Part shown: piece after piece, positions 1-64,000 of the stretch | Position numbering within the stretch: position 1 is the stretch's first letter | How the letters are laid out: every line of letters begins with the position of its first letter | Virus record (IMG/VR): IMGVR_UViG_3300033997_000243 | Coordinates: 124,001-188,000 of that record | Strand: one strand, 5' to 3' | Length of the DNA stretch: 64,000 bases | Notes under the pieces: generated by a model | Database searches by the model: none | Told to the model about the DNA's origin: nothing | What the model saw: only the letters and a program-made list of their open reading frames with translations | Made by a program: the position numbers and the translations under genes

Positions 1-77
1 TTTTCTATAACACCCGCACTATACGCCCAATTAAACGCTGCTGTACGAATATTTAAAAATTGACCCACTGAATTCAT
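1..77 (-). CDS. hypothetical protein, partial (runs off window start)
   Basis: ATG at 77 preceded by AAGGAAAG; open frame MNSVGQFLNIRTAAFNWAYSAGVIE to the edge. Confidence 0.65.
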   Translation of the reverse strand, partial: MNSVGQFLNIRTAAFNWAYSAGVIE

Positions 78-87
78 TTTTCTTTCC

Positions 88-837
88 TTAGATGAAACAA
101 TCATCAGATCTACTAAACAACTTAGTACCATTTAATGTTTCCACAAATACATAGTTTCTGAAAGTATGCTTGCAGACTGGATGTAATTCTTTTTGTAGCT
201 CAACATTGAAAACACCTGACCAGTATTTCAATAGCTTAACAGGATCAGCTTCATTTGTCTTTACTGCGTCTGCTAACTTTAATCGAATCGCAGCTTTTAA
301 ACAATATTCTTCAAATGATTTACATGCTTGATTCAAGTCAAGATTGTAATGCTCACCAAAAAAGAATTCTTGTTCTTTCTGCACCAAAGAATCAAAATTA
401 GTTAGATCTCCAAAACCAAACACTTTGATGTATACATCTTTTAATTGTTCGTATGAATTCCAACGCAACGTGATTGTCTGTACAAATTCTGGAACTTCAG
501 TTTGAAATTCTACGAATTCTGATGTGTTTGGCATTCGTTTCATTATAATGCTAATAGATATATCTGGATTAGATTGCATTAATAAAACGCTGTGCTTGAA
601 TATGTTTTCTACACGATCAAAACCTAATTCAGAATACACCAATGAAATATGGCCATGATCTTCAGTATCATTACCGCTGTTATACTCAAGCACCGATACA
701 CCGTTATAAGAGTTTATTAAGCGAATAAGTGGAGTTAATGTTGGAGAAATTAAATTGTTAGCCAGATAACGATCCGTTATCTGTTTTCTTTTGAAAAGCA
801 AATCTTCACTTACTCGTAGATAGTCGCAGTGAATCAT
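88..837 (-). CDS. hypothetical protein, degenerate TYW3-like motif (paralog of 13322..13927)
   Basis: Start moved to MIHCDY (GGAG RBS); ISPTLTPLIRLINSYNGVSVLEYNSG aligns with IDPALSDVLHYINTNYGVTSLYSCSG. Confidence 0.7.
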   Translation of the reverse strand: MIHCDYLRVSEDLLFKRKQITDRYLANNLISPTLTPLIRLINSYNGVSVLEYNSGNDTEDHGHISLVYSELGFDRVENIFKHSVLLMQSNPDISISIIMKRMPNTSEFVEFQTEVPEFVQTITLRWNSYEQLKDVYIKVFGFGDLTNFDSLVQKEQEFFFGEHYNLDLNQACKSFEEYCLKAAIRLKLADAVKTNEADPVKLLKYWSGVFNVELQKELHPVCKHTFRNYVFVETLNGTKLFSRSDDCFI

Positions 838-838
838 A

Positions 839-1381
839 TTAAACTCCTTTGGAAACTTTGTTCCAGCGAATTCCTTGGCGTATAATAAAATCTTGCAAAG
901 CCGAAGAATTTTCATTATTCAAGGACATACGTTTTAAAATATCAATATGCTTCATTACAGAGGCTTCTATAACCACCTGAACATTCGCAAATTCATTTTG
1001 CATATCAATATAAGGCGGCCATGTTAAATTGGTAACAATATGTGAAACATTTGGATCTTGAAAACCTAATATTTGTTCGGCATCTGTTAAGTTGTCACTA
1101 ATCTGTTTCGCGCATTTACGAAGTTCATAAGAAATACGTCCAGCCGAAGTTAATTCTGGCAGATAGGTATTATCAAAATACTTTTCACGCGCATTCTCAA
1201 AATCTTGCAGATTAAAATCCTGAGTTAAAACAAGTGCAAGGTTTAGTAAGTTTGTTGTCCAACGGGCAAAATATCTGTAAGACTTTACCGTTGCCTCTAT
1301 TTCAGAAAACTCTTGTTTTGGGGTGTTGGCCTTGTTTTCCGTTTGGGCTGGAACGCGACCTGATTCACTAGCTGAATTCAC
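839..1381 (-). CDS. hypothetical protein
   Basis: Tiles with neighbours; no motif recognised. Confidence 0.8.
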   Translation of the reverse strand: MNSASESGRVPAQTENKANTPKQEFSEIEATVKSYRYFARWTTNLLNLALVLTQDFNLQDFENAREKYFDNTYLPELTSAGRISYELRKCAKQISDNLTDAEQILGFQDPNVSHIVTNLTWPPYIDMQNEFANVQVVIEASVMKHIDILKRMSLNNENSSALQDFIIRQGIRWNKVSKGV

Positions 1382-1382
1382 T

Positions 1383-1979
1383 TTAGTTATCCTGTAAATA
1401 TTTTGATTTGAAGTCCTCTGGATAAATTCCAGAACCGCATAATATCCGCGCTTTAGCTATATTATTAAATATAAGCGCTTTGTTTGGAAATTCTGAAAGC
1501 AAGCTGCATAAATTTTCAGAATGGCGTAGAAGTATTTCTTGTATAAGATAATAAAACTCACTCATTTTTTCAGTGGATAGTGAAGAACATACTTCATGTA
1601 TTAAACTTTCTATATTAACGTCAATGTCGTTGTGTTCTTCACGTTCTGATCTTAATCCACCTACATCAAATAGTACACTTTGCATAACACTGGCCGTATT
1701 TGCCAAACTTTTTAATATTGGAAAATGACCATACAATGCAATTGGGTTCAGACCTTCGATTTCCTCGGCAGCAACCGAACAAATTTTATGAATGTTTTCT
1801 AAATACAACTCAGTTAATTTCTTAAAGCGTTTTTTGGACGATGTATCTGGATCGTCTTTCTCAAGTAAAATACTTTGATATAGCAGATGACACGTTATTG
1901 ACCAGTTTCCGAATTCGTTGAGAACATGAAGGACTTTTTGAATTTGAAGCATCTTCACGAACATTGTTTCTTTTTTCAT
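1383..1979 (-). CDS. hypothetical protein
   Basis: GAGGTGAG RBS; tiles with neighbours. Confidence 0.8.
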   Translation of the reverse strand: MKKETMFVKMLQIQKVLHVLNEFGNWSITCHLLYQSILLEKDDPDTSSKKRFKKLTELYLENIHKICSVAAEEIEGLNPIALYGHFPILKSLANTASVMQSVLFDVGGLRSEREEHNDIDVNIESLIHEVCSSLSTEKMSEFYYLIQEILLRHSENLCSLLSEFPNKALIFNNIAKARILCGSGIYPEDFKSKYLQDN

Positions 1980-1987
1980 TACTCACC

Positions 1988-2542
1988 TCATTTATACTGT
2001 TGACTTGGAACCAATGGACGAGATCTTATTTCCGTAATCTTTTCAGCTACTTTAACGCGAGTTCTGTAAAAAGTTCGGGTGTCGTATATACCGCAGTTGA
2101 AGCAAGTATTTTCAACAAAGAAAGTGCGGCCCCAACGATTATGGATATTGTACCAAATGTGTGCGTAAATATGTTCACGTTTTACAACATTCACAACAAA
2201 ATGTGATTCAGGCGCATTTCTATAAACACCTATAGTCACATAAAGATCTTGCTCTGGTAAGTAAGGGCCAAGAAAATCTTCAAAGTATTTGTAAATATCC
2301 TCAGCAGCAACATCCTTGCTACTTAAATTCATAACCTGAGCTAAGTCCCAAGCGTTATGAATTGTATAGCGCGGAAACCATTTAACGTAAAGCGTGTGAT
2401 CTTCGTGAAGTTTACCTTTGTGATCTTTCCAATCTACAAAGGTTCTGGCGTATCTTGTTAAATAAGCATCTTCACAAATTTCCGTTTCTCGTCGTACAAT
2501 AGTATTTCCAGCACGAAACGGTACAGGTAAGTGCGCGGCCAT
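1988..2542 (-). CDS. hypothetical protein
   Basis: Tiles with neighbours. Confidence 0.8.
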   Translation of the reverse strand: MAAHLPVPFRAGNTIVRRETEICEDAYLTRYARTFVDWKDHKGKLHEDHTLYVKWFPRYTIHNAWDLAQVMNLSSKDVAAEDIYKYFEDFLGPYLPEQDLYVTIGVYRNAPESHFVVNVVKREHIYAHIWYNIHNRWGRTFFVENTCFNCGIYDTRTFYRTRVKVAEKITEIRSRPLVPSQQYK

Positions 2543-2543
2543 T

Positions 2544-3467
2544 TTAGTTCCCTAACAAATTTTGGTCTGTGTTACGAAGAATATAGCGTACAAGATCTTC
2601 ACTTAACTGATGCACAAAAGATTCCCAAAAGATTTGCTTATTTCCATAAAAAACTGTGTGCCTCAACTGATCAGTTATGGCTGAATGTCCAGAGGAAAGA
2701 ATCCTCTTATTATTTTTAAGAGCATCAAATATAAGATCAGATACTTCTCTGTTTATATTGTGACCAAACACATTGACATACAATTCAGATATATCTCGAT
2801 CAAAAAACACGAAGGCAAACTTTCCGTCGCCCGTCGGTAAGAATTCAACAATCTGTTCCAGATTGGAGCGTAAGAATTTTGACTTAACGGTTATCTTGAA
2901 AATTATGCGATCTGGATAATCCAATTTTTGGCCAGAAACTTCATTATGCCAGTAACCATAAGATACTTCTCTTCTTACTTCATCTTGCCAGAAATTTGTA
3001 ACCTGATCAAAATACAACTGGCTATAGGTCGGCATCTTTTTACCGTCAAGACACAAGGTTAGACAATGCTGTAAGAACTCAACACTTGAAAACAAAGCAA
3101 TTGCTTGAGGAACTTGATCGAAAATCTTTGTATTTAATCTGCAACTTGAAACCGTAACCTGAAAATTTTCATGTTCTCTGATTATATTTACGTTTCGATC
3201 TTCTAGATCTTGCCGTTGTGCCATAGTTAAACGGCCTTTAATTAACGGCTGTACTTCTCTAAAATAAGAACAAGCTGAAACGCCTGTAAATTCATTAAAT
3301 GGATTTTCACCAGAAAACATTGTCATTAATGCACTATTAATATGCAACTCTACAATTTTTGGATCTTTATCTTTCTCCGCTGTGTAAAAGTAATTCAAAG
3401 TGTTTGGCAATGGCTGAAAATCTATATCGTTAGTTAATGTAAAGTGTTTGGGATAAACAATTTTCAT
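2544..3467 (-). CDS. hypothetical protein
   Basis: 307 aa ORF, AAGGA RBS. Confidence 0.85.
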   Translation of the reverse strand: MKIVYPKHFTLTNDIDFQPLPNTLNYFYTAEKDKDPKIVELHINSALMTMFSGENPFNEFTGVSACSYFREVQPLIKGRLTMAQRQDLEDRNVNIIREHENFQVTVSSCRLNTKIFDQVPQAIALFSSVEFLQHCLTLCLDGKKMPTYSQLYFDQVTNFWQDEVRREVSYGYWHNEVSGQKLDYPDRIIFKITVKSKFLRSNLEQIVEFLPTGDGKFAFVFFDRDISELYVNVFGHNINREVSDLIFDALKNNKRILSSGHSAITDQLRHTVFYGNKQIFWESFVHQLSEDLVRYILRNTDQNLLGN

Positions 3468-3468
3468 A

Positions 3469-4002
3469 TCAATCCTTGTTGATCATTTGTTCAGTATCTA
3501 TGTAATCAGAGCCACTCAGTTTTTCAGCTAGATATTGATTGTGTTCGATTGATCTTCTGCATTGATCTGTTATCAAATTTGGTGTACATAGTTCCTGATA
3601 AATTTGAGTAAGTTCATAAACACAATCGTTATCCGGCAATCTCTTTAACTGATCCTGTATTATTTCCAACATGGCGAATTCAACGACATCCCGAAGTATA
3701 TTAACTTCTATCATTAATGCACTCATTTGAACTTCTGTATTTTCCAAGAGATTTGCATAAGACAACTTTTCAATTGCTGTTGCCCTAGATTCTTTGTATT
3801 TAGTGACAGGGCTTGGATCACCTAAATGACGACACAGTGCAATAATCAGTCTGCGTAAATTCGCTATTGTTCTTGCAGCTAAATCACGTTCACTTCTGTT
3901 TCTCGCATTGAACTCGATGGGAATCATTTGGGCCATGCAATTGCGTAAAATAGTCTCAGCTATTTGAGTAGCTTTTTGCAACTTGAATTCTCTTCTACTC
4001 AT
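3469..4002 (-). CDS. hypothetical protein
   Basis: GAGGA RBS, overlaps upstream stop. Confidence 0.8.
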   Translation of the reverse strand: MSRREFKLQKATQIAETILRNCMAQMIPIEFNARNRSERDLAARTIANLRRLIIALCRHLGDPSPVTKYKESRATAIEKLSYANLLENTEVQMSALMIEVNILRDVVEFAMLEIIQDQLKRLPDNDCVYELTQIYQELCTPNLITDQCRRSIEHNQYLAEKLSGSDYIDTEQMINKD

Positions 4003-4552
4003 TTGTATTGTCCTCTGTTATAGCCAGAAAAACTGCGGTTGCAGGACAATCAGTTTTTTGATCATTCCTGTATAAGCATCTAACATGACGATCATAACTG
4101 TTAGCAGAAAACATATCAAGTTCATCACCAAAATAGTTTTGTTTGAATTCAGAAGCTGCTTTTCTGAACTTACATTCGGACAAAAGACGATCAAGAATAC
4201 TATTCGTTTCTTTCTCTACTGGCTCTTTTACCGAATTTCCTCTCCGCATTTCATCTGTAATGTTTTCCAGCTTGGAAATATTTGCTTTAATGTTGGCCTC
4301 AAGCATTTGAGCAATAGTTATATTTCCTTGCCAAGTGGTAGCCAATGGCATTTTGCCCTGCATGATACGATCTGCATCTGGAATGTCTTTCTCAATACCT
4401 AACAGAAAATACAATTGCATTTTGATAATAAGATCTGCTTTGCGTAACGCATGTACAAGACGGTTGCTTGATTCCAGAACGGTCAAACCTCTGGCCCGTA
4501 TGTCGGCTTCTTCCATGAAAATTGTTAGTAAGGCATCGTATATATTTTGCAT
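3995..4552 (-). CDS. hypothetical protein
   Basis: Tiles with neighbours. Confidence 0.8.
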   Translation of the reverse strand: MQNIYDALLTIFMEEADIRARGLTVLESSNRLVHALRKADLIIKMQLYFLLGIEKDIPDADRIMQGKMPLATTWQGNITIAQMLEANIKANISKLENITDEMRRGNSVKEPVEKETNSILDRLLSECKFRKAASEFKQNYFGDELDMFSANSYDRHVRCLYRNDQKTDCPATAVFLAITEDNTNE

Positions 4553-4553
4553 T

Positions 4554-5039
4554 TTATTTACCTTTTCCCTTAACTATCTGCACTGGACAGTTGAAATTGT
4601 TTATCAGTAATTGGTGACACTCTGATTGCCATGCTTTGAGAACTTCTGGATCTACATAATTGCCAATTACATTTTCACCATTTTCAAAACTGTTTGGCAA
4701 TCCTTTAGACTGCCAAAATGCTCTGGCATATTGAAATGCAATTTTTGCCAATTCAATGTCAAAGTAGATTTGCATATAATGAATATGCCATCTTGTTACC
4801 AAACCTTGTTTTAGCAGTTTGCCAACTTGCATACGTTCAACCGCACTACTACTGTTGCACAAACATATTTTAGCGCTCCAATAAAAATTGGAGTCTGGAA
4901 CAACACAGAATTTGTCGGTGTCTCTATTGTACAATGTTTTCACGGCTAAAGAATAAAGTTGTTTAATCCATAGCCAGTTCAATAATTCTGTGTTGTTCAC
5001 AGTACACCTCGCAAGATTTATTTTCCGATTACACGCCAA
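4554..5039 (-). CDS. hypothetical protein
   Basis: Tiles with neighbours; start uncertain. Confidence 0.75.
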   Translation of the reverse strand: MACNRKINLARCTVNNTELLNWLWIKQLYSLAVKTLYNRDTDKFCVVPDSNFYWSAKICLCNSSSAVERMQVGKLLKQGLVTRWHIHYMQIYFDIELAKIAFQYARAFWQSKGLPNSFENGENVIGNYVDPEVLKAWQSECHQLLINNFNCPVQIVKGKGK

Positions 5040-5644
5040 AGTCCATGACTTATAGGTTCAATCAAACCTTTGGCTTTCGCCAACTGGATTACACGCTGGA
5101 CATAATTGGCAGCAATCAAGTTATTTTCCAATTTTCCTTCTGCGTTACGTTGAGTAATTGAACTTGGAATACTGATTTGTAATGCAAACTTTTTAAGTTC
5201 CTGCGTTTTAAATGTTTTACCCGACAGCATTTTCGCACGTATCAGTTGTTGCAACTCACGTTTGATCGCATAGCCTTTATATCCAGTTGTGGCGGCACGA
5301 GTACAATAATCCATTGTGAATTCTTCTCGTGCCTTGGACAAATCCATATTAAACTTTTTCAAAAACCACAAATTGTTTTCCCGACTAAAAGACACTAGCC
5401 GACTGACAGCAGCCAAGCCTTTTGTAGCAACATGCTCAGCAATGCACTCACGGCCAATACTATTCTTTTTGCTACGGTATTCAACTTCAATAAATTCTGG
5501 CACACCGACTGATATTAAATGTTGCTTGACATCATCTAAAGTAAATCCCTCTTCAGCAGTTTGTTCTACAAAGTTTCGCACAACCTGTCTTAATTTTTGA
5601 CAAGCTTTATACTCAGTGGCCGTATTATATTTTGGAATTTCCAT
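5018..5644 (-). CDS. putative tandem winged-helix DNA-binding protein
   Basis: C-terminal VQRVIQLAKAKGLIEPISHGLWRV resembles a wHTH recognition helix plus wing (Mrr-N-like); first half ends similarly (LVSFSRENNLWFL). Confidence 0.55.
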   Translation of the reverse strand: MEIPKYNTATEYKACQKLRQVVRNFVEQTAEEGFTLDDVKQHLISVGVPEFIEVEYRSKKNSIGRECIAEHVATKGLAAVSRLVSFSRENNLWFLKKFNMDLSKAREEFTMDYCTRAATTGYKGYAIKRELQQLIRAKMLSGKTFKTQELKKFALQISIPSSITQRNAEGKLENNLIAANYVQRVIQLAKAKGLIEPISHGLWRVIGK

Positions 5645-6377
5645 TTTTCACCTTTTTCTTAATTGGTTTGTAGTAAAGTTCTAGCGCCAGCACATAACTT
5701 TGATTGTTGTTCTTTAGATGTACTGTCCTGAAATGTACTTCGTGTTTTCTTAAAAAGTTTGTCAAGGCCATACGACCAATTCCTTCTTTGAGTTCGTGCG
5801 AAGCTACTCGAATATCAGAAGCTGCTTTTCTCACACATTCATCCAAAGAATCGCCTTTGACCTTTACCTTGATACATTTGACTCTAGTGCTTTGATCGCA
5901 TAAAGATCCAAAATTAGATCCGACCGTACTGCAAATTGTTTTGGCCAGATTCACCGTAAATTGTTGGGCTTTATCTAAAGCTAGATTTACAGTTCCACCT
6001 ACTGTATAGCCAGCTACTTCTTTTGTATCTGGAATCGGACGCTTTAGATCTTTAACATTCAATGACTGTCTTTTATCTTTAGACAAAGCAGTTTGCAGCG
6101 CACGAGCTTTTGGTGCCATCAACGTAACGTCCGAAGATAGTACGCTTACCTGCGAATCTATTGTTACTGGAATTCGTTTTCTCTTCGGCCTTTCTATATC
6201 CTGAATAGCAATGTATTCAGAAAGTGCTTGAATCATTAATACCGCAATTTGTTTATCAATAGGAACCTGCATTGCATGTGCGCTAGGTGTTTTGATTTCT
6301 ATGTGATCTCTTGAATCCAAAGGATCTGATTCAACTTTCACATATCTTTCACCATCAACTTTTTCAATTTTAATCAA
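5625..6377 (-). CDS. hypothetical protein (basic)
   Basis: Start moved to TTG at 6377 after GGAG, which removes a long overlap. Confidence 0.75.
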   Translation of the reverse strand: MIKIEKVDGERYVKVESDPLDSRDHIEIKTPSAHAMQVPIDKQIAVLMIQALSEYIAIQDIERPKRKRIPVTIDSQVSVLSSDVTLMAPKARALQTALSKDKRQSLNVKDLKRPIPDTKEVAGYTVGGTVNLALDKAQQFTVNLAKTICSTVGSNFGSLCDQSTRVKCIKVKVKGDSLDECVRKAASDIRVASHELKEGIGRMALTNFLRKHEVHFRTVHLKNNNQSYVLALELYYKPIKKKVKNGNSKI

Positions 6378-6627
6378 TTTTATTCTCCAACTGTTTACGC
6401 CATTTTCTGTGGTTGCGAACATAGACAATCCACATTGCAATGTTCATTGGCAACAAACCCCAATTTTTACTGAGTATTATCCAAATAAGCCAAAGCACTT
6501 GATTAAATAAACCTATCAGCCAAGCATTGCGATTTAGATTTCCAGCCAACACCGTCTGCCAAATGGATATAGCGGAAAGCAACCACGGCAGGTAGCTAAC
6601 TAGATCTGAAATTGATAAACTAAACAA
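6370..6627 (-). CDS. small 3-TM membrane protein, PnuC (nicotinamide riboside transporter)-like half unit
   Basis: Three hydrophobic segments with AWLIGLFNQVLWLIW...WGLLPMNIAMWIVYVRNHRKWRK, like one PnuC repeat. Confidence 0.55.
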   Translation of the reverse strand: MFSLSISDLVSYLPWLLSAISIWQTVLAGNLNRNAWLIGLFNQVLWLIWIILSKNWGLLPMNIAMWIVYVRNHRKWRKQLENKID

Positions 6628-6982
6628 AGGCGGCCACCGAAATTAAAATAAGAGAAGTAGAGTCAGTTACCAACTTACGCTTTAATATAGAGCTTAAGTA
6701 AAAATCCTCTACTTTTAAGCAGATTATTCCGAGTAGTACACTCAGGCTGCTATACAAAACTAAGGCTTCAACCATGCCTGTATTCGCTTCTGTACCTACA
6801 CGAACCAGCGAAACAACCATCAAAAGTTGGTAAGCAAACAATCCTAATAGAACTGTGCATAACACATCGGAATTGCATTTACTTGTATCTCTTGCTGTAA
6901 ACGCTTCACGCTCTACCTTCATCACAGAGATATAGCCAATAATAGTGGCTATCAAACTGGCTACCAATAAATAAGCTTCCAT
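6620..6982 (-). CDS. hypothetical membrane protein
   Basis: Three or more hydrophobic segments; AAGGA RBS. Confidence 0.8.
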   Translation of the reverse strand: MEAYLLVASLIATIIGYISVMKVEREAFTARDTSKCNSDVLCTVLLGLFAYQLLMVVSLVRVGTEANTGMVEALVLYSSLSVLLGIICLKVEDFYLSSILKRKLVTDSTSLILISVAAFV

Positions 6983-6983
6983 G

Positions 6984-7247
6984 TTATTTCCTTTTATCTA
7001 AGTTGATACCGATCATGATCCAAAGTGGCACACAAACAAAGTTGAGTGTGTACAAATTTGAATCCGATTGCTTAAAAGTTTTGGTGTATATTCCTAACAA
7101 ACGAACTTCTTTGACCTCTTCATCTTCTTCGCCCCAAGTTCCAGATTTTGCTATGTTAATACTTGCACAGCAATTTCCAATCTTTAAAAAGATTTTTATG
7201 AACTCAATAACCAGAGAAAAAGTTTCGTTCCGACTATTTAATTCCAT
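6984..7247 (-). CDS. hypothetical protein
   Basis: AGGA RBS; tiles. Confidence 0.7.
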   Translation of the reverse strand: MELNSRNETFSLVIEFIKIFLKIGNCCASINIAKSGTWGEEDEEVKEVRLLGIYTKTFKQSDSNLYTLNFVCVPLWIMIGINLDKRK

Positions 7248-7318
7248 TGTCTTGTCCTGTGCGAAACATTGTATTTACATGCGAAGTAGCAATTATTGTT
7301 AAAACAAGTAACCACATA

Positions 7319-8653
7319 TTACTTCTTCTCCAAATTTTCTTTTAGTTTGGTCAACATGAATTCTTTCGCTGAATCCAAAGCAGTTGTAACAGTTTCTGTA
7401 GAATTTAATGACGCATTTCTTACGGCCTCACGCATCATAAGCAGTCCAGTTTCGCTATCTTCCAAACATTTGGTCATGCCAGAAGTTAACATGCTGGTAG
7501 CAAAATCGAATACAGAAAGTTCGTGAATAAACTGCATCTTTTTAAAATCTTCGGCAGACAGTGGCTTCCCAGTTTGAAGTGCATCAATAAACTTTTTACG
7601 AGCATCTTCAATAGGATCGACAACAGCTTTTGACTTATGTTCTTCTTGAACATAATCCTTAGATGAATTGAACAGTTGAGATTTAAACAAAATCAGTTTC
7701 TCTATTAAATAAGCTTGAGTCACATTTCCAGCAAACTGAAATTCCTCACCACCTTGCACTTTAGCTGAAAATGCAAGTTTATGCAGTACCAAACAATTGA
7801 ATAGCCAAAGACTATAAGCGTCTTGATCCATTTCCAGTACAGGCTGTGTAGCACCTCTTAAAGTTTCTGCGGCCACTATTAAAGTTTCTACTGCTGTACA
7901 CAAAGATTCATAGCTATTTTGTATAAAAATAGAATCGTAGCCTTCTGTAGATTTAATGGCTGTATTCAAAGTAGATAATACAGAGGCTTTCAGATCATTT
8001 ATTTTACGCAACCCCATTAGTTTTTCCGGTGTAACAAGATTTTTGCTAAAGCTACTATCAAGGAATTTTGAATTGTAATCTGCCACCGATTCATACAGGA
8101 AAATAAAATCTTGCAAAGCATTTCTGCTAAAACCTTGTTCTTCTTTATTTTCCAATCGACTTAACGATGCCTCAATTTCTTTTAAATATTCAATACAGTC
8201 AACTGTAGAATGCAGAATACGAGAATTCGCTACCCTAAAATCTTGATAACGCTGATTCAACTTTTGATTAAACTCAGCTATAGTTTTAGGCTTGAAAAGT
8301 TTTCCAGCTGATATACGGATTTTTGAAATTACATCAAATTTGCCGCTACCTGCCAAGGCTACTGGCGTAGAACTCATTGCTTTATGCAGCAATCCTTTTT
8401 CGTGCATTATGGCGTCAATATCAAAAATGTCATGAGCTGTTATTTCATCACGCTCTGGAATATCAGTAGTCTCATTTTCATCGAATGCAACAAAATGAAT
8501 GTTAGGCAATATATCAAGTATAGATTTTATACCGCTGTTGCTAAAGAGCTTTATAAGCATATCACCAATGGCTGTGATTGTAAAAGATGTGTATTCGCTT
8601 GTCCTGCCATTAGCCAGTGAAATAGCGGTAGCATAAAGATGATTCAGTTTCAT
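7319..8653 (-). CDS. hypothetical protein (largely helical)
   Basis: 444 aa ORF, GGAG RBS. Confidence 0.9.
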   Translation of the reverse strand: MKLNHLYATAISLANGRTSEYTSFTITAIGDMLIKLFSNSGIKSILDILPNIHFVAFDENETTDIPERDEITAHDIFDIDAIMHEKGLLHKAMSSTPVALAGSGKFDVISKIRISAGKLFKPKTIAEFNQKLNQRYQDFRVANSRILHSTVDCIEYLKEIEASLSRLENKEEQGFSRNALQDFIFLYESVADYNSKFLDSSFSKNLVTPEKLMGLRKINDLKASVLSTLNTAIKSTEGYDSIFIQNSYESLCTAVETLIVAAETLRGATQPVLEMDQDAYSLWLFNCLVLHKLAFSAKVQGGEEFQFAGNVTQAYLIEKLILFKSQLFNSSKDYVQEEHKSKAVVDPIEDARKKFIDALQTGKPLSAEDFKKMQFIHELSVFDFATSMLTSGMTKCLEDSETGLLMMREAVRNASLNSTETVTTALDSAKEFMLTKLKENLEKK

Positions 8654-8665
8654 AAATTTTGCTCC

Positions 8666-8705
8666 AAAAATAGAAATAGGGAACCAGAAATAATCCAGCT
8701 CCCTA
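8666..8705 (-). terminator. intrinsic terminator-like hairpin
   Basis: UAGGGAGCUGG/CUGGUUCCCUA stem followed by UUUCUAUUUUU on the minus strand. Confidence 0.65.
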
Positions 8706-8714
8706 GTTAATAGT

Positions 8715-8725
8715 TGATTTACAGT
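8715..8725 (-). promoter_or_regulatory. ACTGTAAATCA intergenic motif, copy 1
   Basis: Exact 11-mer in four intergenic gaps just after stop codons. Confidence 0.55.
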
Positions 8726-9043
8726 TTAGATAAGACTTGATGGCTTAACGATTTCGGTAAATGTTTTACCCTCAAACTTTTTAATATAGTTTTCGTAGTC
8801 CTCTGGCCGCATGTTTAAAACCTGAGTCTTACCGTCCCAAAGGCGTCGAGTGAAATACATATGCCATTTGCCAGCACTTTTATCAACTTCACCGCTTTTA
8901 TAGTGTGTTGGTGTGCAAGCTGAACATAATGCAGTACCATCTGGAATATCACAAACTTTTTTATGATTGTCGAAACGTGTCCACCAGTTACCACAGCCTG
9001 TATTTTCTACGCAACCACAAACTTCGCAAACAAACATTGGCAT
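8726..9043 (-). CDS. Cys-rich putative zinc-binding protein
   Basis: FVCEVCGCVENTGC ... LCSAC ... GKWH pattern. Confidence 0.7.
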   Translation of the reverse strand: MPMFVCEVCGCVENTGCGNWWTRFDNHKKVCDIPDGTALCSACTPTHYKSGEVDKSAGKWHMYFTRRLWDGKTQVLNMRPEDYENYIKKFEGKTFTEIVKPSSLI

Positions 9044-9045
9044 AG

Positions 9046-10167
9046 TTACACCATTGAGATCCAGTTTAAGTGTGACATAAATTCTTTTGGATAAGAACGA
9101 CCTTGCGATAACGCTTTATGCCAAATATCCAGCTTTATTTTTTCAGACAAAGGCACTCGAACCATTACAGAAAATTCGTTTGAAAAATCCCGCCAGTGTT
9201 TTGCAATTTCCATAATGCAATGTATTGCTTCTCTTGTCTCTGGTATAGAATCTTCTTTGCCACAAACGCGAACAAGTTTATCTACTAAAATGTAAAATTC
9301 TTGTGCGCGAATAATTCCGTGCGAAGTTGAAAAGTGATCTCTCGCAGACACCGAAAAATCTTTGACCTCAACCTGTTTAAAAAATCTACGCATTACATAA
9401 AACACATAAAGCGGAATGTGAATAACACAACCTGAAAATATATCCGCTTTATGTTGCTTTAAAAAATCCTTTAAAGTCTTTTCGTGTCCCATGATAGGAG
9501 TCCAAGACCCAAAGTTAACACTTAAAGCTTGAGCAGTCTTTTCTATTTGTTCTTCAGTCAACTTTAAAAGCTCGTCGGCAAAGATTCCTGTTTTAGATCT
9601 AAGCACTTGTTTTTTGTAAGGCGTGATATTGCAAAAGGCCATATCGTTGAAAAATCCGTTAGCCTTTTCGTACACACCTAAAAGCACAGCCATGTATGGT
9701 CTATAATCGATACGTTCACTATGAACAATAGCGAATCGTATTAGATCCAGATCACTAAAAGAAAAGTTTAATGCGTATTCTGGATTGACTTTATTGTCCA
9801 CACTTAAAAATTGATGAATCAGTTGAATACGCATTGACGTTAGTTTACGGTTATCCAAGTGATCTAACCAGCGCGACATAGAGATAATTTCAAGACGCTT
9901 AACCTGATTGTCTTGCATAAGCATCTTGATTAAAAAGTTTTCTTCTGCATCAGATGTTAAACCTTTATCTGTTGCAAAAGCAAGATTTGTGACATTTAGA
10001 TCGCCAAGAGCATTTAGAATTCTTGATGGAATTCCTTCACTCACATAACAGGCAACCATATCACGTTCGTAGGTTATGCCAAATAGTAAGTTGTGTTCTT
10101 TATCCACGACAAGAAAGCGTGGCTCTACAGGTAAATCAATTAAATGAATGTGACCTAAAAAGTGCAT
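9046..10167 (-). CDS. hypothetical protein
   Basis: 373 aa; AGAGGATATT-ATG RBS. Confidence 0.9.
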   Translation of the reverse strand: MHFLGHIHLIDLPVEPRFLVVDKEHNLLFGITYERDMVACYVSEGIPSRILNALGDLNVTNLAFATDKGLTSDAEENFLIKMLMQDNQVKRLEIISMSRWLDHLDNRKLTSMRIQLIHQFLSVDNKVNPEYALNFSFSDLDLIRFAIVHSERIDYRPYMAVLLGVYEKANGFFNDMAFCNITPYKKQVLRSKTGIFADELLKLTEEQIEKTAQALSVNFGSWTPIMGHEKTLKDFLKQHKADIFSGCVIHIPLYVFYVMRRFFKQVEVKDFSVSARDHFSTSHGIIRAQEFYILVDKLVRVCGKEDSIPETREAIHCIMEIAKHWRDFSNEFSVMVRVPLSEKIKLDIWHKALSQGRSYPKEFMSHLNWISMV

Positions 10168-10185
10168 AATATCCTCTCCACAGTT

Positions 10186-10830
10186 TTACAGGTTAAACCA
10201 AACTTTGTTAATCTTTTCTCGCATAGACTTTTCTTCAGCTCGTTTCAGTTGCCAAATTTTCTTTATAACCTTGTCAACTTCTTTAACGAATTCAACTGAA
10301 CCACTTTCAACAAATATTGACTTTTTACGAGCAGATGATATTTGATGATCTTTGAACGGAACTTCTGCCTTACCAACAGTTATTTTACCGTTGCCCATGC
10401 AACGTACATCAGAAATTGAAAGACGGCGAATTTTATTTAAGATAGTGCGAATAAAATCTTCCTGAATTTCATCGTTCTTTTCCCAAAGCTTATAGTGGCG
10501 AATCGCAAGTTGATCAGCTATCTCGCAATTCAATAAGCTTAATGCCGCACGTATATAAATTTCTTGCATTGCACCTTTGCATGTACAACGATGACCAGTC
10601 ACTGAACTGTTACGACTGTTACTGCTATGCCAATTGCCTTGAATATTGGCAGCTTCGGCTTTGCAGAAAACGCACCAATGATAACCAAACAACTCTACTG
10701 TTGTAGAACTAATTTCTGGATAAAGCGTAGAACTGTGGTTGTATCGAAAGTTGTCGGAAATGGCGCAACGATCCATAAGTAAATGCGGCTCGTTAGATAC
10801 TAAATGTGGAAAGCGTTCTTCATATTTCAT
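10186..10830 (-). CDS. hypothetical protein, possible Zn finger
   Basis: WCVFC ... HRCTC cysteine pairs. Confidence 0.8.
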   Translation of the reverse strand: MKYEERFPHLVSNEPHLLMDRCAISDNFRYNHSSTLYPEISSTTVELFGYHWCVFCKAEAANIQGNWHSSNSRNSSVTGHRCTCKGAMQEIYIRAALSLLNCEIADQLAIRHYKLWEKNDEIQEDFIRTILNKIRRLSISDVRCMGNGKITVGKAEVPFKDHQISSARKKSIFVESGSVEFVKEVDKVIKKIWQLKRAEEKSMREKINKVWFNL

Positions 10831-11561
10831 AATTTCCCCTTATTCGATTTGCCTTGAAATTGTCTGCGACCTAAAATATTTTTACCAGCATTACTAGCTT
10901 GCTTAACCTCTTTTGCATAAGGCGCTACGGCTAAAGAGTAAGCATCTTCTCCGGCCCAAACCAACATAGCTAATAAATCCACCGGAACTAATTCATAGCC
11001 TTTTGGTATTAAACCAGAATCCCGTAATTCAGTTGGAGTCATTGGAGTAACATCGGCTTTGTCATAATCAGCACGAACAATATCAAAAGGCATATAAAAG
11101 TTTTTTCTTCTTTCAATCTGTCGTTGTTCGTATTCTAACTGTTCGCGTTTCTTATCAGCTTCTTGTAAAGGAAGTAACTGATTGATTATTTCAGACAAAC
11201 GTAAAGCTTCTCCATATCTGCAATCAAGAATATCCTTACCAAATTCATTATAAGAAAGCATGTAGTAAGAGTTTTCTTTTTCAAGCTTGAACTCTAAAGA
11301 TCTTCCGGCAAGAAAAGGGAAATCTTCAGCAAGTTCTTGTTCGAGTTCTGTTATTTCAGACTGAAAGATTTGGTCAAGTAGTTTATCGGCTTCTGTTGTG
11401 TTCTCCTCTCTAGGAATCAACTTCCCCACTTTCTGCATAAAGCGTTGAACATACCCAACAATTTTACACTGATCATGGTAGGCATCTAATACTTTTAACT
11501 GCTCAGCATCCGCAAACTTTCTTAAAGCGTAAATTTCGGAATCTGACAACTCTTTAGACAT
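10827..11561 (-). CDS. hypothetical protein (coiled coil)
   Basis: Start moved to MSKELSD (GGAG RBS), downstream of the terminator. Confidence 0.8.
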   Translation of the reverse strand: MSKELSDSEIYALRKFADAEQLKVLDAYHDQCKIVGYVQRFMQKVGKLIPREENTTEADKLLDQIFQSEITELEQELAEDFPFLAGRSLEFKLEKENSYYMLSYNEFGKDILDCRYGEALRLSEIINQLLPLQEADKKREQLEYEQRQIERRKNFYMPFDIVRADYDKADVTPMTPTELRDSGLIPKGYELVPVDLLAMLVWAGEDAYSLAVAPYAKEVKQASNAGKNILGRRQFQGKSNKGKL

Positions 11562-11571
11562 TTTAATCTCC

Positions 11572-11598
11572 AAAATAAATGGGGCCGAAGCCCCTTTA
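11572..11598 (-). terminator. Rho-independent terminator (UUCG loop)
   Basis: AAAGGGGC-TTCG-GCCCCATTTATTTT right after the LemA-like gene stop. Confidence 0.85.
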
Positions 11599-12180
11599 TC
11601 AGAAAACAGATTTCGCTTGTTTAGTTTCGTAGGCTTCAACTGTAGAAGCATCTAAAACCAGATCGCACATGGCTAAACTGAATTCCTTTTTGTTGCTTTC
11701 ATCAGGACGACCAGCCATGCTGTACCACATACCACTCCAGCTGCGACCTAATTCATATTTAAAGGTTGTACAATCAGTATTCAAATTTTCCTGATGCACT
11801 CCATATTCATCACGACCTGAATCAATAAGCACTGCCATCTTTGTTACTAATTCGTTGTTGACCGGAATATTGTTTTCCTTCAACCATTGAACAGCTGCTT
11901 GAGAACCGTCAGCACCATAACGCGAAGTATTGCTGGAGGTTAAAAGATCTTTCAGTGCTTGAGTGTCCATGTTTTTCAGACCTTTCAGATCCTGCATTTT
12001 GAGTGTGTACTTACTTAAAGCAGATTGTGCAAGGCGATAAGTTGAACCTATCTTTACCTGAAAATCTGAACCGCGATCTTTGTAGTGAAAGTAGGTTGCA
12101 GCAAATGCAGCTGCAATTAAAAACAACGAACCTAAGATACCGAGAAAAATACCCAGTGCCGAACCTTTTTGCATTTTCAT
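11599..12180 (-). CDS. LemA-like membrane-anchored protein
   Basis: N-terminal TM followed by a helical domain with RYGADGSQAAVQWLKE and IDSGRDEY...QENL, LemA-like pattern. Confidence 0.55.
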   Translation of the reverse strand: MKMQKGSALGIFLGILGSLFLIAAAFAATYFHYKDRGSDFQVKIGSTYRLAQSALSKYTLKMQDLKGLKNMDTQALKDLLTSSNTSRYGADGSQAAVQWLKENNIPVNNELVTKMAVLIDSGRDEYGVHQENLNTDCTTFKYELGRSWSGMWYSMAGRPDESNKKEFSLAMCDLVLDASTVEAYETKQAKSVF

Positions 12181-13325
12181 AAATTTACTTCCCTCATTTT
12201 ACGTGAAATAAAATAACTGACTAACAAGTTTAAGGATGCCATGATAAATGAAAACCACAGCGGTATCTGAACTTCAGATTTCTTTTTAGCAAAAGTCTCG
12301 GCAGGTAAACGAACAAAAAGTTTATCCACCATTTCTAATTGCGAATCCACTAACTGCGGAGTGAACGGTTTACCGACAGACATGAATTTAAGTTCAGTCA
12401 ATAGTTCCCTGTTGTTCATTCCTTTTGCGTATGTATTTGCGTTGAACCAAAGAATTTCATTACCTTCTTGATTCATGCCCAACATTATTATCAGATCATT
12501 CTTTTTGCCACCCGCCCATTTTGACATAGTGGCATAAAAATAATCAGGACTTTCTTCGGTCAGAACATAAATAATGTTGATTTGTTTCTGGCTGCCTTTA
12601 ACAGTGAGCCAACGACTAACTTTTTCGTTTAGCCAACTGGTTCCAGCTTTGGTTGTATTCAACACGCGATTATAATCAAAGTAGTTGTATACTTCTGGAT
12701 AATTGTGCAGTGTTCCCGCATAGCGCTCTTCCAAACTTTCTGATTTGAAATTTAGACTGTTATCACCTATCAACAGAAAGTTTTCATAACTATTTTCGGC
12801 TGATGCAGGATCACCTACTCGAAGCGAAGCCCAATAAGGTGGGGTATTTAAACCTTGTCTATTGTTTGGGCCACGAGAAATAGTGAAGGTTCCAACTGTG
12901 GTAAATACATCCCAGTCAACATCGTAGTCATGTTCGTAGCACGTTGAACATTTGCGCGTACAACTTTTGCTTCCATCGCTTCGTTTTGTACATACATCAT
13001 GGCAAGGTGGACACGAAAAAGAATGGCTACAACTAACTTCATCACGTTGTTTTCCAACCACACTACCATTTAATATTTCAAAGTCAGAAGAGGCTGTTGT
13101 TAAATAGATAAAGAAAAATATCATACTGAAAGCCGCAACGAACGTATTACCTAGTGCGCTTATACCAAATTCTTTCAGCGTTATTTTCTCAAAGTTGGTA
13201 TGCTCAATTCTAGGTCGTCTATACTTAGGTATATTCGGATCAACTGGTGCGTCTTTATGTCTGAACCAACACACGAAAGTTGTGACAAATCCAAACAAAA
13301 GACAGATAAAAAAGTGCTGCATCAT
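12177..13325 (-). CDS. membrane protein with Cys-rich loop and TPM/YgcG-like domain
   Basis: Two N-terminal TMs, CSHSFSCPPC..C..C..CSTCYEH, WAGGKKNDLIIMLG, C-terminal TM. Confidence 0.6.
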   Translation of the reverse strand: MMQHFFICLLFGFVTTFVCWFRHKDAPVDPNIPKYRRPRIEHTNFEKITLKEFGISALGNTFVAAFSMIFFFIYLTTASSDFEILNGSVVGKQRDEVSCSHSFSCPPCHDVCTKRSDGSKSCTRKCSTCYEHDYDVDWDVFTTVGTFTISRGPNNRQGLNTPPYWASLRVGDPASAENSYENFLLIGDNSLNFKSESLEERYAGTLHNYPEVYNYFDYNRVLNTTKAGTSWLNEKVSRWLTVKGSQKQINIIYVLTEESPDYFYATMSKWAGGKKNDLIIMLGMNQEGNEILWFNANTYAKGMNNRELLTELKFMSVGKPFTPQLVDSQLEMVDKLFVRLPAETFAKKKSEVQIPLWFSFIMASLNLLVSYFISRKMREVNL

Positions 13326-13927
13326 TTGCGTTCACCATATCTTTTTAAATAATAGGTCTTACCTGCTTCAAGGTGAGCAGCTTCGTCAAGCTCTATTAAA
13401 AGTTTAATACGCTGTTCAAACTCTTCTTCAGTTTCTTGAAATCTGCGCTGAAGTAAAGCTTTCATTACCAAAGAAAGATCCTTTGTTTTCCAGCGAATTA
13501 CTACACCACGAAAATCTACACGCTGGCCTTTTTCTGAAACACCGTCGAAAATATCAGTAAAGGGTGAAACAAACTCTATACGCAGTGACTTGATATTAAT
13601 GAGATTTTCTAAAATCAGTTCAATGGCGTCAACACCTTCAACCGTGTATACAAGCAGCATGTAACCAGAAGAGTCTGGTACAAACTCTCTCGCCTTTTTA
13701 GAAAAGCCAAAATGTTTTTCGATTTGACCCATTGAGAAAGATTGACCGCTGCACGAATACAAAGATGTCACACCATAGTTTGTGTTGATATAGTGTAGAA
13801 CATCGGACAAAGCAGGATCTATTGCATCAATCGAATCTTCAGGTTCAAGATATTTAACGGCTTCCCACTCGCGTTTAAAGTGAGAATACAATTGGTCATC
13901 TATTGCAAATTGCTTTACAAAATTCAT
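13322..13927 (-). CDS. TYW3-like motif protein
   Basis: IDPALSDVLHYINTNYGVTSLYSCSGQ matches the D-x-x-h...IN...T-x-x-SCSG motif; start moved to MNFVKQF (GGAG). Confidence 0.55.
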   Translation of the reverse strand: MNFVKQFAIDDQLYSHFKREWEAVKYLEPEDSIDAIDPALSDVLHYINTNYGVTSLYSCSGQSFSMGQIEKHFGFSKKAREFVPDSSGYMLLVYTVEGVDAIELILENLINIKSLRIEFVSPFTDIFDGVSEKGQRVDFRGVVIRWKTKDLSLVMKALLQRRFQETEEEFEQRIKLLIELDEAAHLEAGKTYYLKRYGERK

Positions 13928-13929
13928 GG

Positions 13930-14577
13930 TTACTCCAAAACATAATCGTCGTATTTGCAACCACGAGTAGCTGCAAAATCTTCAAATAAAGAAAGTAAAA
14001 CAGGATTAGAAATTTTATAACCGCTGCTTACATAAAACCGCGAAACCATCCAAACACGTTGAGTGTCAGAGCAAGCATAAAACTCAACAAAATCTCTGAA
14101 AGAATAAAGTTCACATTCGCTTTGGACATTTCCATCAACAACTACTTTTGTCCGGCAGTTCATTAACTGAGTTGCATACGAAGTTTTTAAAGCGCTGTGT
14201 TTCTTTTCAATTACCTGAATGGCGTCAGCAACAAATTCCAGAAACGGAATTTTGATACCAACATCAGAACATTCCAGAGTAGCTTTTCTCCAAGCATTCA
14301 TTGCAGCAGTCGGAGTTAAACCTGAACCTTGTACGTTAAGTGTGCCGATACGCAAACTTTCACCAACCGAATATTTGAAACCAGCAATCATGTTGCCTAC
14401 TGAGAAAATCTTGTCATCAACTATTTCAAGGTTTTCCACAGTTTCTGTGTTGGCAGTTAAAGTTTGACCAGACATCAACTTTACTTCAAAAAGAATTCCA
14501 GCTTCTGAATGTTGCACCTTTACATAATCAACTGTTTTAAGTTTGCGCGGCATCTGATTTTCCTTTTGTCGGCTCAT
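13930..14577 (-). CDS. hypothetical protein
   Basis: Tiles; GGAG RBS. Confidence 0.8.
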   Translation of the reverse strand: MSRQKENQMPRKLKTVDYVKVQHSEAGILFEVKLMSGQTLTANTETVENLEIVDDKIFSVGNMIAGFKYSVGESLRIGTLNVQGSGLTPTAAMNAWRKATLECSDVGIKIPFLEFVADAIQVIEKKHSALKTSYATQLMNCRTKVVVDGNVQSECELYSFRDFVEFYACSDTQRVWMVSRFYVSSGYKISNPVLLSLFEDFAATRGCKYDDYVLE

Positions 14578-15218
14578 TCGCTTATCTCCAATGTGTTTTC
14601 AGAACCACTGCGGCATAAAAACTTTTGCTGTTGGTGTTTGTAGTAATACAGCACTTGAAAACGCGCGTCAGCTAATTTGGCCTCGGTTAATGGCGTGTCT
14701 GAATAAACTACACGATCCGTTTCAGCAAACAGATCTGGTTCAAACTTACCAAAGGCCGTGTAATAAATAAAGCGAGTAAGCATTGAATACTCTGGTTGTG
14801 CAAGGCTGCGAACCTTTCCACCGATACCAACAAAACCTACTGTTCTATACTCATGATCCAAATCAATTGCTTTTGCATAAAGATCCATCACTTGTTTGGC
14901 TGTCAAAGAATCGCACACGTAAGCTGCAAACAAAATGCTTAGCATTGGCATATACGCAAAATCAACGGAATCAAAAACATCAATAACGTGATTCGGTAAA
15001 TATGCAAAATTGTCTGGCTCAAGTGCCTGAAGAAATGCACAATCTTTTTTGATGTGCGCTGACAGCATGTGCGTGTAAGCATACTCAATCAAAAAACTAA
15101 GATGAATCATGTGAAGTAATCCACATGCTTCATATTGATCTGCATCCTTTGGGTATTCCAAGTTTGTACGCATGTGCTGCGGAATAATTCCGACCGAAAT
15201 AGAAACTACGTTGTCCAT
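14574..15218 (-). CDS. hypothetical protein
   Basis: AGAGGATA RBS. Confidence 0.85.
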   Translation of the reverse strand: MDNVVSISVGIIPQHMRTNLEYPKDADQYEACGLLHMIHLSFLIEYAYTHMLSAHIKKDCAFLQALEPDNFAYLPNHVIDVFDSVDFAYMPMLSILFAAYVCDSLTAKQVMDLYAKAIDLDHEYRTVGFVGIGGKVRSLAQPEYSMLTRFIYYTAFGKFEPDLFAETDRVVYSDTPLTEAKLADARFQVLYYYKHQQQKFLCRSGSENTLEISE

Positions 15219-15243
15219 AAAATATCCTCTGATATATAAACTC

Positions 15244-15254
15244 TGATTTACAGT
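15244..15254 (-). promoter_or_regulatory. ACTGTAAATCA intergenic motif, copy 2
   Basis: Exact 11-mer overlapping the upstream stop, 26 nt before the next ATG. Confidence 0.55.
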
Positions 15255-15850
15255 TAATGGTTAAATTGATTTCCAATATGAAAATCTTTGAAAATTTCTA
15301 AAACCCAATCAGCAGAAGTTCCATACTTTGCTAAAAAGTTTGCGAACGCATCTATTCGATAGCCTTCTTTTTCGTTAGTTTGGTACGCTTTAATAACACC
15401 CTTCAATGTGATTTGATATTCGATCATAAAATCCGAACAATCATCCACAGTATTCAGAGCTAATATCTGATTAACAAGTCTGGTGCGTGTCTTTTCAACT
15501 AGATCGTTCAGACTTAGATTGTAATCTGGATGATCTGGTGAGTTACATACCACTTTGCTATGATAAAATTCCACACTGGGAACCAGCATTGCTTCTATTG
15601 TAATAGCGCAAACTTTTTGAGCCAACTTCAAACTTACATTCGGCACGAAAATAATAAAGCTTTCGGCAGCCTGAGCCAGATTGTTTTGCAGTTCATCAAA
15701 GCTAGATGAATGATTAAGAATAGAAAAGTCCAGAATGTTGAACAACACTACAGGTACTGATCTTTCAAAGTAAGGTGGTAAATTCTCGTGCATTTCCATA
15801 AACGAAATATCCACTTCACTGTGACTAGGTAACATCTGTAATATTTTCAT
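15254..15850 (-). CDS. hypothetical protein
   Basis: Start moved to MKILQML (AGAGGATATT-ATG). Confidence 0.8.
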   Translation of the reverse strand: MKILQMLPSHSEVDISFMEMHENLPPYFERSVPVVLFNILDFSILNHSSSFDELQNNLAQAAESFIIFVPNVSLKLAQKVCAITIEAMLVPSVEFYHSKVVCNSPDHPDYNLSLNDLVEKTRTRLVNQILALNTVDDCSDFMIEYQITLKGVIKAYQTNEKEGYRIDAFANFLAKYGTSADWVLEIFKDFHIGNQFNH

Positions 15851-15865
15851 AATATCCTCTTGTAC

Positions 15866-15888
15866 AAATTGGTGGGAAAATTCCCACC
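15866..15888 (-). terminator. hairpin, weak terminator candidate
   Basis: GGTGGGAA/TTCCCACC inverted repeat after the stop; short U tract. Confidence 0.45.
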
Positions 15889-15891
15889 CTA

Positions 15892-17010
15892 CTACTTGAT
15901 TTCTAGCAGACCAACAATCATTTTCTTGACCGTTTTTCCGCACTCTTTCAGAACACGAACACTTTCTTCGATGTCCTGAATTTTCACCATTACGTAATCA
16001 CGTTCTCTTGCCGTCAGCAATTTCATTTGATCGCTGTTGATAACTTCTTCTGCGTTATCCAAAAGTTCTTTAACGCAAGAATTGTGATCACAATTAAAGT
16101 GATTCATGTCCTGAATTAGCATAGAGGCCAGATGCGTGTTACCACGAATGCTTTTACCGCCTTTGTTACTAACAAACATTGGATTTTCGATTTCTTTAGC
16201 CTCGGCCTTTGCTACATAACGCTCAATAGTAACATTGAGTCGTGTCAGCAATTTAACGCAATCACGCTGCATTAAAAGTTTGTAATAAAAATAACGGTAA
16301 AAGTGTGTTGCATTTTGCATGGCCCAAAGTTTGGCTGTACGCGCACGACCAGCTGCATCAACATTACGAACATTGCGCTTTATTAATTTAAGTTCGTGCT
16401 TTTCTAACTTACGTTTGTTCTTACGTGAGCCAGCACGAATCATAAAACGATCACCCGCTGAATTCATGCAAAGCTGTGTAAGTTCTTTGCGTATAGCCGT
16501 GCGTGATTTACTTGCGGCCAAAAGCTTTTCCATTGACGTAGTTTTCAACGGGCCATTTTCTATCAGATGAAGGCAAAGCGCTGTAGCACAATCCAACATC
16601 ATATAGTTTTTGTATTTAGAAACCCGTTTTTCTGCTTCACGCGGATCTACATTCGGATCACGCACAATCCGTTCTTTATGATTGTCAGCTACTTCCTGAG
16701 TGATAGACTTTTTCGCGGCCAGCCAATCTAACCATTCGTTAAAGCTCATACCACAATAGCCGGAACCTGAATCTTCAGCGTATGTGCTGAATTCAAAACG
16801 CAAACGATCAAAAAGTTCGCGCAGCGTTTCGCCGGTTTTTGGATCACGATGCTGAACAAAATATTTGTCAGTCAGCAGATCTGTATAGAAAGCCCCATCT
16901 AATTCTTCGGCACGGAATTGCCCGTGAAAAATTTCAGTAACGGTGATTACTGGAGATCCAACAGAAAACTGTGGACGTAAATGATAAACTTGACCTACTT
17001 TAATTTCCAT
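15892..17010 (-). CDS. hypothetical protein
   Basis: 372 aa; AGAGGATATT-ATG. Confidence 0.9.
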   Translation of the reverse strand: MEIKVGQVYHLRPQFSVGSPVITVTEIFHGQFRAEELDGAFYTDLLTDKYFVQHRDPKTGETLRELFDRLRFEFSTYAEDSGSGYCGMSFNEWLDWLAAKKSITQEVADNHKERIVRDPNVDPREAEKRVSKYKNYMMLDCATALCLHLIENGPLKTTSMEKLLAASKSRTAIRKELTQLCMNSAGDRFMIRAGSRKNKRKLEKHELKLIKRNVRNVDAAGRARTAKLWAMQNATHFYRYFYYKLLMQRDCVKLLTRLNVTIERYVAKAEAKEIENPMFVSNKGGKSIRGNTHLASMLIQDMNHFNCDHNSCVKELLDNAEEVINSDQMKLLTARERDYVMVKIQDIEESVRVLKECGKTVKKMIVGLLEIK

Positions 17011-17020
17011 AATATCCTCT

Positions 17021-17221
17021 CTATCTTTTTACTTTTAAACACCTGTCCATCGCGTGTATTAGTGCGAACGGCCCAAGCAGAACAAGAAGAATACATTCCA
17101 ACCTAAAAAGTTCAGTACCTTTTACATCGAAAAATTCTTCCTTCGGCATAATAATTACAGCGAGTATTCCAGAACCAAACCAGAATAACAGAAAAAGAAG
17201 CAGAAATAAAAATTCACTCAT
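17021..17221 (-). CDS. small membrane protein
   Basis: Two hydrophobic segments; AAGGAG RBS. Confidence 0.8.
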   Translation of the reverse strand: MSEFLFLLLFLLFWFGSGILAVIIMPKEEFFDVKGTELFRLECILLVLLGPFALIHAMDRCLKVKR

Positions 17222-17233
17222 TTCTGTCTCCTT

Positions 17234-17716
17234 CTAACCTGCATTTCTTCTGAACTCTAAAAGCTTTTGCTCTAAGTTTCGCAATTCGCCGTTTAATTTA
17301 TTCCATTCGGTTTCATAAGAACCAACATACTCTATCAAATTTACTTTAACACCAACTTTTTTCAAAAGCTTATCCAACGACATAACATCTTTAGAATCAA
17401 GTAGTGGCGCTGGCGGTAAACTTTCGTAGCCGCAAAATTTAACGTCCATAAGGTATTCAGCTAAATCCGCAAGACGATTCGCAGTCACTTGATCAATCTT
17501 ATCTGAATAAGCAACTTCCATTAGCTTACAGGCAACTGCATGATTCAGACCTTTCCATCTGGCAAGAAATTTATGCCGTACATTAACATAGCTTTCAAAC
17601 AAAGGCCAAATTTCTGTGTCACCAAGCACCCTATAGATTCGCTTTTCCGTTTTCTTACCTATAGGGAAAATTGGAGTTCCACTTATAATGCAAGCACTTC
17701 TCAAAACATCAAGCAT
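17234..17716 (-). CDS. hypothetical protein
   Basis: Start moved to MLDVLRS (AAGGTGG). Confidence 0.75.
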   Translation of the reverse strand: MLDVLRSACIISGTPIFPIGKKTEKRIYRVLGDTEIWPLFESYVNVRHKFLARWKGLNHAVACKLMEVAYSDKIDQVTANRLADLAEYLMDVKFCGYESLPPAPLLDSKDVMSLDKLLKKVGVKVNLIEYVGSYETEWNKLNGELRNLEQKLLEFRRNAG

Positions 17717-17726
17717 ACAAACCACC

Positions 17727-18212
17727 TTAGATAGTTTTTGCAATCGTTTCAATATTCGCCAACGACAGACAAATAATATCAAACTCTTTTTGTTGAGTCC
17801 GATGAATTTGCATTCCAGATAAAGCAGCTTTTATGTCATTTACTTCTGCCAGCAACTTTCCTTCGGCTTGAAGTCGTGCCGTTGCTCTGTCAATCTTTGC
17901 TGTCGGTTCTTCTTCCAAAGTTTTCCAAAGCGTGATATTAATAATTCCTTCACGTTCACCTTTTTCACCTGAAGTCGTTACAGTAACTTTGACCCAACCC
18001 AAGGATAGATAATGGGCTTTGACTTTTTCACGTAACACAAATAACGCGCTGCCAAAATCTTTGTACAGATCCAGCTGAAGGTAGATATGGTCTGGATGCC
18101 AGTTGATAAACCATCCGGCCTCAACTTTACCCTGAAATTGTTTATCCAATTCAGCCAATAAATCGGCCAATGTCAAATTTGTTTTTGGAGCTAAAGCATC
18201 TGGTTTGAACAT
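17727..18212 (-). CDS. hypothetical protein (shared Y/F-x3-GW domain family)
   Basis: AGGAG RBS; YLSLGWVKVTV...GIINITL. Confidence 0.85.
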   Translation of the reverse strand: MFKPDALAPKTNLTLADLLAELDKQFQGKVEAGWFINWHPDHIYLQLDLYKDFGSALFVLREKVKAHYLSLGWVKVTVTTSGEKGEREGIINITLWKTLEEEPTAKIDRATARLQAEGKLLAEVNDIKAALSGMQIHRTQQKEFDIICLSLANIETIAKTI

Positions 18213-18221
18213 TTCGTTCTC

Positions 18222-18677
18222 CTAATTAAAAGTTGGTTTTGGTATTCTGAAACTTACAAAAGCACAGGTGCGAACATCATCCACAATAATATCCGTGTAA
18301 GCTGTCACAGTAAAAGCATTGTTACTTACGTTAAAACTTTCACGAAGATAACGTATACCCTCTTTTGCCTTGAGTCCATTTAGTGCAGATATTATTCCTT
18401 GAAAGACTCCGGTTGCCGCAAAGATAACCAAGATTTCTTCTTTGCTAAAAATATGCGAGATCTGATCGTACATACCTTGGATTCTTTTCGCACCTATATC
18501 AAAATCTTCGGGAATAGGTAACAAACTTTCAGTCACCTCTTCGTCAAAGCAACAATTGTTTGGCAATATTTTTCCTACAACATTCATACGGCCAAAAGCT
18601 TCACAAAATTCAAGGTCTTTATGTTCCTTTACTTTTGCCATTATCAGCTGCCTAAAATTTTCAATCCTTTCGTTCAC
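18222..18677 (-). CDS. hypothetical protein
   Basis: AGGAG RBS, GTG start. Confidence 0.8.
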   Translation of the reverse strand: MNERIENFRQLIMAKVKEHKDLEFCEAFGRMNVVGKILPNNCCFDEEVTESLLPIPEDFDIGAKRIQGMYDQISHIFSKEEILVIFAATGVFQGIISALNGLKAKEGIRYLRESFNVSNNAFTVTAYTDIIVDDVRTCAFVSFRIPKPTFN

Positions 18678-18686
18678 TTGAATCTC

Positions 18687-19157
18687 CTATACGTCAAGCC
18701 AACGTGTGTAAAACGCATCAGCTTCTTTGTTATCTACAGGCCAATAAAACTGATTGTTGAACAGCAAGTAATGAGCATCAGGAACAAACGGAACCAATTC
18801 TTTGTTGATATGATTGGTCATAAGTTTTTTCATATACTCGCCATTTACAATCGCAAACTTTTCTGCGTTTTCTTCTGGCCCAACGAACTTTAAAATATCT
18901 GTTGGCCAAAAGCGTTGACCTACAATACCTTCATGCAAAAGACTTGCAATCAATCGGACTTCCGCATGACTTGTTGTGTACTCACGCGGTTTGAAAGGGC
19001 TGCCACATTCACCAGCATACGCTAAATAAATCTCGTAAATGTGTATTGGTCGTTGCGCCTTTAAAGCAGCAAAATAATTCACAACTTTTTGAAGCCGTGG
19101 TTTCAGGCGCTCTTGCTGATAAATGACTTCAAGAACTGGTGTTAAGGTAATTGGCAT
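18687..19157 (-). CDS. hypothetical protein
   Basis: AAGGAGG RBS. Confidence 0.85.
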   Translation of the reverse strand: MPITLTPVLEVIYQQERLKPRLQKVVNYFAALKAQRPIHIYEIYLAYAGECGSPFKPREYTTSHAEVRLIASLLHEGIVGQRFWPTDILKFVGPEENAEKFAIVNGEYMKKLMTNHINKELVPFVPDAHYLLFNNQFYWPVDNKEADAFYTRWLDV

Positions 19158-19864
19158 AAATCGCCCTCCTTAGTCAACTGAACTTCAATAACAAATTTTG
19201 GATTGCCTGTAGGTAAACGAATTGCAATAACCGACAACTTTTTGTTGTTAAGAAATTCGTAAACTTCATCCATTTCCGAATACCAGCGATCTTTGTTCCA
19301 GACATCGTGGGCGATCTCACGAATAAAGTCCGTTTTTTGTACGCTGAGGTAAATCAGCGCTGAGATCTTTTCAGACAAATCTGCTTTAACAAGCAAAGAT
19401 ACTTCAACCATTTTACTTGTTAACACAAGTTTTTCAGAACCGCTTGCGAAGTTCATTACAGCTAGTTGCGGAGAATCCTGATCAACTTCACGCAATTGCC
19501 AAAACTTATAGTCTATACGTAAGCGCACAAAAGAACTCATTAGTTCTATAAGTGAAACTGGTTCAGCTGGCACAGGCTTATTAGAAACTGGTTTAATTTC
19601 CGAAGTATCTGCCATTTGCAAATCCGATAAAGTTGTTCCACCATACAAATGAGCAGTACCATCAAAATAAAATTTGTAGCGGTGCTGACCTGTTGGATTG
19701 TGAATGACAGCTGAAATACCCTGAGTATAATTTTCAGTGTCTCGTGCTTCCGCAAAATTTTGCGGAGCCTTTGGAAATTCGATTTTAAAATCTGTTACTT
19801 TACGACCGTCCAATGTAACAACAGGATGTCCGGCCATAGCCAATTGAATGTCAAACTTTTTCAT
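19142..19864 (-). CDS. hypothetical protein with common phage N-terminal domain
   Basis: MKKFDIQLAMAGHPVVTLDGRKV pattern; AGAGGA RBS. Confidence 0.85.
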   Translation of the reverse strand: MKKFDIQLAMAGHPVVTLDGRKVTDFKIEFPKAPQNFAEARDTENYTQGISAVIHNPTGQHRYKFYFDGTAHLYGGTTLSDLQMADTSEIKPVSNKPVPAEPVSLIELMSSFVRLRIDYKFWQLREVDQDSPQLAVMNFASGSEKLVLTSKMVEVSLLVKADLSEKISALIYLSVQKTDFIREIAHDVWNKDRWYSEMDEVYEFLNNKKLSVIAIRLPTGNPKFVIEVQLTKEGDLCQLP

Positions 19865-19892
19865 ATATCCTCTCTTTATTGAAACAATTTAC

Positions 19893-19931
19893 TTCAGCGC
19901 AGACACTTACAAAATGTCTGCTAGAAATAAA
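19893..19931 (-). repeat. conserved post-stop hairpin, copy 1
   Basis: GCAGACA-UUUUGUAAG-UGUCUGC, 10 nt after the UAG. Confidence 0.6.
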
Positions 19932-20234
19932 CTACTCGTGAATCACCCAGTTTTCAGAGCATAAATCGCAAATGATAAACCAGCAAGGCATATCAAACAT
20001 TGAAGGATTGTCGGGCGCGTAAAACCAGACTCCATGTAATGCTTGTGAAATCTCAAGAGCTTTTTCTTTGGTGTAAGAATTGGCTGCTTTAATTTCTGCA
20101 CCTAAGCGTTGAACTTCAACAACATGGTGGCGAATACTTTTGATCTTTTTATATTCTTCCAGATTCGGAAGCACATGATCTGTTAATGCCGCCCACCAAC
20201 TTTTTAGATCAGTTATTTTAACTTGTTCGCTCAT
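19932..20234 (-). CDS. hypothetical protein
   Basis: AAGGAG RBS. Confidence 0.85.
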   Translation of the reverse strand: MSEQVKITDLKSWWAALTDHVLPNLEEYKKIKSIRHHVVEVQRLGAEIKAANSYTKEKALEISQALHGVWFYAPDNPSMFDMPCWFIICDLCSENWVIHE

Positions 20235-20242
20235 AAATCTCC

Positions 20243-20842
20243 TTAACGATTCGCCATCATTTCACGGAAAGAACTGCCAACTTTTTGATGCAAGAGTTCG
20301 GCTGATTTATTACCACCCAAATAAATAAATGGGTGATAGTAATGAATGACCTGTTGTGGCCGTTTGTCATCATCAAATAACACGCAATGATTTACACGTT
20401 CAAACACCATTTCGTACAAAGGTGAATAAACTTTTGTACTCACATTACATGAAGGCTCTTGCTGAGTATATGCAATGTCTTTGTAAGTGAACGAGTGAAT
20501 AAGCATTGCTACCAACTGAGGATCAGCAAATTTTTGAATGGTAAGTCTTGCGAATTCATCACGAATATCGAAAGTACCATCTTTTTGTTTTTCACCGTAA
20601 GCACAAACTTCATGGCCTGTAAAAGTAAAACATGCCAAACTTTTTCGCAGTTCAGGCTTGTATGGATTGTAGCGAATACCTTCACAAACCAAAATTGTAC
20701 GGTTTGCCAGAGAAAGCCTTGGATCAATTTGAGACATACCTTGCTTAAGTATGTCCAACATTGCTGAACCTTCGTAATCAGTGGCTTCAAGAATTTCTTG
20801 AAGCGATGAAGGTAAATTCATTTTCAAAAATACATCAGTCAT
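20243..20842 (-). CDS. hypothetical protein
   Basis: GAGGA RBS. Confidence 0.85.
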   Translation of the reverse strand: MTDVFLKMNLPSSLQEILEATDYEGSAMLDILKQGMSQIDPRLSLANRTILVCEGIRYNPYKPELRKSLACFTFTGHEVCAYGEKQKDGTFDIRDEFARLTIQKFADPQLVAMLIHSFTYKDIAYTQQEPSCNVSTKVYSPLYEMVFERVNHCVLFDDDKRPQQVIHYYHPFIYLGGNKSAELLHQKVGSSFREMMANR

Positions 20843-20862
20843 TCTATTGTCCTCTAGGGTAT

Positions 20863-22125
20863 TTAGTAAAGCAAGACTGGTTGGAGGTTCAATTTAGATT
20901 TTTTATCAGCACTTAACTTGAAGAAATCACAATAATATCTTCCGTTATATGATGTTATACATAACACTTCAGCACTATCTTTTTTGGATAGATATATGTG
21001 AGAAGGCAGCTCGGTTTCATACATTATTGTTCCAAAATCTGCATACTCATATTCTTCGTCTGCCGTCCAATGACATTTCTCCTCAGCTTCTCTGTATTCC
21101 AAACAATAGTCCAGTTCACCGCGCATCGATTTATTAGAACACCCATAAAAAACTTGAGCCTCTACTTCCTTAAAATCGCGGTTATTGAAGAAAAAAGGTA
21201 TAGCTTTTGTCAATTCAGTATAAACATTTGAGCTTATTACTTCAGCACTTGGACTTATTATGTAAGCACCCAAATCAACAGGATCGTATTCGTAAAAACT
21301 TGCGATATTAATTCTGCTTAAATGTTGAATGTAACTATCTAAGAAAAGACTAAACCAGTCAGACATTTGATCGCGTTGTTTTTTGATTTTAAACCGAAGC
21401 GAACCAATTTTATCCTTTAAAGTTTTAATAGTTTTTTCATTAAAAACACTATTTTTAAAACTCACTTCACTGAAAGACATGACAGCGCGTGTTTTATCTG
21501 GATAAGCATTGTACATTCTTAGTCCGGCATCTAACATACCATTAATAAAAAAATAATTTTCCAGAAATAGTTTTTGTAATTTTGTTAATTTAGATTTTCT
21601 ATTATCCACTAGAAATTCACTTATCTTACCCATGTATAGAGCAACTATTCTATGTAGAATAATAAGTTTTATTTCAGTGTATTTATCTTCGACTGAATCA
21701 GGATCTGGATCTGAATCCAAAGATGCTAAAAAACTGTATGGAGGCTTAGACCAACAAGCTTTAACATAAGCTATTGCCGTCTTGTACACATTTTCCAGTT
21801 GCACTCCTAACTCGAAATTTAAAATTTTCTTTAAAAATCTCTCTAAACTATGGGCTAAATCATGAGACTCGTCACAGTCAAAATAGTTTAATTTGTACAT
21901 ATCGGCTGGATACGAAAATTCATCAGGGAGATCTATAAGTGTTCGCATCATTGTTTCGGAATTTACTGCCTCATTGATGAATGCAGCAACTTCTGGAAAT
22001 AAAGTTATTCTAAACATCATTTCGCTTTTTACACAAAATATTCTCTTTAATTTTCCTTTGTGATTTAATTCTTTAATACGTGAAAATTCACGGGCGTCCA
22101 GAGGCATACGAAAATCTTTAAGCAT
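20863..22125 (-). CDS. hypothetical protein (AT-rich)
   Basis: 420 aa; AAGGA RBS. Confidence 0.9.
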   Translation of the reverse strand: MLKDFRMPLDAREFSRIKELNHKGKLKRIFCVKSEMMFRITLFPEVAAFINEAVNSETMMRTLIDLPDEFSYPADMYKLNYFDCDESHDLAHSLERFLKKILNFELGVQLENVYKTAIAYVKACWSKPPYSFLASLDSDPDPDSVEDKYTEIKLIILHRIVALYMGKISEFLVDNRKSKLTKLQKLFLENYFFINGMLDAGLRMYNAYPDKTRAVMSFSEVSFKNSVFNEKTIKTLKDKIGSLRFKIKKQRDQMSDWFSLFLDSYIQHLSRINIASFYEYDPVDLGAYIISPSAEVISSNVYTELTKAIPFFFNNRDFKEVEAQVFYGCSNKSMRGELDYCLEYREAEEKCHWTADEEYEYADFGTIMYETELPSHIYLSKKDSAEVLCITSYNGRYYCDFFKLSADKKSKLNLQPVLLY

Positions 22126-22237
22126 ACTTGTTTCCTTAAGTTAAAATTAACTGCAAATGATTCACGCAATTTACTTTTTGTGTAACAAAAGTCGGCAAAC
22201 TATTATTACTTAACTTTTATATCAGAACAAAACTGAT

Positions 22238-22279
22238 TTCACTGCAAACACTTTTAGAAAATGTCTGCTAGAATTCAAC
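22238..22279 (-). repeat. conserved post-stop hairpin, copy 2
   Basis: GCAGACA-UUUUCUAAAAG-UGUUUGC (one G-U pair), 11 nt after the UAA. Confidence 0.6.
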
Positions 22280-22570
22280 TTATTTTACTAAATGTGAATC
22301 CATAATCAATTTCATACGATTCATGCAAGCTGCTTCTTTTTGCGCCGCACAAGTTGACAAGCGATTTTCCATAAGTCTTTCAGTATCAAAGCAAATTGCA
22401 GGATCTTCTGGAAAGTCTTTTGTGGTGCATGTTTGAATGGCTTCACGAAACGCAACAAACTTTTCTGTTTGTTCTCGCTTTTCTTTGTTCAACATTGTAA
22501 GGCCGAGCACAGCAATCCATACGACATTGATTATTGCAACAAAGGCAACCGATTGGTTAGACATTGACAT
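22280..22570 (-). CDS. membrane-anchored small protein
   Basis: N-terminal TM, four Cys; start moved to MSMSNQ (AGGA). Confidence 0.75.
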   Translation of the reverse strand: MSMSNQSVAFVAIINVVWIAVLGLTMLNKEKREQTEKFVAFREAIQTCTTKDFPEDPAICFDTERLMENRLSTCAAQKEAACMNRMKLIMDSHLVK

Positions 22571-22583
22571 AGTATAAATCCTA

Positions 22584-23084
22584 TTATGAAATATCAATAG
22601 ATTCTTCTAATAATATTGAACGGAAAACCAAAGCATTGGAATAAGTTGTCATGCTGTTATGTCCACCGCCTGTTGAAATACTTTCCATAACTATCGTGGC
22701 CAAGTTTTGCGAGTCCTCCTTTTCGGCATCACGTATAACAATAGATCCATTTAATTCTTCCAGTTTATTCAACAAAGCCGTCAACTTTTTAGCAACCGAC
22801 TTGTGAACTTCTATTCCCATACTGCTATCAGGCATAAAGAAGAGATACTTTGGAAATGAAGATTCATCTTCCGCTGTAATAAATCTTACAGGCTTGCCTG
22901 TTTTAGAATCAAACTTTACTGCTGTTTCTTTCAGTCGTTGTGCTGTATGTAACAACTTTACAATAGAACTTAAAGCTTGGTTATACGAAACGCTTTTCGC
23001 TTCTTTCAAAAGCTGTATGTAGTCAGGATTTTCTACCAACCTAGTTTTTGCTGCTTTAGTTGGTTTACTTTTAGAACTTTTCAT
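22584..23084 (-). CDS. hypothetical protein
   Basis: GGAG RBS. Confidence 0.85.
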   Translation of the reverse strand: MKSSKSKPTKAAKTRLVENPDYIQLLKEAKSVSYNQALSSIVKLLHTAQRLKETAVKFDSKTGKPVRFITAEDESSFPKYLFFMPDSSMGIEVHKSVAKKLTALLNKLEELNGSIVIRDAEKEDSQNLATIVMESISTGGGHNSMTTYSNALVFRSILLEESIDIS

Positions 23085-23099
23085 AATATTCTCCAGATC

Positions 23100-23139
23100 A
23101 AAAATAGGTCGTGCGATCCTAAGACAACACGACCTTATT
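23100..23139 (-). terminator. intrinsic terminator
   Basis: AGGTCGTG...CACGACCT stem followed by ATTTTT on the minus strand. Confidence 0.7.
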
Positions 23140-23141
23140 TA

Positions 23142-23375
23142 TTAAACTTCTACAGCTGAACCGAATTGGCTTATCTGCGATTGAACTACTGAATGTTGAC
23201 TGAACTTTCCGGTGTTCGGATTTTTCAACAGAACACGAATTGATACGTCGCCTCCTTTTGATAGTGCGCGTGTGACCTCGCTTTTATCAAAGTCAATTAC
23301 GATACCATCATGGTCTGGTGCATCACGAAACGAAACAACAACTTTTTGACCTACGAACATTTTAGCTAATGACAT
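23142..23375 (-). CDS. small beta-barrel (SH3/KOW-like) hypothetical protein
   Basis: Start moved to MSLAKMFVGQKVVV (AAGGAG); first gene after promoter P1. Confidence 0.75.
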   Translation of the reverse strand: MSLAKMFVGQKVVVSFRDAPDHDGIVIDFDKSEVTRALSKGGDVSIRVLLKNPNTGKFSQHSVVQSQISQFGSAVEV

Positions 23376-23396
23376 GATTTGTCTCCTTGTTAAGAT

Positions 23397-23479
23397 GTGC
23401 CTATTATAGCAAAAATAGTATGTACCTACAATAGCTGTTTTTGACACACCTCGATCAGTTCAGTTACTTTCAACAGTTT
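23397..23479 (-). promoter_or_regulatory. sigma70-type promoter/hairpin/operator element P1
   Basis: TTGTAG-17-TATAAT with extended TG; upstream TGATCGAGGTGTGTCAAAAA conserved in four copies at identical spacing. Confidence 0.8.
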
Positions 23480-23971
23480 TTAATGTAATCGGGTTATCAC
23501 ATACCAACTTGTTGGCCCTAAATTTTTATAAGAGCAGCCCTTCTCCAAATAGTCTATTGAGTACAGATCTAATTCAGTCAAAGCTAAGATTTCCTGAAGT
23601 CCCTTGAGTGAACGAACCCAACGCTGTTGATCACTATTAACCAGTTCAAAGCTACGTACATCTTCAGCCGTATTATTTTTCTCAAGTGGATTATTTGAAA
23701 TAGTAATACTGACATGACCTTCAAGTTCACTGTGACCGATCTCAACTTTCGTCCAACCAGCATCAATAAACTTTTCAGTCAAATATTCTTTGTGTTGAAA
23801 CATGGCTACACTCAATGGAGTGGCGGCCATTAGATCTAAACTTAACAAATCTGACTGGCGCTCACGCTGAACCCAATTGTCTGTCACTACTTCAATAAGT
23901 TTATTGTTTAACAACTCTAAAGTTTTATCAGGTGACAGCATTACAAGATCTTTTGGTGTAATTAATTTCAT
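23480..23971 (-). CDS. hypothetical protein (shared Y/F-x3-GW domain family)
   Basis: FIDAGWTKVEI...GHVSITI; start moved to MKLITPK. Confidence 0.8.
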   Translation of the reverse strand: MKLITPKDLVMLSPDKTLELLNNKLIEVVTDNWVQRERQSDLLSLDLMAATPLSVAMFQHKEYLTEKFIDAGWTKVEIGHSELEGHVSITISNNPLEKNNTAEDVRSFELVNSDQQRWVRSLKGLQEILALTELDLYSIDYLEKGCSYKNLGPTSWYVITRLH

Positions 23972-23982
23972 TGGTTTCTCAC

Positions 23983-24621
23983 TTAAATTGAATCGTAGTC
24001 TAAGGCTGGTGCGCCTTCCCAATACAAGCGAACGGTTTTCCAGCTATCAAACTTTCTGTGATTGATCTTTGTTCCAAACTGATCAGCTATTCTTTGCTGT
24101 TCAATCTGAAAGTAAAGTGCTGTATGTTGGCCGTGAAGCCATTGACCTGCCGATGGAGGATTCGTCCCATGATAAAAACTTCTGGTGGCTCTTTTTCCAG
24201 AAACCGGATCGATATAGGTAACAACATGGTAATATTCTGTTCTGCCGTTACGTGAATTAGTTTTGGTACAAAAACGAATGTTGTTGAAGCCGCCACCTTT
24301 TACAGTTGGAACATAAGGAATATCTACCAATAATTGTTTGTAATATTGAATAGCGTGATCTACAGTTGCTTGTATTCCGCCATGTTTAGCATAATTAAAA
24401 TGCGTTCCATATCGAACACCTTCACGCACTAAACGAACTTGCAAATAACCTTTGTCTGGAAAGGAAAGCCCATGACCATTTGTTGACAAAAGTTTAATAG
24501 TTTCTTTTGAAAGTGCCTTCGTTACGTAGTTTGGTAAATTAGTGCAACCACGAGCAAACTTTGATTTTTCTTTTTCTTGCATCATTCTATCCATAAAAGA
24601 AAGGCGGGTAAGTCCCGCCAT
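23983..24621 (-). CDS. putative AP2-like DNA-binding protein
   Basis: YLQVRLVREGVRYGTHFNYAKHGG..A..HAIQY plus a second unit NIRF...YHVVTY...GKRATRSFY. Confidence 0.55.
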   Translation of the reverse strand: MAGLTRLSFMDRMMQEKEKSKFARGCTNLPNYVTKALSKETIKLLSTNGHGLSFPDKGYLQVRLVREGVRYGTHFNYAKHGGIQATVDHAIQYYKQLLVDIPYVPTVKGGGFNNIRFCTKTNSRNGRTEYYHVVTYIDPVSGKRATRSFYHGTNPPSAGQWLHGQHTALYFQIEQQRIADQFGTKINHRKFDSWKTVRLYWEGAPALDYDSI

Positions 24622-24629
24622 TTATTGCC

Positions 24630-24836
24630 TTACTTTTTATCAGTCTCTTCTGATAAAACTGACTTATTACAGTCAATAATAAGTTTGAGTTTACCGGAAG
24701 ATTCAGGCCGCTTTTTCGCAATAACAACAGAAAGTTGATCTGTCGGTAAAGGCTCAGTGCGCTGAATAAAAAAAGCGGTATCGGCTGCGTTCTTCAAGAA
24801 CTCAATTGTTTTCTTTTGGTGTGGAAAAAGATCCAT
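24630..24836 (-). CDS. small hypothetical protein starting with an SF2-helicase Q-motif-like segment
   Basis: MDLFPHQKKTIEFL; AAGGA RBS. Confidence 0.65.
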   Translation of the reverse strand: MDLFPHQKKTIEFLKNAADTAFFIQRTEPLPTDQLSVVIAKKRPESSGKLKLIIDCNKSVLSEETDKK

Positions 24837-24846
24837 AAATTTATCC

Positions 24847-25293
24847 TTAATCCAGAACAGTGATAACGCCAAAGCTATCACCGACTTTAATAACATGGCC
24901 TTCCATCAGATCGCCAACTTTTCTGAATTGACCGTCAGCAAGTTCAACAATACTATCAGAAGTAAGTTCGACAACTGATCCAGCTTTATTTACAATCGAA
25001 CTAAAGCTAACGCCACCAATGTCCACGCCCATTGTATAGTCATAACACTTGATAAGCTCTGCATCATCTGGATGTGAACTGACTCCAAGTGTTGAACTTT
25101 TACCACTGCAAACAATAGACGAGCCAAAGAAACTTATTTCACCAGCCGAAAAAATTTCGCAATCTTCATCAAAAGATTCGCGGATCATCTGCTTTAGAAT
25201 TTTAAACATTTCGGCGTGAACAAATTGATTCGGCATAATCAAAGGAACTTTACGAGAAAGTTCACCTTTAGTAACAGCAACTACGTATTTCAT
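24847..25293 (-). CDS. hypothetical protein with C-terminal Hint/intein-like fragment
   Basis: GSVVELTSDSIVELADGQFRKVGDLMEGHVI. Confidence 0.75.
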   Translation of the reverse strand: MKYVVAVTKGELSRKVPLIMPNQFVHAEMFKILKQMIRESFDEDCEIFSAGEISFFGSSIVCSGKSSTLGVSSHPDDAELIKCYDYTMGVDIGGVSFSSIVNKAGSVVELTSDSIVELADGQFRKVGDLMEGHVIKVGDSFGVITVLD

Positions 25294-25303
25294 AGTAAAT
25301 TCC

Positions 25304-25900
25304 TTATGTTACTGGCTTAATAAGTTTATCAATCTTATCGATCCAGATTGCACGTTTGCCCTCGGCCAGTGCTTTACGCATTGTTTCGCGGCCATCTTCT
25401 GTAAGCTCTCTACGGTAAAATTCATTGGCCTTAGAAAAGATTGTTGAATTGCCGCAAAGATGAAGCCCGTTATCAGATTTCAACAACGTCTGTAAATCTT
25501 CAGGTTCTATTGCCAATACGTAACCATCAGGACGACTGCCCCAATTTAATTCGTATTCTGTAACACTGGCTACCCAAATAAAAACCAATGATACTTCGGT
25601 TTTTAAAGACACTTTGTTAAAGGCAGCAACTTTTTGGCCATATGTTAAGCAACCAATGCTTTCGATGCCTGTTGCACACAAACGCACAACTTTAATGGCA
25701 TCGATCATTTGTTCGGCATACTCAGTTTTGTCGGGTCTGCGAATTGTTGCATCGTATGCACCTATAAAACTTAGGTAGGCAACACGCTCGACTTCTTTAA
25801 TGGTATTGCCTAATCGATCTTCTTTTGTAGCATTAAATAAAAAACTTAATGCACTTTCAACGCTGTTGGCGTCAAATAAATCTTTGATTTCTACTTTCAT
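25304..25900 (-). CDS. hypothetical phage protein
   Basis: EYELNWGSRPDG motif; AAGGAG RBS. Confidence 0.85.
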   Translation of the reverse strand: MKVEIKDLFDANSVESALSFLFNATKEDRLGNTIKEVERVAYLSFIGAYDATIRRPDKTEYAEQMIDAIKVVRLCATGIESIGCLTYGQKVAAFNKVSLKTEVSLVFIWVASVTEYELNWGSRPDGYVLAIEPEDLQTLLKSDNGLHLCGNSTIFSKANEFYRRELTEDGRETMRKALAEGKRAIWIDKIDKLIKPVT

Positions 25901-25910
25901 AGTGTACTCC

Positions 25911-26744
25911 TTAAACGACCAATGAACGCAAGTGCATATAAAAGGCTTTTGTTTCGCCGTCCAGATCAGTTATTTTAACGTCTGTTGTGGCCCGTTGAAG
26001 TTCAAACTTTATCTTACTTCCAATAAAGTAATCATGCACTGCCCAACTTTTAAGCGTAGAGTCTGTTGGAGTAAAATCGAAAACAAGTTCGACTGCATCT
26101 GTTCCGTGTTCTTCAAAGACACGAGCAATTTCATGTTGGTGTGTTGTGACTGCTAAACGACCACACAATGAAGTTTCATTGTCGCTAAACTTTTTGGCTG
26201 ACTTCAAAGTACCCAAAGAAATACTACGCTCTATATACCAGATAAACTTTTTCAGTGTATCATTCGTACCGCATTGATACGCAACGTGGACACAGCAATT
26301 ACGTAACACAGGATCAAGATCTACTGAATTAAGTTTGACACAAAACTTATCTATTAAAGCTTGTGCTTCTTCATACTCAGCTTTGAACAGTGCTTCACCA
26401 AGTTTGTTTTCTAACACAGCAGACGCACGATCCACAGTAATGATTGCCAACATTTTATCCAAAGCTGCATTGACAACGCCGTCAGTCAACAACTTTTTAA
26501 TATAGCTTTCATTGCCTAAGTTATCGCCTTCTTCACACGTAAGTAAATTTGTGCGTTTAATTTGAAAGGCAAGAGTATCACGCATTACACCAAATAAATG
26601 GGTTTTGGCTGATCCATCTAAATCAGCTTTACCTAGAACGCGGTGAATCATTTTTCCGTTGTACGCATCTTCTTTGATCATCGTACTGGCTTTTGCAAAG
26701 ATTACAGAAATATCTAACTGATGGTTTGGTGTTGATAGTAACAT
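25911..26744 (-). CDS. hypothetical protein (paralog of 49285..50088)
   Basis: AAGGAGG RBS; shared C-terminal half. Confidence 0.85.
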   Translation of the reverse strand: MLLSTPNHQLDISVIFAKASTMIKEDAYNGKMIHRVLGKADLDGSAKTHLFGVMRDTLAFQIKRTNLLTCEEGDNLGNESYIKKLLTDGVVNAALDKMLAIITVDRASAVLENKLGEALFKAEYEEAQALIDKFCVKLNSVDLDPVLRNCCVHVAYQCGTNDTLKKFIWYIERSISLGTLKSAKKFSDNETSLCGRLAVTTHQHEIARVFEEHGTDAVELVFDFTPTDSTLKSWAVHDYFIGSKIKFELQRATTDVKITDLDGETKAFYMHLRSLVV

Positions 26745-26772
26745 AGCGGTTCCTCCTTTGGAACGGGTTGCT

Positions 26773-26826
26773 TTTAACTAGAGTAGTTAATTTTGGACAC
26801 TCAAAAGAATGCCCAATCAAAATACA
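26773..26826 (-). repeat. conserved post-stop hairpin, copy 3
   Basis: UUGGGCA-UUCUUUUGAG-UGUCCAA (G-U pair), 10 nt after the UAG, then a TTAACTA/TAGTTAA palindrome. Confidence 0.5.
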
Positions 26827-27021
26827 CTAAGGTTGAACTTTTAGAAAGCCGTACTTTTCAATAGCGGCAATTCGTTCGGGTGTAAAATCGCCAGAAACTT
26901 TCTTCAAGCTTGGTGGATTTGTACTCAAGACTTCGGCAACTTCTACACTACTGCCGTCATTGAAGTCGTATCGCCACACAGCACCTTGTAAGTGCGTATC
27001 TTCGATTACCATTAATTGCAT
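26827..27021 (-). CDS. hypothetical protein
   Basis: AAGGGG RBS. Confidence 0.8.
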   Translation of the reverse strand: MQLMVIEDTHLQGAVWRYDFNDGSSVEVAEVLSTNPPSLKKVSGDFTPERIAAIEKYGFLKVQP

Positions 27022-27039
27022 TTATTTCCCCTTATCAAT

Positions 27040-27261
27040 TTAATTAGGTTTGGTTTGATAAACCCAATGTTTAATAGAAATGATGAACTTTTTAATGCTC
27101 TTACTTTCCCAGTACCATTCATGTAGAGCAACAAAAAGTTGTCCGAGTTTACCCAACACTGTAAACGCGAATAAAAATATACCTAATAGTGCAAAAGGAA
27201 ACAGCATTGCAAAATAACGCATTACAAATTTACATTTCCAGACAAAACTTTTTTCTTTCAT
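27040..27261 (-). CDS. small membrane protein
   Basis: One or two TM segments; GGAG RBS. Confidence 0.8.
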   Translation of the reverse strand: MKEKSFVWKCKFVMRYFAMLFPFALLGIFLFAFTVLGKLGQLFVALHEWYWESKSIKKFIISIKHWVYQTKPN

Positions 27262-27297
27262 AGCGGTTACTCCGGTAACAGGTTGAAAAGATTAAGA

Positions 27298-27663
27298 CTA
27301 ATCACGTTCTTCATAGTATTGTTTGCGTGGAAAAGCTTTTGGTGTTATCCAGTAACCATCTTCGCAAACATCCCAGTCGGTATAGATCGTTGTTCTTACA
27401 TCACAAAGACTAACAAACTTTTCTTTGTGTTCTGGAACAAGGTTAAACAGCGGAATCCATTCGCTCGTTGTTCTCAAGTAAACGAATTCAAGTTCTGCCC
27501 AACCTTCGACCTTCAGTAAATCTTCTTTGAGAAAGTGTGAAGTCTGCAAAGGAACTTGAGTACCTTTCATGTTTACGCGCAAAAATGGACTGTCATCTAG
27601 TTCAAGATCGTTTACGATTTGAGCCAGTGTATATCTTTTGCCAGTGATTGGAAATTGTTTCAT
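27298..27663 (-). CDS. hypothetical protein
   Basis: GAGGA RBS. Confidence 0.8.
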   Translation of the reverse strand: MKQFPITGKRYTLAQIVNDLELDDSPFLRVNMKGTQVPLQTSHFLKEDLLKVEGWAELEFVYLRTTSEWIPLFNLVPEHKEKFVSLCDVRTTIYTDWDVCEDGYWITPKAFPRKQYYEERD

Positions 27664-27670
27664 ATTATCC

Positions 27671-28012
27671 TCACTTTAAAATTGAATTAATAGCAGCATC
27701 CATTTCTTTTTGCGCTGCCAATAAATTTTTAGTCTGATCTATCTGAAGCCACAAATAGCCGACCAACAGTTTTACCAACTTTTCTATGTTTTCATTGACA
27801 GCCTTGGATTTTCCCTTGCTGCCACAATGATTAGTTAAGTACGAGCGAACAACCGATCTTGCAGAACTAAAAATAAGATCTTGCGAAAGTTCGTCAATAG
27901 TTGACGCCTTTGTCAATAACGCAACCGCTTTTAAATCAGTGCATAACGCATTGTACATAAAGCTGATAGCGTCTGAATATTCAAACTTTTCTTCTTTAAC
28001 TAAAGATACCAT
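27671..28012 (-). CDS. hypothetical protein
   Basis: Start moved to MVSLVKEE (AAGGA); the ORF-track start lies inside promoter P2. Confidence 0.75.
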   Translation of the reverse strand: MVSLVKEEKFEYSDAISFMYNALCTDLKAVALLTKASTIDELSQDLIFSSARSVVRSYLTNHCGSKGKSKAVNENIEKLVKLLVGYLWLQIDQTKNLLAAQKEMDAAINSILK

Positions 28013-28043
28013 AATTGCTTTCCTTGTTTGCTCTAACTTGTAG

Positions 28044-28100
28044 CCATTATAGCAAAAACTGCTTGTCCCATCAATGGGTATTTTTGACACACTTGGATCA
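28044..28100 (-). promoter_or_regulatory. sigma70-type promoter/hairpin/operator element P2
   Basis: TTGATG-17-TATAAT with extended TG; TGATCCAAGTGTGTCAAAAA upstream. Confidence 0.8.
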
Positions 28101-28520
28101 ATTGGCGCTGTTTAACCAGTTATACACAATAAACTTTTCATCCAACTTTCTAAAGAACTTTTCAGTTCCTTGAGTTCCGACCGTACCAAACAGCTTATGC
28201 TTTTGTTTTGGCCTTGGTAAATATTCAAACATTTTTCTAGCGATACCAAGACCTCTAAATTTGCCACGCATAAAGAAATGATGATATAGACTGTAAATTG
28301 ATCTATTCTTTGACCTAAAGGTTTCTCTGTATAGTATTCCAACTGGTATATCATCAATAAAGGCCAAAACTATTTCTTTCTTTATGTCTTTCGGTTGTTC
28401 TTCATTTACTATGTTCCGCAGATTTTTAATTAGCTGCCAACCATTAACATACAATCTATGCTTAATAGCTAGTTCCGCGCCTTTAACCAGATTTTCGTTT
28501 TCAAAGATTTTTAATTCCAT
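28098..28520 (-). CDS. GNAT family N-acetyltransferase
   Basis: VLAFIDDIPVG ... FFMRGKFRGLGIARKMF (motif A) ... EKFFRKL. Confidence 0.7.
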   Translation of the reverse strand: MELKIFENENLVKGAELAIKHRLYVNGWQLIKNLRNIVNEEQPKDIKKEIVLAFIDDIPVGILYRETFRSKNRSIYSLYHHFFMRGKFRGLGIARKMFEYLPRPKQKHKLFGTVGTQGTEKFFRKLDEKFIVYNWLNSAN

Positions 28521-28534
28521 GATTTTTCCAAACG

Positions 28535-28557
28535 AAAAAGGCAGCCGAAGCTGCCTT
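28535..28557 (-). terminator. Rho-independent terminator (UUCG loop)
   Basis: AAGGCAGC-TTCG-GCTGCCTTTTT after the dCMP deaminase stop. Confidence 0.9.
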
Positions 28558-28561
28558 ATAA

Positions 28562-29536
28562 TCAACAAATTTTAAGTGAAGGCTCTTTTGTATCTACAGC
28601 CACGAATAATTGAAAAACACTATTGAAACCAACAACCATTACTATGCCATTGGCTAAACGCATTTTAAACACAACATCCAATACAGCTGGTGGATCTTCA
28701 CCAATGCTTTTGTTATTTATTTCAAAAGCAGCATCTTTCATAGTTCCGTAAGTTTTTGCACGTTCCTTTAAAAGTTCGGCCACACTGATCATTCCGTAGC
28801 GCAAACTACGATAACGACTTGCGCCATAATAAGCTGGATTCATTTCATCACAAAATTCACCAAAATCTTCTTCTGGCTTGTACAAGGTTGCACCTCGAAC
28901 AAACAAGTTAAGTTCATTCAAGTCCTTTTTGTCCAACATGGCCACATGAGCTGCTGTAATAAAATTTTGAATGCGTAACAGAAAGTTTTGTTGGAATCTG
29001 CTAACCATAAGTTCAAACTTTATTTGATCTTGAGTTTCCAACAATTCGCTTATACGCATGGCACTCACTTGTTCCCAAGTAATTCCAGCTTCATCAAGTA
29101 ACTCTAAACCTGCTTGCACTCTGTAACTGTCAACAAAAATAACGTGGTCAATTTTACCAGTTTTGATGATCGCTTGTGAGCAGTTAATACAAGGCGTACT
29201 CATGACCAACATTACACAACGGCCAAACTTTTCAACAGATTTGTTGCGATGTGATCTGTGTGGTATGTTTGAGAAGTTTGCTTTTTTAATAGCATTTATT
29301 TCACTGTGAATAACTTCAGGCAGTGTAATTCCATCAACTTCAAACACATGATCTGATCCGCTGGCAACTCCATTGCAGCCATCACTTAAAATCTGCCAAA
29401 CTTGACCAGTAGTATGCTGAAGAATAATACTACCCATTTTCTTTCGCGTAACCTTGCTACGCTGTGCCGCAACAAACATATCCAGCACATAAGTTTTCAG
29501 CGTTGGAAATTGTTGTAGATATGAAAGTTTAGTCAC
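28562..29536 (-). CDS. dCMP deaminase with additional C-terminal domain
   Basis: RSK..RKKMGSII, GCNG, HSEINAI and PCINC zinc/catalytic motifs, YR..AGLELL.EAGI. Confidence 0.88.
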   Translation of the reverse strand: MTKLSYLQQFPTLKTYVLDMFVAAQRSKVTRKKMGSIILQHTTGQVWQILSDGCNGVASGSDHVFEVDGITLPEVIHSEINAIKKANFSNIPHRSHRNKSVEKFGRCVMLVMSTPCINCSQAIIKTGKIDHVIFVDSYRVQAGLELLDEAGITWEQVSAMRISELLETQDQIKFELMVSRFQQNFLLRIQNFITAAHVAMLDKKDLNELNLFVRGATLYKPEEDFGEFCDEMNPAYYGASRYRSLRYGMISVAELLKERAKTYGTMKDAAFEINNKSIGEDPPAVLDVVFKMRLANGIVMVVGFNSVFQLFVAVDTKEPSLKIC

Positions 29537-30078
29537 ACTGATTCTCCAATGACAACATCAAGTTTAATACGTTCCGGTGTCGGTAGCGGATCGTACATGA
29601 AATCAATTGAGATCAAACAATCGCCATCTTTCGTCATATTGGCTCGATTTGCATCAGTCCAAGTTAAAGAACTTTGCATATCAAATGTGTAAAGAATTAT
29701 ATCTCTGATTTGAGATCTACGTGAAGCAATTCTTCTGGTATCTACTGGAACACTAACGAAGGTTACGCGATTCCAATCTATTTGACCTACTTTACGCTCA
29801 ACATAAAGCTTAAGCTGCTTAAGAGCGTTATCTCGTGTCGTGGGAAAATAATTAATAAGCAAATAAATTCTTTTCCCTGTACGAAACGAGTCCAAGTGTA
29901 GCTTGTTAAGGACAACCATAGTTGGACAATCGAAGGCTATGGCTGAATGTGTACTCATATCAACTATGGGAAATTCATCGAAAGTTGTCAGTGGAGGATA
30001 AACCAGATTTTGTACATCCCAAAACCGCAATTTACTTTTGCTGGACTCTAAATGAAAAAGATTAATATCTGAACTCAT
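29533..30078 (-). CDS. hypothetical protein
   Basis: AAGGA RBS. Confidence 0.8.
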   Translation of the reverse strand: MSSDINLFHLESSKSKLRFWDVQNLVYPPLTTFDEFPIVDMSTHSAIAFDCPTMVVLNKLHLDSFRTGKRIYLLINYFPTTRDNALKQLKLYVERKVGQIDWNRVTFVSVPVDTRRIASRRSQIRDIILYTFDMQSSLTWTDANRANMTKDGDCLISIDFMYDPLPTPERIKLDVVIGESV

Positions 30079-30087
30079 TGTAATTCC

Positions 30088-31032
30088 TTAAACAGAATGT
30101 TTTTCAACATATTTATTGAACATATTGCCAATACAGCTTGATAGCACTGAGATCAGCGCAAAAAAGTTTACCAGTAAATACTTCAATAAATACACAGGCC
30201 AGAATACAGAAATCATGAAAAAATCAACATTGGTTTTATTCGGATCTAACACTAGATTAGATCTTAATTTAATGATCAATTTATCCATAACAACATTATT
30301 GTGTAAGCAATAAAGCCATGTACAGGCAAGCGTGTCTTTGTTATGGCTTTCGTATTTAGGATAAAGATGGGAAAACGGATTGTCGAACATTGGCTTTTCA
30401 GAATTGGCTTTGATGCCAGCTGGCCCGCGCACATCATACTGAGAATTAAAGCCTACGCTGTTACCGTGGGTTTCATCTATTGGTAAAAATACTTTCCATC
30501 TTTCGTGTGATATTGAACTGTGAGTATCTATAGTAAAATCATCAAACTTCGATACTTCAAGAATTCCGCTGGCTTCAATTTTTGTCAAAACAAAAGACAA
30601 ATGTTTAAGACTCAAGGATCTTAAATCTGCGAACGAGTTAATTGCGAATCCAAGTTCGGCAGCAGCTTGATCTAACGTATCTTTCAAATACTTCTTGTGC
30701 TTGTGTATAAGGTGAGATAATACTAAAAGTGGAGAAGCAATCATGGCGCATATATAAAATAATACGCTGAATATAAAAACCTTCAAATCAAATTCTGTGA
30801 TTTCTGCAACCACTATTTCATGAGTAACTTCCAACCAAGCTAACCAGCAAGCTACTGATAAAAATATGCACAGTTGAATCAAATTTGGTTTGCTATCAAA
30901 TCTGATTGATTTGATTTTGCCGGAACGATCATTTTTAAGCCAAGCCAGAGGATAAGCTGGCTGAATATGATGCAGTGCTATAAGCAAAAATATTATGCCG
31001 AAAACAAAAACGGTTATACTGAAGATGTTCAT
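30088..31032 (-). CDS. multi-pass membrane protein
   Basis: Three N-terminal TMs plus a C-terminal hydrophobic FWPVYLL segment. Confidence 0.85.
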   Translation of the reverse strand: MNIFSITVFVFGIIFLLIALHHIQPAYPLAWLKNDRSGKIKSIRFDSKPNLIQLCIFLSVACWLAWLEVTHEIVVAEITEFDLKVFIFSVLFYICAMIASPLLVLSHLIHKHKKYLKDTLDQAAAELGFAINSFADLRSLSLKHLSFVLTKIEASGILEVSKFDDFTIDTHSSISHERWKVFLPIDETHGNSVGFNSQYDVRGPAGIKANSEKPMFDNPFSHLYPKYESHNKDTLACTWLYCLHNNVVMDKLIIKLRSNLVLDPNKTNVDFFMISVFWPVYLLKYLLVNFFALISVLSSCIGNMFNKYVEKHSV

Positions 31033-31415
31033 TAGACCTCCATTATTCTGGATTGTAGTATCAAAAAGTTTTGAGTTAGTGCATCACATTTCACAACTTT
31101 AGAAATAATCAACAGTTGAAATTCGTGAAGTGCTTCAATGTAGCAAATTCGCTCAAGTGCGGTTCCCGTAAAAAATACTTCAGTTTGTTCCTGCTTAAGC
31201 TTGTCAAGAAAACGAATGTAACCTAGACGCTTGGCCTGAGTTTGAAGCAACTTAGCTTGAACTTTTAACAGTGCTGAAATTCGGGCCTTTCCATTTTGGT
31301 CATTAATTGAATGTTGAGTATAACCAATATTATTTTCCTTTGATGCTACTGGCCCAAATTTTAGGTTATTAGTTAAGTGCGCTTCATCACGCATAGTAAG
31401 ATTAATTTCAGACAC
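31032..31415 (-). CDS. hypothetical protein
   Basis: Tiles. Confidence 0.75.
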   Translation of the reverse strand: MSEINLTMRDEAHLTNNLKFGPVASKENNIGYTQHSINDQNGKARISALLKVQAKLLQTQAKRLGYIRFLDKLKQEQTEVFFTGTALERICYIEALHEFQLLIISKVVKCDALTQNFLILQSRIMEV

Positions 31416-31416
31416 A

Positions 31417-32085
31417 CTATTTCCCTTTTAATTTACTGGCAAGGTACTTTTTGTTTTTCTCGGACATTCCTTTGAAATCAAGCTCTATACGAGAAGCTAC
31501 TTTATTATAAAAGTACGCTTTGTAGTAAAGCAAAGTATCTTTACCATAATTGGTGGAATCTTTTTTGGAACCAAGAACATTTAGAATTCTCTTTATAGCC
31601 AGTTCAGGATCTGAGGGCCATATCATACCGAAAATATAATTCCATACATCTGAGATACTACCATACGCCTTACCCGCAAACATGCTAAAGCCCATAGCGT
31701 TGATAGACCATTCTGCCCAACAATCAAATTGATCAGACTTCTTAAATCTGTTCACCAAGAATAAGTGCATTGATTCACCTGAAGCTCCAGACAACTCTTT
31801 TTCTGGATCTCCACCATAATCATCTACGCTTAGTTGTTGATAATAGAAAAATGCTTCGGGCCTTTCCCCTACATCATAATCGTATTTTTTATTGCCAGAT
31901 TTTGCGTAGTGAGCAACATCAAAAGGTTTCGGCTTTAATTTTTCAAGATGCTTGAGTAATATAACTAAAGGTAAAACATTGACAGTGATTTTGTCTTTCA
32001 TAGATTTGTCCACCAAATAAGTTAATATTAATTTTTCGACACCACTCGTACTTCTTTCAAATTTATGCCAAGTGTTTCGGCACAA
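31417..32085 (-). CDS. hypothetical protein
   Basis: Tiles; true start probably downstream of the given one. Confidence 0.75.
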   Translation of the reverse strand: MCRNTWHKFERSTSGVEKLILTYLVDKSMKDKITVNVLPLVILLKHLEKLKPKPFDVAHYAKSGNKKYDYDVGERPEAFFYYQQLSVDDYGGDPEKELSGASGESMHLFLVNRFKKSDQFDCWAEWSINAMGFSMFAGKAYGSISDVWNYIFGMIWPSDPELAIKRILNVLGSKKDSTNYGKDTLLYYKAYFYNKVASRIELDFKGMSEKNKKYLASKLKGK

Positions 32086-32372
32086 GTAGCTAGATTACCG
32101 TTAGCCTTTTGCAGTAAAGTTTGACCATGCTTAGAATGCAATACAACAGCATCAGTTATCGGCAAGCAACTGAAATGCGTGTACTCAACATCAAGCTTTT
32201 GCAGTTCCAGTATTTGAGAACCTAACACGTTTTTATTACGAATCATCTTTTCGTACTGAGTGCTTTCCATGTAATTAAGTGCAATGTAGGTAATTACAGT
32301 TGTCACTAACATGAGCAGTAAAACTAGAACACCGCCCAACGCAAAATGAGCTGCTTTATCTTTCTTTTCCAT
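32028..32372 (-). CDS. membrane-anchored protein
   Basis: N-terminal TM; GAGGA RBS. Confidence 0.8.
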   Translation of the reverse strand: MEKKDKAAHFALGGVLVLLLMLVTTVITYIALNYMESTQYEKMIRNKNVLGSQILELQKLDVEYTHFSCLPITDAVVLHSKHGQTLLQKANGNLATCAETLGINLKEVRVVSKN

Positions 32373-32378
32373 AATTCC

Positions 32379-33254
32379 TCACTTAGATTCTGTAAAAACT
32401 GGAAGTTTAAGTCTAAAAGAATCGTGTATTTTCTTTATCAGATTAAAAATGTCCTCACTTATACACGAACTAAAAATGTTTTCCACGTACTTGAGACTTT
32501 CGCTGTCCAATGATTTGCAATTTCTTGCGTAACGTAAAAATAATTCTGTTTTATTGTGCGGGATTTCTCCACCACGAACCAAATTTCTTTTACGTAAGTG
32601 ATGAAGAATCTGAGTAATGAAATAAATAGGTTTATTTAATCTCAGGCCGCATTCTTCAATAAAACGATCACTAAAAGAAAAGTTGTCAAATAAATCAGGC
32701 AATTTGAATAATGCACTGATTAAAACATCTAAATCCATGCGCTTAGGCGTAGACCAATTGAAAATAGACAAAGCAGGTTTAAGCTGTGGAATGTCAGACA
32801 TTAAACTTGTTACCATCCACCATGATAAGCGATTTACAGTTTTATAGTCCACTAGATGTAAATGTGTGTCATGATGTTTACGTATAAAATTCAAGACTTC
32901 ATCTGTACTAAAGCTGTTAAGAACTTTTCCATCTATCAAAGAAACAGCTATTCCACGATAGAAGGACTTTTCAAATTTGGTATCAGATTCCTTAAGTGCC
33001 TTTACCATCAATCCAAATACAAAATCAAAGTATTCTTTTTGAGCCTTTTGTTTCTCACCGGACTTGAATTTAACCAAGCTTCCTTGAGTCCAAACCTTGG
33101 CCGCATCCAAGTCTTTTCGACGAACCCAAGATAAATTGTACTCTTCATTTTGCTTAAAAAGATTCAGGCCACCAGCTAACAAAATAGTCAGTTTTATTTC
33201 CGGCGATAAAAAATGAATGTTATCTACAAAGCCTTTTTTGCTGTATGCAGTCAT
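32379..33254 (-). CDS. hypothetical protein
   Basis: 291 aa; GAGG RBS. Confidence 0.85.
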   Translation of the reverse strand: MTAYSKKGFVDNIHFLSPEIKLTILLAGGLNLFKQNEEYNLSWVRRKDLDAAKVWTQGSLVKFKSGEKQKAQKEYFDFVFGLMVKALKESDTKFEKSFYRGIAVSLIDGKVLNSFSTDEVLNFIRKHHDTHLHLVDYKTVNRLSWWMVTSLMSDIPQLKPALSIFNWSTPKRMDLDVLISALFKLPDLFDNFSFSDRFIEECGLRLNKPIYFITQILHHLRKRNLVRGGEIPHNKTELFLRYARNCKSLDSESLKYVENIFSSCISEDIFNLIKKIHDSFRLKLPVFTESK

Positions 33255-33255
33255 G

Positions 33256-33831
33256 TTAAACCTCTTGAGGCCATTTTAAGTATAAGAAAATTCTGCGACC
33301 TTGTTGTGAAATTTCAATGGACTGAGTAATATAGTCCTGCAATTCTTTACTGTCCTCTGTTGCCACACAAAGAATCGGCTGATCTTTTCCAACAGGCCAC
33401 TGTGATACGATCATGCTGGCTACAACTTCAACACCATAATCCCATTCCAACAATTGAGCTTCACGCACAACCAAAGTTTGTAACTGATCCATACCAAAAA
33501 TTGGATTAATCTTGTCTTTATCCAAAGACAAATCAAAACGTGCGTGTTCGTTTTCATAGAAAGCTAGTTGACGGCCTTCAAGAACTGCATAATCTCTGTA
33601 CTTTTCGTCATCATCATTGTACTTGAATGCTTTACCTAGATCGCCAGTAATATCATACAAACGACCATCTAAAAGTAAAACTTGGTGAGCTGCTCTATCA
33701 ACAACTTCACCACCGTAAATAGATTGAAGCATACGGGCAAATTTATAACAGCTTCCATTTGTGTAAACAAATTCGGCTCCGCCAAAACTTTCCCGTACAC
33801 TCTTTATAAAATCAAGAATTGGAGGTAACAT
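33256..33831 (-). CDS. putative papain/transglutaminase-fold Cys-His-Asp protein
   Basis: YTNGSCYKFA ... HQVL ... DGRLYDITG. Confidence 0.55.
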   Translation of the reverse strand: MLPPILDFIKSVRESFGGAEFVYTNGSCYKFARMLQSIYGGEVVDRAAHQVLLLDGRLYDITGDLGKAFKYNDDDEKYRDYAVLEGRQLAFYENEHARFDLSLDKDKINPIFGMDQLQTLVVREAQLLEWDYGVEVVASMIVSQWPVGKDQPILCVATEDSKELQDYITQSIEISQQGRRIFLYLKWPQEV

Positions 33832-33841
33832 TTAATTTCTC

Positions 33842-33973
33842 CTAACTACTTTTATCGGGATGGCATTTAGCAAACTTTTTATGAATTTCTTCAGCTTGCG
33901 GCTTGCTAACTTGTGTTGGTTGAATTGGCTTGGCGCTAGAATAGTTGGCCAGCCATCTGATCATTTTGTTCAT
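33842..33973 (-). CDS. 43-aa mini-protein ending in a J-domain-like HPDK motif (not in ORF track)
   Basis: MNKMIRWLANYSSAKPIQPTQVSKPQAEEIHKKFAKCHPDKSS; nearly fills the 149-nt gap; its stop overlaps the next AGGAG. Confidence 0.55.
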   Translation of the reverse strand: MNKMIRWLANYSSAKPIQPTQVSKPQAEEIHKKFAKCHPDKSS

Positions 33974-33980
33974 TGCTTTT

Positions 33981-34481
33981 TCAATTTCCATGCTGTACAA
34001 CAACCTGACTTATTCTTAGATCGCCTTGCTGTAGAATAAAGTTTAGAGCGTTTTCTGTGAAAACAATTTTTAAACTAACGCCTTTTACTGACTTAAAGAA
34101 TTCTACTGTCTTAACTTCTTTTGAACTTAACATCAAAGATACTTCGCCATTTTGACATATGGAAAACGAAGGGTAAGAATTTACTGGATTGTGATTTGAA
34201 TCAAATACTTTGATGTTATCAAAATCGTGAAAGTTCTTTTCACTCAAAAGCTCTGATAGAATAAGATGAAATTTTTCATCAGGCACCGAACTCAATCCAC
34301 TGCGAAACATTTCAAGACTTAACGTGTATTTAGAAACCGAATCTTTTACTGAATTTCCATTTCGCCAGTGAACTGAAAATTCACGTTTAAGAATTGATCT
34401 GCTTTGAATGGTTAAGAAAAATACCCAAACCATTACCATTATAAGTAATGTGATTATTACAATGAATGGAGCCATTCTCAA
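33981..34481 (-). CDS. membrane-anchored protein
   Basis: N-terminal TM. Confidence 0.8.
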   Translation of the reverse strand: MRMAPFIVIITLLIMVMVWVFFLTIQSRSILKREFSVHWRNGNSVKDSVSKYTLSLEMFRSGLSSVPDEKFHLILSELLSEKNFHDFDNIKVFDSNHNPVNSYPSFSICQNGEVSLMLSSKEVKTVEFFKSVKGVSLKIVFTENALNFILQQGDLRISQVVVQHGN

Positions 34482-34903
34482 TCTTCCTCAAGTGGTAATT
34501 CGCGTTGCGGAACAAGTTCACTATCTTTATACATTTGCTTTAATAAAGCTACATTGAAATCTGCGATTTCTTTCATGCGAGTAACCAAGAAATTTCTCAA
34601 AGGCATTATGGTGATACATTTACCATCATCCAAATATTCGTATCTTTCGCTATAGCGAGGATCGTCCTCTGAGTTCCATACGCACATTCCCATGTAATTA
34701 ATCACTACTTCATCTGAAGAGTGAACAACAACCGTTAAACCAAAATCTCCGTTCATAGGCTCTACGTTTTGCGTGTCAGCTAGTGAAGAAACATCAGGTT
34801 CAGATGCAGTATCATAAATTTCACCGTTTATTTCACTTACTACATCCAACAAATATTTGATGTCTTTGCTTGGGTTCATCAGATTGTCATAGCTGTCATT
34901 CAT
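34478..34903 (-). CDS. acidic hypothetical protein with C-terminal QRELPL motif
   Basis: GAGG RBS. Confidence 0.8.
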   Translation of the reverse strand: MNDSYDNLMNPSKDIKYLLDVVSEINGEIYDTASEPDVSSLADTQNVEPMNGDFGLTVVVHSSDEVVINYMGMCVWNSEDDPRYSERYEYLDDGKCITIMPLRNFLVTRMKEIADFNVALLKQMYKDSELVPQRELPLEED

Positions 34904-35330
34904 TTCTGGCCTCTCTTATTTCAGACAACAGTTGCGTAAAATATGTTGAGGCACTACGAATATCATCTATTCTTGCATCTGCATACTCTACTAATTCTAC
35001 TAAATTGCGTTGCGTATATCTTTGAACTGGCAATACACCGTCACGCAATATATCACGCGCATCCAACTTAACTTTTTCAGGTAACTTATCATAGCCATTA
35101 CTTTGCAGAATACAAAGGTAAAAAGCTTCATTGACGGCAACCATCGCTTTTGAAAAACAACTGAACCTTAAATATCGTGCATAAATTTGTGATAGTACGG
35201 CAACAAAATTCACTATAACAAATAAAGCAGAAACCACATAACTTGCTTCTAGTGCGTTAACCATATTTTGATACAGTGCTATAGCACACAATAGATAAAG
35301 AATGCCGATAGCAATATTAAACTTAAGCAT
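34896..35330 (-). CDS. membrane protein
   Basis: Two TMs; start moved to MLKFNIA. Confidence 0.75.
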   Translation of the reverse strand: MLKFNIAIGILYLLCAIALYQNMVNALEASYVVSALFVIVNFVAVLSQIYARYLRFSCFSKAMVAVNEAFYLCILQSNGYDKLPEKVKLDARDILRDGVLPVQRYTQRNLVELVEYADARIDDIRSASTYFTQLLSEIREARNE

Positions 35331-35859
35331 AACTAACTTTAGATTCCATGTTTTGTAATTCAACCAAGGTTGACCAAGATCTTTCATAAATAGCCCGTAC
35401 AAGATCCATATGTTGTTTTCCAGTCAGATTGTTCAAACAGATTTCATCTTTGGCCGGAAAATCTCGCCAGCCGCTATTAATGTGCTGATATATTCCGATT
35501 GGTTCATGCTTACTTATGTAGGTAAAGGCTTCCAATTTGAATCGCCAACATTTATCCATGTACCAGACAACAGGATATTCTGGATGCAACGCTTCAATAA
35601 GAATAATCGGTTTTCCGTTTGGATCTACTGATAGCGATATACAATTGTTTTTATCGCCGACAGCCCAATGAGGAACGTAATGTTCGTTTGCAAAACGAAT
35701 TTCAGCACGTTCAATATCGACCAGCATTTTAATGTAGAATGCTTCTAACTGTTTGCGAATTTTTCTACGACCGAGAAATTTTTGTATGCCGTAAGCAATC
35801 AAACAAATAATACCAAAGGCAAATGAAAGCAGTAGACCTGACTGAATTAATTTTTCCAT
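35323..35859 (-). CDS. membrane-anchored protein
   Basis: N-terminal TM; AGGA RBS. Confidence 0.8.
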   Translation of the reverse strand: MEKLIQSGLLLSFAFGIICLIAYGIQKFLGRRKIRKQLEAFYIKMLVDIERAEIRFANEHYVPHWAVGDKNNCISLSVDPNGKPIILIEALHPEYPVVWYMDKCWRFKLEAFTYISKHEPIGIYQHINSGWRDFPAKDEICLNNLTGKQHMDLVRAIYERSWSTLVELQNMESKVSYA

Positions 35860-35860
35860 A

Positions 35861-37015
35861 TTACTTTCCTATGTCAGTAAAGCAAACTTTTCTGTCCAAA
35901 TCAAATTCTTTTGAAAAGTGACTCTCAATCATTTCCATAGTGAATGGGACAAGTTTACCTATTGGATAATTTTTTGAATCCGCATGATAGCCGTGAACAC
36001 ATTTTGGTATTCTGTGAGTTTTCCTCGATACATCTATGTACTCACCTTCGACTTTTGAAATGCCAGAGAATCGTTGTACATCATAGCGCTCATGTTTTTG
36101 TAACGCATGTTCAGCATAAGCAATGTTAAGAAACGCTGTTCTGCACAAATATTCTGGCCCCATTGCTTGCCAAACATTGTTTGGTCTGTAAGGATTCTGA
36201 TCCGGCATCCAAGATTCATGATGCACTAAAGAACATGCCAATTTCATAGCCATCATGCAACGATGATTTAGTTCAGTGAATTCGCAATGAGTTGTAGTTT
36301 GTCTGTCATTTTCAAATTCACGGGATAGCAAACGCTCCATAGTATAGAACGCTTCGATTTTACGCAACCACGAATTTGTTTCATCTACATTCGGTACGTA
36401 TTTTTGAGCAAACGAAGTGTCACCCAAAGAATAATACAATTCGTTTTGTACAATGCCAAAATGTTGATCTTCGCCAGTTGAGAACAAACAAAACTGCAAA
36501 TTGTTATCCGCATCTACTAAACGTATTCTATAGATGATTTGAGATTCAGCCGGAGTTAAACCATGCTTTAATTTGTGCAGCACAACTTTTGAGGTTGTCC
36601 ATTTATGTTTTCCAGTTAACTTAGAAAATTGATCAAACAAATTATCTGGAAGAGCATCAAGAACCATTGACCTGCTTTCGGTAATGTAAAATAAATTTTC
36701 GTAGCTTAACCTGTGAGAATCTAATTTGGCTACGCTGTATGCTTCAGAAATAGCATGATTGATTCTCATATCAATAAACTCATGCGCGGAATTTGGAATA
36801 TCAAGCGCAAATTCCTGAAGAAATCTTTTTCGCAAGCTCAATACACTTGAACAAGTTGAGTCAGCTAAAACTGTTATCAAAGCTTGTTCAATAGTAAACT
36901 TAGGATCTAAGGAATTTTTCTGAATATTTTTCGCTTTCTCAAAAACGAAATTCAACCAATTATTTAAAAAATTGGACAGTTGTTGTGTAAGTGAATTGGT
37001 GTGAAGGTTAAACAT
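35861..37015 (-). CDS. hypothetical protein
   Basis: 384 aa; AAGGA RBS. Confidence 0.9.
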   Translation of the reverse strand: MFNLHTNSLTQQLSNFLNNWLNFVFEKAKNIQKNSLDPKFTIEQALITVLADSTCSSVLSLRKRFLQEFALDIPNSAHEFIDMRINHAISEAYSVAKLDSHRLSYENLFYITESRSMVLDALPDNLFDQFSKLTGKHKWTTSKVVLHKLKHGLTPAESQIIYRIRLVDADNNLQFCLFSTGEDQHFGIVQNELYYSLGDTSFAQKYVPNVDETNSWLRKIEAFYTMERLLSREFENDRQTTTHCEFTELNHRCMMAMKLACSLVHHESWMPDQNPYRPNNVWQAMGPEYLCRTAFLNIAYAEHALQKHERYDVQRFSGISKVEGEYIDVSRKTHRIPKCVHGYHADSKNYPIGKLVPFTMEMIESHFSKEFDLDRKVCFTDIGK

Positions 37016-37018
37016 AAT

Positions 37019-37168
37019 TTAATCCTTAATAGGTCGAATACAAACATTGTCAGGGTTCATTTGGAGATCCGCTACTGTAAGACAGTCAGGTTCCAAATTT
37101 TGGTTATAGTGAAAAGCACACAAGCATAAAGCAACTATAGCAAGCGCTGATATTAATTTCGCTTTCAT
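37019..37168 (-). CDS. small exported/membrane peptide
   Basis: MKAKLISALAIVALCLCA signal-like N-terminus; AAGGT RBS. Confidence 0.65.
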   Translation of the reverse strand: MKAKLISALAIVALCLCAFHYNQNLEPDCLTVADLQMNPDNVCIRPIKD

Positions 37169-37172
37169 AATC

Positions 37173-37898
37173 TTACCTTTTATGATTGACAAAAGAAGCT
37201 TCAAGACTGTTACATTTTAAATCAGCAATTTGATCAATCATTTGTTGATATGTGTTCAAATGTTGTACGCAGTGACAAGAATATGCAAAATACTTCTTAC
37301 CTGTCTGGTACTCACTATACTTGACAGCAGATTCAGTTAAATACATATCACGGTATAAATAATTATCTTGCGTAAACGTAAATAACTCACCTAATTTTGG
37401 AGTTGCTTCTTGCTCGTCAAAAACAACTACACCTTCCCAATAGACTTTTCCAGCGTGTTTGACTTTAGTTGGCTTATCTTTTGGATCGTCTACGTTACAA
37501 ATCCAATTTAGTGCACGTTTCCACCAAGGATTTTCTGGTGCTTGACTTACATAAATTTCTTCGTTTCTCTGAATGCGTTCAAGAATACGCATGGTGTAGT
37601 TAGAAGAATTTGTGGTCAATGGCACTAAAGGTTTTTTAACCAAAGTAATTTTAATGCAGCCCATGTCAGGTTCGACTAATTCAATACGGCATTCTCCCCA
37701 ACCAAGACCTAGATAGTTTGTTTCTATGTAACTCTTATTCGCAAGAATACCTCTGTAAGTCGGAGTATTGTTATTAAAATAAATGCTTATTTCTGAATCA
37801 TCAATAGAAGTTTCTCGCGCTAACGCAAAGAAACGATCATCCATGACTTCAATAGTGGTTTTAGCTGAAGTATCACATAAATTTGATGGCTTAAACAT
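37173..37898 (-). CDS. hypothetical protein (shared Y/F-x3-GW domain family)
   Basis: YLGLGWGECRI...GCIKITL; GGAG RBS. Confidence 0.85.
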   Translation of the reverse strand: MFKPSNLCDTSAKTTIEVMDDRFFALARETSIDDSEISIYFNNNTPTYRGILANKSYIETNYLGLGWGECRIELVEPDMGCIKITLVKKPLVPLTTNSSNYTMRILERIQRNEEIYVSQAPENPWWKRALNWICNVDDPKDKPTKVKHAGKVYWEGVVVFDEQEATPKLGELFTFTQDNYLYRDMYLTESAVKYSEYQTGKKYFAYSCHCVQHLNTYQQMIDQIADLKCNSLEASFVNHKR

Positions 37899-38649
37899 CT
37901 ATATCTCCAAATAGTTGTAATTCCGAAAACAAACCAAGATCAACCAATTTTACCATAGCGCTTTTTCTGCTGTTTGGTTTAGGTTTACCTACTTTTGGTC
38001 GGGTGAAATTCCAATTGCGTACACAATCTATTTCAAACTCGCCTGAATTTAATTGTCTACGTGCATCATTCAAAGTCATGATGTGGGATCTTACTTTGAC
38101 TGTTCTCTCTAAAGCAACTGGAATAAAATTGTCTAGTTCAGGCCAATCAATAAATCCAATATTTAGCCAGTGATTAACACAACTTCCTTTAGGCCATACT
38201 TTTGATTCACGCTCTAAATAAAACATTTTTGTTTGGCCGGTAGAAGAACTTAATTCGGCTCCCATGTCATAAAGTTTGGCCCAACAATTATCAATATGAT
38301 GTTTTGGTAATAACCAATAAGTTTGATCGATATGTTGTATAGCACTAACAAAACTTTGGGCAGATTCACCACTAAAACAAAATGCAGCAGCATAAAAATT
38401 GTCTTTACGGTAATGATCTTTATTATTAAAAGGAATAACTATGGCCTTCATTTCCACAGCATGTTCAAAAGAATTACCGCTTGCACACTCTTTAGAAATA
38501 TGTACGCAAATAACTTCGTTTGATTTGCTGCTATTCTTTCGCACAATCGGAATAAATGCAACAGGACTGACTGAGTACGAAATTGGTATTACAACAGACT
38601 TGTGTATTGAAGGTAACACATCCTGTTTATTAAGATTCATATAATACAT
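37891..38649 (-). CDS. hypothetical protein
   Basis: C-terminal LVDLGLFSELQLF shared with 39061..39894. Confidence 0.85.
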   Translation of the reverse strand: MYYMNLNKQDVLPSIHKSVVIPISYSVSPVAFIPIVRKNSSKSNEVICVHISKECASGNSFEHAVEMKAIVIPFNNKDHYRKDNFYAAAFCFSGESAQSFVSAIQHIDQTYWLLPKHHIDNCWAKLYDMGAELSSSTGQTKMFYLERESKVWPKGSCVNHWLNIGFIDWPELDNFIPVALERTVKVRSHIMTLNDARRQLNSGEFEIDCVRNWNFTRPKVGKPKPNSRKSAMVKLVDLGLFSELQLFGDIDV

Positions 38650-38657
38650 AAGATTCC

Positions 38658-39068
38658 CTAGAAAGGCGATTTGCCTCTACTATTAAACCAAATCAAAATC
38701 ATGTTCATTGTTAGTGATATATCGCCAACGTCAGGATCTGCAATGGTCACAAGTGCATCATTTGGCCCGTGAGTTCCGGCCAATAAAATATTTTGATAGA
38801 TCTGCGAAAAGAAGGTTTCAAGTTGCGGAGTTATCACCGAAGGTTCACGTAATATCGGTAACATATCAAGCCAGTAAAGAACGTAGCCACCGTTCAAACG
38901 AAGTAAAACTGGATTGTAGTTCTTGACACCACCGCTTATAAATTTTCCATCACGAATTTTCTTTTGCATGTATTTGGCACAAGGCCACGAACCTTCCACC
39001 CAACCTAAACGAAGTGCAAAAGACTTCGCGTAGGCCAGAAGAAAGTCGTTGAGTGTACGCTCAACCAT
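38658..39068 (-). CDS. hypothetical protein
   Basis: Tiles; start uncertain. Confidence 0.75.
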   Translation of the reverse strand: MVERTLNDFLLAYAKSFALRLGWVEGSWPCAKYMQKKIRDGKFISGGVKNYNPVLLRLNGGYVLYWLDMLPILREPSVITPQLETFFSQIYQNILLAGTHGPNDALVTIADPDVGDISLTMNMILIWFNSRGKSPF

Positions 39069-39894
39069 TTTCGTTTCCACGATAGTTTTCTGGATCGTTA
39101 AACAATTGACTTGGCGAAAACAGACCTAAAGAAATCAAATGTTTGTATGTTTTGTACTGTGTGTTCAGAATGTCGAAAAGCTCTACAGGACAATCCATCT
39201 TTTGCATTGCATCACCATCCTCCAGCATCTTTAAAAAGTGTGCAATTGGTTTTGGTCGTCTTTTCTCAAAATCAAGAGACATTCTTTCATAGGTCTGACT
39301 GAACCATGAACTTCTTTTTTTGAGCAGATCTGCATCTATATAGCCGACCTTTTTACAAAAGCTGGCGGAAACCGTTGTAAGATCTTCACGAAAGTACGGA
39401 TGATTTTCATTAGCAAATTCAATTGCATACATTGACATTATGTTGTCAGTGTCCATTACATCAGTACACGAATAAATCGGAAGTTCATTGTGCTGCATTA
39501 GATATTGCCAATACATAACAAAGGTATCTGTTTCCCGATACATTGTATCTGCCTTGTTGATGATCTCGCAGAAAGTTCGTCCAATAGAATCTAGGTTAAC
39601 TGATTCTGGCTGCAACTTGAAAGCACTTGCATCAAATTTAAAATGCGTACCCATTACTCTGTCCAACAGACTAGGGCAATCTTCACGATAAAGATCAGTC
39701 ATGTCAGCAGAAAAATACATAGTAGTTGGTTGCGTTGGTTGCGTTGGTTGCGTAGCTTGCGTAGCTTGCGTTGGTTGCGTAGCTTGCTTGCCAATAGACT
39801 TTTCGACAGGCAACCAGACAATTGGCAAAGTCATTCTGTTACTCAAGCCAATTAACTGAATTCCAGATCCTGCGGCTGTAGCTAAATTTTTCAT
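39061..39894 (-). CDS. hypothetical protein with Q(A/P)T repeat
   Basis: GAGGA RBS; C-terminal LISLGLFSPSQLF. Confidence 0.85.
   Translation of the reverse strand: MKNLATAAGSGIQLIGLSNRMTLPIVWLPVEKSIGKQATQPTQATQATQPTQPTQPTTMYFSADMTDLYREDCPSLLDRVMGTHFKFDASAFKLQPESVNLDSIGRTFCEIINKADTMYRETDTFVMYWQYLMQHNELPIYSCTDVMDTDNIMSMYAIEFANENHPYFREDLTTVSASFCKKVGYIDADLLKKRSSWFSQTYERMSLDFEKRRPKPIAHFLKMLEDGDAMQKMDCPVELFDILNTQYKTYKHLISLGLFSPSQLFNDPENYRGNENG
39725..39787. repeat. 9-bp in-frame tandem repeat, 7 units
   Basis: gttggttgc x4 and gtagcttgc x3 interleaved; encodes QATQPTQATQATQPTQPTQPT. Confidence 0.95.
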
Positions 39895-40076
39895 AACGCT
39901 TCCTCAAAATTTTGTTGGTACTCAGATTTTGTCAAATATTGCTGACCTACTAAACAATTGCCTTCGGAATCTAACGTGTGATACAAAAATCCGTTAGCAA
40001 AAAGCTCAGTAACCTTTCCAACCTGATTTGCACAAATTTGAAAAGTATGGCCAAGTTTTAAAATTGCATTACTCAT
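39891..40076 (-). CDS. hypothetical protein
   Basis: Tiles. Confidence 0.7.
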   Translation of the reverse strand: MSNAILKLGHTFQICANQVGKVTELFANGFLYHTLDSEGNCLVGQQYLTKSEYQQNFEEAL

Positions 40077-40088
40077 TGATTATCTCGC

Positions 40089-40184
40089 TTATGGTGATAT
40101 AGTTCCCAACCAAAAACCAAAGCACAGACCAACAACGCAGACCACGGAAAATATTACTCTTTCCTTCCCACTCATTTTAATCAT
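40089..40184 (-). CDS. 31-aa single-TM peptide (not in ORF track)
   Basis: MIKMSGKERVIFSVVCVVGLCFGFWLGTISP; AAGGGA RBS; fills the gap. Confidence 0.6.
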   Translation of the reverse strand: MIKMSGKERVIFSVVCVVGLCFGFWLGTISP

Positions 40185-40195
40185 ATCTTTCCCTT

Positions 40196-40206
40196 TGATT
40201 TACAGT
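40196..40206 (-). promoter_or_regulatory. ACTGTAAATCA intergenic motif, copy 3
   Basis: Exact 11-mer immediately after the stop. Confidence 0.55.
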
Positions 40207-40812
40207 TTAGGTCTTTACTACATTTTCGTCATGTGCTGGAATTGAAGTCCAAATGCCAGTAATAACTTTTGAAGCACGATCAGTATAAATCACTGAAAGC
40301 CGATCTGTCTTTTTGCTGCACTTACGTTCCAGCATTTTAAACGGATTCAGCTTGGTGACATCATTTAGTTCGTGTAGATTTACCAAAACTTCTATACGTG
40401 CATCAAACTTTGTACACAGCTTTAAATCTACGTGCAGCGCAACAACCGGAAATTCGTGAGCGTCAAAGGATCTTGTTTTGGCTGTTACAGAATAACTGAC
40501 CTCTTTAATAACACGATCAATCCATTGAACCGCAATCCCACTTTCTACAACAGGCAAATGTACTGTAAGACTAAACTTAACTTTAGCACTCAAACTTTGC
40601 ATGTACTTAAGAATACGGTTTTGTTTTTCCAGTAGATCAACAGTGTTCTCGTACACACGTTTTTGGTACTGCATAAAATCAGAATCGAGTTTATGCCACT
40701 CAGCAGTCCCACAACCACATGAAGCAAAAGGCGCTGCAATTTCATGTTGGATAAGTTGATTGCAGGTTGTACATACACCAACACGCTTTAAAACACTTTG
40801 TATATCTTCCAT
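40207..40812 (-). CDS. hypothetical protein with N-terminal Zn ribbon
   Basis: CTTC...CGC. Confidence 0.8.
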   Translation of the reverse strand: MEDIQSVLKRVGVCTTCNQLIQHEIAAPFASCGCGTAEWHKLDSDFMQYQKRVYENTVDLLEKQNRILKYMQSLSAKVKFSLTVHLPVVESGIAVQWIDRVIKEVSYSVTAKTRSFDAHEFPVVALHVDLKLCTKFDARIEVLVNLHELNDVTKLNPFKMLERKCSKKTDRLSVIYTDRASKVITGIWTSIPAHDENVVKT

Positions 40813-40813
40813 T

Positions 40814-41032
40814 TTAATTCGCCTTATTTCTGTTGTCTTTTATTTCAAAACGGTTTCTACCTGACTCAATATCCTCCAACACTTCTTTAAGTGCCTTTAC
40901 TTCTTCAAGATCTTTGAGTGGGAAATAAATACCGTCCTTACCAATAACAAACTTTCCGTTTGCTTTCTTCCAACCAATTTCTGCCATAAGATTACCAATC
41001 AGTAATAGGTCTTTTAGGATTTTCTTTGACAA
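40814..41032 (-). CDS. hypothetical protein
   Basis: Tiles; may start at MAEIG (40987). Confidence 0.65.
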   Translation of the reverse strand: MSKKILKDLLLIGNLMAEIGWKKANGKFVIGKDGIYFPLKDLEEVKALKEVLEDIESGRNRFEIKDNRNKAN

Positions 41033-42074
41033 TAGGAGTTAGCTTGAACTTTACTTCATTCGTATTTCTGCGTAAGTTAACTTCAATTTCAAAATAGGCT
41101 AAATATATCAAATCTCCCAAATGGAAATATACTTGCGCTCTTTCTATATGAGAAAATGACTGATCTTCGTGTGCAACTTTTTCATAAGCAACTGAAGGCA
41201 GACTAAATACAAACCTTTTATAGCCCATCGGATGCACGTTAATAGGTAAAGCAATTTCTCGCTTTTCCAGATAATCCAGATAACAAAACCAAAAGCGTAC
41301 AAGGTCATAGTCACTAAAATAAATGTTATCGAACATTGCTTTTACGTGAGCGGTTGCTGTAGTAAAGTCTAAATGATCATAATCACGCGCTTTAGCACAC
41401 AGATCATTTACCTTACTACGGAAACAATTGGTAAAATATGACTGGCCTGTCAGCCAATGAAGCTTAGGGCTTCCCTCCACTTCTATCAAAGATTTTATAT
41501 CGACCACCGAATTGATAGTGCCTGTACTTACAAGCATTTGAGCTAGTAAGCTTTCCACCGTTTTCTGCAAAAATGTATCTGACTTGGCATCCATATGTTC
41601 GATAGCTTTTGAAGCCTCAGTCAGATTTATATCAACTGAATGCAATTTACGTTTTTGCTGGCGAGTTAAATTTTTACTAATAGAGTTTTTGTCAGTGTCC
41701 TCCATATAATAAATATCGCCAAACACACAAAGTTTCTTCAAGCAAAACCAAAACACTTCATCTACAATAGCGCCGTCCTCGAAAACAAATGAGATAGGTC
41801 TTTGGCTTTGCATGTGTATTGGAATAAAGAGCTTTTCACGATCAAGAAAAACAGTGGAAGTCTCTACATTAGATGAAGGCATCGAAACACTGAATGTAAT
41901 AGTGTCTCCATCCTCAGCTATTCCCATTTCCGCCCAAACATAAGTTGAGTTATCTGCCTGAGTTACTTTCGTAGTTAAATAAGATGCGTATCTGACACGC
42001 AATTCATCAACAATGCGATTTAAAATATGAAGCCACTCTTCTTCCAGAGCAAACAGCCGAATTATCTTTGACAT
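40992..42074 (-). CDS. hypothetical protein
   Basis: 360 aa; GGAG RBS. Confidence 0.9.
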   Translation of the reverse strand: MSKIIRLFALEEEWLHILNRIVDELRVRYASYLTTKVTQADNSTYVWAEMGIAEDGDTITFSVSMPSSNVETSTVFLDREKLFIPIHMQSQRPISFVFEDGAIVDEVFWFCLKKLCVFGDIYYMEDTDKNSISKNLTRQQKRKLHSVDINLTEASKAIEHMDAKSDTFLQKTVESLLAQMLVSTGTINSVVDIKSLIEVEGSPKLHWLTGQSYFTNCFRSKVNDLCAKARDYDHLDFTTATAHVKAMFDNIYFSDYDLVRFWFCYLDYLEKREIALPINVHPMGYKRFVFSLPSVAYEKVAHEDQSFSHIERAQVYFHLGDLIYLAYFEIEVNLRRNTNEVKFKLTPIVKENPKRPITDW

Positions 42075-42077
42075 AGA

Positions 42078-42542
42078 TTACTCCAATACTTTTATGAAAT
42101 CATTTATTCCGTCATGAATATATTTGACTTCAAAGCCTTTACGTAATAAAAATGTTTTCATTCTTTCGGAATTTTCTGCCTCAACAATCAAAGCTTCATA
42201 GCCAGCTTGTTTGACCATAACTTCAAGTTCGGCCAAAAAGTTTGTGAATATGCCTTGGCCGCGCATTTCCTCATACACATTAATGTGAGTTAAAGAAACG
42301 GCTTTTAGTCCACGACCTTTATACGCATTTTTACTGGTGCGTAAATACAGTGAAAAATTTTCTTCATGGAACCAGCTTTCCGCAGGAAGAACTGAATCCA
42401 GATTTGAAGTCAAAAACTTTTTAATAGCTTCCATAGGAGCCTCACTTGTTTTTGGTTCGGAAATTATCTCCACTTCACGCGAAGTACCATCTTCAAGGAT
42501 TAGTTTAGTTCCTTCGTGTCCAGCATATAGTTTAGCTTTCAT
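42078..42542 (-). CDS. GNAT family N-acetyltransferase
   Basis: LTHINVYEEMRGQGIFTNFL (motif A) ... RMKTFLLRKGF (motif B). Confidence 0.8.
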   Translation of the reverse strand: MKAKLYAGHEGTKLILEDGTSREVEIISEPKTSEAPMEAIKKFLTSNLDSVLPAESWFHEENFSLYLRTSKNAYKGRGLKAVSLTHINVYEEMRGQGIFTNFLAELEVMVKQAGYEALIVEAENSERMKTFLLRKGFEVKYIHDGINDFIKVLE

Positions 42543-43194
42543 CTTTAACCTTGACATCAGGAAAATCGTCGGAGAAACTTTGGTAAATTTTATCGCCAAC
42601 AATATTCAGTGTTGTTGTATGTGCAAAGAATCCACCACCTTCATTTTGTGAAGTAAGCAAAAAAGCATGAGCAGAGAAACTTTTATGCGCTGTGTAGTCT
42701 ATGCAAGTTTTAACCATGCGGCCAGTTGCATCACAATAAATTTCGGCAAAATGTTTTATCAGATCGCAAATACGAAGTCTATGCGCTCCAACTTCAACCA
42801 TCTGATGAACAAAAGTTTCGATTGTACTTACATGAATTTCACGAACAATCGCGGTACATAAAACTTCTTTTTCTTCACCGACCGTAATCTGCATTGCCCA
42901 AAAATTGGCAAGTTTTTCCATTTCTTTTTGTGTCGGTTCACTCAACAACAAAGCACTGATTCTTAATGCGCTTCTTTTATTGAATTCGAGATCCTGAATG
43001 TAGGGCAAATGAATTTTTTCAAAGAAAGCAGCCAAGTCAACGCGAGCTTCCTGAACTATTTTCATTTCATCAGTTAATAAACCGCCAGTTGCATCTATAT
43101 CACGATAGCCAGCAATTGGAGTATTGACCTGCTTAAGCTGTTGAATAAAATGTGCGATTAGTCGCAGTTGAACTTCTTGTTTGGTTTCTAACAT
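42532..43194 (-). CDS. hypothetical protein
   Basis: AAGGAG RBS. Confidence 0.85.
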   Translation of the reverse strand: MLETKQEVQLRLIAHFIQQLKQVNTPIAGYRDIDATGGLLTDEMKIVQEARVDLAAFFEKIHLPYIQDLEFNKRSALRISALLLSEPTQKEMEKLANFWAMQITVGEEKEVLCTAIVREIHVSTIETFVHQMVEVGAHRLRICDLIKHFAEIYCDATGRMVKTCIDYTAHKSFSAHAFLLTSQNEGGGFFAHTTTLNIVGDKIYQSFSDDFPDVKVKDES

Positions 43195-43209
43195 AACAAA
43201 CTCCTTAAA

Positions 43210-44547
43210 TTAATGTTTCTTTTCGTTGTCGTGTGCGGCTTTGTGATCTTCTGGACTCAAGGCTACGATACTACCAAAAGAAGTATCAGTCAGTGCAAGA
43301 CCAGATGAATCGAACTCAAAATCTGAATAATGGAAAACATTTTCATTATCCAGATGAATTAATTTGGCACCCGAAAAAGTTGCATTACGCTCAAGAATAT
43401 ACTGTTTGAAATGTTCGTTAATCTCTACAGGCACAGATTCAAGTTCGTAACGAGCTTTCTTTAGAGCAGCTGATTCGTCATAAAATATTTCTGAGTGCTC
43501 TAAAATCAGTTTCGCCGCACGAAATATAAAATACATTTGAGAAGTTGACTGATCCGTATTAGCTAAAACGTGATTCAATTTAGCCTGAATGTGTGGGAAG
43601 GCAGAATCATGTACCAAAACATCAAGCACATAATTCTCGTTAAACGCACAGGTAAACTTAACAACGGTAAAACGATTAAGGCGCTCCAGATCTTCCGCAA
43701 ACTTTTTGTCCTGTTCTTCCGAGCGTTTTGGTTCGCCAGACATCATTTGATTAAATTTAACTTCAGCTAATTCATCTTGAGAACGAAACAAACGGCTTTT
43801 ATCTTGACCGACTCGCGTAGCCCAATCACTAGCTTCTATCAAGGCATCAACAGTAACTCCGCCTTCTGGATTTACTTCAGCTTTGTAGGACAGGCCATCC
43901 AACTTTACATTCACGTTATCGTGATAAACTGAAATAGAATCTTCACGAGTTACAATACGTAAAGCAAAATCTACTTCATCTGTACTTATTGGAAATTTGT
44001 TTGCATTCCAGTGCCGAATAAAACTTGTCTCAGTTTCAGAATCTAAATATTCAAGTTCGGTCAGGTGCTTGATTACAGACTGTTGATCACACGAATACAC
44101 ATAGTAAGAAAGTTGTAGTAATTTTTCAGATAAACTGTCACGAGTTAACTTGCTTTCCAGTAAAGAGGCCAGTTTATTCGCATCAATAACGAATAAAACT
44201 TTATCAACCTTGTGATCAAAGTCCAGACGAATAAGTTGAACTTTACACAAACGAGTAGATAATGACAATTCATACAAAGTGTTTTCCGGTATGTATTCTA
44301 TTTCACCGTAAACATCTGATCCGTTAGGAAGCATACTATCAATGCGTAACGCAGATTCGACTTGAGGCCGCCAATCGCTAACCTGACTTTCATCGAAGTT
44401 TGTCATGGAAATAACGCGAGTCGCTATCCCATGCGCCAATAAAAGAGCAGAGTATAATTCAGCGTTACGTTGGTACGATTCTTCTAATTCGGCTTTTAGT
44501 GCTTGGTTAAAATCTGTTTTGAGTGCGTCAATTATTTTTGTCATCAT
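43210..44547 (-). CDS. hypothetical protein
   Basis: 445 aa; AGGAG RBS. Confidence 0.9.
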   Translation of the reverse strand: MMTKIIDALKTDFNQALKAELEESYQRNAELYSALLLAHGIATRVISMTNFDESQVSDWRPQVESALRIDSMLPNGSDVYGEIEYIPENTLYELSLSTRLCKVQLIRLDFDHKVDKVLFVIDANKLASLLESKLTRDSLSEKLLQLSYYVYSCDQQSVIKHLTELEYLDSETETSFIRHWNANKFPISTDEVDFALRIVTREDSISVYHDNVNVKLDGLSYKAEVNPEGGVTVDALIEASDWATRVGQDKSRLFRSQDELAEVKFNQMMSGEPKRSEEQDKKFAEDLERLNRFTVVKFTCAFNENYVLDVLVHDSAFPHIQAKLNHVLANTDQSTSQMYFIFRAAKLILEHSEIFYDESAALKKARYELESVPVEINEHFKQYILERNATFSGAKLIHLDNENVFHYSDFEFDSSGLALTDTSFGSIVALSPEDHKAAHDNEKKH

Positions 44548-44553
44548 GTTCTC

Positions 44554-44976
44554 CTAAACTGTTTTTAAATCTGGTTGCGGCTCTACAACAACACTGTGTT
44601 CAAACAAAGCAATCTCACCTGTGTTTCCATCAATCAAGTTGCGTAGATATTCCATAGGAAATCGAATTTCACTATCGTTTGTTGTAATGACAATCATACC
44701 AGCTTGAGTAACTCGAACCTCAGTTGTTTTAGAGTCAACAGAAAAGATTGTAGGCCAATCGGTTTTTAATTCATTCGGAAGTTCGATCCTTGCGAAAATT
44801 TCGTAAGCAGGGCCGTGACCAGTAAAATGATCAAGTTTGACCTGCATACGCTTTCTGCCAACTAGCCTACTTTCGTGAGTGAATATACTTAGTTTGAATG
44901 GTCGTTTCTGCGCGTAGTAATTTGCAAATAACCATTCAAGCCGAGCAATCAACGACAAGCGGATAAGGCTGGCCAT
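44554..44976 (-). CDS. hypothetical protein
   Basis: Tiles. Confidence 0.8.
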   Translation of the reverse strand: MASLIRLSLIARLEWLFANYYAQKRPFKLSIFTHESRLVGRKRMQVKLDHFTGHGPAYEIFARIELPNELKTDWPTIFSVDSKTTEVRVTQAGMIVITTNDSEIRFPMEYLRNLIDGNTGEIALFEHSVVVEPQPDLKTV

Positions 44977-45597
44977 TTATGATTGCTCAACAACATCAGA
45001 AGATTCAACAATTTCCCAAACCAAACATTTGATAGAGGAAGTAGAAGTTTTTCTTTCCTCAATATGACTAACAACATTCTTGCCCGTCACTTGTTTGAAT
45101 TCGGTAACAACACGATCAATAATAGCCTGAAGTCTTGGCCACTCAGGACTTTCCTGCGCTTTCGTTTTACCACTGGCCAGTACAAGAACTCCAGAAATTT
45201 CGGATAAAAATTTTGGCAGATACATATAGCTGAATGTTAGACCACGCGCCAAAGTTTCAACATGAAAGGCATCGGCATCGTGTTTTGGATCTTCAATCAA
45301 CTTTTTGTCCCAGTCGTCAAGAACCCACTCTAATCCAGATTCATAAGGCGAGTATTCCATGTAAGTTTTATCGCAGGTAAATTTATTACCAAATTCATCT
45401 AATGCGATATACGCTGGATGCAAACCATCGGGACTTATTACTTCGGTCACAGTGATTTGACGGAAAAGAATTTGTTCGATGTCGTAGTAATCAGGTTTCG
45501 GACGGTTAAAGAAAATATCCAGTTCTTTTTGTTTCGTTTGAAGATTGGTAAGAACAAAACCAATGATCCAAATTTGTTGACCTACAGTGTATTTCAT
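44977..45597 (-). CDS. hypothetical protein
   Basis: GAGG RBS. Confidence 0.85.
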   Translation of the reverse strand: MKYTVGQQIWIIGFVLTNLQTKQKELDIFFNRPKPDYYDIEQILFRQITVTEVISPDGLHPAYIALDEFGNKFTCDKTYMEYSPYESGLEWVLDDWDKKLIEDPKHDADAFHVETLARGLTFSYMYLPKFLSEISGVLVLASGKTKAQESPEWPRLQAIIDRVVTEFKQVTGKNVVSHIEERKTSTSSIKCLVWEIVESSDVVEQS

Positions 45598-45995
45598 TCT
45601 ATGTACCTCGGTAGTTTGAACACAGACCAGAAATTTGAGGCTGGTACTGTAAAAGTTAAAATGCGCTCATGCGTAGAATCAGTTAATTCGCCAGCAAAGT
45701 AGTTTGCAAGTTCCGCCAACACAACATCAGTTTTAAAACGAAAACTACAAAGCAACATGCCACGATATTCATCACTAACACAACAAATAGATATGGCCCA
45801 ATACCTGTTATTGTGTTGCATTGCATTGCGACAAACTCTTTCAAGATCGTCTGGATTTTCAACAACAGTAAAGGGGAACCAGAATTCTGGACGTAAGCCG
45901 TCAGAAAACATTTTCATTATTTTGGGCCATGATCCATAGTTAAAACATACTTCTTTTGCTTTAACGGCCTTAGAAAAGAGTGTTTCGCAGTCCAT
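45594..45995 (-). CDS. hypothetical protein
   Basis: GAGGA RBS. Confidence 0.8.
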   Translation of the reverse strand: MDCETLFSKAVKAKEVCFNYGSWPKIMKMFSDGLRPEFWFPFTVVENPDDLERVCRNAMQHNNRYWAISICCVSDEYRGMLLCSFRFKTDVVLAELANYFAGELTDSTHERILTFTVPASNFWSVFKLPRYIE

Positions 45996-46007
45996 TCTGT
46001 TTTCCTC

Positions 46008-47087
46008 TCAAGAATTCTTCCTAGATTTTGCTTCCCAGTACAAGCGAACAGAATCTAATGTTGTCAAATGGCTTATGCTGGTTACGTTTGGCGACACAGT
46101 ATAAACGATTTTGGTAAGACCGTGAATACCTTGCTTTCTGTTTTGTGCATCTGATTGAGTAACCTGTTCAATTATGTCTTGACACAATCTTTCGGCCAGT
46201 TTTGTATTATCTACATTCAAAAGAATGGTACGAGTTTCATAATCAAGATGCGCTGAATCGCCCTCTACATACAAAACATTTTCATATTCAAATGTCCATC
46301 CGTACAAAGCCAGTTCCGCACGAAAAGTTTCCATGCGAGATTTTCTTAAAGTTTGCAAAATACTGTTGTCAGGTTTCTTACTCAATTCTGGCCGCTTAGA
46401 TCTTAATGCCACAGCTTCGGGATTTGTAAACAATCTCTCAGCCGGAATCTTTTTCATCAACTTTAAATAAGTCTCTAAGAGTTCTCTTTCTTCACCATAA
46501 GATTCCATTTTAAATTCAATTTTCTTGATCTCAGATTTTAAAAGAGATTCAAAAGACATCAGTGAAGGTGGCTTAAGTTTTTTGAACTCCCTTTGCACAC
46601 TTTTCGACAAACGAATAGATCCTACAGGAACAATGCTTGATATGTTGTGTTCACTTTCCGGCTTCTTAGATGAATTCGTCAATCGCATTGCATAAACATT
46701 GATAATATCTTTGTTTACATGAGACTTGCATGGAGACTGCATTCCTAAAACTTCGCACAATGTTTCTTGCAGCAAATCTACTTCATCAGTTGGTGAAACA
46801 TCTTTACTCAATGCTTCCCAATAAGACTTAGATTCTGCTTCACTTAATCTTAAAATAAATGGCGTTAAAAAGTCCACACCATCTTCTTCATTGACAATTT
46901 GCACTGCCTCGCAGTAAGTTCTAAGTTTTCCGGTTTTGATCTTTGCTTCTTCAGCATTGACCGCAACATAAATTTCTTTCTTATCTGATCCAGCTAAGAC
47001 TTTTACCCAAAGAACTTGCTGTTCTAAAGGGCTTCGCATTCCAACCAAAACAATTTCTTCGTCCTTGGTACAGTTTATACCGCGCAT
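46008..47087 (-). CDS. hypothetical protein (C-terminal domain shared with 62729..63166)
   Basis: LALYGWTFEY...AHLDYETRTILLN. Confidence 0.9.
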   Translation of the reverse strand: MRGINCTKDEEIVLVGMRSPLEQQVLWVKVLAGSDKKEIYVAVNAEEAKIKTGKLRTYCEAVQIVNEEDGVDFLTPFILRLSEAESKSYWEALSKDVSPTDEVDLLQETLCEVLGMQSPCKSHVNKDIINVYAMRLTNSSKKPESEHNISSIVPVGSIRLSKSVQREFKKLKPPSLMSFESLLKSEIKKIEFKMESYGEERELLETYLKLMKKIPAERLFTNPEAVALRSKRPELSKKPDNSILQTLRKSRMETFRAELALYGWTFEYENVLYVEGDSAHLDYETRTILLNVDNTKLAERLCQDIIEQVTQSDAQNRKQGIHGLTKIVYTVSPNVTSISHLTTLDSVRLYWEAKSRKNS

Positions 47088-47096
47088 AAGTTACCT

Positions 47097-47582
47097 CTAA
47101 AGCTTATCCAGAATTGAATCGTATGGATATTGTTTTTTAAGTTCGACTGTATTCCACGGAACACAGCGCAAAGAACATTCTGGAATAGGTGGATCACTTT
47201 CATGAAACATCAGATCACCTATGACCCGTAATCTTTGATTGTGGTGCTTTTGCCAATAACGAACTTCGCCAGTTGTTTTGTATTCTTCAATCGCACGTAT
47301 AGCCAAATCTACATTGGATAGACAATAACGATCTTCATAATCACCGCTGGTCAAGTGATCTACATAAAGAGCTGCATGTGCAATCAATTTACGAATGGTA
47401 AAAAGTCTGCCACTTACTACAGCAGCAAAACAAATATCAGGACTCAACACCAAAAGTTTTCGCAGTTCTTCTACTAATTCCTCGTAATTGTTGAACGCGA
47501 ATAAAGGCTGACTAAAAGCAATGGCTTCTGGATTCGGTGCAATTAACTGTAAACTTTTTGAAGCATCATATAAGACTATCAT
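47097..47582 (-). CDS. hypothetical protein
   Basis: GAGG RBS. Confidence 0.8.
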   Translation of the reverse strand: MIVLYDASKSLQLIAPNPEAIAFSQPLFAFNNYEELVEELRKLLVLSPDICFAAVVSGRLFTIRKLIAHAALYVDHLTSGDYEDRYCLSNVDLAIRAIEEYKTTGEVRYWQKHHNQRLRVIGDLMFHESDPPIPECSLRCVPWNTVELKKQYPYDSILDKL

Positions 47583-48040
47583 TCTACAACCCTCAAATGC
47601 GGTTTTGGTTTTGCCACTTCTTCAACTACTGGCTGATTTTCACCAATGAAAAGATTCATATCAACTTCAAAAGAAGCGCAAAGGCCAAGTGTAAGATCTT
47701 CTATTTGAAGAATGCAACCGATTGGTACTTTGAAATAACAAGGTGCTTTGTTTACTGATACGTAACCAATAACAAACTGATCGTCAATTATTAATTCTGG
47801 ACACGCATTTCGATGAATAAACACATGAAGAATTCCTTCACGATCTACAGTTGGATTAGCCATTAAACTTGGCGATATATCCAAATTCTTAGCAACCAGT
47901 ATGTCAGGTGCTGCTTGAGGATCTTCACCTGCGACAGCGGCTTTAATAAGAAAAGTCATTCGCACACGGCTTTTACCTGTACGAACAGAATCACAAATTT
48001 GCATTACGCGAGAAACTTTTGAGGATTGAAAAACATTCAT
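47579..48040 (-). CDS. sspB: SspB-like ClpXP protease adaptor
   Basis: EGILHVFIHRNACPELIIDDQFVIGYVSVNKAPCYFKVPIGCILQI...GLCASFE aligns with the SspB core; ends KPHLRVVE (ClpX-binding XB motif; E. coli RPALRVVK). Confidence 0.75.
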   Translation of the reverse strand: MNVFQSSKVSRVMQICDSVRTGKSRVRMTFLIKAAVAGEDPQAAPDILVAKNLDISPSLMANPTVDREGILHVFIHRNACPELIIDDQFVIGYVSVNKAPCYFKVPIGCILQIEDLTLGLCASFEVDMNLFIGENQPVVEEVAKPKPHLRVVE

Positions 48041-48041
48041 A

Positions 48042-48896
48042 TTAATTCCTTAATTCAGATAATGCCTTTGGTAATTGGCTGAGTAATGAACTAACAAATT
48101 CCAAAGTGTACACATTCAGAAGTTGTTCAAATTTTGTAATGCACCAGTTGTAGCGATCCATTTCATGCTGCCTAGATTGCTGGCTATAAATTTTAGTAGA
48201 TTGAGCCTCTACAGCATTTCGTTGGGCACACAACTTTAAAAGCTGTTCTCTATAAACAGAATCATCAAGATCAGCTGGTGTAGGTTGAGGCACTGTTTTA
48301 TTTAGTTTCTCAATCTTTTTGTTTATAAAGCGAACCTTGCCTTTTAAATAAGAGTAGAGTTTTCTGCGCGTATGGTAGCGAGTAACCGGAATGTTTTGGC
48401 AACCCTCTAACCTGAAGTCATTAACGATCATGTCAATAAGACCGTAGATAACTGCACGATTCATTTTAGCTGGAATACCGCAGATTTCATTTAACCGCAT
48501 TTGAATTGCAATTGCAGCCAATTCATTTTCTACTGGCTTAGTTGTTTTAACTGCGTTTACGTTACGATCAAAAACAAACTCAGTTGCAAGATCAAAAGCA
48601 AAGTTGTGAAAACCAAGACGCTTAGGTTTAACATGCAGAAAATGCAGTGCGTGACCTATCTCATGATTTACACTATCCAGATTGTAAGAGGAACTTGTTA
48701 TCAATAGTGGCAAAGTTCCATCACCTTGATAAGCCGATGTCCACGAAAATGTGAGATCAGGATATTTAGATTGAACAAGGGCAAGATGTTTTTCTCTTGC
48801 CTCTTTATTTTTATCATGATCCCAAATAACAGCATCTTCATACGCATCTTTGGCAATCCGTAGTTGATTGAGTTCTTCAAAAGTTGAAACGTACAT
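48042..48896 (-). CDS. putative HExxH zinc metallopeptidase-like protein
   Basis: VNHEIGHALH with downstream ENELAA (candidate third ligand). Confidence 0.55.
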   Translation of the reverse strand: MYVSTFEELNQLRIAKDAYEDAVIWDHDKNKEAREKHLALVQSKYPDLTFSWTSAYQGDGTLPLLITSSSYNLDSVNHEIGHALHFLHVKPKRLGFHNFAFDLATEFVFDRNVNAVKTTKPVENELAAIAIQMRLNEICGIPAKMNRAVIYGLIDMIVNDFRLEGCQNIPVTRYHTRRKLYSYLKGKVRFINKKIEKLNKTVPQPTPADLDDSVYREQLLKLCAQRNAVEAQSTKIYSQQSRQHEMDRYNWCITKFEQLLNVYTLEFVSSLLSQLPKALSELRN

Positions 48897-49273
48897 TAGA
48901 CTATCCTTCTAACAAACATTGCACCTAATTGCAGAATAGTGATAACAACCATAAGACTTGTAAAAATGTCAAAGATTCTTATCTCATGCCATTCAACATC
49001 TAATTGCTTTGTGAGTTTATCTAGCTGACCCGCAGCACATTCTTGAATTCTTTTGCGTCTGCTAAACAAATATTTTGTATTAAACCATGTTAATGCAGAC
49101 ACCAGAACAAGATAAATCATAATGCTGACGGTAAGCCAAGCATCCACAAAAAGTTTGCTAACTGTTTCGCGGCAAACTTCTGTATACAACAAAGCACAAC
49201 AAGTAACAGCTGCAAAACAGCCAAAAGCTTTTGCTATGGCTATTACTATGCTTTTATACCTTTCATAATCCAT
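48896..49273 (-). CDS. membrane protein
   Basis: Three TMs; start moved to MDYERY (AAGGAG). Confidence 0.8.
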   Translation of the reverse strand: MDYERYKSIVIAIAKAFGCFAAVTCCALLYTEVCRETVSKLFVDAWLTVSIMIYLVLVSALTWFNTKYLFSRRKRIQECAAGQLDKLTKQLDVEWHEIRIFDIFTSLMVVITILQLGAMFVRRIV

Positions 49274-49284
49274 AGCAATGCTCC

Positions 49285-50088
49285 TTAGAATTTTTCGAGG
49301 CGAGTCAGCCACTCTGCTTCTGGAAAACTAGCTGACGCTGGATTGTACGCATACATAACCAAAGTTTCAGTTGTGTTAGCTGTTAGCTTTACTATAAGGT
49401 AATCCCTTACAATAAAGTCGTCGGGTTCCCATGAAGCTTTAGTTTGATCTTCAATAATCAATTGAAAAACCAACCGGACTTCTTTCTGACCGTACTCCTC
49501 AAAGGCTTTAGATATGCACTTTGAATTTATGTCCTGCAATAGTTGGTTTGTTTTATCGTCAAACACATACAACTTCATGTTTTTTGAATTTCGGCAGGTA
49601 AAGGAACCTAACTTCAATGCTCTTTCTAAATACAGATAAAGCGTTCGTACTTCACGCAAAGAAGCACATTGATTCAGCACATGCTGCATAGCATTGCAGA
49701 ACGGCTCTGGATTCTTAGCGCTGATCATGCTCATAGTTTTTTCTATGGTCAAGTTCCATTCAGTGCCAGTCAATTCAGATTGATGTGTTTGAAACTTTTC
49801 TAACATCTTGAGTTTCTCACATTCTAATCTGAGATTTAACTTAAGATAGTTGTAGGCCATAGAAAGGGTTGGGCCATCGAAAATCTGATTTACAAACGAT
49901 TCAGTGAATACCGGATCTTTTGTTAAACTACCTATGATAGAATCCTTCATCAGCTTTTCTAACATTTGACGCTGTTCAGCTGTTTCAAGATCATTCATGC
50001 AGCTGATTAAAACTTTGGCGTCAACAACTTTTGTTATTTCTTCCAAAGCACGACTAATTAAAAACAGTATATCAAAACCTTTAGACAT
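49285..50088 (-). CDS. hypothetical protein (paralog of 25911..26744)
   Basis: HV.NQC...Y.ERA..LG and FEEYG..EV.LVF...D.T..SW..DD shared. Confidence 0.85.
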   Translation of the reverse strand: MSKGFDILFLISRALEEITKVVDAKVLISCMNDLETAEQRQMLEKLMKDSIIGSLTKDPVFTESFVNQIFDGPTLSMAYNYLKLNLRLECEKLKMLEKFQTHQSELTGTEWNLTIEKTMSMISAKNPEPFCNAMQHVLNQCASLREVRTLYLYLERALKLGSFTCRNSKNMKLYVFDDKTNQLLQDINSKCISKAFEEYGQKEVRLVFQLIIEDQTKASWEPDDFIVRDYLIVKLTANTTETLVMYAYNPASASFPEAEWLTRLEKF

Positions 50089-50100
50089 TTTTAATTCCCC

Positions 50101-50436
50101 TTAAAGAAATTTGCGTAGCCAGCGTTTAACACGGCTCACAACAATAGTTGGATCATAGCGACCTTCTGGCGGAAAGTTGTCGTTTATTAATCGCGTTAAA
50201 TATTCGGCCAACTTTTTGTCGGCAATTGGAACAGCTTTACTAAAGTCGTGAGCATCATGTTTGTACACAACACCTAAAGCGCAATTGTGTCTGGTAAATC
50301 TGTAGTGACTTAATCCGACACGTATGTAATAAAAATGCTCACCTAACCTCCGTTGAAATAAAATTCGGACGGTAAAAAGTTTGTAGATTAGACAAGCAAA
50401 CATCAAAACGATAAGTGTAAGAAATACATAGTCCAC
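50101..50436 (-). CDS. membrane-anchored protein (tandem paralog)
   Basis: TM then IRVGLSHY...KKLAEY...KRWLRKF. Confidence 0.8.
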   Translation of the reverse strand: MDYVFLTLIVLMFACLIYKLFTVRILFQRRLGEHFYYIRVGLSHYRFTRHNCALGVVYKHDAHDFSKAVPIADKKLAEYLTRLINDNFPPEGRYDPTIVVSRVKRWLRKFL

Positions 50437-50447
50437 TATAAAGTTCC

Positions 50448-50771
50448 TTACCAGTAAAATTTACGCAAGAAGCGTTTGGTCTTAGCTTGATCCGGCATCA
50501 CATCTTTAAAATGTGTGAACACTAAATCTATGACGTAGGTTTCCAACTTTTTGCTATCAACCAAAATTTCATCGTAGCAAAAATCATCATCTATTCGGTA
50601 AACAGAAAGATTCCCAGTTTCACTAGATCTGCGAATGACATAGTTCGACCAGCCTACACGAATGGTTAATGCACCAGTACGATCTTGATGCAAACAAACA
50701 CTTAATACTCTATACAGGCCAAGCACAAAAATAATGGCTGGAATAGATAAAGCAAAATACATTATATTCAT
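50448..50771 (-). CDS. membrane-anchored protein (tandem paralog)
   Basis: TM then IRVGWSNY...KKLETY...KRFLRKF. Confidence 0.8.
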   Translation of the reverse strand: MNIMYFALSIPAIIFVLGLYRVLSVCLHQDRTGALTIRVGWSNYVIRRSSETGNLSVYRIDDDFCYDEILVDSKKLETYVIDLVFTHFKDVMPDQAKTKRFLRKFYW

Positions 50772-51049
50772 TTGCTTACTCCAAGATTAAATTTGTGCAT
50801 GTGTTCTTTGGCCCAATGTCCTTGTGGAAAACCATTACTGATAACACAGGCCATAGTTGCTTCACAGAGAAAAACAAGGTCATCAAAATTTGCGGTTGTT
50901 GTTTTAGATTTGGCTGCAAGCGTGTATTCATGGATAACACCGTTTGCGTCCACAACATGGTTAATATTGACTTTGTGGTTATTCTGTTTTGCAATTACTT
51001 GCTTAAGCGCTTTTTGTTTTTCACTATAAAAGAAATAAAGGGTTTCCAT
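50768..51049 (-). CDS. hypothetical protein
   Basis: AAGGA RBS. Confidence 0.8.
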   Translation of the reverse strand: METLYFFYSEKQKALKQVIAKQNNHKVNINHVVDANGVIHEYTLAAKSKTTTANFDDLVFLCEATMACVISNGFPQGHWAKEHMHKFNLGVSK

Positions 51050-51557
51050 TTATCGTCCTTACATTTGATTCAAGTTTTTCTATGGCCGCGAAAAGTTTAT
51101 TCAGTTCAGCCACAATCTTTTTAACCTGAGCTTTAGTTTGTTTAATACTTTTGTCTGTATCAGGATACCAACTAATACTTTGACTACAGCAAGAAATTTT
51201 AAGGCCCAAACTAATTTCAATGGCTCCACGTTTCTTAAGGTAAGTAATCATGGAACCAGAGTAAGTGCTTGTTTCTGGATTTAACCAAGAACGTAAAGTA
51301 AATTCTTCATCTACTTTAGGATCTATATGAAGAAACCTATCCAACATAGTCAATACGATTTTAAGTTTGTTTTTAAAATCGGTTGAACAACAGCTTGGAT
51401 TTTTATCATCGCTGTGTATGTGAATAGTGTTGTTTCCATTGGTTAATTCAAAATATGCTTGAACACATTCTGTTGTGGCCCAAGCACTCCAACGAATTGC
51501 ATGAAAAGTTTTAGGATCTAACCATGCACGGTTTCTAATTGGCTCCATGTAACTCAT
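51024..51557 (-). CDS. hypothetical protein with internal duplication
   Basis: RAWLDP...helix and RSWLNP...helix. Confidence 0.8.
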   Translation of the reverse strand: MSYMEPIRNRAWLDPKTFHAIRWSAWATTECVQAYFELTNGNNTIHIHSDDKNPSCCSTDFKNKLKIVLTMLDRFLHIDPKVDEEFTLRSWLNPETSTYSGSMITYLKKRGAIEISLGLKISCCSQSISWYPDTDKSIKQTKAQVKKIVAELNKLFAAIEKLESNVRTINGNPLFLL

Positions 51558-51560
51558 AAA

Positions 51561-52406
51561 CTATTTAACCTCGAACACGTACAGTATAATGCAATGAGTT
51601 ACCACTGATAAAACAATGGCTACTAAATTCAACATCCGAGCTTTCAATAATTTTCGGCCCCATTCAGCAATTTTATCTGTTAGCAAAGTGCCTGAACTTG
51701 CCGAAAAACTTTGATAAGTTTCAGTTAACCAGAGTTTTATTCTGCGTTGATGAAGTTTTTCATGTATAAGGGTCGAGGCCACAAAAAATATGTTTAGTGA
51801 GAGCGTTAAGTAGATTGCCCAACTTTGTACTGTATAACCTAAATCCATCAAATTAGATCTGGCGTACACATAAACACATACCATAGTTAATATTGAAAGA
51901 TTACCAATAGCGTTCGCAAGTAAAACACGAGAAAGTGTCAACCAATTTTGATCGTTGTTCAACAATTCTTCTTTCAAACTTTTTGCGGTATCTGAAGAAT
52001 CACCTACGTTTTCAGAAGTCAAGTCAGCAGCTGTAACCGAATAGTTTGCTGAAATATTATGATTCTTTGTCACAGTCCACTTAGGTAGAAAGTTTTGGAA
52101 GTCGAATTTAATTCTGAAAAGATCAGCCGGACATCCTTTAAATTCGTAATGAACTGTGCTTCCACTTGCACCCGTAAAATTGCTGAATTTAAAGCAACCT
52201 AAAAACGTAAGCCAGAAAACTTTGTAGCCATGCTTTTTTAAATAGTCTTTCTTCAAACACACGTTACGCAACAGCACGAAAAACATTGTGCAGGATATTT
52301 TTAGGTAGTCCCACAGCCCCCACAGTAAAATGAATGCAACGAAGGCTACACACAACCAACCAAAGACCTGAACAAGTCCATCAACTAAAGCTAAAATGGT
52401 TTCCAT
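51561..52406 (-). CDS. multi-pass membrane protein
   Basis: Several TMs; AGAGGA RBS. Confidence 0.85.
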   Translation of the reverse strand: METILALVDGLVQVFGWLCVAFVAFILLWGLWDYLKISCTMFFVLLRNVCLKKDYLKKHGYKVFWLTFLGCFKFSNFTGASGSTVHYEFKGCPADLFRIKFDFQNFLPKWTVTKNHNISANYSVTAADLTSENVGDSSDTAKSLKEELLNNDQNWLTLSRVLLANAIGNLSILTMVCVYVYARSNLMDLGYTVQSWAIYLTLSLNIFFVASTLIHEKLHQRRIKLWLTETYQSFSASSGTLLTDKIAEWGRKLLKARMLNLVAIVLSVVTHCIILYVFEVK

Positions 52407-52427
52407 AATACTATCCTCTAAAAAGAT

Positions 52428-53060
52428 TTATTTAAGGTTTGCCGCGAACGTCAAACTATGCCGCTGGATTGCCTCAAGTGGCGTTGCTGCGTATGGCCCA
52501 ACATCAATACGTTCGTCAGTGTGAAGCATTGTTATTGTATGCCAGTAGCGATGATCTTCTTTCATTGGATCAGCATTCACCACCAGTTCTGCAATAAAAT
52601 CTTTGCAATACGCAACAGCAGAAATTTCAGAATCAGTTGCCTTTATTTTATATTGGGGGTATTGCAATACAAATTCAGCAAGCAACTCATCTGACTTTAA
52701 ATTTGCGACATCAAACTGCAAAGTTGGAAAAAGTTGTTTAAGAATTACATTACTTAGCTGAGATTTTCCTGCGTCAGACGTACCAGCAATGACCAACATT
52801 TCACCTCTACGCAAACCGCCGTTTACTACAACCTCACCACCGTACCATTCACCGAGCTTTTGGGCCAATGATTGCGGAGGAATACTTATGTCTGTTAAAG
52901 AAAGTCCATCGTTTTGTGGTGCAGGAATTGGCTCACCAATTTTTTCAAACATTTCCCGTGCTTGAGCCAAAGTAAGTTCATGCGTTGGCATATGAACAGC
53001 AGATTCAATATGTTTTGGCAAAGCAGTTCTTTTCACTTGTTTTTTAAGATGCGGTTTCAT
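52428..53060 (-). CDS. hypothetical protein with orphan DnaB/RecA-type Walker A segment
   Basis: GGLRRGEMLVIAGTSDAGKSQL; AGGAG RBS. Confidence 0.8.
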   Translation of the reverse strand: MKPHLKKQVKRTALPKHIESAVHMPTHELTLAQAREMFEKIGEPIPAPQNDGLSLTDISIPPQSLAQKLGEWYGGEVVVNGGLRRGEMLVIAGTSDAGKSQLSNVILKQLFPTLQFDVANLKSDELLAEFVLQYPQYKIKATDSEISAVAYCKDFIAELVVNADPMKEDHRYWHTITMLHTDERIDVGPYAATPLEAIQRHSLTFAANLK

Positions 53061-53069
53061 AATATTCTC

Positions 53070-53495
53070 CTATATTAAAATTCGACGATGCGGGTAGTAA
53101 CTCATTAAAATATTACCAGACCCGATTAAACCACTTACCGCAGATTTGATTTCGTACTTATCCCACAAACTTTTTGCAAACGCATCAACAATGAATATAG
53201 GTAAATGGTCTAACACAACATAATCATATTTACCTTGGTAAAATTCAGAGATCACATATTTGGCCGCATAGTTTAAGGCTGAACGTGCGTAAGGGCAATG
53301 ATCTTTTCCAGCGGCTGCCTCGAAAAGATCTTGAGTTAATATCTCTGGATTAACGGTCAAAACAAAACTTTCATTCATTGCCTTTCTGTTGGCTTCGCTT
53401 AAAAGTCCAGCACGATGTCCAGACTTTTCTATTGAGTAATGTGTATCACCAAACTCAGAAAGAAACAAAAAGTTTAACGTATTTATTAATTGCAT
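53070..53495 (-). CDS. hypothetical protein (paralog of 58186..58587)
   Basis: YDYVVLDHLPIFIV vs PDYVLVDGIPLFFV. Confidence 0.8.
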   Translation of the reverse strand: MQLINTLNFLFLSEFGDTHYSIEKSGHRAGLLSEANRKAMNESFVLTVNPEILTQDLFEAAAGKDHCPYARSALNYAAKYVISEFYQGKYDYVVLDHLPIFIVDAFAKSLWDKYEIKSAVSGLIGSGNILMSYYPHRRILI

Positions 53496-53556
53496 AATAT
53501 TCTCCTTTAAGAATTTTTGATTGCGTACACTAAAGTAATGTACGCTACAAACAAAC

Positions 53557-53985
53557 TTATTCGGTTTGAGAAGAAAGTTTCACCATTACAAAAGGAACTC
53601 CGCCGGGTAAACTGGAATTTCTTTCCCGTGGCGTTAAAGTCAGTAACTCAAGTGCAACGCCAAGACATACAAGTTGATCAACAATTCTTTGTTGGCCAGT
53701 CCAGAGCGCACCACTTTTATCAGCACACATATTCAGAAAAGTTTCACCTTCAGTTCTTCTGAAAGAATCATCCAGTTGATTTAACATATCAACAACAGAT
53801 TCTTTGTGGCCGCGACAACGCTCTGGATGAAAGCCAACTTTTGTGACAACACCTGAACCTAAAAGATAAGTGCCTTCTTCAAGAATTGGCCCTTTGTCAG
53901 CAACTTCCTCTCCACGAAAAAGAGAATCAAGAAAAATTGCTGTCACGTTTTCTGACGTAAGTTTCATTACATTTTGTTTGGTCAT
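53557..53985 (-). CDS. conserved hypothetical phage protein
   Basis: FHPER...MLNQL...F...TFLNMC.D..G..WTG pattern; GGAG RBS. Confidence 0.85.
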   Translation of the reverse strand: MTKQNVMKLTSENVTAIFLDSLFRGEEVADKGPILEEGTYLLGSGVVTKVGFHPERCRGHKESVVDMLNQLDDSFRRTEGETFLNMCADKSGALWTGQQRIVDQLVCLGVALELLTLTPRERNSSLPGGVPFVMVKLSSQTE

Positions 53986-53997
53986 ACATTTCTCCAA

Positions 53998-54309
53998 TTA
54001 ATCTTTTTTCCAATTACCATCAACGTAAGTGTAAGTACCTTCACCAACTTTGCAGTAAAAATCTAAGGCAGATATGGCTCCTTGGCCGTAACCTGCTTTG
54101 TTGCAAGCATCTGCAATAGTTGCACCCCTTACAACCTCTTTTTTACCACCAATAAAGTAAAGAGTGAATTCGTGAACGTCTGGCGTATTAGTCAGCACAA
54201 CAGCACGATCAATAACTTCCTGATCCACAACCAGAGTCACAGTTCCGTTAGCTTTATTAACGGTAAAAGTTGACGCCAGTATTTGCTTTAAAATTTCTTT
54301 TGCTTCCAT
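53998..54309 (-). CDS. conserved hypothetical phage protein
   Basis: FTLYF..GKKEVV.G.TIADA...AGYG.GA..ALDFY. Confidence 0.85.
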   Translation of the reverse strand: MEAKEILKQILASTFTVNKANGTVTLVVDQEVIDRAVVLTNTPDVHEFTLYFIGGKKEVVRGATIADACNKAGYGQGAISALDFYCKVGEGTYTYVDGNWKKD

Positions 54310-54342
54310 TTTGTTATCCTCTTTTTGTCAAGTACAATTGTT

Positions 54343-54382
54343 TTCATTGAGTACACTGAATGCAATGTACTCTAGTAAACAA
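54343..54382 (-). repeat. conserved post-stop hairpin, copy 4
   Basis: GAGUACA-UUGCAUUCAG-UGUACUC, 10 nt after the UAG; compensatory changes relative to copy 1. Confidence 0.6.
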
Positions 54383-54727
54383 CTATGCCAGCGGGTCATA
54401 GCCAAGGACGCCAACTCGTGCATCACGAACTTTTTCATCAGATCCATCTGCATAACGATCTGGTGATTCATCAGAAGTAAAATAATCGTAAAGCTTTTCA
54501 GCATCAACGATTGATCTCAGACCGAAAGAAAGATTTTCATCCTGACTTTCCAGCCAAGCGGTAATATCACTCATTCTTTCCGCAATGTTTACACGTTGTT
54601 TTGGTGACTGAGCAGCCCGAACTTTTTTCGCATCTGTTCCAGTCACATTGTCGATTGCATCCAAAGCAGATTGTTGAATTGCTTTGGCTTCTTCTTTCGT
54701 TGGTTTGCGAACTTTTTTATCGGACAT
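54383..54727 (-). CDS. hypothetical protein
   Basis: AAGGAG RBS. Confidence 0.85.
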   Translation of the reverse strand: MSDKKVRKPTKEEAKAIQQSALDAIDNVTGTDAKKVRAAQSPKQRVNIAERMSDITAWLESQDENLSFGLRSIVDAEKLYDYFTSDESPDRYADGSDEKVRDARVGVLGYDPLA

Positions 54728-54750
54728 ACATTGCTCTCCTTTAATAAAAA

Positions 54751-55314
54751 CTACTTTAAAAGTTTAATACGCTGATCTAAAAATGTTTGTAACACACCTT
54801 CGTCAGCCAATTCACAATAATCGTCATCGTACTCTGTTGGATTTAACGCTGAGATTAAAAGATCGTCAGTAAACTCCACTTTGAAAATATCCTGTTTATA
54901 AACAGCTGGAATTTCGCAACCTAGTATGTAAGACACACAGGTAACAACATTATGTCTTACGTACATAATCTGGAAGGAAAGAAGTTCTGAACATTCGTAA
55001 ATTGAACAGAGTTCTTTGTAAACTTTCAATCCAAAATTCAAAATGAAATCTGGCTGCCCAACAAAGTTCGGCATAGGTCTGTATATTCTTTTTACGTTCA
55101 ATGAAGCACTGGATTTTGAATCTTTAAGAAAACATTCGATTACAACTGGCAAAGTATCTACTTTGTTTTCTTTAAGCTTGCTGTTCCAGTCCTCTATAAA
55201 AAAGTCGGAATCTACAAATCTAGCTGCCGCATGTAAGTGACCGCTTTGATCATCCATGTCATCGATTTTAATAGTGAAAAGTTTGCGATTTATTGAGTTA
55301 GCTGAATTATTCAT
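54751..55314 (-). CDS. hypothetical protein
   Basis: Start moved to MNNSANS (AAGGT); first gene after promoter P3. Confidence 0.8.
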   Translation of the reverse strand: MNNSANSINRKLFTIKIDDMDDQSGHLHAAARFVDSDFFIEDWNSKLKENKVDTLPVVIECFLKDSKSSASLNVKRIYRPMPNFVGQPDFILNFGLKVYKELCSIYECSELLSFQIMYVRHNVVTCVSYILGCEIPAVYKQDIFKVEFTDDLLISALNPTEYDDDYCELADEGVLQTFLDQRIKLLK

Positions 55315-55358
55315 TTGTCTTACCTTACTTAGATTTAAAGCACTATTGCTTTGTTTCA

Positions 55359-55445
55359 ATGTGCCTATTATAGCAAAATAGGGGCTGATCAACAACCCCT
55401 ATTTTTGACACGCCTCGATCAGTTCAGCTACTTTCAACGATTTTT
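55359..55445 (-). promoter_or_regulatory. sigma70-type promoter/terminator/operator element P3
   Basis: TTGTTG-17-TATAAT with extended TG; AAATAGGGG...CCCCTATTT hairpin; TGATCGAGGCGTGTCAAAAA; near-identical flanks to P1. Confidence 0.85.
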
Positions 55446-55446
55446 G

Positions 55447-57666
55447 TTAGTTTCCCTTAACCGGCAAATGTTCTCCAATACGCGCTATCCATAATACACC
55501 GTCAATGATTTTGAAGTGAACTTGAATAGTAGCATCTTCACTGCGACGAGTACCAAGCGTTAAATGCTGGATAAAAGTTTGCGGCTTTCCTTCAACATTA
55601 AATACACGCATTGCACTCAATACTTTGTTAGTCATTACAACTTCGCTTTCGTTGGCTTTGTATTTGTTGCCAAGAATATCCATCGCTTCTGAATCAGGAA
55701 TACCTGAAGTGATTGCTTGAAAGTAAGGCCCACACAAACGAACCAACATTTTTAAAAGTTTACGTGGATGGCGATACGTATTGCTTTCCAGATTCGACAT
55801 ATCCAGAAAGCGAGTGGCCGGAAACATTTCTTTGATGATTGTAACTACATCACACAAAGTTGGTTCATCCGTTAACGCATTTAATGTTGCATCCGTATAT
55901 TTGGCAACAACAATACTTTCTTGCGTTTCGTGTTTCTTGCTAAGCTTGTTTTTGAGATCCGCTATTTCAAGCAACAGATCTTTATTCTCAAGAAGTACCA
56001 ATTGAAGTTCATCAGTTTTTTCCGTAGAAACTTCTTTTGGATCTTCTGATTTCAAAACATACTTTTCAGCAATCAACACGTATTCGTTGGCGCTAACAAC
56101 CAAAGTATCTATCCATGATTCTACTCGCATTACAGACAAAGCAAGTGAATCCGAACAATCCACCATTTCCACAATAATATCTTGCTTGTGTGCAACGTCT
56201 TTAGCGGCGGCCAGAGTAGCAGTCAATTCGCTAAGACGTTTATCAGACTCAAGTGCTTTGCTGAAGTGCTCCAAGAAAAGTCGTTCAGATTGTGCGTCAG
56301 ACTTTCCTAAAGATTCATCTGTAACCCGAAGTTCGATAGGGCCACGAATTTCAGTTAACAACTCTTCACCGCGAGAAGGATCAAGTTGCAGACTTTCTAC
56401 GTATTCGATCTGAAGTTTGATGTTCGCATGTTTTGCCTTCAGGTTTTCCATTGTCTGAGTTAAAAGGTTATTTACTTCTCCACTCTTTTCAATGTCGGCC
56501 AAGTGTGAATATGCACTTGACAGATTTTCGGTTATGGCCTTGAAGTCACTTATCAAAGTTTTCTTGGCCGTTTCATCCAGACCAAAGTAAGACCGCAAAT
56601 CAACTTTATCCAGAAGCGCAAACTTTTTCTTGGCTTCCAAAAGTCTATCAAGTTGTTCATCAATTTCTTCATCAATAAACTTCAGGCCGCAATCGGCAGC
56701 AACTTCAAAAAGAACTCTGTCAACTTCACCAAAGTCAAAACCTTTGGTTCTGGCTTCCAGCATTTCTTTTGAGTTACCCAACTTTCCAATTACAGTGCGT
56801 TCATCTAATTGAGGCCAATTACGAACGTAGAAAGCCCAAATAGAAAACGTACAGGTAAATGTTGAGCTAATAAATGCGAGGAAAAGTAAACACGCATTCA
56901 ACCTGTTTAACTCAGTATTTTCATCGTGAGTTTTACACTCTTCGATCAAATACTCAAAATAAAAGGCCGCAGCGTTAACCATTTGTTTGCATGTATTATA
57001 TTCGCGCAAAGGCAACATATTGAAAAGCGAATTAATAAAGCTGGAATTAGCTTTCAAAGTTTTTGCTTCAGCGTATTCAGGCAACTTAGGCCAGCCTAAA
57101 ATATTTATGGCTGCTCTCAACATTCTCATTGACCATGCGTAATTCCATTTATCCGCAGATCTTTTTAATGGAACGGCAAACTGCATAAAGAACAAACAAT
57201 CTTCTTTGGTCTGCAATTCAGATTGATTACGAGCATGTCTTGGATAGCCGCCAACTGTCATCATTTCGTCAATCAAACGAATCGGCGCTTTACTATCCGC
57301 AAGAACACCAAGTTCTTTCATCAGTTTAAAAAAGTTGATCTGTTTTGGATACTCACCAAAATAAAATCTTGGGAAAGCAGCGGTTGCCACAATCTTTGAC
57401 ATCAGTTCGTCATTTTCCTCAGACGTAACAACAAGATGTGCGTACTTATCCGTGTTATGTTCGTAAGGAATTGAAAACAATGTAGGATCTTGAATACACT
57501 GTTTAAAGTTGCTGAGTAAAAGTTTGATTCGATTTTTGCGTACAGCCTCTTCAGGATCTTTTCCTGAAAACAAATCGATAACTTCTATAGAAACACCACT
57601 TTCTTGCAATGACTTAACATCTAAGCCTTTGCTGCGTAGAAGATCTAACGTAGCTTTAGAATCCAT
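55447..57666 (-). CDS. large coiled-coil protein with C-terminal RelE/ParE-like domain
   Basis: Ends RVFNVEG..QTFIQHLTLG....TIQVHFKI..GVLWIARIGEHLP; central heptad-rich region. Confidence 0.55.
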   Translation of the reverse strand: MDSKATLDLLRSKGLDVKSLQESGVSIEVIDLFSGKDPEEAVRKNRIKLLLSNFKQCIQDPTLFSIPYEHNTDKYAHLVVTSEENDELMSKIVATAAFPRFYFGEYPKQINFFKLMKELGVLADSKAPIRLIDEMMTVGGYPRHARNQSELQTKEDCLFFMQFAVPLKRSADKWNYAWSMRMLRAAINILGWPKLPEYAEAKTLKANSSFINSLFNMLPLREYNTCKQMVNAAAFYFEYLIEECKTHDENTELNRLNACLLFLAFISSTFTCTFSIWAFYVRNWPQLDERTVIGKLGNSKEMLEARTKGFDFGEVDRVLFEVAADCGLKFIDEEIDEQLDRLLEAKKKFALLDKVDLRSYFGLDETAKKTLISDFKAITENLSSAYSHLADIEKSGEVNNLLTQTMENLKAKHANIKLQIEYVESLQLDPSRGEELLTEIRGPIELRVTDESLGKSDAQSERLFLEHFSKALESDKRLSELTATLAAAKDVAHKQDIIVEMVDCSDSLALSVMRVESWIDTLVVSANEYVLIAEKYVLKSEDPKEVSTEKTDELQLVLLENKDLLLEIADLKNKLSKKHETQESIVVAKYTDATLNALTDEPTLCDVVTIIKEMFPATRFLDMSNLESNTYRHPRKLLKMLVRLCGPYFQAITSGIPDSEAMDILGNKYKANESEVVMTNKVLSAMRVFNVEGKPQTFIQHLTLGTRRSEDATIQVHFKIIDGVLWIARIGEHLPVKGN

Positions 57667-57675
57667 TTTCTTTCC

Positions 57676-58176
57676 CTAAAAAATTGTTGAAAGTAATTCG
57701 CGCATTGCACGATCTTGTTTGCGCTCTATTTTGTTTGAGCGTCTGGTAAGTGTGGCATGAATAACCAAACTTTCCATAGTCCCCTGAAAAACAGAACCAG
57801 TTCTTCTAACCTGAACAACTTTATTTTCAGCAAAGTTGTGTAGCTCAAGTTTAACTGTTTGACCGTGTTTCATAACACGACGAGCAATACCAGTAAGAAT
57901 ATCGAAAGTAAGATCATATTCTACGCCGTTACGCTCTTTGCACCACAGAAAAAGTTTGTCGTTGGAATAAAAGATTAGACCTTTACGGCTGGCTGTTTTT
58001 GAAAGATTGTACAGCTGCTCTAAAGTAAGATCAAAAATCATACTTGGAACCGTAACATCTGATCCAGCATCAAAGTTGATCTTAAGTTCACCGCTTTGTA
58101 TTTTGAAAACACAACCTTCCATAATTCGCACCAGACGTTTTTCGACTAAAGTGCGCGGTACTTTATTTTTCTTCAT
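57676..58176 (-). CDS. hypothetical protein (basic)
   Basis: AAGGAG RBS. Confidence 0.85.
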   Translation of the reverse strand: MKKNKVPRTLVEKRLVRIMEGCVFKIQSGELKINFDAGSDVTVPSMIFDLTLEQLYNLSKTASRKGLIFYSNDKLFLWCKERNGVEYDLTFDILTGIARRVMKHGQTVKLELHNFAENKVVQVRRTGSVFQGTMESLVIHATLTRRSNKIERKQDRAMRELLSTIF

Positions 58177-58185
58177 GGTATCTCC

Positions 58186-58587
58186 TTAAATGATACGTTT
58201 ATGATCCATATTCATTTGCACAATACAAATGTTTTTTGGCGGTAAAACAATAAGCGTTGCGCTATCCAAACTTATTGCATGTAATTGATCAACAATGTGT
58301 TGAACAAAAAATAAGGGAATGCCATCAACCAAAACATAGTCTGGAACATAACTAGCTTGATTCATAGCATCATCCATGATACAAGCAATCTTTTCAGCTT
58401 GCTTATAAAGCAGTGCTGATGATAACTTTGTATCATCTGATAAAAGGTTTACAACTTCATCAAATAAATCGTAAACTTTTTGCTGAGTAGATTCAGGCAA
58501 AACAAAAGTTACTATTGGAATATCATTCAATTGATCAAAATTCGATGGAACAAAAATACGCCTTGATAGCATAGCGAGTTTAATCAT
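58186..58587 (-). CDS. hypothetical protein (paralog of 53070..53495)
   Basis: Start moved to MIKLAML (GAGG); first gene after promoter P4. Confidence 0.8.
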   Translation of the reverse strand: MIKLAMLSRRIFVPSNFDQLNDIPIVTFVLPESTQQKVYDLFDEVVNLLSDDTKLSSALLYKQAEKIACIMDDAMNQASYVPDYVLVDGIPLFFVQHIVDQLHAISLDSATLIVLPPKNICIVQMNMDHKRII

Positions 58588-58640
58588 AAATACCTCAAAT
58601 TGAGTTAAAACAAGCAAGGTCGTTTCTTGATTTTCTTGGC

Positions 58641-58702
58641 CCTATTATAGCAAAAAGGGGCAGCCGAAGCCACCCCTATTTTTGACACACTTGGATCAGT
58701 TC
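58641..58702 (-). promoter_or_regulatory. sigma70-type promoter/terminator/operator element P4
   Basis: TGGCTT-17-TATAAT with extended TG; GGGGTGGC-TTCG-GCTGCCCC-TTTTT terminator in the spacer; TGATCCAAGTGTGTCAAAAA. Confidence 0.85.
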
Positions 58703-58932
58703 GTTTTTAACGACTCTAATATTTGAAGAATCTTGTGAGCATTGTTATTAATCTCATAAGATTGTCCAACTATAATAATGGAAGCCAAGATTAAAATAGC
58801 TTTGATGAAACGATTGAAAGTAACATCCTTTTCCACGCAAATATTATTCTGCTTAGCATGTATATAGCGAATCACAGTACAAAACAAACAAGCAATAAAG
58901 ATTGAGAACAAAACATTTAAAATATCTTGCAT
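58696..58932 (-). CDS. small 2-TM membrane protein
   Basis: Two hydrophobic segments. Confidence 0.75.
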   Translation of the reverse strand: MQDILNVLFSIFIACLFCTVIRYIHAKQNNICVEKDVTFNRFIKAILILASIIIVGQSYEINNNAHKILQILESLKTN

Positions 58933-58933
58933 T

Positions 58934-59197
58934 TTACGTTTCCAAATTGAATGTGTCTGAATTCCAAATCACTATTGTTTCCAGTACCTTCGGATCATCC
59001 GTAGAGCCTACAGAGAAACTCGCTCCTTTAGCACAATCAGGTAATTCAGCTGGAACCCAAGAAGCCAATCCGATTTTACGATACTCGCCAGCAGAAATAG
59101 AATCTGGAACAAGTCCAAGCTCTTTAATCTCTTGAGTAGTCATAAACTTTTTAGCATTCTGTTTGATATGATCGAAAGAAATAGAATCAGCTGTCAT
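58934..59197 (-). CDS. hypothetical protein
   Basis: Start moved to MTADSIS (GAGGA). Confidence 0.75.
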   Translation of the reverse strand: MTADSISFDHIKQNAKKFMTTQEIKELGLVPDSISAGEYRKIGLASWVPAELPDCAKGASFSVGSTDDPKVLETIVIWNSDTFNLET

Positions 59198-60176
59198 TTT
59201 TATCCTCACAGATGGCATCAAATTTGCCGTAAAAGAAATCGTGATCAATCGTTTTGTTTTGTCTGTTAATAGTTGCAAGAACAAACTTTTCTTTATTCAT
59301 CATTCTAAAAACACGGGTAACTGCGTCATACGAATTACGATTACTTTCTACAATTTTTTGTTTCGACTCTTCTGGCCCTTTGGTTTCATCAAGAACACGG
59401 TGCATAGGATGGGTAACTAAAGTTTCTACACCGTCAATATTTACGAGTCGTACAAAGTTAAATAAACGCTCAAAGACATTTAATTTATCTTCCAGCGTTT
59501 TGTGAAAGGCAATATGAGTTGCCCATTCAGGTATATAATTGTTATCAAACAAATATTGCAGGTCTGGAACAGAGTAAACACCGTAAGCAGATTTCTGTTC
59601 AAATCTAAATGGAGATCTTGTATACTCCAATTCTTTTAAATAAATACGTTCCAGAATGTTAAGGTGAGTGATCTGGAAAAGTCTACTTAAAATTTCGGTC
59701 TGGAACGAAAGATCTTTTTCGTGAGGGAAACCATCGTAACGAAGAATACTACTTAAGCGTTGTTTTCCGTTAGGTGTATCAACTTTCAACCCGTATAAAT
59801 CTTTTATTTCTCGCAACTTTGACCAACCAACGCCGAAATATTTGGTTAGTACATTCAAAATAGGTTTTGGAATAAGAGCTTCTTCTGCTTCATCTTCTTC
59901 CCTTGAAGAGACTAACACATCATGCTGCTCTGCAAAAAAGAATACTTCTAACGGACATTCGTTTATACCGAGTTGTGGATCTTCTTCACGATGCAACCAA
60001 CACAGAGGTCGAATAGAATAGATACCGTAATTTTTTGAAGGTGGTTTTAGTCCAGCACGTAATTCATCAAGTTTGAAAAGTTTAACACCTGCATCAGTTA
60101 AATCATTCAGCATTGAGTATGCGTTTGCCTGATTTTTTATTGCAGCTTGTTCAATACGAAAAATGTTTATATCCAT
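59187..60176 (-). CDS. hypothetical protein (paralog of 60729..61700)
   Basis: YSVPDL...WATHIAF...ERLF..VR.VNIDG....V.HP. Confidence 0.9.
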   Translation of the reverse strand: MDINIFRIEQAAIKNQANAYSMLNDLTDAGVKLFKLDELRAGLKPPSKNYGIYSIRPLCWLHREEDPQLGINECPLEVFFFAEQHDVLVSSREEDEAEEALIPKPILNVLTKYFGVGWSKLREIKDLYGLKVDTPNGKQRLSSILRYDGFPHEKDLSFQTEILSRLFQITHLNILERIYLKELEYTRSPFRFEQKSAYGVYSVPDLQYLFDNNYIPEWATHIAFHKTLEDKLNVFERLFNFVRLVNIDGVETLVTHPMHRVLDETKGPEESKQKIVESNRNSYDAVTRVFRMMNKEKFVLATINRQNKTIDHDFFYGKFDAICEDKNDS

Positions 60177-60220
60177 TTTTATTTCCTTTGGCCTTTGTCG
60201 GCACGTTAGTTTAATATGGT

Positions 60221-60742
60221 TTATCCGCCGTAACTTCCGCCGCTGTGTTTGTAGGCAGTTGCTCCAAATCCACCACGGTTTACAACTCCAGCAGCGGTGA
60301 CTGGAACAGAACTTGGATAAACTTTTGTGTGTCCAGTTTTGCTTGCTACCAGTTCATTTGTTGCTGTACGAAAGCCAGAAGGATCATCTTTTGAACGATA
60401 CAGCGGCTGGCTTTGTACAAAAGAACTTGCATTCGATGGATTGGTGGCACTTGACATATAGCCTGACATATACGGCATATAAACAAAGCCTCCACTACTT
60501 CCAGCGGTTGCCTCGCAATTTCCTGCGCCAAAATCTTCAGCGCAATCTTCTGGTTTTGTGTAACGAGGTGCAACTTGTTTGTGCAGTGCAGTTGCATCAG
60601 CAAAATCTTTCAAACACTTTTCTTTGTTGTAGTATGCAGCACATTGACCAACATTCTCAGACACTACTGGATAAACTGGTTCTTCACAGCCAGCCAATCC
60701 AGCTGTCATTAACACAAGAACAACTTTACTACTGCGCTTCAT
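60221..60742 (-). CDS. DUF1190 / YgiB-family lipoprotein
   Basis: MKRSS + lipobox LAGC; C..A...H...APRY....DC..DFG.GNC, MPYMSGYM, SQPLYRS, RGGFG and Gly/Ser tail. Confidence 0.88.
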   Translation of the reverse strand: MKRSSKVVLVLMTAGLAGCEEPVYPVVSENVGQCAAYYNKEKCLKDFADATALHKQVAPRYTKPEDCAEDFGAGNCEATAGSSGGFVYMPYMSGYMSSATNPSNASSFVQSQPLYRSKDDPSGFRTATNELVASKTGHTKVYPSSVPVTAAGVVNRGGFGATAYKHSGGSYGG

Positions 60743-61700
60743 AGCATTCCTCGAAAGTTTTGTTGTCATATAAAGGTTTAGCAATGTTTAAAAAGAATTC
60801 ATCCATTGTAACAAACTCATATTCATCTTTACGGAAAAAACGGATTGTACGTAAAGATTCTGTATAAGCAACTTTGTTGTGTTCAATAATTTCATTTGCT
60901 TCTCGCAAATACTCGCCATGAATTTTTGAGTTTTCAGTACAGCCAAGTTTACTAAGGTGCTGTGGCGAAGTATTTAAAAATGGTTTGAATTTTGGAACTG
61001 GATGGCGAACCATTAATTGTTCACCATCTAAATTTACGCAACGGGCAAGAACAAACATACGCTCACGTAAGTTTATTTCGGATTCATCAGATTTCATGTA
61101 ACCAACATGAGTGGCCCAAGGCAAAGAATACTGACTCACAATCAAGTCAGTAATATCCTCAACTGAATACTGACAATAATGTTCGGTACGCACTAATCGA
61201 GTTGGCGGTTCCATTGTACTGGATGGTTTGCGAATGAAAAGACGTTCAAGGAATTGAACACGTTGAGCCTTATTACAGAATTCAAAAAGTTGGTCAGGAT
61301 CTAAAACAGTTGAAAGTCGAACCATGACATCATGTTCAGGATGCAAGAAGTTTCCTAAATAAACAAGAACAGCACTTAGCTTGTTTTCATTGATTAGGCT
61401 GGCTGGAACTTTTTCTTCTTTTAGTGTTTTTAGAGCTTGCTTTGAAATGCCTGTTGTCATTGTTGACGGATCAACAGCATCAATTGTCAGTGCAAAGAAT
61501 ATCTTTTCAGTTTGCAACAACAGTTTATTAACTGAATCAGGAGTCTGTGGAAGTAAAGCACCCAACGAAAAGATTGCATTCGCGTACTGACTGACATTAA
61601 AGTTTTTACGCAAATCTTGTGCGCTAAAAAAATTAACACCAGCTGCTTGTAATATTTCACGAAGCTCTAAAGCGATTTCTGTTTTGGTTTTAATAGTCAT
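60729..61700 (-). CDS. hypothetical protein (paralog of 59187..60176)
   Basis: YSVEDI...WATHVGY...ERMF..AR.VNLDG....V.HP; GGAGG RBS. Confidence 0.9.
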   Translation of the reverse strand: MTIKTKTEIALELREILQAAGVNFFSAQDLRKNFNVSQYANAIFSLGALLPQTPDSVNKLLLQTEKIFFALTIDAVDPSTMTTGISKQALKTLKEEKVPASLINENKLSAVLVYLGNFLHPEHDVMVRLSTVLDPDQLFEFCNKAQRVQFLERLFIRKPSSTMEPPTRLVRTEHYCQYSVEDITDLIVSQYSLPWATHVGYMKSDESEINLRERMFVLARCVNLDGEQLMVRHPVPKFKPFLNTSPQHLSKLGCTENSKIHGEYLREANEIIEHNKVAYTESLRTIRFFRKDEYEFVTMDEFFLNIAKPLYDNKTFEECYEAQ

Positions 61701-61735
61701 AGTATGTTGCCTCCATTGGCTCTGTATACATAGTC

Positions 61736-61746
61736 TGATTTACAGT
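61736..61746 (-). promoter_or_regulatory. ACTGTAAATCA intergenic motif, copy 4
   Basis: Exact 11-mer 4 nt after the stop, 36 nt before the next ATG. Confidence 0.55.
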
Positions 61747-61750
61747 ATCA

Positions 61751-62230
61751 TTAAACTAAAGCGAGTTCTTTTGCTTTGGTGATATTCCAACCAAGTTGTT
61801 CAAAATGCTCGGCCAGTGGAATAACTCCTTTACCTGAGTATAACTGTTTTGGAATTTCTCCACCACGGGAAACCAAGATCTCAAGCCAGTGATTTGGACA
61901 GACGACCGCCATAAATTTCTCCATAGCCAGCACAAGATCATCCGGTGTATTTGGATAATCTTCTTCCGTAAATTGAGGCGTATATATAGCATAGCCTTTA
62001 CCGCTATCTATCTTCTGACTTTCTTGAGTTCTTTTCGGTAATAACAATCGATAGTTTTTGTTATCACACAATTGAATAGATGCAAGTTCAAATATATTAC
62101 TGTAGCTAAATTTACCTTCGCTAACATTCATACTGTATACCAGTACGGAAATTTTTTGAGAGCAAACATCTACAATAATCTTTGGATAGTCATCTTCCTT
62201 GTATGGGTTCTTATCGTACTCAAAGTGCAT
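61751..62230 (-). CDS. hypothetical protein
   Basis: GAGGGA RBS. Confidence 0.85.
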   Translation of the reverse strand: MHFEYDKNPYKEDDYPKIIVDVCSQKISVLVYSMNVSEGKFSYSNIFELASIQLCDNKNYRLLLPKRTQESQKIDSGKGYAIYTPQFTEEDYPNTPDDLVLAMEKFMAVVCPNHWLEILVSRGGEIPKQLYSGKGVIPLAEHFEQLGWNITKAKELALV

Positions 62231-62270
62231 TAACTTTCCCTCTGAATATAACCTAAGCTTTTACACTCGC

Positions 62271-62732
62271 TTACTGTTGGTTCGTACCTTCAACACCGCG
62301 CTGTTTGCGATCTTGTGTTCGTGCATCCAACCAATGCAATGCACTTACAATATGTTGCAGCGCTTGTTCATTGGAATTACAAGCGAACGGGCCAGCTTGA
62401 AAACCACGAAGTCGGTGAGCGCATATTACCAAAAGATCTTCCATTTGAATTCCATTGACACCATGTTCGTTGATTGGGCCATTTTGGAAATTAATGGCGG
62501 CAAGACAAATACTTTGTTCACCGTTAAAAGCGCTTACACTGTAAACATGATTTGCATTACCGTGAGTTGGTAAATCGTCAGCAGTTACAATTGTGTACTC
62601 TGTTTTACGAATAGCTAAAACAGCTTGCTTTTGTTCGGCATCGTAATCTTCCATTGCCTGTGTAATCTTTTCAGCAGTAACTTCACCATCTACTGCAATG
62701 AAAATAGTTCCTTTTGTTGGATCATCACTCAT
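62271..62732 (-). CDS. tad1: Tad1-family anti-defence sponge protein (Thoeris gcADPR / cyclic-oligonucleotide binding)
   Basis: GNANHVY...INFQNGP...GVNGI..EDLL.I..HRLRGFQAGPFAC..NE.AL.HI..AL.WL..RT.DR..RGVEGT, the Tad1 signature recognised by eye. Confidence 0.85.
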   Translation of the reverse strand: MSDDPTKGTIFIAVDGEVTAEKITQAMEDYDAEQKQAVLAIRKTEYTIVTADDLPTHGNANHVYSVSAFNGEQSICLAAINFQNGPINEHGVNGIQMEDLLVICAHRLRGFQAGPFACNSNEQALQHIVSALHWLDARTQDRKQRGVEGTNQQ

Positions 62733-63166
62733 TCACTGACCTCGACTTCTTGCAATTGCTCTAAGGGTTCAAAAGTTGATTTGACTCCCATAAGCTTGCG
62801 TACTTGATCCATTGCCATTTCACCACGAACAGGTGTAACGCTTAAATACAAATAGTTGTATTCAGTGTGATCTGGATCTTCTGGATTTACATACTGAAGA
62901 AGTTCACCAGCTTTCCATTGATAATGATACATGCCAACGACTTTTGTTTCTTCCACTGGATTGCTACTGTTTGAAATAGCATTTACTACACGTTCAAACA
63001 GGTCGGCTGAATAACTGGCCTTTGGGTTGTTCAACCACAAACACTTTTTGTCGAAGTCAACATAAGCCGTGAAATCCGGTAAACTGTGGAGACAGTGAAC
63101 TTCTACAGTCCATCCAGCAGATTCTAAAGTTTCTTTGTGTTGCTCAATAATGCCTGAGTATGACAT
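62729..63166 (-). CDS. hypothetical protein (domain shared with 46008..47087)
   Basis: LESAGWTVEV...AYVDFDKKCLWLN. Confidence 0.8.
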   Translation of the reverse strand: MSYSGIIEQHKETLESAGWTVEVHCLHSLPDFTAYVDFDKKCLWLNNPKASYSADLFERVVNAISNSSNPVEETKVVGMYHYQWKAGELLQYVNPEDPDHTEYNYLYLSVTPVRGEMAMDQVRKLMGVKSTFEPLEQLQEVEVSE

Positions 63167-63199
63167 TTGATTTTCCTTCTAATTGGTGGGTTAAAGTTA

Positions 63200-63991
63200 T
63201 TAAATTTTACAGGCTCCGCCTTCGCAATCTTCCATATCTTCATCTTGTGTTTGAATTTCGATTAAAACATCTGGTATTTCCAGAGAATCAAAATCAACTA
63301 AGGCAAAGTCATCGTCTTTACCTGCTTCAGCACTTAAAGGCAATGTTAATACAAGAACTGGTTGATTCATGTTCACATAAATGCCGAATTGTGCATTTAA
63401 GCATGAGTGAGTTTCACCATGATCGCTGACACTGTAACTACCTTCACGGGTAAATGTTCCTAAAGGAGTATCAGCTGGAAAAATGAAGATTTTGTTTCTC
63501 AGATTTTGCATGTGTTTGGGAAATAAGCCGTCTGTTACTAAAGACACTTCAATATCTTTAATTTTCAAATCAGCTATTTCACCATTCTGCACTAACAAAT
63601 GTTGGTTTTTCGGTTGAAAATGGTTAAACCAAGATTCTTGTTCACTGATAGATGAAAATCCAAGTTCACCAGCCAGCATAATAAATTCTACGCTGTCCTC
63701 AAAATCATCTACTGATTTAATAGCTTCGTAAATAGCATCAGGGGTGAATTGTTTTTCAAGATTAAATTGGTGACTCGCACCATCCAATGTCCAAGACATT
63801 ACTCGATTTTCAAATCCAACCCCAATTTGCTTGTCAGCTTCTGCCTCAAGATGTTCATTCGACATAACTATAGAATCACTTCTCGTTGTAATAAAGCCGT
63901 TCAGCTTAACTCGCTTAAAGAATCGGCGCAACAAATTTGCAGGTTGATCCAAGTTATTCAATACGTTAGTTAAAACAGTAGTTTTGTCCAT
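63200..63991 (-). CDS. hypothetical acidic protein ending in an NrdA-like redox tail
   Basis: C-terminus QDEDMEDCEGGACKI; AGGTG RBS. Confidence 0.85.
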   Translation of the reverse strand: MDKTTVLTNVLNNLDQPANLLRRFFKRVKLNGFITTRSDSIVMSNEHLEAEADKQIGVGFENRVMSWTLDGASHQFNLEKQFTPDAIYEAIKSVDDFEDSVEFIMLAGELGFSSISEQESWFNHFQPKNQHLLVQNGEIADLKIKDIEVSLVTDGLFPKHMQNLRNKIFIFPADTPLGTFTREGSYSVSDHGETHSCLNAQFGIYVNMNQPVLVLTLPLSAEAGKDDDFALVDFDSLEIPDVLIEIQTQDEDMEDCEGGACKI

Positions 63992-64000
63992 TTCGCACCT

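What the first reader, a model, noticed from the sequence alone, without database searches (positions are those of the whole stretch)
47579..48040. Phage-encoded SspB-like ClpXP adaptor with intact XB tail but divergent substrate groove
Seen: SspB-like core and C-terminal KPHLRVVE. Known: SspB delivers ssrA-tagged proteins and RseA fragments to ClpX through its LRVVK tail. The N-terminal part differs strongly from the bacterial PYL.RA.Y.W helix. Inference: it may redirect host ClpXP to new substrates such as defence proteins or regulators, or compete with host SspB and alter sigmaE or tmRNA turnover.
Basis: partly seen in the sequence, partly recalled or inferred. Interest (0 to 1): 0.65.

Follow-up and report, generated by a model that had tools for sequence, protein, structure and literature searches.

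The report
Divergent jumbo-phage SspB-like ClpXP adaptor
An uncultivated 320-kb phage carries a very diverged copy of the bacterial SspB adaptor that keeps the tail used to dock on the host ClpX protease but has lost the conserved cargo-binding residues, so it probably feeds some other protein to the host's degradation machine; similar genes are already annotated in many jumbo phages but none has been tested.

Summary
ORF 47579..48040 (-) encodes 153 aa ending KPKPHLRVVE. It is a real gene: AAGGA ribosome site, dN/dS 0.14-0.17, intact in several metagenomes.

Pfam, PHROGs and BLAST see nothing. An exhaustive HMM search found seven relatives, all on jumbo-phage contigs and all ending in L-[RTS]-[VIL]-V-[KE].

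Three lines place it in the SspB fold:
- The family profile's top ten PDB hits are all SspB (best E 9e-4).
- hhalign against 29 bacterial and phage SspBs gives 98.2%, E 4e-14.
- The AlphaFold model (pLDDT 79.6) matches only SspB structures (Foldseek E 7.5e-6; Z 11.3-12.3, next Z 6.7).

The tail lies within natural XB variation; Pasteurellaceae SspBs end in SHLRIVD. The polar residues conserved in canonical SspB (Q50, N54, R75, Y94, R96, E97, N98) and the N-terminal PYLLRA..W motif are replaced by a different invariant set.

The phage encodes no ClpX or ClpP, so the target is most likely host ClpXP, with cargo other than ssrA. ClpX binding was not shown; the complex prediction gave no verdict.

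SspB-like genes are already annotated in 78 phage records (pf16 gp18, RAY gp39). This is therefore a divergent new variant of a known but uncharacterised kind.

The parts
47579..48040 (-). CDS of the SspB-like protein (153 aa plus stop), P0001
   Evidence: dN/dS is 0.14-0.17 against orthologues in L002 and L004. No indels in contigs from other samples.
47642..48040 (-). Folded SspB-like domain, residues 1-133 (N-terminal helix 3-20, then beta strands)
   Evidence: AF2 model pLDDT 79.6, pTM 0.71. Foldseek top 19 PDB hits are all SspB. VIA-align Z 11.3-12.3 to SspB, next Z 6.7. The Atlas nearest cluster is PF04386.
47660..47842 (-). Stretch with sequence-level homology to SspB (residues 67-127 aligned to E. 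coli SspB 47-107)
   Evidence: hhalign 96.4%, E 1e-9 and 98.2%, E 4e-14. PDB profile search 8et3_Y E 9e-4.
47606..47641 (-). Short disordered acidic linker, residues 134-145
   Evidence: pLDDT under 50 from residue 135. The distance from the conserved Phe to the XB Leu is 24 residues, against a median of 46 (range 28-64) in 23 bacterial SspBs.
47582..47605 (-). XB-type ClpX-docking tail KPHLRVVE, residues 146-153
   Evidence: Conserved at the C-terminus of all 8 family members. It matches bacterial tails RPALRVVK, RPHLTVVK and SHLRIVD and phage tails KKPTLTVVK and KKPTLRVVK. HLRVVE is unchanged in strain variants, while the residues just before it vary.
48047..48051 (-). Shine-Dalgarno AAGGA, 6 nt before the ATG; the stop codon of the upstream gene lies 1 nt before the ATG
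47097..47582 (-). Downstream 161-aa gene; its start overlaps the stop of the SspB-like gene (ATGA). Conserved partner of unknown function, motif DRYC...GE..YWQKHHN
   Evidence: The pair is kept in L002 and L004. It is also kept in the distant phage G001/L007: partner 35-39% identical, E 1e-29, while the SspB-like genes are 30% identical. No Pfam, PHROG or PDB hit.
48042..48896 (-). Upstream 284-aa gene with an HEIGH motif; syntenic only in the close relatives
   Evidence: No Pfam, PHROG or PDB hit.

Best explanation
The gene encodes a highly diverged SspB-family adaptor made by a jumbo phage. Shown: it has the SspB fold, followed by a short disordered linker and a C-terminal XB-type peptide (HLRVVE). 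Inferred: the XB peptide docks on the zinc-binding N-domain of the host's ClpX, as the LRVVK tail of bacterial SspB does, because the phage has no ClpX or ClpP of its own. Inferred: the folded domain no longer reads the ssrA tag, because the residues that bacterial SspBs conserve on their groove and dimer surfaces are replaced by a different, family-specific invariant set. It would instead bind another protein and tether it to ClpXP for degradation. That protein could be a host protein or a phage protein; the translationally coupled, co-conserved 161-aa neighbour is one candidate. Occupying the ClpX N-domains would at the same time compete with host adaptors.
For: Fold and homology. Tail: conserved in all 8 family members at 21-88% identity, inside the natural range of bacterial XB tails including acidic last residues, shared with other phage SspB homologues, and unique among 398 ORFs of the phage. 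The domain is under purifying selection (dN/dS 0.14-0.17) with its own invariant residues F4 R25 S56 L59 C80 P81 G92 F103 P106 F124, which argues that it binds something. Of 24 canonical positions conserved at 80% or more in the aligned half, only G49, I51, L53, A59, P86, G99 and F104 are kept; Q50, N54, F72, R75, F76, Y94, R96, E97 and N98 are not. In bacterial SspB only the dimer interface and the ssrA groove are highly conserved (PMC9963277). The phage has no ClpX zinc-binding domain, ClpP or ClpX-type AAA module above cut-off and no tmRNA. The XB peptide binds the ClpX N-domain wherever it sits in a polypeptide, SspB works with ClpX of bacteria that lack it, and tethering alone can drive degradation of an untagged target (PMC12373786).
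Against: No binding to ClpX was demonstrated; the one complex prediction gave no verdict. The host, and so its ClpX, is unknown. The last residue is E, not K or D. The linker is shorter than in any of the 23 bacterial SspBs measured, which could limit delivery geometry. Loss of ssrA binding is inferred from conservation, not from contact maps, which I could not retrieve. Dimerisation, needed for efficient delivery by E. coli SspB, is untested, and the canonical helix motif is absent. No cargo is identified.
Confidence: 0.55

Rival explanations
1. Decoy or anti-adaptor. The protein mainly occupies the ClpX N-domains with its XB tails. This blocks host SspB, RssB-type adaptors and N-domain-dependent substrates, and so protects phage proteins or rewires host proteolysis, without delivering any cargo itself.
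For: The tail is the best conserved recognisable functional element. The linker is very short, which may be poor for hand-off to the pore but is no obstacle to docking. Substrate-free SspB competing at ClpX is discussed as a real issue in PMC9963277.
Against: A decoy needs only a tail, perhaps on a dimeric scaffold. Here the whole 130-residue domain is under purifying selection and has surface-type invariant residues of its own. The conserved gene pair with the 161-aa neighbour suggests a specific partner.
Confidence: 0.2
2. Functional equivalent of host SspB. It still binds ssrA-tagged (or RseA-like) peptides and boosts clearance of stalled-translation products during infection.
For: Same fold and same tail. 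Less diverged phage homologues such as pf16 gp18 (52% identical to E. coli SspB) keep the canonical motifs.
Against: N54 is invariant in 29 canonical sequences but is F/F/L/N/C/S/S/K in this family. The FNARF and YAREN motifs and the PYLLRA..W helix motif are gone. Arg is absent at both positions (R71 and R75 equivalents) that could correspond to the affinity-lowering 'R73Q' of the optogenetics literature (PMC12304284; the numbering there is ambiguous).
Confidence: 0.1
3. An SspB-fold protein with a function unrelated to ClpX, for example a small Sm-like or beta-barrel binding module; the tail resemblance has no functional meaning.
For: Binding is unproven. Xanthomonas jumbo-phage SspB homologues lack an XB tail altogether, so the fold can exist in phages without it.
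Against: The motif sits at the exact C-terminus after a disordered basic/acidic linker in every family member, despite 21-30% identity elsewhere. It matches the bacterial consensus position by position.
Confidence: 0.1

Closest known systems
Bacterial SspB (E. coli b3228; Pfam PF04386; PDB 1OX9, 1OU9, 8ET3) and alphaproteobacterial SspB (PDB 2QAS/2QAZ, 2NYS)
   Same: Same fold over ~105 residues (Z 11.3-12.3, rmsd 2.7-3.1 A). Profile-profile homology over the C-terminal half of the domain. Same architecture of folded domain, disordered linker and C-terminal L-R-V-V-x peptide.
   Different: About 12-16% identity. Below Pfam detection. Canonical conserved groove and dimer residues are not kept. 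The linker is about half the bacterial median. The last residue is E. It is encoded by a phage.
Erwinia phage RAY gp039, 'putative SspB-like ClpXP adaptor' (PMC10299810), and its homologues in Agricanvirus and phiKZ-like phages
   Same: Jumbo-phage-encoded SspB-fold proteins of ~150 aa. RAY gp39 ends KKPTLTVVK, the same tail type as this family's distant members, which end PHLTVVK or PTLTVVK. Function untested; RAY gp039 is cytoplasmic.
   Different: RAY gp39 is recognisable by BLAST from E. coli SspB (30% identity, E 1e-8). The present family is not: tblastn with three members (P0001, P0006, P0007) against 50,697 phage records finds nothing. The phage lineage differs too: the terminase is nearest the Dickeya JA11 / Erwinia Y3 group at 40%.
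Pseudomonas phage pf16 gp18, 'stringent starvation protein B' (PMC5587285)
   Same: Phage-encoded SspB with a shortened linker (24 residues from the conserved Phe to the XB Leu, the same as here) and an XB tail KKPTLRVVK.
   Different: pf16 gp18 is 52% identical to E. coli SspB and keeps the canonical motifs. It looks like a recent host acquisition that probably still reads ssrA/RseA. The present protein is an old, re-tooled lineage.
Bacillus phage SPO1 Gp53, a phage adaptor-like modulator of ClpCP (from my own knowledge, not checked here)
   Same: Concept: a phage protein that docks on a host Clp unfoldase and alters substrate choice.
   Different: Different protease (ClpCP) and unrelated fold.

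Membership tests
SspB (Pfam PF04386) | Match to the Pfam SspB model above the gathering score (27 bits) | tested here: not met
   No hit at E<=1 for P0001. No match in the whole phage genome at E<=10. Relatives P0005 and P0007 score 12.7 and 13.6 bits.
SspB (Pfam PF04386) | Remote sequence homology to SspB by profile methods | tested here: met
   Family profile against PDB: the top 10 hits are all SspB, best E 9e-4. hhalign 96.4%, E 1e-9 and 98.2%, E 4e-14.
SspB (Pfam PF04386) | SspB fold: N-terminal helix packed on a small beta barrel or sandwich | tested here: met
   AF2 pLDDT 79.6. Foldseek: 19 SspB chains at the top, E 7.5e-6 to 1.4e-3, next hit E 0.07. VIA-align Z 11.3-12.3 against 6.7 for the next hit. 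Atlas: PF04386 cluster, TM 0.59.
SspB (Pfam PF04386) | C-terminal ClpX-binding (XB) peptide L-[RTK]-[VIL]-[VIL]-[KD] after a disordered linker | tested here: met
   HLRVVE forms the last six residues (148-153). The consensus was derived from 78 bacterial SspBs. The only departure is E as the last residue.
SspB (Pfam PF04386) | Conserved ssrA-groove and dimer-interface residues (P11 Y12 L13 L14 R15 A16 W20 N24 Q50 N54 F72 R75 F76 Y94 R96 E97 N98 in E. coli numbering) | tested here: not met
   Conservation in 29 non-redundant SspBs, mapped through the hhalign register. Only G49, I51, L53, A59, P86, G99 and F104 have conserved counterparts.
SspB (Pfam PF04386) | Binds the ClpX N-terminal zinc-binding domain | tested here: inconclusive
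   Complex prediction with the E. coli ClpX 1-60 dimer and residues 116-153 scored 0.11; the tool's verdict was 'no answer'.
SspB (Pfam PF04386) | Homodimer; stimulates ClpXP degradation of bound cargo | not testable with these tools
   Needs biochemistry.
Phage-encoded SspB-like proteins (as annotated in RAY, pf16, phiKZ-like phages) | SspB-fold protein encoded by a (mostly jumbo) phage | tested here: met
   The genome is a 319,518-bp virus record with terminal repeats and carries a phage terminase and tail genes. BFVD fold search finds about 21 phage proteins at probability 0.99 or more, including the annotated SspBs.

The most novel reading that the evidence does not exclude
This is a natural 'degrader'. 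An old phage lineage kept the SspB scaffold and the ClpX-docking tail but rebuilt the cargo groove, so that a specific host protein (a defence or stress regulator) or the co-encoded 161-aa partner is handed to host ClpXP. That would be the first phage adaptor that re-targets ClpXP.
Probability: 0.3. Interest if true: 0.75.

Novelty: new variant of a known kind. Interest (0 to 1): 0.45.

Why it matters
How phages manipulate host AAA+ proteases is poorly known. SspB-like genes recur in jumbo phages (78 records; about 21 BFVD models), but none has a demonstrated function.

This clade is the clearest case where the docking tail is kept while the canonical cargo-reading residues are replaced. That is the signature expected of a re-targeted adaptor rather than a borrowed host gene. 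It offers a small (153 aa), easily expressed protein for asking what a phage sends to, or keeps away from, ClpXP. It is also a natural counterpart to engineered XB-based degraders (PMC12373786).

It also shows that Pfam-based annotation undercounts this class.

Tried and rejected
- **Family searches on P0001 alone:** Pfam, PHROGs and PDB phmmer found nothing.
- **Phage record searches:** megablast of the region and tblastn of P0001, P0006 and P0007 against 50,697 phage records gave no match.
- **First AF2 run:** with only 3 close sequences it gave pLDDT 46 and was unusable. It was replaced by the 8-sequence run.
- **The search for related loci:** With the closer alignment, or with P0004 alone, it returned only records already known.
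- **Complex prediction:** E. coli ClpX 1-60 x2 plus Zn with residues 116-153 scored 0.11 and 0.10. The verdict was 'no answer'; this counts neither for nor against binding.
- **The search for homologous proteins with E. coli SspB:** the 120 proteins listed were almost all close Enterobacteriaceae relatives, useless for a diverse profile.
- **Neighbours:** profile-against-PDB searches for the 161-aa partner and the 284-aa upstream gene found nothing. The protein atlas gave no usable lead for the partner or the 140-aa ORF.
- **Promoter/terminator scan:** counts were no higher than in shuffles.
- **Residue-level ssrA contacts:** the original structure papers are not in the library, so loss of the groove rests on conservation. 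The optogenetics papers give R73Q and A56V/A58V with ambiguous numbering.
- **The 'SspB' in the restriction-modification review (PMC12707154):** this is an unrelated phosphorothioate protein.
- **Host:** not identified. There are only a habitat label (subsurface, wastewater) and the terminase neighbours.

Full report
**1. The observation**

The minus-strand ORF 47579..48040 encodes 153 residues ending ...EEVAKPKPHLRVVE. An AAGGA ribosome site lies 6 nt before the ATG. The upstream gene's stop codon is 1 nt before the ATG, and the gene's own stop overlaps the start of the next gene (ATGA). Against its two close orthologues (88% and 71% identical), dN/dS is 0.14-0.17. Contigs from other samples carry the gene without indels. 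It is a real, selected gene.

**2. Genome context**

- The window is bases 124,001-188,000 of a 319,518-bp IMG/VR virus record with 127-bp exact terminal repeats, 37.6% G+C and one tRNA.
- All genes in the window lie on the minus strand, and almost none has a Pfam or PHROG match.
- Elsewhere the genome has a large terminase, tail proteins and an SbcC-like nuclease.
- The terminase is about 40% identical to those of Dickeya phage JA11, Erwinia phages Y3 and Yoloswag, and related jumbo phages of Pseudomonadota.
- The DNA occurs in subsurface and, in part, wastewater metagenomes.
- The host is unknown. A Gram-negative host is the best guess.
- The phage has no ClpX zinc-binding domain, no ClpP and no ClpX-type AAA module above cut-off, and no tmRNA.

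**3. Is it SspB-like?**

Direct searches fail. These covered Pfam SspB, PHROGs, PDB phmmer and tblastn against 50,697 phage records.

The word-indexed search found only two close relatives. That tool is length-limited, so I also ran an exhaustive HMMER search of 1.84 billion representatives. It added five distant relatives of 146-165 aa at 21-32% identity. All the relatives whose contigs are long enough to judge lie in dense one-strand arrays of unknown genes; one is a 286.6-kb virus record. That record's terminase is 64% identical to this phage's.

Three independent lines place the family in SspB:
- **Sequence profile against PDB.** The ten best chains are all SspB, best 8et3_Y at E 9e-4. HMMER also lines up the tail with RPALRVVK.
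- **Profile-profile comparison.** hhalign gives 96.4%, E 1e-9 against E. coli plus six phage SspBs. It gives 98.2%, E 4e-14 against 29 non-redundant bacterial and phage SspBs built from a genome scan. Residues 67-127 align to E. coli 47-107.
- **Structure.** With the 8-sequence alignment, AlphaFold2 gives pLDDT 79.6 and pTM 0.71: a fold over residues 1-133 and a disordered tail from 135. Foldseek's first 19 PDB hits are all SspB (E 7.5e-6 to 1.4e-3), and the next hit has E 0.07. The Foldseek-independent aligner gives Z 11.3-12.3, rmsd 2.7-3.1 A over 104-108 residues to the four SspB representatives, then Z 6.7 for generic Sm-like barrels. The ESM Atlas search returns only PF04386 clusters.

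**4. The tail**

All eight family members end in L-[RTS]-[VIL]-V-[KE], preceded by K/R-rich residues: HLRVVE, HLRIVE, NLTLVK, HLTLVK, HLTVVK, MLSVVK and TLTVVK.

I extracted 78 bacterial SspBs. Their tails read RPALRVVK, RPSLRVVK, KPTLTVVK, RGHLTLVK and RPHLTVVK. In Pasteurellaceae they read SHLRIVD or SHLRILD. The phage tail, acidic last residue included, therefore lies inside natural variation.

Only one of 398 ORFs of this phage ends in such a motif. In strain variants, the residues just before HLRVVE change while the motif does not.

The linker is short. It spans 24 residues from the conserved Phe to the XB Leu, against a median of 46 (range 28-64) in bacteria. This matches phage pf16 gp18.

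**5. The cargo surface**

In bacterial SspB only the dimer interface and the ssrA groove are strongly conserved (PMC9963277). In my 29-sequence set, the positions conserved at 80% or more include P11 Y12 L13 L14 R15 A16 W20 D23 N24 in the helix. They also include D48 G49 Q50 I51 L53 N54 A59 F72 A74 R75 F76 G78 P86 Y94 A95 R96 E97 N98 G99 G101 F104.

Through the hhalign register, the phage family keeps only G49, I51, L53, A59, P86, G99 and F104, which are core or turn positions. N54 is invariant in canonical SspB but reads F/F/L/N/C/S/S/K here. The FNARF and YAREN motifs are gone. The N-terminal helix is present in the model but has an unrelated sequence.

The family has its own invariant set: F4 R25 S56 L59 C80 P81 G92 F103 P106 F124.

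I could not obtain residue-level ssrA contacts from the literature held, so 'groove changed' is an inference from conservation.

**6. Mechanism**

Best explanation (confidence 0.55): an adaptor that docks by its XB tail on the N-domain of host ClpX and presents a cargo other than ssrA. As a side effect it competes with host adaptors.

Established knowledge supports this as feasible. The XB peptide alone binds and activates ClpX wherever it sits in a chain, SspB works with ClpX of species that lack it, and mere tethering can drive degradation of an untagged target (PMC12373786).

Steps shown: fold, homology, tail motif and its conservation, selection, and absence of a phage ClpXP.

Steps inferred: ClpX binding, loss of ssrA reading, and the existence of a cargo.

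The one complex prediction allowed returned no verdict and is not used as evidence.

Rivals:
- A pure decoy of the ClpX N-domain (0.2).
- A functional equivalent of host SspB (0.1).
- An SspB-fold protein unrelated to ClpX (0.1).

**7. Conserved neighbour**

The 161-aa gene that overlaps the stop codon is 99%, 76% and 35% identical in the phages whose SspB-like proteins are 88%, 71% and 30% identical. It stays adjacent in all of them. It has no recognisable family. It is a candidate partner or cargo. This is speculation.

**8. Comparison with what is known**

E. coli SspB finds matches in 78 phage records by tblastn. Most are jumbo phages of Pseudomonas, Erwinia, Ralstonia and Xanthomonas, many already annotated 'SspB-like'. 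BFVD holds about 21 phage models with this fold.

| Phage protein | Length | C-terminus |
|---|---|---|
| RAY gp39 | 150 aa | KKPTLTVVK |
| pf16 gp18 | 128 aa | KKPTLRVVK |
| Ralstonia FLC4-3B homologue | 135 aa | GFLSVVK |
| PA7 homologue | 302 aa | KLTVIK followed by GGKK |
| Xanthomonas RTH11 and LucasX homologues | 179 and 188 aa | no XB tail |

pf16 gp18 was discussed as a possible competitor of host SspB at RseA (PMC5587285). RAY gp039 was shown to be cytoplasmic (PMC10299810). I found no functional study.

The present clade differs in four ways. It is undetectable by Pfam or BLAST. It is known only from metagenomic jumbo phages, with eight sequences among 1.84 billion representatives. 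It has lost the canonical conserved surface. It keeps the tail. I therefore rate it a new variant of a known, uncharacterised kind, with interest 0.45.

**9. Limits**

- The host is unknown.
- Binding is untested.
- The alignment behind the model has only eight sequences.
- The N-terminal half is matched to SspB by structure only.

Noticed in passing
window 44554..44976 (-): A 140-aa ORF 2.6 kb downstream may be a second, tail-less SspB-like protein. Its C-terminal 'FPMEYLRNLIDGNTGEIALFEH' matches family member P0006 (BLASTP E 2e-7). It is the only other ORF of the phage hit by the family HMM (E 1e-3); hhalign gives 69% over 31 residues. Its N-terminus 'IARLEWLFAN' recalls the canonical 'LRAFYEWLLDN'. 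It ends ...EPQPDLKTV. No fold could be obtained: the Atlas model has pLDDT 0.39. Close relative L002 has an HTH_3 gene at this place instead.
   Followed up: partly
window 47097..47582 (-): The 161-aa neighbour is more conserved than the SspB-like gene (99% against 88% with L002). It carries a striking invariant block, DRYC...AIE..GE..YWQKHHN..LR, and has no known family.
   Followed up: partly
window 48042..48896 (-): The 284-aa upstream gene contains an invariant HEIGH (HExxH, zincin-like) motif. It has no Pfam, PHROG or PDB match and is syntenic only in the close relatives.
   Followed up: partly
window 1..64000: The whole 64-kb window is one co-directional array of about 100 minus-strand genes. 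Of 16 genes scanned against Pfam and PHROGs, including the ten largest, only 12177..13325 matched a family, phrog_2087 of unknown function.
   Followed up: no
L012:1495-2031 and L015:1453-2016 (Xanthomonas phages RTH11, LucasX): These jumbo-phage SspB homologues lack an XB tail. They share a different C-terminal motif, DFRA(P/R)RKP(K/S)S, which may be another docking peptide.
   Followed up: no
L011:1471-2376 (Pseudomonas phage PA7): The phiKZ-like SspB homologue is 302 aa with a roughly 190-residue insertion. Its XB-like KLTVIK is followed by GGKK, so it is not at the extreme C-terminus.
   Followed up: no
BFVD hits A0A1W6DXU6 and A0A1W6DY71 (Aeromonas phage phiA8-29): One phage appears to carry two SspB-fold proteins. 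This parallels the possible pair in this window.
   Followed up: no
window 47600..47615: In the strain in run X4, six substitutions cluster in the codons just upstream of HLRVVE (P145 and P147 change, as in L002), while the motif itself is unchanged.
   Followed up: yes
L005:8568-9107: The contig carrying distant relative P0007 has a gene with a cREC_REC (PF20274) domain three genes upstream of the SspB-like gene.
   Followed up: no

What the first reader, a model, noticed from the sequence alone, without database searches (positions are those of the whole stretch)
62271..62732. Tad1 anti-Thoeris/anti-CBASS sponge with an N-terminal extension
Seen: near-complete Tad1 signature (FQNGP, DLL.I..HRL.GFQAGPF, AL.WL..RT.DR..RGVEGT) preceded by a longer N-terminal segment than I expect. 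Known: Tad1 sequesters gcADPR and some cyclic oligonucleotides. This marks the region as anti-defence-rich, so the small unknown neighbours (61751, 62729, 63200) become candidates by association.
Basis: partly seen in the sequence, partly recalled or inferred. Interest (0 to 1): 0.6.

Follow-up and report, generated by a model that had tools for sequence, protein, structure and literature searches.

The report
Jumbo-phage Tad1 sponge beside capsid-like gene
The gene is a genuine member of the known Tad1 family of phage "sponge" proteins that soak up bacterial immune signals. Here it sits in a 320-kb uncultured phage, has a short extra N-terminal tail, has lost the residues used for cyclic trinucleotides, and lies next to a miniature copy of the phage's own capsid protein that a sister phage has fused to Tad1.

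Summary
ORF 62271-62732 (minus strand, 153 aa) carries the quoted motifs. It matches solved Tad1 structures by sequence (CmTad1, E 1.6e-19) and by predicted fold (TM about 0.8). A homodimer is predicted (0.82 against 0.00 for the best control).

All four gcADPR/cyclic-dinucleotide pocket residues are kept. Both cyclic-trinucleotide/hexamer residues are replaced (R to N, T to Q). I therefore predict anti-Thoeris activity, possibly cyclic-dinucleotide binding, and no cA3/cAAG sequestration.

The N-terminal overhang is about 33 aa. It is probably translated: M1 has a well-placed Shine-Dalgarno motif and an ATGA overlap with the upstream gene, while M27 has no such motif. It is specific to this lineage, weakly constrained and poorly modelled.

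No neighbour matches a known anti-defence family. Two results stand out:
- The 263-aa gene (63200-63991) is a divergent HK97-fold paralogue of the phage's own major capsid protein. A sister phage fuses such a domain to Tad1 (379 aa).
- The 159-aa gene (61751-62230) is a 522-bp presence/absence polymorphism in the phage population.

Tad1 in a jumbo phage with a capsid-anchoring N-terminus is already known (phiKZ gp184). This is a new member of that family with an interesting capsid-like link.

The parts
62271..62732 (-). Tad1-family gene, 153 aa (whole ORF)
   Evidence: ORF. PDB phmmer to CmTad1/CbTad1. PHROG 2428. AF2 model with Foldseek top hits all Tad1, TM by target about 0.8. Single copy in the 319.5-kb genome.
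62271..62600 (-). Tad1 core, residues 45-153. Pocket residues F111, N121, R138, R142 are kept. Trinucleotide/hexamer residues are changed to N119 and Q126.
   Evidence: Alignments mapped on the residues named in the paper. Column counts over 120 homologues. pLDDT 85-98 over residues 51-140. Predicted dimer interface spans residues 41-141.
62601..62732 (-). Lineage-specific N-terminal extension, residues 1-44 (about 33 aa beyond canonical Tad1). Acidic, low model confidence.
   Evidence: Shared only with P0001/L002 and L003. pLDDT below 50 for residues 1-17 and 54-58 for 21-40. Not in the predicted dimer interface. Changes in codons 1-26 among the three variants are at four codons: three non-synonymous, one synonymous, no indels. 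pI 4.4.
62740..62743 (-). Shine-Dalgarno GAGG at -11 of the M1 start. The ATG at 62730-62732 overlaps the upstream gene's TGA stop at 62729-62731 (ATGA).
   Evidence: 45 of 59 ATG-started genes in the window have a core SD motif between -16 and -8. M27, the only other in-frame start in the first 60 codons, has none. The motif is conserved in L002 and L003.
62729..63166 (-). 145-aa gene translationally coupled to Tad1; function unknown
   Evidence: ORF. No Pfam/PHROG/NCBIfam hit. Only two homologous clusters in 5.8 billion proteins. Syntenic in L002, L003 and L017. Absent from L019.
63200..63991 (-). 263-aa divergent HK97-fold paralogue of the phage's major capsid protein, with a disordered acidic C-terminal tail (about residues 220-263)
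   Evidence: AF2 model pTM 0.60, pLDDT 55.5. VIA: all 50 entries shown are HK97-fold capsid or encapsulin shell proteins, Z 7.3-10.4. Foldseek: 15 hits at E <= 0.001, those listed all capsid or encapsulin-type shells. All 8 Atlas rows are capsid families. The family profile hits the genome's true MCP (L035): hmmsearch E 1.2e-5, hhalign probability 86%. A paralogous domain is fused to Tad1 in L017.
61749..62270 (-). 522-bp segment carrying the 159-aa ORFan gene (61751-62230); presence/absence polymorphism directly downstream of Tad1
   Evidence: Absent from L002, L003 and L017, where Tad1 runs straight into the conserved spacer before the 323-aa gene. Contigs in runs X2 and X3 join 61748 to 62271 with the L003-type 16 nt between, alongside contigs that carry the gene. 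No homologue found.
60729..61700 (-). 323-aa conserved gene forming the downstream border of the variable slot
   Evidence: Syntenic in L003, L017 and, at 25% identity, L019. It has a paralogue at 59187-60176.

Best explanation
ORF 62271-62732 encodes a bona fide Tad1-family signal sponge of an uncultured 319.5-kb PaBG/NCTB-like jumbo myovirus from a subsurface metagenome.

Proposed mechanism:
- Two chains form the canonical Tad1 dimer.
- Its interface pockets, lined by F111, N121, R138 and R142 and closed by the RGVEGT tail, sequester the Thoeris signal gcADPR (3'cADPR). They may also hold some cyclic dinucleotides.
- ThsA-type effectors are therefore never switched on.
- The second Tad1 activity, binding cA3/cAAG at the three-fold interface of the hexamer, is probably lost or re-specified. 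The phosphate-binding pair R/T is N119/Q126, and most hexamer-interface residues differ from CmTad1.

The gene most likely starts at M1, which gives an acidic N-terminal extension of about 33 aa. The extension is specific to this lineage, weakly constrained and outside the dimer interface.

Shown here: homology, predicted fold, residue conservation, predicted dimer, gene structure, locus variability.
Inferred: ligand binding, anti-Thoeris activity, loss of trinucleotide binding, translation of the extension.
Further inference, about one chance in three: the extension and the adjacent capsid-protein paralogue tie Tad1 physically to a capsid-like assembly, as the sister phage's fusion suggests.
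For: Family membership:
- Sequence: CmTad1 E 1.6e-19, CbTad1 E 1.3e-13; PHROG 2428 E 1.1e-36; 1470 homologues, the 120 listed all carrying precomputed PF24729.
- Fold: AF2 pLDDT 78, with the block means for residues 51-140 at 85-98. The first 14 Foldseek rows shown are all Tad1 structures, TM by target 0.76-0.83.
- Dimer: ipSAE 0.82 against a best control of 0.00. The mark was reached by 20 of 30 solved pairs and 1 of 23 single chains. Runs agree in at least 98% of contacts, and partner pLDDT is at least 76.

Pockets:
- F111, N121, R138 and R142 are invariant in 120 of 120 homologues. They correspond to CbTad1 F82, N92, R109 and R113, whose mutation abolishes gcADPR and 2'3'-cGAMP binding.
- N119 replaces R/K (106 of 120) and Q126 replaces T (96 of 120). 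R90A or T97A in CbTad1 lose cA3 binding but keep gcADPR binding.

Start codon: GAGG at -11 and the ATGA overlap for M1; no SD for M27. The ORF and SD are conserved in three variants.

Precedent: phiKZ gp184 is a Tad1 with an N-terminal capsid-wedged part.
Against: - No binding or infection data exist, and the phage and host are uncultured.
- In a survey of three sponge families (Acb2, Tad1, Tad2), 19 of 84 tested homologues inhibited none of seven defence systems.
- The local Pfam model PF24729.2 does not reach this protein.
- Codons 1-26 vary at four codons (three non-synonymous, one synonymous) among close variants. That is what neutral sequence would show.
- M27 aligns with the start of canonical homologues, so a 127-aa product is possible.
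- The dimer prediction may reflect memory of solved Tad1 complexes (caveat).
- Hexamer formation could not be tested.
Confidence: 0.8

Rival explanations
1. The N-terminal extension is an ORF-calling artefact. Translation starts at M27 and gives a canonical-length (127 aa) Tad1. Codons 1-26 are merely an open spacer after the upstream gene.
For: - M27 aligns with the initiator Met of typical homologues, and 127 aa fits the family's length range.
- Codons 1-26 vary at four codons (three non-synonymous, one synonymous) among variants, as neutral DNA would.
- Residues 1-17 have pLDDT below 50 and lie outside the predicted interface.
- No other protein of the genome shares the tag.
Against: - M1 has GAGG at -11, the position used by 45 of 59 ATG-started genes in the window, plus an ATGA stop/start overlap. 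M27 has no SD motif.
- The frame stays open, without indels, in the window, L002, L003 and the contigs of three further runs.
- Genes in this block are tightly packed.
Confidence: 0.25
2. It has the Tad1 fold but a shifted or lost function. It may bind another nucleotide signal (a different ADPR derivative or only cyclic dinucleotides), or it may be an inactive or purely structural virion component.
For: - Sponge families show wide specificity shifts. In the survey of Acb2, Tad1 and Tad2, 19 of 84 tested homologues inhibited none of seven systems.
- The trinucleotide/hexamer residues are changed.
- Several Bacillus and Lactococcus phage homologues are annotated as structural proteins.
- phiKZ gp184 is a minor capsid protein.
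Against: - All four gcADPR-pocket residues and the C-terminal lid motif are invariant.
- Tested Tad1 homologues broadly inhibit type I Thoeris and CBASS.
- phiKZ gp184 is both capsid-associated and an active Tad1, so being structural does not exclude the sponge function.
Confidence: 0.15
3. The capsid-like neighbour is unrelated to Tad1 function. The fusion in the sister phage is a chance gene merger within a recombination hot spot, and the 263-aa protein is a decaying capsid-gene duplicate.
For: - The slot between the 263-aa and 323-aa genes is highly variable.
- Other jumbo phages fuse Tad1 to unrelated domains, for example cyclophilin in FLC9 gp131.
- The 263-aa model has low confidence (pLDDT 55.5).
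Against: - The 263-aa gene keeps a full-length open frame at 55-58% identity across lineages.
- A 231-aa relative exists in a more distant phage.
- The fusion is seen in two non-identical sequences, P0123 and P0127.
- The free copy and the fused copy coexist in L017.
Confidence: 0.45

Closest known systems
CmTad1 and CbTad1 (Clostridial prophage Tad1; PDB 8KBB-8KBH, 7UAV/7UAW/8SMD)
   Same: Same fold (TM by target 0.76-0.83) and 31-37% identity over the aligned stretch. The gcADPR/cyclic-dinucleotide pocket residues are identical (F, N, R, R). The C-terminal lid motif and the predicted two-helix dimer interface are the same.
   Different: About 33 extra N-terminal residues. The trinucleotide-binding pair R/T is replaced by N/Q. 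Seven of the eight CmTad1 hexamer-interface residues named in the paper differ. It comes from a Gram-negative-type jumbo phage rather than a Firmicute prophage.
phiKZ gp184 (Tad1 of a jumbo phage; chain I of PDB 8Y6V)
   Same: A jumbo-phage Tad1 domain at the C-terminus of a longer protein (E 2.1e-11 to residues 75-150). It sets the precedent that an N-terminal addition ties Tad1 to the capsid, with the sponge released by the head protease and injected. A homologue of PaBG's head maturation protease exists in this genome.
   Different: gp184 has about 150 extra residues that are mainly beta-strand and wedge under a hexamer. Here the extension is only about 33-44 aa with no detectable similarity. 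The capsid link rests on a separate MCP-like gene and on a sister-phage fusion, not on virion data.
SBSphiJ7 Tad1 and the Bacillus SPO1-like/Bastille-like phage homologues
   Same: Closest matches among deposited phage genomes (44-50% identity over residues 45-153). This is the founding anti-Thoeris sponge family.
   Different: They have the canonical length and no extension. They infect Gram-positive hosts.
Burkholderia jumbo phage FLC9 gp131
   Same: A jumbo-phage protein with a C-terminal Tad1 domain (43% identity).
   Different: Its N-terminal addition is a cyclophilin-type PPIase domain (PF00160, E 2.5e-44). It is unrelated to the extension here and to the MCP-like domain.
HK97-fold major capsid proteins and encapsulin shells (for the 263-aa neighbour)
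   Same: The predicted fold matches over about 160-200 residues (Z up to 10.4). There is weak but significant sequence similarity to the A-domain region of the phage's own MCP. The size is close to that of encapsulins.
   Different: It lies outside the structural module, inside a block of small genes of unknown function on the opposite strand. It is 111 aa shorter than the real MCP (374 aa). It carries a disordered acidic C-terminal tail. The family has only four representatives among 1.84 billion proteins. Assembly competence is unknown.

Membership tests
Tad1 (Thoeris anti-defence 1) sponge family | Significant sequence similarity to experimentally characterised Tad1 proteins | tested here: met
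   phmmer against PDB: 8kbb E 1.6e-19, 7uav E 1.3e-13. PHROG 2428 E 1.1e-36.
Tad1 (Thoeris anti-defence 1) sponge family | Tad1 fold: N-terminal antiparallel beta-sheet plus two long C-terminal helices | tested here: met
   AF2 model has strands 47-51, 63-69 and 74-82 and helices 97-113 and 119-145. Foldseek top hits are all Tad1, TM by target about 0.8, rmsd 2.1-3.4 A.
Tad1 (Thoeris anti-defence 1) sponge family | gcADPR/cyclic-dinucleotide pocket residues (CbTad1 F82, N92, R109, R113) | tested here: met
   F111, N121, R138 and R142 are present and invariant in 120 of 120 homologues.
Tad1 (Thoeris anti-defence 1) sponge family | Cyclic-trinucleotide pocket residues (CbTad1 R90/T97 = CmTad1 R88/T95) | tested here: not met
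   N119 and Q126 stand in their place. 12 of 120 close homologues lack both canonical residues. The source paper reports that about 6% of Tad1 proteins carry substitutions in this site, so this is a feature of most members, not of all.
Tad1 (Thoeris anti-defence 1) sponge family | Homodimer that forms the ligand pocket | tested here: met
   Predicted only: ipSAE 0.82 against a best control of 0.00; 20 of 30 solved pairs and 1 of 23 single chains reach the mark; at least 98% contact agreement; pLDDT at least 76. The result may reflect memory of solved Tad1 dimers.
Tad1 (Thoeris anti-defence 1) sponge family | Hexamer (trimer of dimers) | not testable with these tools
Seven of the eight CmTad1 interface residues differ by alignment, so the hexamer is in doubt.
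Tad1 (Thoeris anti-defence 1) sponge family | Binding of gcADPR and rescue of phage from Thoeris | not testable with these tools
   Needs ITC or native gel assays and plaque assays.
Pfam PF24729 Acb2/Tad1 hairpin domain | Score above the gathering threshold | tested here: inconclusive
   The local model PF24729.2 gives no hit to the query, to P0001 or to P0002. It reaches exactly the 27-bit cut-off on P0025. The precomputed PF24729.3 hits P0001 (94% identical) and all 120 listed homologues.
HK97-fold capsid/encapsulin shell proteins (263-aa neighbour) | HK97 fold | tested here: met
   All 50 entries shown by VIA (Z 7.3-10.4, 160-200 residues aligned), the listed Foldseek hits at E <= 0.001 (best E 2.8e-5) and all 8 Atlas rows are capsid or encapsulin shell proteins. 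Caveat: the model is low-confidence (pLDDT 55.5, pTM 0.60, alignment of 7 sequences).
HK97-fold capsid/encapsulin shell proteins (263-aa neighbour) | Sequence relationship to a recognised major capsid protein | tested here: met
   The family profile against the genome's MCP (phrog_2522, E 1.9e-82): hmmsearch E 1.2e-5 among 1657 ORFs; hhalign probability 86%, E 4.9e-6 over 84 columns. The match is weak and covers only the A-domain region.
HK97-fold capsid/encapsulin shell proteins (263-aa neighbour) | Assembly into capsomers or shells | not testable with these tools
   Needs expression and electron microscopy, or virion proteomics.

The most novel reading that the evidence does not exclude
In this phage lineage Tad1 works together with a miniature paralogue of the major capsid protein. 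The HK97-fold module is free as the 263-aa protein here and covalently fused to Tad1 in the sister phage. Two roles are possible:
(a) It anchors Tad1 in or on the capsid or a capsid-like particle, so that the sponge is delivered with the genome, as in phiKZ gp184 but by a different, MCP-derived anchor. The lineage-specific N-terminal extension of the 153-aa Tad1 would then be the docking peptide.
(b) It acts as a capsid mimic that engages capsid-sensing TIR (ThsB) or CBASS sensors, placing the sponge at the source of the signal or blunting the trigger itself.
Either role would be a new way of coupling a signal sponge to capsid recognition.
Probability: 0.3. Interest if true: 0.75.

Novelty: new member of a known kind. 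Interest (0 to 1): 0.5.

Why it matters
Tad1 is the only anti-defence protein so far described in jumbo phages (review read). This adds a second, unrelated jumbo-phage lineage (PaBG/NCTB-like, subsurface habitat).

It is also a natural variant that keeps the gcADPR pocket but has lost the trinucleotide/hexamer residues. That makes it a ready-made separation-of-function allele for asking what each Tad1 site contributes.

The more interesting lead is the capsid link. Type I Thoeris has been reported to sense phage capsids (cited), and phiKZ ships its Tad1 inside the capsid. An MCP-derived domain encoded beside Tad1, and in a sister phage fused to it, gives a directly testable link between capsid recognition or packaging and signal sequestration.

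The 159-aa insertion polymorphism next to Tad1 marks a natural accessory-gene slot that is worth screening for new counter-defence genes.

Tried and rejected
- Local Pfam and NCBIfam scans of Tad1 and six neighbours gave nothing informative except DUF1190.
- Is the extension a capsid-targeting tag shared with other proteins of the genome? No similar N-terminus among 1657 ORFs.
- Is the extension a remnant of the sister phage's N-domain or linker? Local alignment scores fall below the shuffled mean and BLASTP finds nothing. Rejected.
- Is FLC9 gp131's N-domain related to the MCP-like family? No. It is a cyclophilin.
- Homologues of the 159-aa protein: none by Atlas features, tblastn against phages, or an IMG/VR pattern scan. 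The Atlas's own models of the 159-aa and 145-aa proteins are poor (pLDDT 0.42 and 0.48), so their structural neighbours are not meaningful.
- The 145-aa protein's faint Atlas resemblance to M48/M78 peptidases is not supported; the sequence has no HExxH motif.
- Other sponges in the genome: no Tad2 (PF11195) match.
- Pfam capsid and protease models PF07068, PF05065 and PF03420 found nothing in the genome. The MCP and the protease were found by the family profile and by the PaBG protein instead.
- megablast and tblastn of the region and of the 739-aa protein against deposited phages: no match.
- Promoter/terminator scan of 61500-64000: no promoter-like site, and the four terminator-like sites lie inside genes.
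- No RNA evidence. The only possible RNA libraries hold short pieces of the 263-aa gene.
- The L019 slot genes are unrelated to Tad1 and to the 145-aa protein.

Only genetic code 11 was used.
Full report
**Setting.** The window is bases 124001-188000 of a 319,518-bp IMG/VR virus record with direct terminal repeats, estimated complete, with 37.6% G+C. It is a jumbo myovirus.
- Its tail sheath is 47% identical to phage NCTB and 45% to Pseudomonas phage PaBG.
- Its major capsid protein (G000:C1:75223-76347, 374 aa, phrog_2522 E 1.9e-82) is 43-49% identical to those of PaBG, Lu11 and NCTB.
- Nearly all the ORFs of 100 aa or more in the window (95 of 102) lie on the minus strand and are tightly packed.
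- The locus is held almost identically by four subsurface-metagenome runs of one study. The host is unknown.

**The observation.** ORF 62271-62732 (minus strand, 153 aa, ATG) exists as described and contains the quoted motifs.
- It matches solved Tad1 chains by sequence: CmTad1 8kbb E 1.6e-19 over residues 45-152, CbTad1 7uav E 1.3e-13, and phiKZ gp184 (8y6v chain I) E 2.1e-11.
- It matches PHROG 2428 at E 1.1e-36.
- A word search found 1470 homologues. The 120 listed all carry the precomputed Pfam domain PF24729, Acb2/Tad1 hairpin.
- The older local model PF24729.2 misses the query. This is a sensitivity issue, not evidence against membership.
- An AlphaFold2 model built on 121 sequences has mean pLDDT 78, with the block means for residues 51-140 at 85-98. 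Its first 14 Foldseek rows shown are all Tad1 structures, with TM by target 0.76-0.83 and rmsd 2.1-3.4 A.
- The genome has a single copy.

**Pocket residues.** The paper on Tad1 and Tad2 names two sets of residues.
- CbTad1 F82, N92, R109 and R113 form the pocket shared by gcADPR and 2'3'-cGAMP.
- CbTad1 R90/T97 (CmTad1 R88/T95) bind the phosphates of cA3/cAAG at the three-fold interface and also contribute to hexamer formation.

The HMMER alignments, once the tag offsets are removed (+1 for 7uav, +10 for 8kbb), map these onto the query. The offsets are confirmed because every residue named in the paper falls on the right letter.
- The gcADPR pocket corresponds to F111, N121, R138 and R142. 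All four are invariant in 120 of 120 homologues.
- The trinucleotide pair corresponds to N119 and Q126. The homologues have R or K in 106 of 120 and T in 96 of 120. Only 12 of 120 lack both.
- Of the eight CmTad1 hexamer-interface residues named in the paper, only the Trp is kept.

A homodimer is predicted with ipSAE 0.82 against 0.00 for the best of three controls. The mark was reached by 20 of 30 solved pairs and 1 of 23 single chains. Runs agree in at least 98% of contacts, and partner pLDDT is at least 76. The interface covers residues 41-141. Such a pass may partly be memory of solved Tad1 dimers.

I therefore predict gcADPR sequestration, possibly cyclic-dinucleotide binding (which varies between homologues), and loss or re-specification of cA3/cAAG binding. 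The hexamer is in doubt.

**The N-terminal extension.** Homologues have a median length of 123 aa. The overhang relative to native CmTad1 and CbTad1 is 33-34 residues.
- Only P0001 (94% identical; 983-bp JGI contig L002) and IMG/VR locus L003 (97% identical) share it.
- There are only two in-frame start codons in the first 60 codons, M1 and M27. M27 aligns with the initiator of canonical homologues.
- M1 has GAGG at -11, the position used by 45 of 59 ATG-started genes in the window, and overlaps the upstream stop (ATGA). M27 has no SD motif. Both features of M1 are conserved in L002 and L003.
- Against this, codons 1-26 vary at four codons (three non-synonymous, one synonymous) among the three variants, while codons 45-153 show 11-15 synonymous against 3-6 non-synonymous changes per pair. 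The first 26 codons are thus barely constrained.
- Residues 1-17 are modelled below pLDDT 50, and the extension is outside the predicted interface.
- The extension is acidic, pI 4.4. It resembles no other N-terminus in the genome.

I put about 0.7 on M1 being used.

**Precedent.** In phiKZ, gp184 is Tad1. Its N-terminal part is wedged under a capsid hexamer. The protein is cut by the head protease, and the Tad1 part is reported to be injected at the next infection.
- Burkholderia jumbo phage FLC9 gp131 (338 aa) is a cyclophilin-Tad1 fusion.
- Several Bacillus and Lactococcus phage homologues are annotated as structural proteins.

N-terminal additions to Tad1 in large phages are therefore a recurring theme rather than a novelty in themselves.

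**The neighbours.** None of seven neighbouring proteins hits an informative family, apart from a DUF1190 lipoprotein. The genome has no Tad2 match. 'Anti-defence-rich' is therefore not shown. Comparison with relatives is nevertheless informative. The slot between the 263-aa gene and the 323-aa gene is variable:

| Phage or contig | Genes in the slot |
|---|---|
| This window | 145 aa, Tad1 (153 aa), 159 aa |
| L002 and L003 | 145 aa (cut at the contig end in L002), Tad1 |
| L017 (329-kb ENA contig, sister phage) | 140 aa, a 379-aa Tad1 |
| L019 (more distant) | three unrelated genes, no Tad1 |

*The 159-aa gene.* It occupies a 522-bp segment. In runs X2 and X3, contigs with this segment and contigs without it coexist, and the joint is identical to the L003 junction. 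Contig depths are 56.8 with against 205.9 without in X3, and 8.41 against 4.84 in X2. Contig depths are only rough guides. The protein has no detectable relatives.

*The 263-aa gene.*
- The N-terminal 250 residues or so of the 379-aa Tad1 of L017 (P0123; a second non-identical copy is P0127) form a distant paralogue of the 263-aa protein encoded two genes upstream of Tad1 in both phages. Identity is 20-24%, with pairwise E of 5e-9 and 2e-11.
- The family is tiny. An exhaustive profile search of 1.84 billion representatives found four proteins.
- Its AlphaFold2 model is of low confidence (pLDDT 55.5, pTM 0.60, seven sequences). Even so, every search returns the same fold. All 50 entries shown by VIA are HK97-type capsid or encapsulin shells (Z 7.3-10.4). 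Foldseek gives 15 hits at E <= 0.001, the listed ones all capsid or encapsulin-type shells. All eight Atlas rows are capsid families.
- Independently, the family's sequence profile picks out the phage's own major capsid protein among 1657 genome ORFs (E 1.2e-5). hhalign gives 86% probability over the A-domain region.

The 263-aa protein is thus a miniature, divergent paralogue of the capsid protein. It lies far from the structural module, and its kind is fused to Tad1 in a sister phage. A homologue of PaBG's annotated head maturation protease is present.

**Interpretation.** The core claim is that this is a Tad1 sponge for gcADPR. It is well supported (0.8) but rests on inference from conserved residues.

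The capsid link is a lead, not a finding (about 0.3). It could mean virion or particle anchoring, as in phiKZ. Because type I Thoeris is reported to sense capsids, it could instead mean a capsid mimic acting on the sensor.

Two things count against a simple packaging model. I found no similarity between the extension and any part of the fusion. And, from my own recollection and not tested here, C-termini of encapsulin and some coat proteins face outward.

**Limits.**
- The phage is uncultured and there is no RNA or protein evidence.
- The hexamer state could not be modelled.

Noticed in passing
window 59187-61700 (minus strand): Two paralogous genes (329 aa and 323 aa; 27% identity over 197 residues, E 8e-15) flank a DUF1190 lipoprotein-like gene (60221-60784; Pfam E 1.5e-26, PHROG 3739). 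The arrangement is conserved in L003 and L017, and a 314-aa relative occurs in L019. Function unknown.
   Followed up: partly
window 61701-61750 (minus strand); L003:4463-4526; L017:7578-7628: The spacer in front of the 323-aa gene is conserved almost letter for letter across the window, L002, L003 and L017. It contains a short inverted repeat (CTGTA...TACAG). The 522-bp insertion lands exactly at its upstream edge. It may be a regulatory or recombination site.
   Followed up: no
L021:832-1848 (Burkholderia phage FLC9 gp131): A 338-aa protein annotated as hypothetical is a fusion of a cyclophilin-type PPIase domain (PF00160, E 2.5e-44) with a C-terminal Tad1 domain.
   Followed up: partly
L024:32114-32347 (Pseudomonas phage PaBG gp302): The related jumbo phage PaBG is annotated with a DUF2829 (Tad2-like) protein. 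This genome has Tad1 and no PF11195 match, so related phages may carry different sponges.
   Followed up: no
window 63163-63661, runs X5-X8: Wastewater 'METAGENOMIC RNA-Seq' libraries of a second study hold 151-169-nt contigs that are 99-100% identical to parts of the 263-aa capsid-like gene only. Elsewhere in the locus X5 gives only short, poorly matching pieces (35-41 nt with 5 differences). Whether this is RNA, and why only this gene appears, is unexplained.
   Followed up: no
G000:C1:39594-41288 and 77692-79317 (L007, L028): The genome encodes two tail-sheath paralogues, both PHROG 23 (E 4e-65 and 1e-70). PaBG is annotated the same way.
   Followed up: no
window 62271-62732; Pfam PF24729: The local Pfam model PF24729.2 (58 positions) fails to detect this clear Tad1 and several close homologues. 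The precomputed PF24729.3 detects them. Scans that rely on the older model will under-call Tad1 and Acb2.
   Followed up: yes
window 63200-63330 (C-terminal tail of the 263-aa protein): The capsid-like protein ends in a disordered, very acidic tail. The last eight residues include two cysteines and are identical in all four full-length members of the family. In the sister phage's fusion this tail is replaced by a linker plus Tad1.
   Followed up: partly

What the first reader, a model, noticed from the sequence alone, without database searches (positions are those of the whole stretch)
63200..63991. Non-RNR protein carrying the class Ia ribonucleotide-reductase C-terminal redox tail (CEGGACKI)
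Seen: a complete 263-aa ORF with its own RBS ends in an acidic linker plus DCEGGACKI. Known: E. coli NrdA ends DDGCESGACKI, and this Cx4C pair shuttles electrons from thioredoxin/glutaredoxin to the active site. The body has none of the NrdA motifs (no NLCxE, no LYY). Inference: a grafted tail that re-reduces RNR in trans, decoys RNR or thioredoxin, or couples a novel phage enzyme to the host thiol network.
Basis: partly seen in the sequence, partly recalled or inferred. Interest (0 to 1): 0.75.

Follow-up and report, generated by a model that had tools for sequence, protein, structure and literature searches.

The report
Capsid paralog with portable RNR tail
A jumbo phage with no ribonucleotide reductase of its own encodes a cut-down copy of its capsid protein fused to a roughly 40-residue acidic peptide that ends in the exact redox tail of bacterial ribonucleotide reductase, and the same peptide turns out to be an undescribed stand-alone mini-protein in hundreds of phages and some bacteria.

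Summary
The ORF at 63200-63991 (minus strand, 263 aa, RBS present) ends in an acidic linker plus DCEGGACKI. That motif is the exact C-terminus of class Ia NrdA in many Gammaproteobacteria. The tail is invariant in homologs that are 55-62% identical, with only synonymous codon changes.

- **The tail is grafted.** It is the end of a portable, disordered, acidic module of about 40 aa. The same module exists as a free-standing 38-90-aa protein in at least 330 protein clusters, all annotated 'hypothetical'. These occur in PaBG/Alexandra/Y3-type and other phages, and in some bacteria.
- **Fusion history.** In related phage contigs the body (231 aa, no tail) and the module (45 aa) are separate neighbouring genes. 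Here they are fused.
- **The body is not an enzyme or an NrdA piece.** It is a diverged paralog of the phage's own HK97-fold major head protein, without a recognisable counterpart of its N-terminal part (hhalign 85%, E 6e-6; capsid matches in four of the five structure searches of the target model).
- **RNR genes.** No module-bearing phage genome examined encodes NrdA, NrdB, NrdD or glutaredoxin.

The function is inferred, not shown. I favour a mimic aimed at class Ia RNR alpha and its thioredoxin/glutaredoxin relay, most likely a competitive modulator. Rivals are a trans-reductant booster, a general thiol or Fe-S shuttle, and a capsid-linked role.

The parts
63200..63991 (-). Whole 263-aa ORF (stop codon at 63200-63202): a capsid-paralog body fused to an NrdA-tail module
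63996..64000 (-). Ribosome-binding site. The full motif is GAGGTG, whose first base lies just beyond the window end, 4 nt upstream of the ATG.
   Evidence: upstream sequence read from L188
63866..63991 (-). N-terminal segment, residues 1-42. Residues 1-35 are nearly invariant among the three full-length close homologs. It does not align to the capsid protein and is modelled at low confidence.
63332..63865 (-). HK97-fold capsid-like body, residues ~43-220. The core, residues 77-185 (63437-63763), aligns to positions 222-326 of PaBG-type major head proteins and shares the motif L[TV]TDG[FL].P[EK].
   Evidence: fold searches; sequence homology to the phage's own major head protein
63401..63403 (-). 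Cys197, the only body cysteine conserved in all five family members. The aligned capsid-protein position is Thr.
63203..63331 (-). Portable acidic disordered module, residues 221-263: 15 acidic and 2 basic residues out of 43. It contains the hydrophobic/acidic motif DFDSLEIPDVLIE, then a linker, then the tail. It is 63% identical to the free-standing 45-aa protein P0031.
   Evidence: (pLDDT 25-33)
63203..63229 (-). DCEGGACKI, the class Ia NrdA-type C-terminal Cys-x4-Cys-Lys-Ile redox tail (Cys256, Cys261)

Best explanation
Architecture (shown).
- The protein is a chimera. Residues ~43-220 are a diverged paralog of the phage's own HK97-fold major head protein. It has no recognisable counterpart of the first ~150 capsid residues (N-arm and E-loop region).
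- Residues ~221-263 are a portable, intrinsically disordered, acidic module that ends in the class Ia NrdA redox tail CE[GS]GACK[IL].
- The module is the constant element. It exists as a free-standing 38-90-aa protein in many phages that lack RNR and in some bacteria.
- In the closest related phage contigs the body homolog and the module are separate neighbouring genes. In this lineage they are fused, which implies they act together.

Mechanism (inferred).
- The module imitates the flexible C-terminal arm of NrdA. It is therefore recognised by that arm's natural partners: the NrdA active-site cysteine pair, and thioredoxin or glutaredoxin.
- In about a third of module families the upstream hydrophobic/acidic motif also resembles the NrdB C-terminus, which docks beta onto alpha. 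The peptide then looks like a bivalent ligand of RNR alpha.
- I commit to this reading: a competitive modulator, most likely an inhibitor or decoy, of class Ia RNR belonging to the host and to rival RNR-encoding phages. It is carried only by phages that do not depend on an RNR of their own.
- The capsid-derived body would serve as an oligomerising scaffold that presents several tails.
- The direction of the effect (block or boost) is the weakest step.
For: Tail identity and selection:
- The tail is identical to genuine NrdA tails.
- It is under protein-level purifying selection.
- It is retained in diverged wastewater relatives.

Portability of the module:
- In two IMG/VR scans most tail hits that are not NrdA are short acidic ORFs, including named Erwinia, Dickeya, Klebsiella and Raoultella jumbo phages.
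- The census gives 330 clusters at E<=0.01. Of the best 120, 104 end in CEGGACKI.
- PHROG families 14561, 24014 and 38753 are of unknown function.
- The same tail is fused to an unrelated Phage_gp49_66 domain in L031.

Fusion (Rosetta stone): in L197 the order is P0005 (231 aa, no tail), a 131-aa gene, then the 45-aa module P0031, in a region syntenic with the target. L196 keeps the module but lacks the body.

Body is a capsid paralog:
- Foldseek, VIA-align, AFDB and ESM-Atlas hits are almost all HK97 capsid or encapsulin proteins.
- The family profile hits the phage's own phrog_2522 major head protein.
- hhalign against 35 capsid proteins gives 84.9% probability, E 6.4e-6, over 104 columns.

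Link to RNR:
- 0 of 12 complete module-bearing phage records have NrdA.
- 0 of 13 complete records have NrdD, NrdB or Grx.
- No viral contig carries both an NrdA and a module hit.
- An NrdB-like octapeptide is enriched: 7 of 23 quasi-independent module families at p<0.05 against 1.15 expected, binomial 9e-5.
- In L194 the module sits two genes after an NrdB whose C-terminus ...FADMDL resembles the module's ...LNDMEI.
Against: - No direct evidence of binding: the NrdA + module complex prediction returned 'no answer'.
- The target's own upstream motif is not significantly NrdB-like (p=0.5).
- Keeping both cysteines fits a redox-competent shuttle at least as well as an inhibitor.
- A 319-kb phage without RNR should need host RNR for its dNTP supply, which argues for boosting rather than blocking.
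- Bacterial copies sit in non-RNR contexts: the Neisseriaceae isc operon, and beside flavin reductases.
- Their sequence is not matched to the resident NrdA tail, which is CAGGACKI or CAGGACKL.
- The absence of RNR was not compared with a background sample of phages.
- The structure models are poor (pLDDT 52 and 42). The P0005 model gave only partial support.
- Transcription is not shown.
Confidence: 0.4

Rival explanations
1. Trans-acting reductant (booster). The free or fused tail is reduced by host thioredoxin or glutaredoxin. It then re-reduces the active-site disulfide of host NrdA in trans. This would raise the turnover of the only RNR available to an RNR-less phage.
For: - Both cysteines, the Glu after the first Cys, and the Lys-Ile end are kept almost without exception. 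That is what a working redox arm needs.
- The phage has no RNR, Trx or Grx yet must replicate 319 kb.
- From established enzymology (my knowledge, not tested here): re-reduction of E. coli NrdA is thought to limit steady-state turnover.
Against: - A booster would help RNR-encoding phages too, yet module and NrdA never co-occur on the viral contigs seen.
- The NrdB-like docking motif in a third of families would compete with beta and so inhibit.
- The native tail is already tethered at high local concentration.
Confidence: 0.2
2. General dithiol or sulfur shuttle unrelated to RNR. The acidic Cys-x4-Cys peptide would be a small carrier that thioredoxin or glutaredoxin can reduce. It would serve persulfide or Fe-S chemistry (IscS-IscU) or other thiol-dependent steps. 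NrdA and the module would merely share a redoxin-recognition tail.
For: - In 11 Neisseriaceae loci the 42-aa ORF lies between iscS and iscU, about 70 bp upstream of iscU.
- The Thalassolituus copy follows a CysJ-like diflavin reductase, and the Moraxella copy follows an OYE flavin oxidoreductase.
- The module tail is more conserved than the resident NrdA tails.
Against: - The isc context is a single lineage.
- Another chromosomal family sits after a CvfB-like gene with no redox link.
- It does not explain the NrdB-like motif enrichment, the NrdB neighbour in L194, or the absence of RNR genes in module phages.
Confidence: 0.15
3. Capsid-linked role. The paralog co-assembles with, or binds to, the major head protein, for example as a vertex-type or decoration-type subunit or as an assembly factor. 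Its tail would then make or break disulfides, or recruit host thioredoxin, at the procapsid. Alternatively the truncated capsid copy is a decoy for capsid-sensing host defences.
For: - The body is homologous to the C-terminal half of the phage's own capsid protein.
- T4 gp24 is a precedent for a capsid paralog with a structural role (my knowledge).
- The neighbouring gene in L001/L002 carries an Acb2/Tad1 hairpin domain, which suggests an anti-defence neighbourhood.
Against: - The gene lies about 110 kb from the structural module, among small genes of unknown function near a thymidylate synthase.
- The related contig L196 lacks the body altogether.
- Most module carriers have no such body.
- The capsid protein has only two cysteines, neither at a conserved partner position.
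Confidence: 0.1
4. Ribosomally synthesised peptide (RiPP) precursor. The acidic FxLD-like leader would be followed by a Cys-containing core that is modified after translation, as one automatic UniRef label ('FxLD family lantipeptide') suggests.
For: - The UniRef name on P0062.
- The hydrophobic/acidic motifs superficially resemble RiPP leader boxes.
Against: - No NCBIfam hit, including no lanthipeptide model.
- 111 of 120 cores have no Ser or Thr in the last nine residues, so no lanthionine is possible.
- No modification enzymes appear in any neighbourhood examined.
- The core is identical to a working enzyme tail.
- Here it is fused to a 220-aa folded domain.
Confidence: 0.02

Closest known systems
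C-terminal redox tail of class Ia ribonucleotide reductase alpha (NrdA; E. coli Cys754/Cys759)
   Same: Identical terminal octapeptide (CEGGACKI, or CESGACKI in some relatives), preceded by a disordered acidic linker, at the extreme C-terminus.
   Different: It is not attached to an RNR barrel. It is free-standing or fused to unrelated domains, and it is encoded by genomes without any RNR. It is more conserved than the NrdA tails of the bacteria that also carry a chromosomal copy.
NrdB C-terminal peptide, the classic competitive inhibitor of alpha-beta association in class I RNR
   Same: About a third of module families carry an octapeptide like DD[FL]xD[FM][ED]L, for example LDFDDFEL.
   Different: The motif is internal, not at a free C-terminus. 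It is absent or degenerate in the target (DFDSLEI, p=0.5) and in the Neisseria type.
Yeast Sml1, Spd1, Hug1 and Dif1: small disordered protein inhibitors of RNR that compete with the R1 C-terminal CX2C arm (from my knowledge)
   Same: Small, disordered proteins that plausibly act on the large subunit in competition with its redox arm.
   Different: No sequence relationship. The module copies the arm itself, including both cysteines. It is bacterial or phage in origin, and inhibition is not shown.
HK97-fold major capsid proteins of PaBG-type jumbo phages, their paralogs (e.g. T4 gp24 versus gp23), and encapsulin shell proteins
   Same: The body aligns to the P- and A-domain half of these proteins by sequence profile and by fold. 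Its size is encapsulin-like.
   Different: No counterpart of the N-terminal ~150 capsid residues was recognised. It is accessory (absent in L196) and not encoded in the structural module. It has no encapsulin or capsid Pfam hit, and it carries a C-terminal redox tail that I have not seen described for any capsid protein.
PHROG families 14561, 24014, 38753 and 20277 (unknown function)
   Same: These are the free-standing tail-module proteins. The target's last ~40 residues align with them.
   Different: They are small proteins with no assigned function. The target itself scores below the PHROG thresholds because 85% of it is the capsid-like body.

Membership tests
Class Ia RNR large subunit (NrdA) | Ten-stranded alpha/beta barrel with catalytic cysteines (Pfam PF02867, Ribonuc_red_lgC) | tested here: not met
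   No Pfam hit for the protein at E<=1. No PF02867 match anywhere in the 319.5-kb genome.
Class Ia RNR large subunit (NrdA) | C-terminal disordered arm ending in Cys-x4-Cys | tested here: met
   The ORF ends in DCEGGACKI, identical to 103 genuine NrdA C-termini. Residues 221-263 have pLDDT 25-33.
Free-standing NrdA-tail module proteins (PHROG 14561/24014/38753; the 330 clusters) | Highly acidic, about 40-60 aa, with a hydrophobic/acidic motif, a linker, and then [DEG]CE[GS]GACK[IL]-stop | tested here: met
   Residues 215-263 align with 15 such proteins. They are 63% identical to P0031 over 38 aa and 44% identical to the P0067 region.
Free-standing NrdA-tail module proteins | Encoded as an independent small gene | tested here: not met
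   Here the module is fused in frame to a 220-aa body. It is separate in L196, L197 and L198.
HK97-fold major capsid protein superfamily | Fold similarity over the P- and A-domains | tested here: met
   VIA-align Z 9.6 to lambda gpE, with 19 chains at Z>=8, all of those shown being capsid proteins. Foldseek top hits have probability 0.99. AFDB clusters are named capsid or head protein. ESM-Atlas gives 10 of 10 capsid families, TM 0.45-0.50. Caveat: model pLDDT is 52.
HK97-fold major capsid protein superfamily | Detectable sequence homology to a bona fide capsid protein | tested here: met
   HMMER E 6e-4 to the phage's own phrog_2522 major head protein. hhalign against 35 homologs gives 84.9% probability, E 6.4e-6.
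HK97-fold major capsid protein superfamily | N-arm and E-loop; assembly into capsomers or shells | tested here: inconclusive
   By alignment register the target starts at about capsid residue 150. Residues 1-76 do not align. Assembly cannot be tested with these tools.
Encapsulin shell proteins | Encapsulin sequence family (Pfam Linocin_M18 type) and a cargo gene with a targeting peptide next door | tested here: not met
   No Pfam hit. Neighbours have no recognisable cargo. The fold match to encapsulins is only Z 7-8.
FxLD / lanthipeptide RiPP precursors | Precursor model hit, Ser/Thr plus Cys in the core, modification enzymes nearby | tested here: not met
   No NCBIfam hit. No Ser or Thr in the core of 111 of 120 members. 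No such enzymes in the neighbourhoods examined.
Sml1-type RNR inhibitors (functional class) | Binds the RNR large subunit and lowers its activity by competing with the C-terminal arm | not testable with these tools
   The complex prediction gave 'no answer'. This needs biochemistry.

The most novel reading that the evidence does not exclude
The capsid-derived body still oligomerises into capsomer-like rings or an encapsulin-like shell. That would display many NrdA-type tails and form a multivalent platform. The platform would capture host RNR alpha and/or thioredoxin and glutaredoxin. The phage would thereby sequester or relocate the host's dNTP-making machinery. More broadly, free NrdA-tail peptides would be a previously unrecognised class of RNR regulators used by both bacteria and phages.
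Probability: 0.12. Interest if true: 0.9.

Novelty: categorically new. Interest (0 to 1): 0.8.

Why it matters
Ribonucleotide reductase is the bottleneck of DNA precursor supply. Several recently described defence systems sense dNTP changes caused by phage RNR (bioRxiv 10.64898/2026.10.27.754916).

If the reading is right, three things follow:
- There is a widespread, conserved mini-protein that copies the enzyme's electron-delivery arm, and often the beta-subunit docking peptide as well. No paper in the searched library mentions it, and the protein and phage family libraries that hold its members give them no function.
- It would be the first bacterial or phage counterpart of the eukaryotic Sml1-type RNR regulators, and a clear case of short-motif mimicry by phages.
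- The target shows that such a motif can be bolted onto a recycled capsid protein. That would be a new use of the HK97 fold and a natural 'Rosetta stone' linking two otherwise anonymous phage genes.

It is directly testable, because cultured phages (Erwinia Alexandra and Y3, Dickeya AD1, Klebsiella FBKp24) and Neisseria carry the stand-alone form.

Tried and rejected
- **Nearby 739-aa ORF (55447-57666) as a tail-less NrdA:** rejected. It has no RNR domain or motifs.
- **Split NrdA:** rejected. The genome has no RNR domain.
- **Whole-protein similarity searches:** megablast and tblastn against GenBank phages found nothing. The search of 1.84 billion representatives found only 3 relatives. Extra scans of metagenome and viral contigs found only the phage's own copy.
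- **Language-model atlas search of the body:** uninformative.
- **Sequence searches against PDB chains:** nothing for the module or for the family profile.
- **Complex prediction of NrdA(1-737) with residues 215-263:** 'no answer'. I do not use it either way.
- **Exact matching of module tail to host NrdA tail:** not found in the bacteria that carry a chromosomal module copy. Neisseria, Thalassolituus and Moraxella NrdA end in CAGGACK[IL], while their modules keep CEGGACKI. Both G and S variants occur in phages of one host, Erwinia amylovora.
- **All small ORFs as prophage genes:** rejected for Neisseriaceae, where the ORF is in the isc operon.
- **Independent fold check with the P0005 model:** the model was too poor (pLDDT 42). 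The PDB search gave noise, and the Atlas gave 6 of 10 capsid families.
- **PF05065 (HK97 capsid model):** it misses even the real capsid protein of this phage.
- **Read mapping:** no proof of transcription.
- **Whole 390-kb L194 record:** could not be searched for NrdA.

Full report
**1.

The ORF at 63200..63991 on the minus strand encodes 263 aa and ends ...QTQDEDMEDCEGGACKI. A GAGGTG ribosome-binding site lies 4 nt before the ATG.

The window is bases 124001-188000 of a complete 319,518-bp virus record with terminal repeats and 37.6% G+C. All long ORFs in the window are on one strand.

E. coli-type NrdA does end ...DDGCESGACKI. The exact octapeptide CEGGACKI is the C-terminus of genuine NrdA in 103 of 120 bacterial genome hits.

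This is the only ORF in the genome with the motif. The protein has no Pfam, PHROG, NCBIfam or PADLOC hit.

**2. The tail is under selection.**

Only four relatives exist in collections of 5.8 and 1.84 billion proteins:
- P0002 and P0003 (58% and 55% identity, full length);
- P0004, a C-terminal fragment (62%);
- P0005 (27%, 231 aa), which has no tail.

The three tailed relatives have the last nine residues identical, and the preceding DVLIEIQTQ is nearly so. Among the target and the two full-length relatives, the last nine codons differ at 7, 5 and 3 codons, all synonymous. Wastewater relatives keep exactly these codons and diverge immediately upstream.

**3. The tail is the end of a portable module.**

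I back-translated CEGGACKI and scanned IMG/VR. This gave 31 loci, of which only two are NrdA. The others, apart from the phage's own copy, are ORFs of about 40-130 aa, each ending in an acidic stretch plus the tail. The CESGACKI scan gave more of the same beside real phage NrdAs.

Named carriers include:
- Erwinia phages Alexandra, Y3 and the pEa_SNUABM series;
- Dickeya phage AD1;
- Klebsiella phages FBKp24, Centimanus and Miami;
- a Raoultella phage.

All are annotated 'hypothetical protein'.

A profile of 16 such ORFs retrieves 330 protein clusters at E<=0.01. Among the best 120:
- median length is 50 aa;
- 31% of residues are Asp or Glu;
- tail variants are CEGGACKI 104, CEGGACKL 7, CQGGACKI 4, CESGACKI 1 and CEGGSCKI 1.

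PHROGs holds them as unknown-function families 14561, 24014 and 38753. In L031 the same tail is fused to an unrelated Phage_gp49_66 domain. No paper in the searchable library contains either octapeptide.

**4. Rosetta-stone evidence.**

The free-standing 45-aa protein P0031 is 63% identical to target residues 227-263. It lies in phage contigs (L196-L198) that share five or six flanking genes with the target locus, among them a thymidylate-synthase homolog.

In L197 and L198 the tail-less body homolog P0005 is a separate gene. It is followed by a 131-aa gene and then the module. L196 keeps the module but has no body gene. So the module is the constant element, the body is accessory, and the target lineage fused them.

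**5. The body is a capsid-protein paralog.**

The AlphaFold2 model is weak: pLDDT 52, reaching 60-86 for residues 60-175, with residues 221-263 disordered. Even so, four of the five structure searches of the model return almost only HK97-fold capsid or encapsulin proteins:
- Foldseek against PDB: top probabilities 0.99;
- VIA-align: Z 9.6 to lambda gpE, 19 chains at Z>=8;
- AFDB clusters: named capsid or head protein;
- ESM-Atlas: 10 of 10 capsid families, TM 0.45-0.50.

The earlier Atlas lookup that used its stored model of this protein found no capsid match.

Sequence evidence is independent of the model:
- The family profile finds one other place in the phage's own genome, a 374-aa ORF at 75,223-76,347. 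That ORF is phrog_2522 'major head protein' with E 2e-82.
- The ORF is 44% identical to the head proteins of Pseudomonas phage PaBG and of the Erwinia jumbo phages. That capsid protein is known to be HK97-fold (PMC7412058).
- Profile-profile comparison of the two families gives 84.9% probability and E 6.4e-6 over 104 columns, target 77-185 against capsid 222-326.
- A MAFFT alignment extends the similarity further.

By register the target corresponds to about capsid residues 150-374, so it has no recognisable counterpart of the N-arm and E-loop part. It is not the virion capsid gene. The only structure-based support from the distant homolog's model is partial.

**6. Link to RNR.**

The phage encodes none of the following:
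- class I/II RNR alpha;
- NrdB;
- NrdD;
- thioredoxin;
- glutaredoxin.

Across other module-bearing phage records:
- 0 of 12 complete genomes have PF02867;
- 0 of 13 have NrdD, NrdB or Grx;
- no viral contig had both an NrdA and a module hit.

The one exception in kind is L194, where the module lies two genes after an NrdB. That NrdB's C-terminus resembles the module's own hydrophobic motif.

I scored the pre-tail region against a matrix built from 33 host NrdB C-termini. Of 23 quasi-independent module families, 7 exceed composition-preserving shuffles at p<0.05, against 1.15 expected (binomial 9e-5). Examples are LDFDDFEL and SFLDDMEL. The target itself does not exceed them (p=0.5).

**7. Complications.**

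The module is not only viral. In 11 Neisseriaceae loci the 42-aa ORF lies between iscS and iscU. Other chromosomal copies follow a CysJ-like diflavin reductase, an OYE flavin oxidoreductase, or a CvfB-like gene.

In these bacteria NrdA ends in CAGGACKI or CAGGACKL while the module keeps CEGGACKI. The module is therefore an old family of its own, not a fresh copy of the resident nrdA end.

The complex prediction with E. coli NrdA gave no answer. Read mapping did not show transcription.

**8. Interpretation.**

Shown:
- a chimeric architecture;
- a portable tail module;
- gene fusion of two neighbouring genes;
- a capsid-derived body;
- the absence of RNR genes in the module-bearing phage genomes examined.

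Inferred: the partners are those of the NrdA arm, namely the NrdA active site and thioredoxin or glutaredoxin.

I favour an RNR-alpha-directed competitive mimic for three reasons:
- module and NrdA are mutually exclusive;
- many modules also copy the beta docking peptide;
- small disordered RNR inhibitors that compete with the R1 arm are known in yeast (my knowledge).

A possible benefit is the shut-down of host or rival-phage dNTP synthesis, or evasion of defences that sense dNTP surges.

The main counter-arguments are the retention of both cysteines and the dNTP needs of a 319-kb phage. Both favour the booster rival. The isc-operon copies keep a general thiol or Fe-S shuttle alive. The role of the capsid-like body as a multivalent scaffold is speculation.

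**9. Novelty.**

I found no description of free-standing or transplanted NrdA tails, or of a capsid paralog carrying one. The library is limited to open-access papers and preprints.

Noticed in passing
L101:4277-4405 (-) and ten further Neisseriaceae loci (L017, L036, L039, L064, L065, L074, L093, L106, L127, L128): A conserved 42-aa acidic ORF ending in CEGGACKI lies inside the isc operon, between iscS and iscU and about 70 bp upstream of iscU. Public records annotate it only as hypothetical.
   Followed up: partly
L017 (IMGVR_UViG_2541047228_000006): This 'viral' contig carries iscR-iscS-iscU-iscA-hscB at 90-99% identity to Neisseria. At least this end of it is bacterial chromosome, not phage.
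   Followed up: partly
L194:4038-6129: On a 390-kb metagenomic contig, an RNR small subunit (NrdB, ending ...DDFADMDL) is followed by a 146-aa gene and then a 42-aa tail module containing ...LNDMEI. No NrdA lies within the 12 kb seen, and the full record could not be searched.
   Followed up: partly
window 61751-62230 (-): The 159-aa gene is missing in some relatives. Contigs from two runs join 61748 to 62270/62271 with about 16-18 other letters in between, a presence/absence polymorphism.
   Followed up: no
window 60729-61700 (-) and 59187-60176 (-): Two neighbouring genes of 323 and 329 aa are paralogs (27% identity over 197 aa, E 1e-17). Neither has a family hit. They flank a DUF1190/phrog_3739 protein with a lipoprotein-like start (60221-60784).
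   Followed up: partly
window 62271-62732 (-): This 153-aa protein (phrog_2428) matches the C-terminal part of a 379-aa protein in L001/L002 that carries a precomputed Acb2/Tad1 hairpin hit. That suggests an anti-defence gene two genes downstream of the target. The window's own copy gave no such Pfam hit.
   Followed up: partly
L188:6302-7561 (-) = genome 192302-193561, just outside the window: A 419-aa thymidylate-synthase homolog whose Pfam match is split into two stretches, which suggests an insertion. It is conserved 4 kb upstream of the target in L001, L002 and L196.
   Followed up: no
L201:5223-6347 (+) = genome 75223-76347: The phage's major head protein (phrog_2522) is 44% identical to those of Pseudomonas phage PaBG and Erwinia phage pEa_SNUABM_32. 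This places the uncultured subsurface/wastewater phage in the PaBG/Lu11/AD1/Y3/Alexandra jumbo clade.
   Followed up: partly
L102:100-1998 and L110:375-1716: The chromosomal module copies in Thalassolituus and Moraxella sit directly downstream of flavin-dependent reductases: a CysJ-like diflavin reductase and an OYE-family oxidoreductase.
   Followed up: no
window 55447-57666 (-): A 739-aa ORF conserved in L001/L002 (740 aa) has no family hit at all. It is NrdA-sized but unrelated to RNR.
   Followed up: partly
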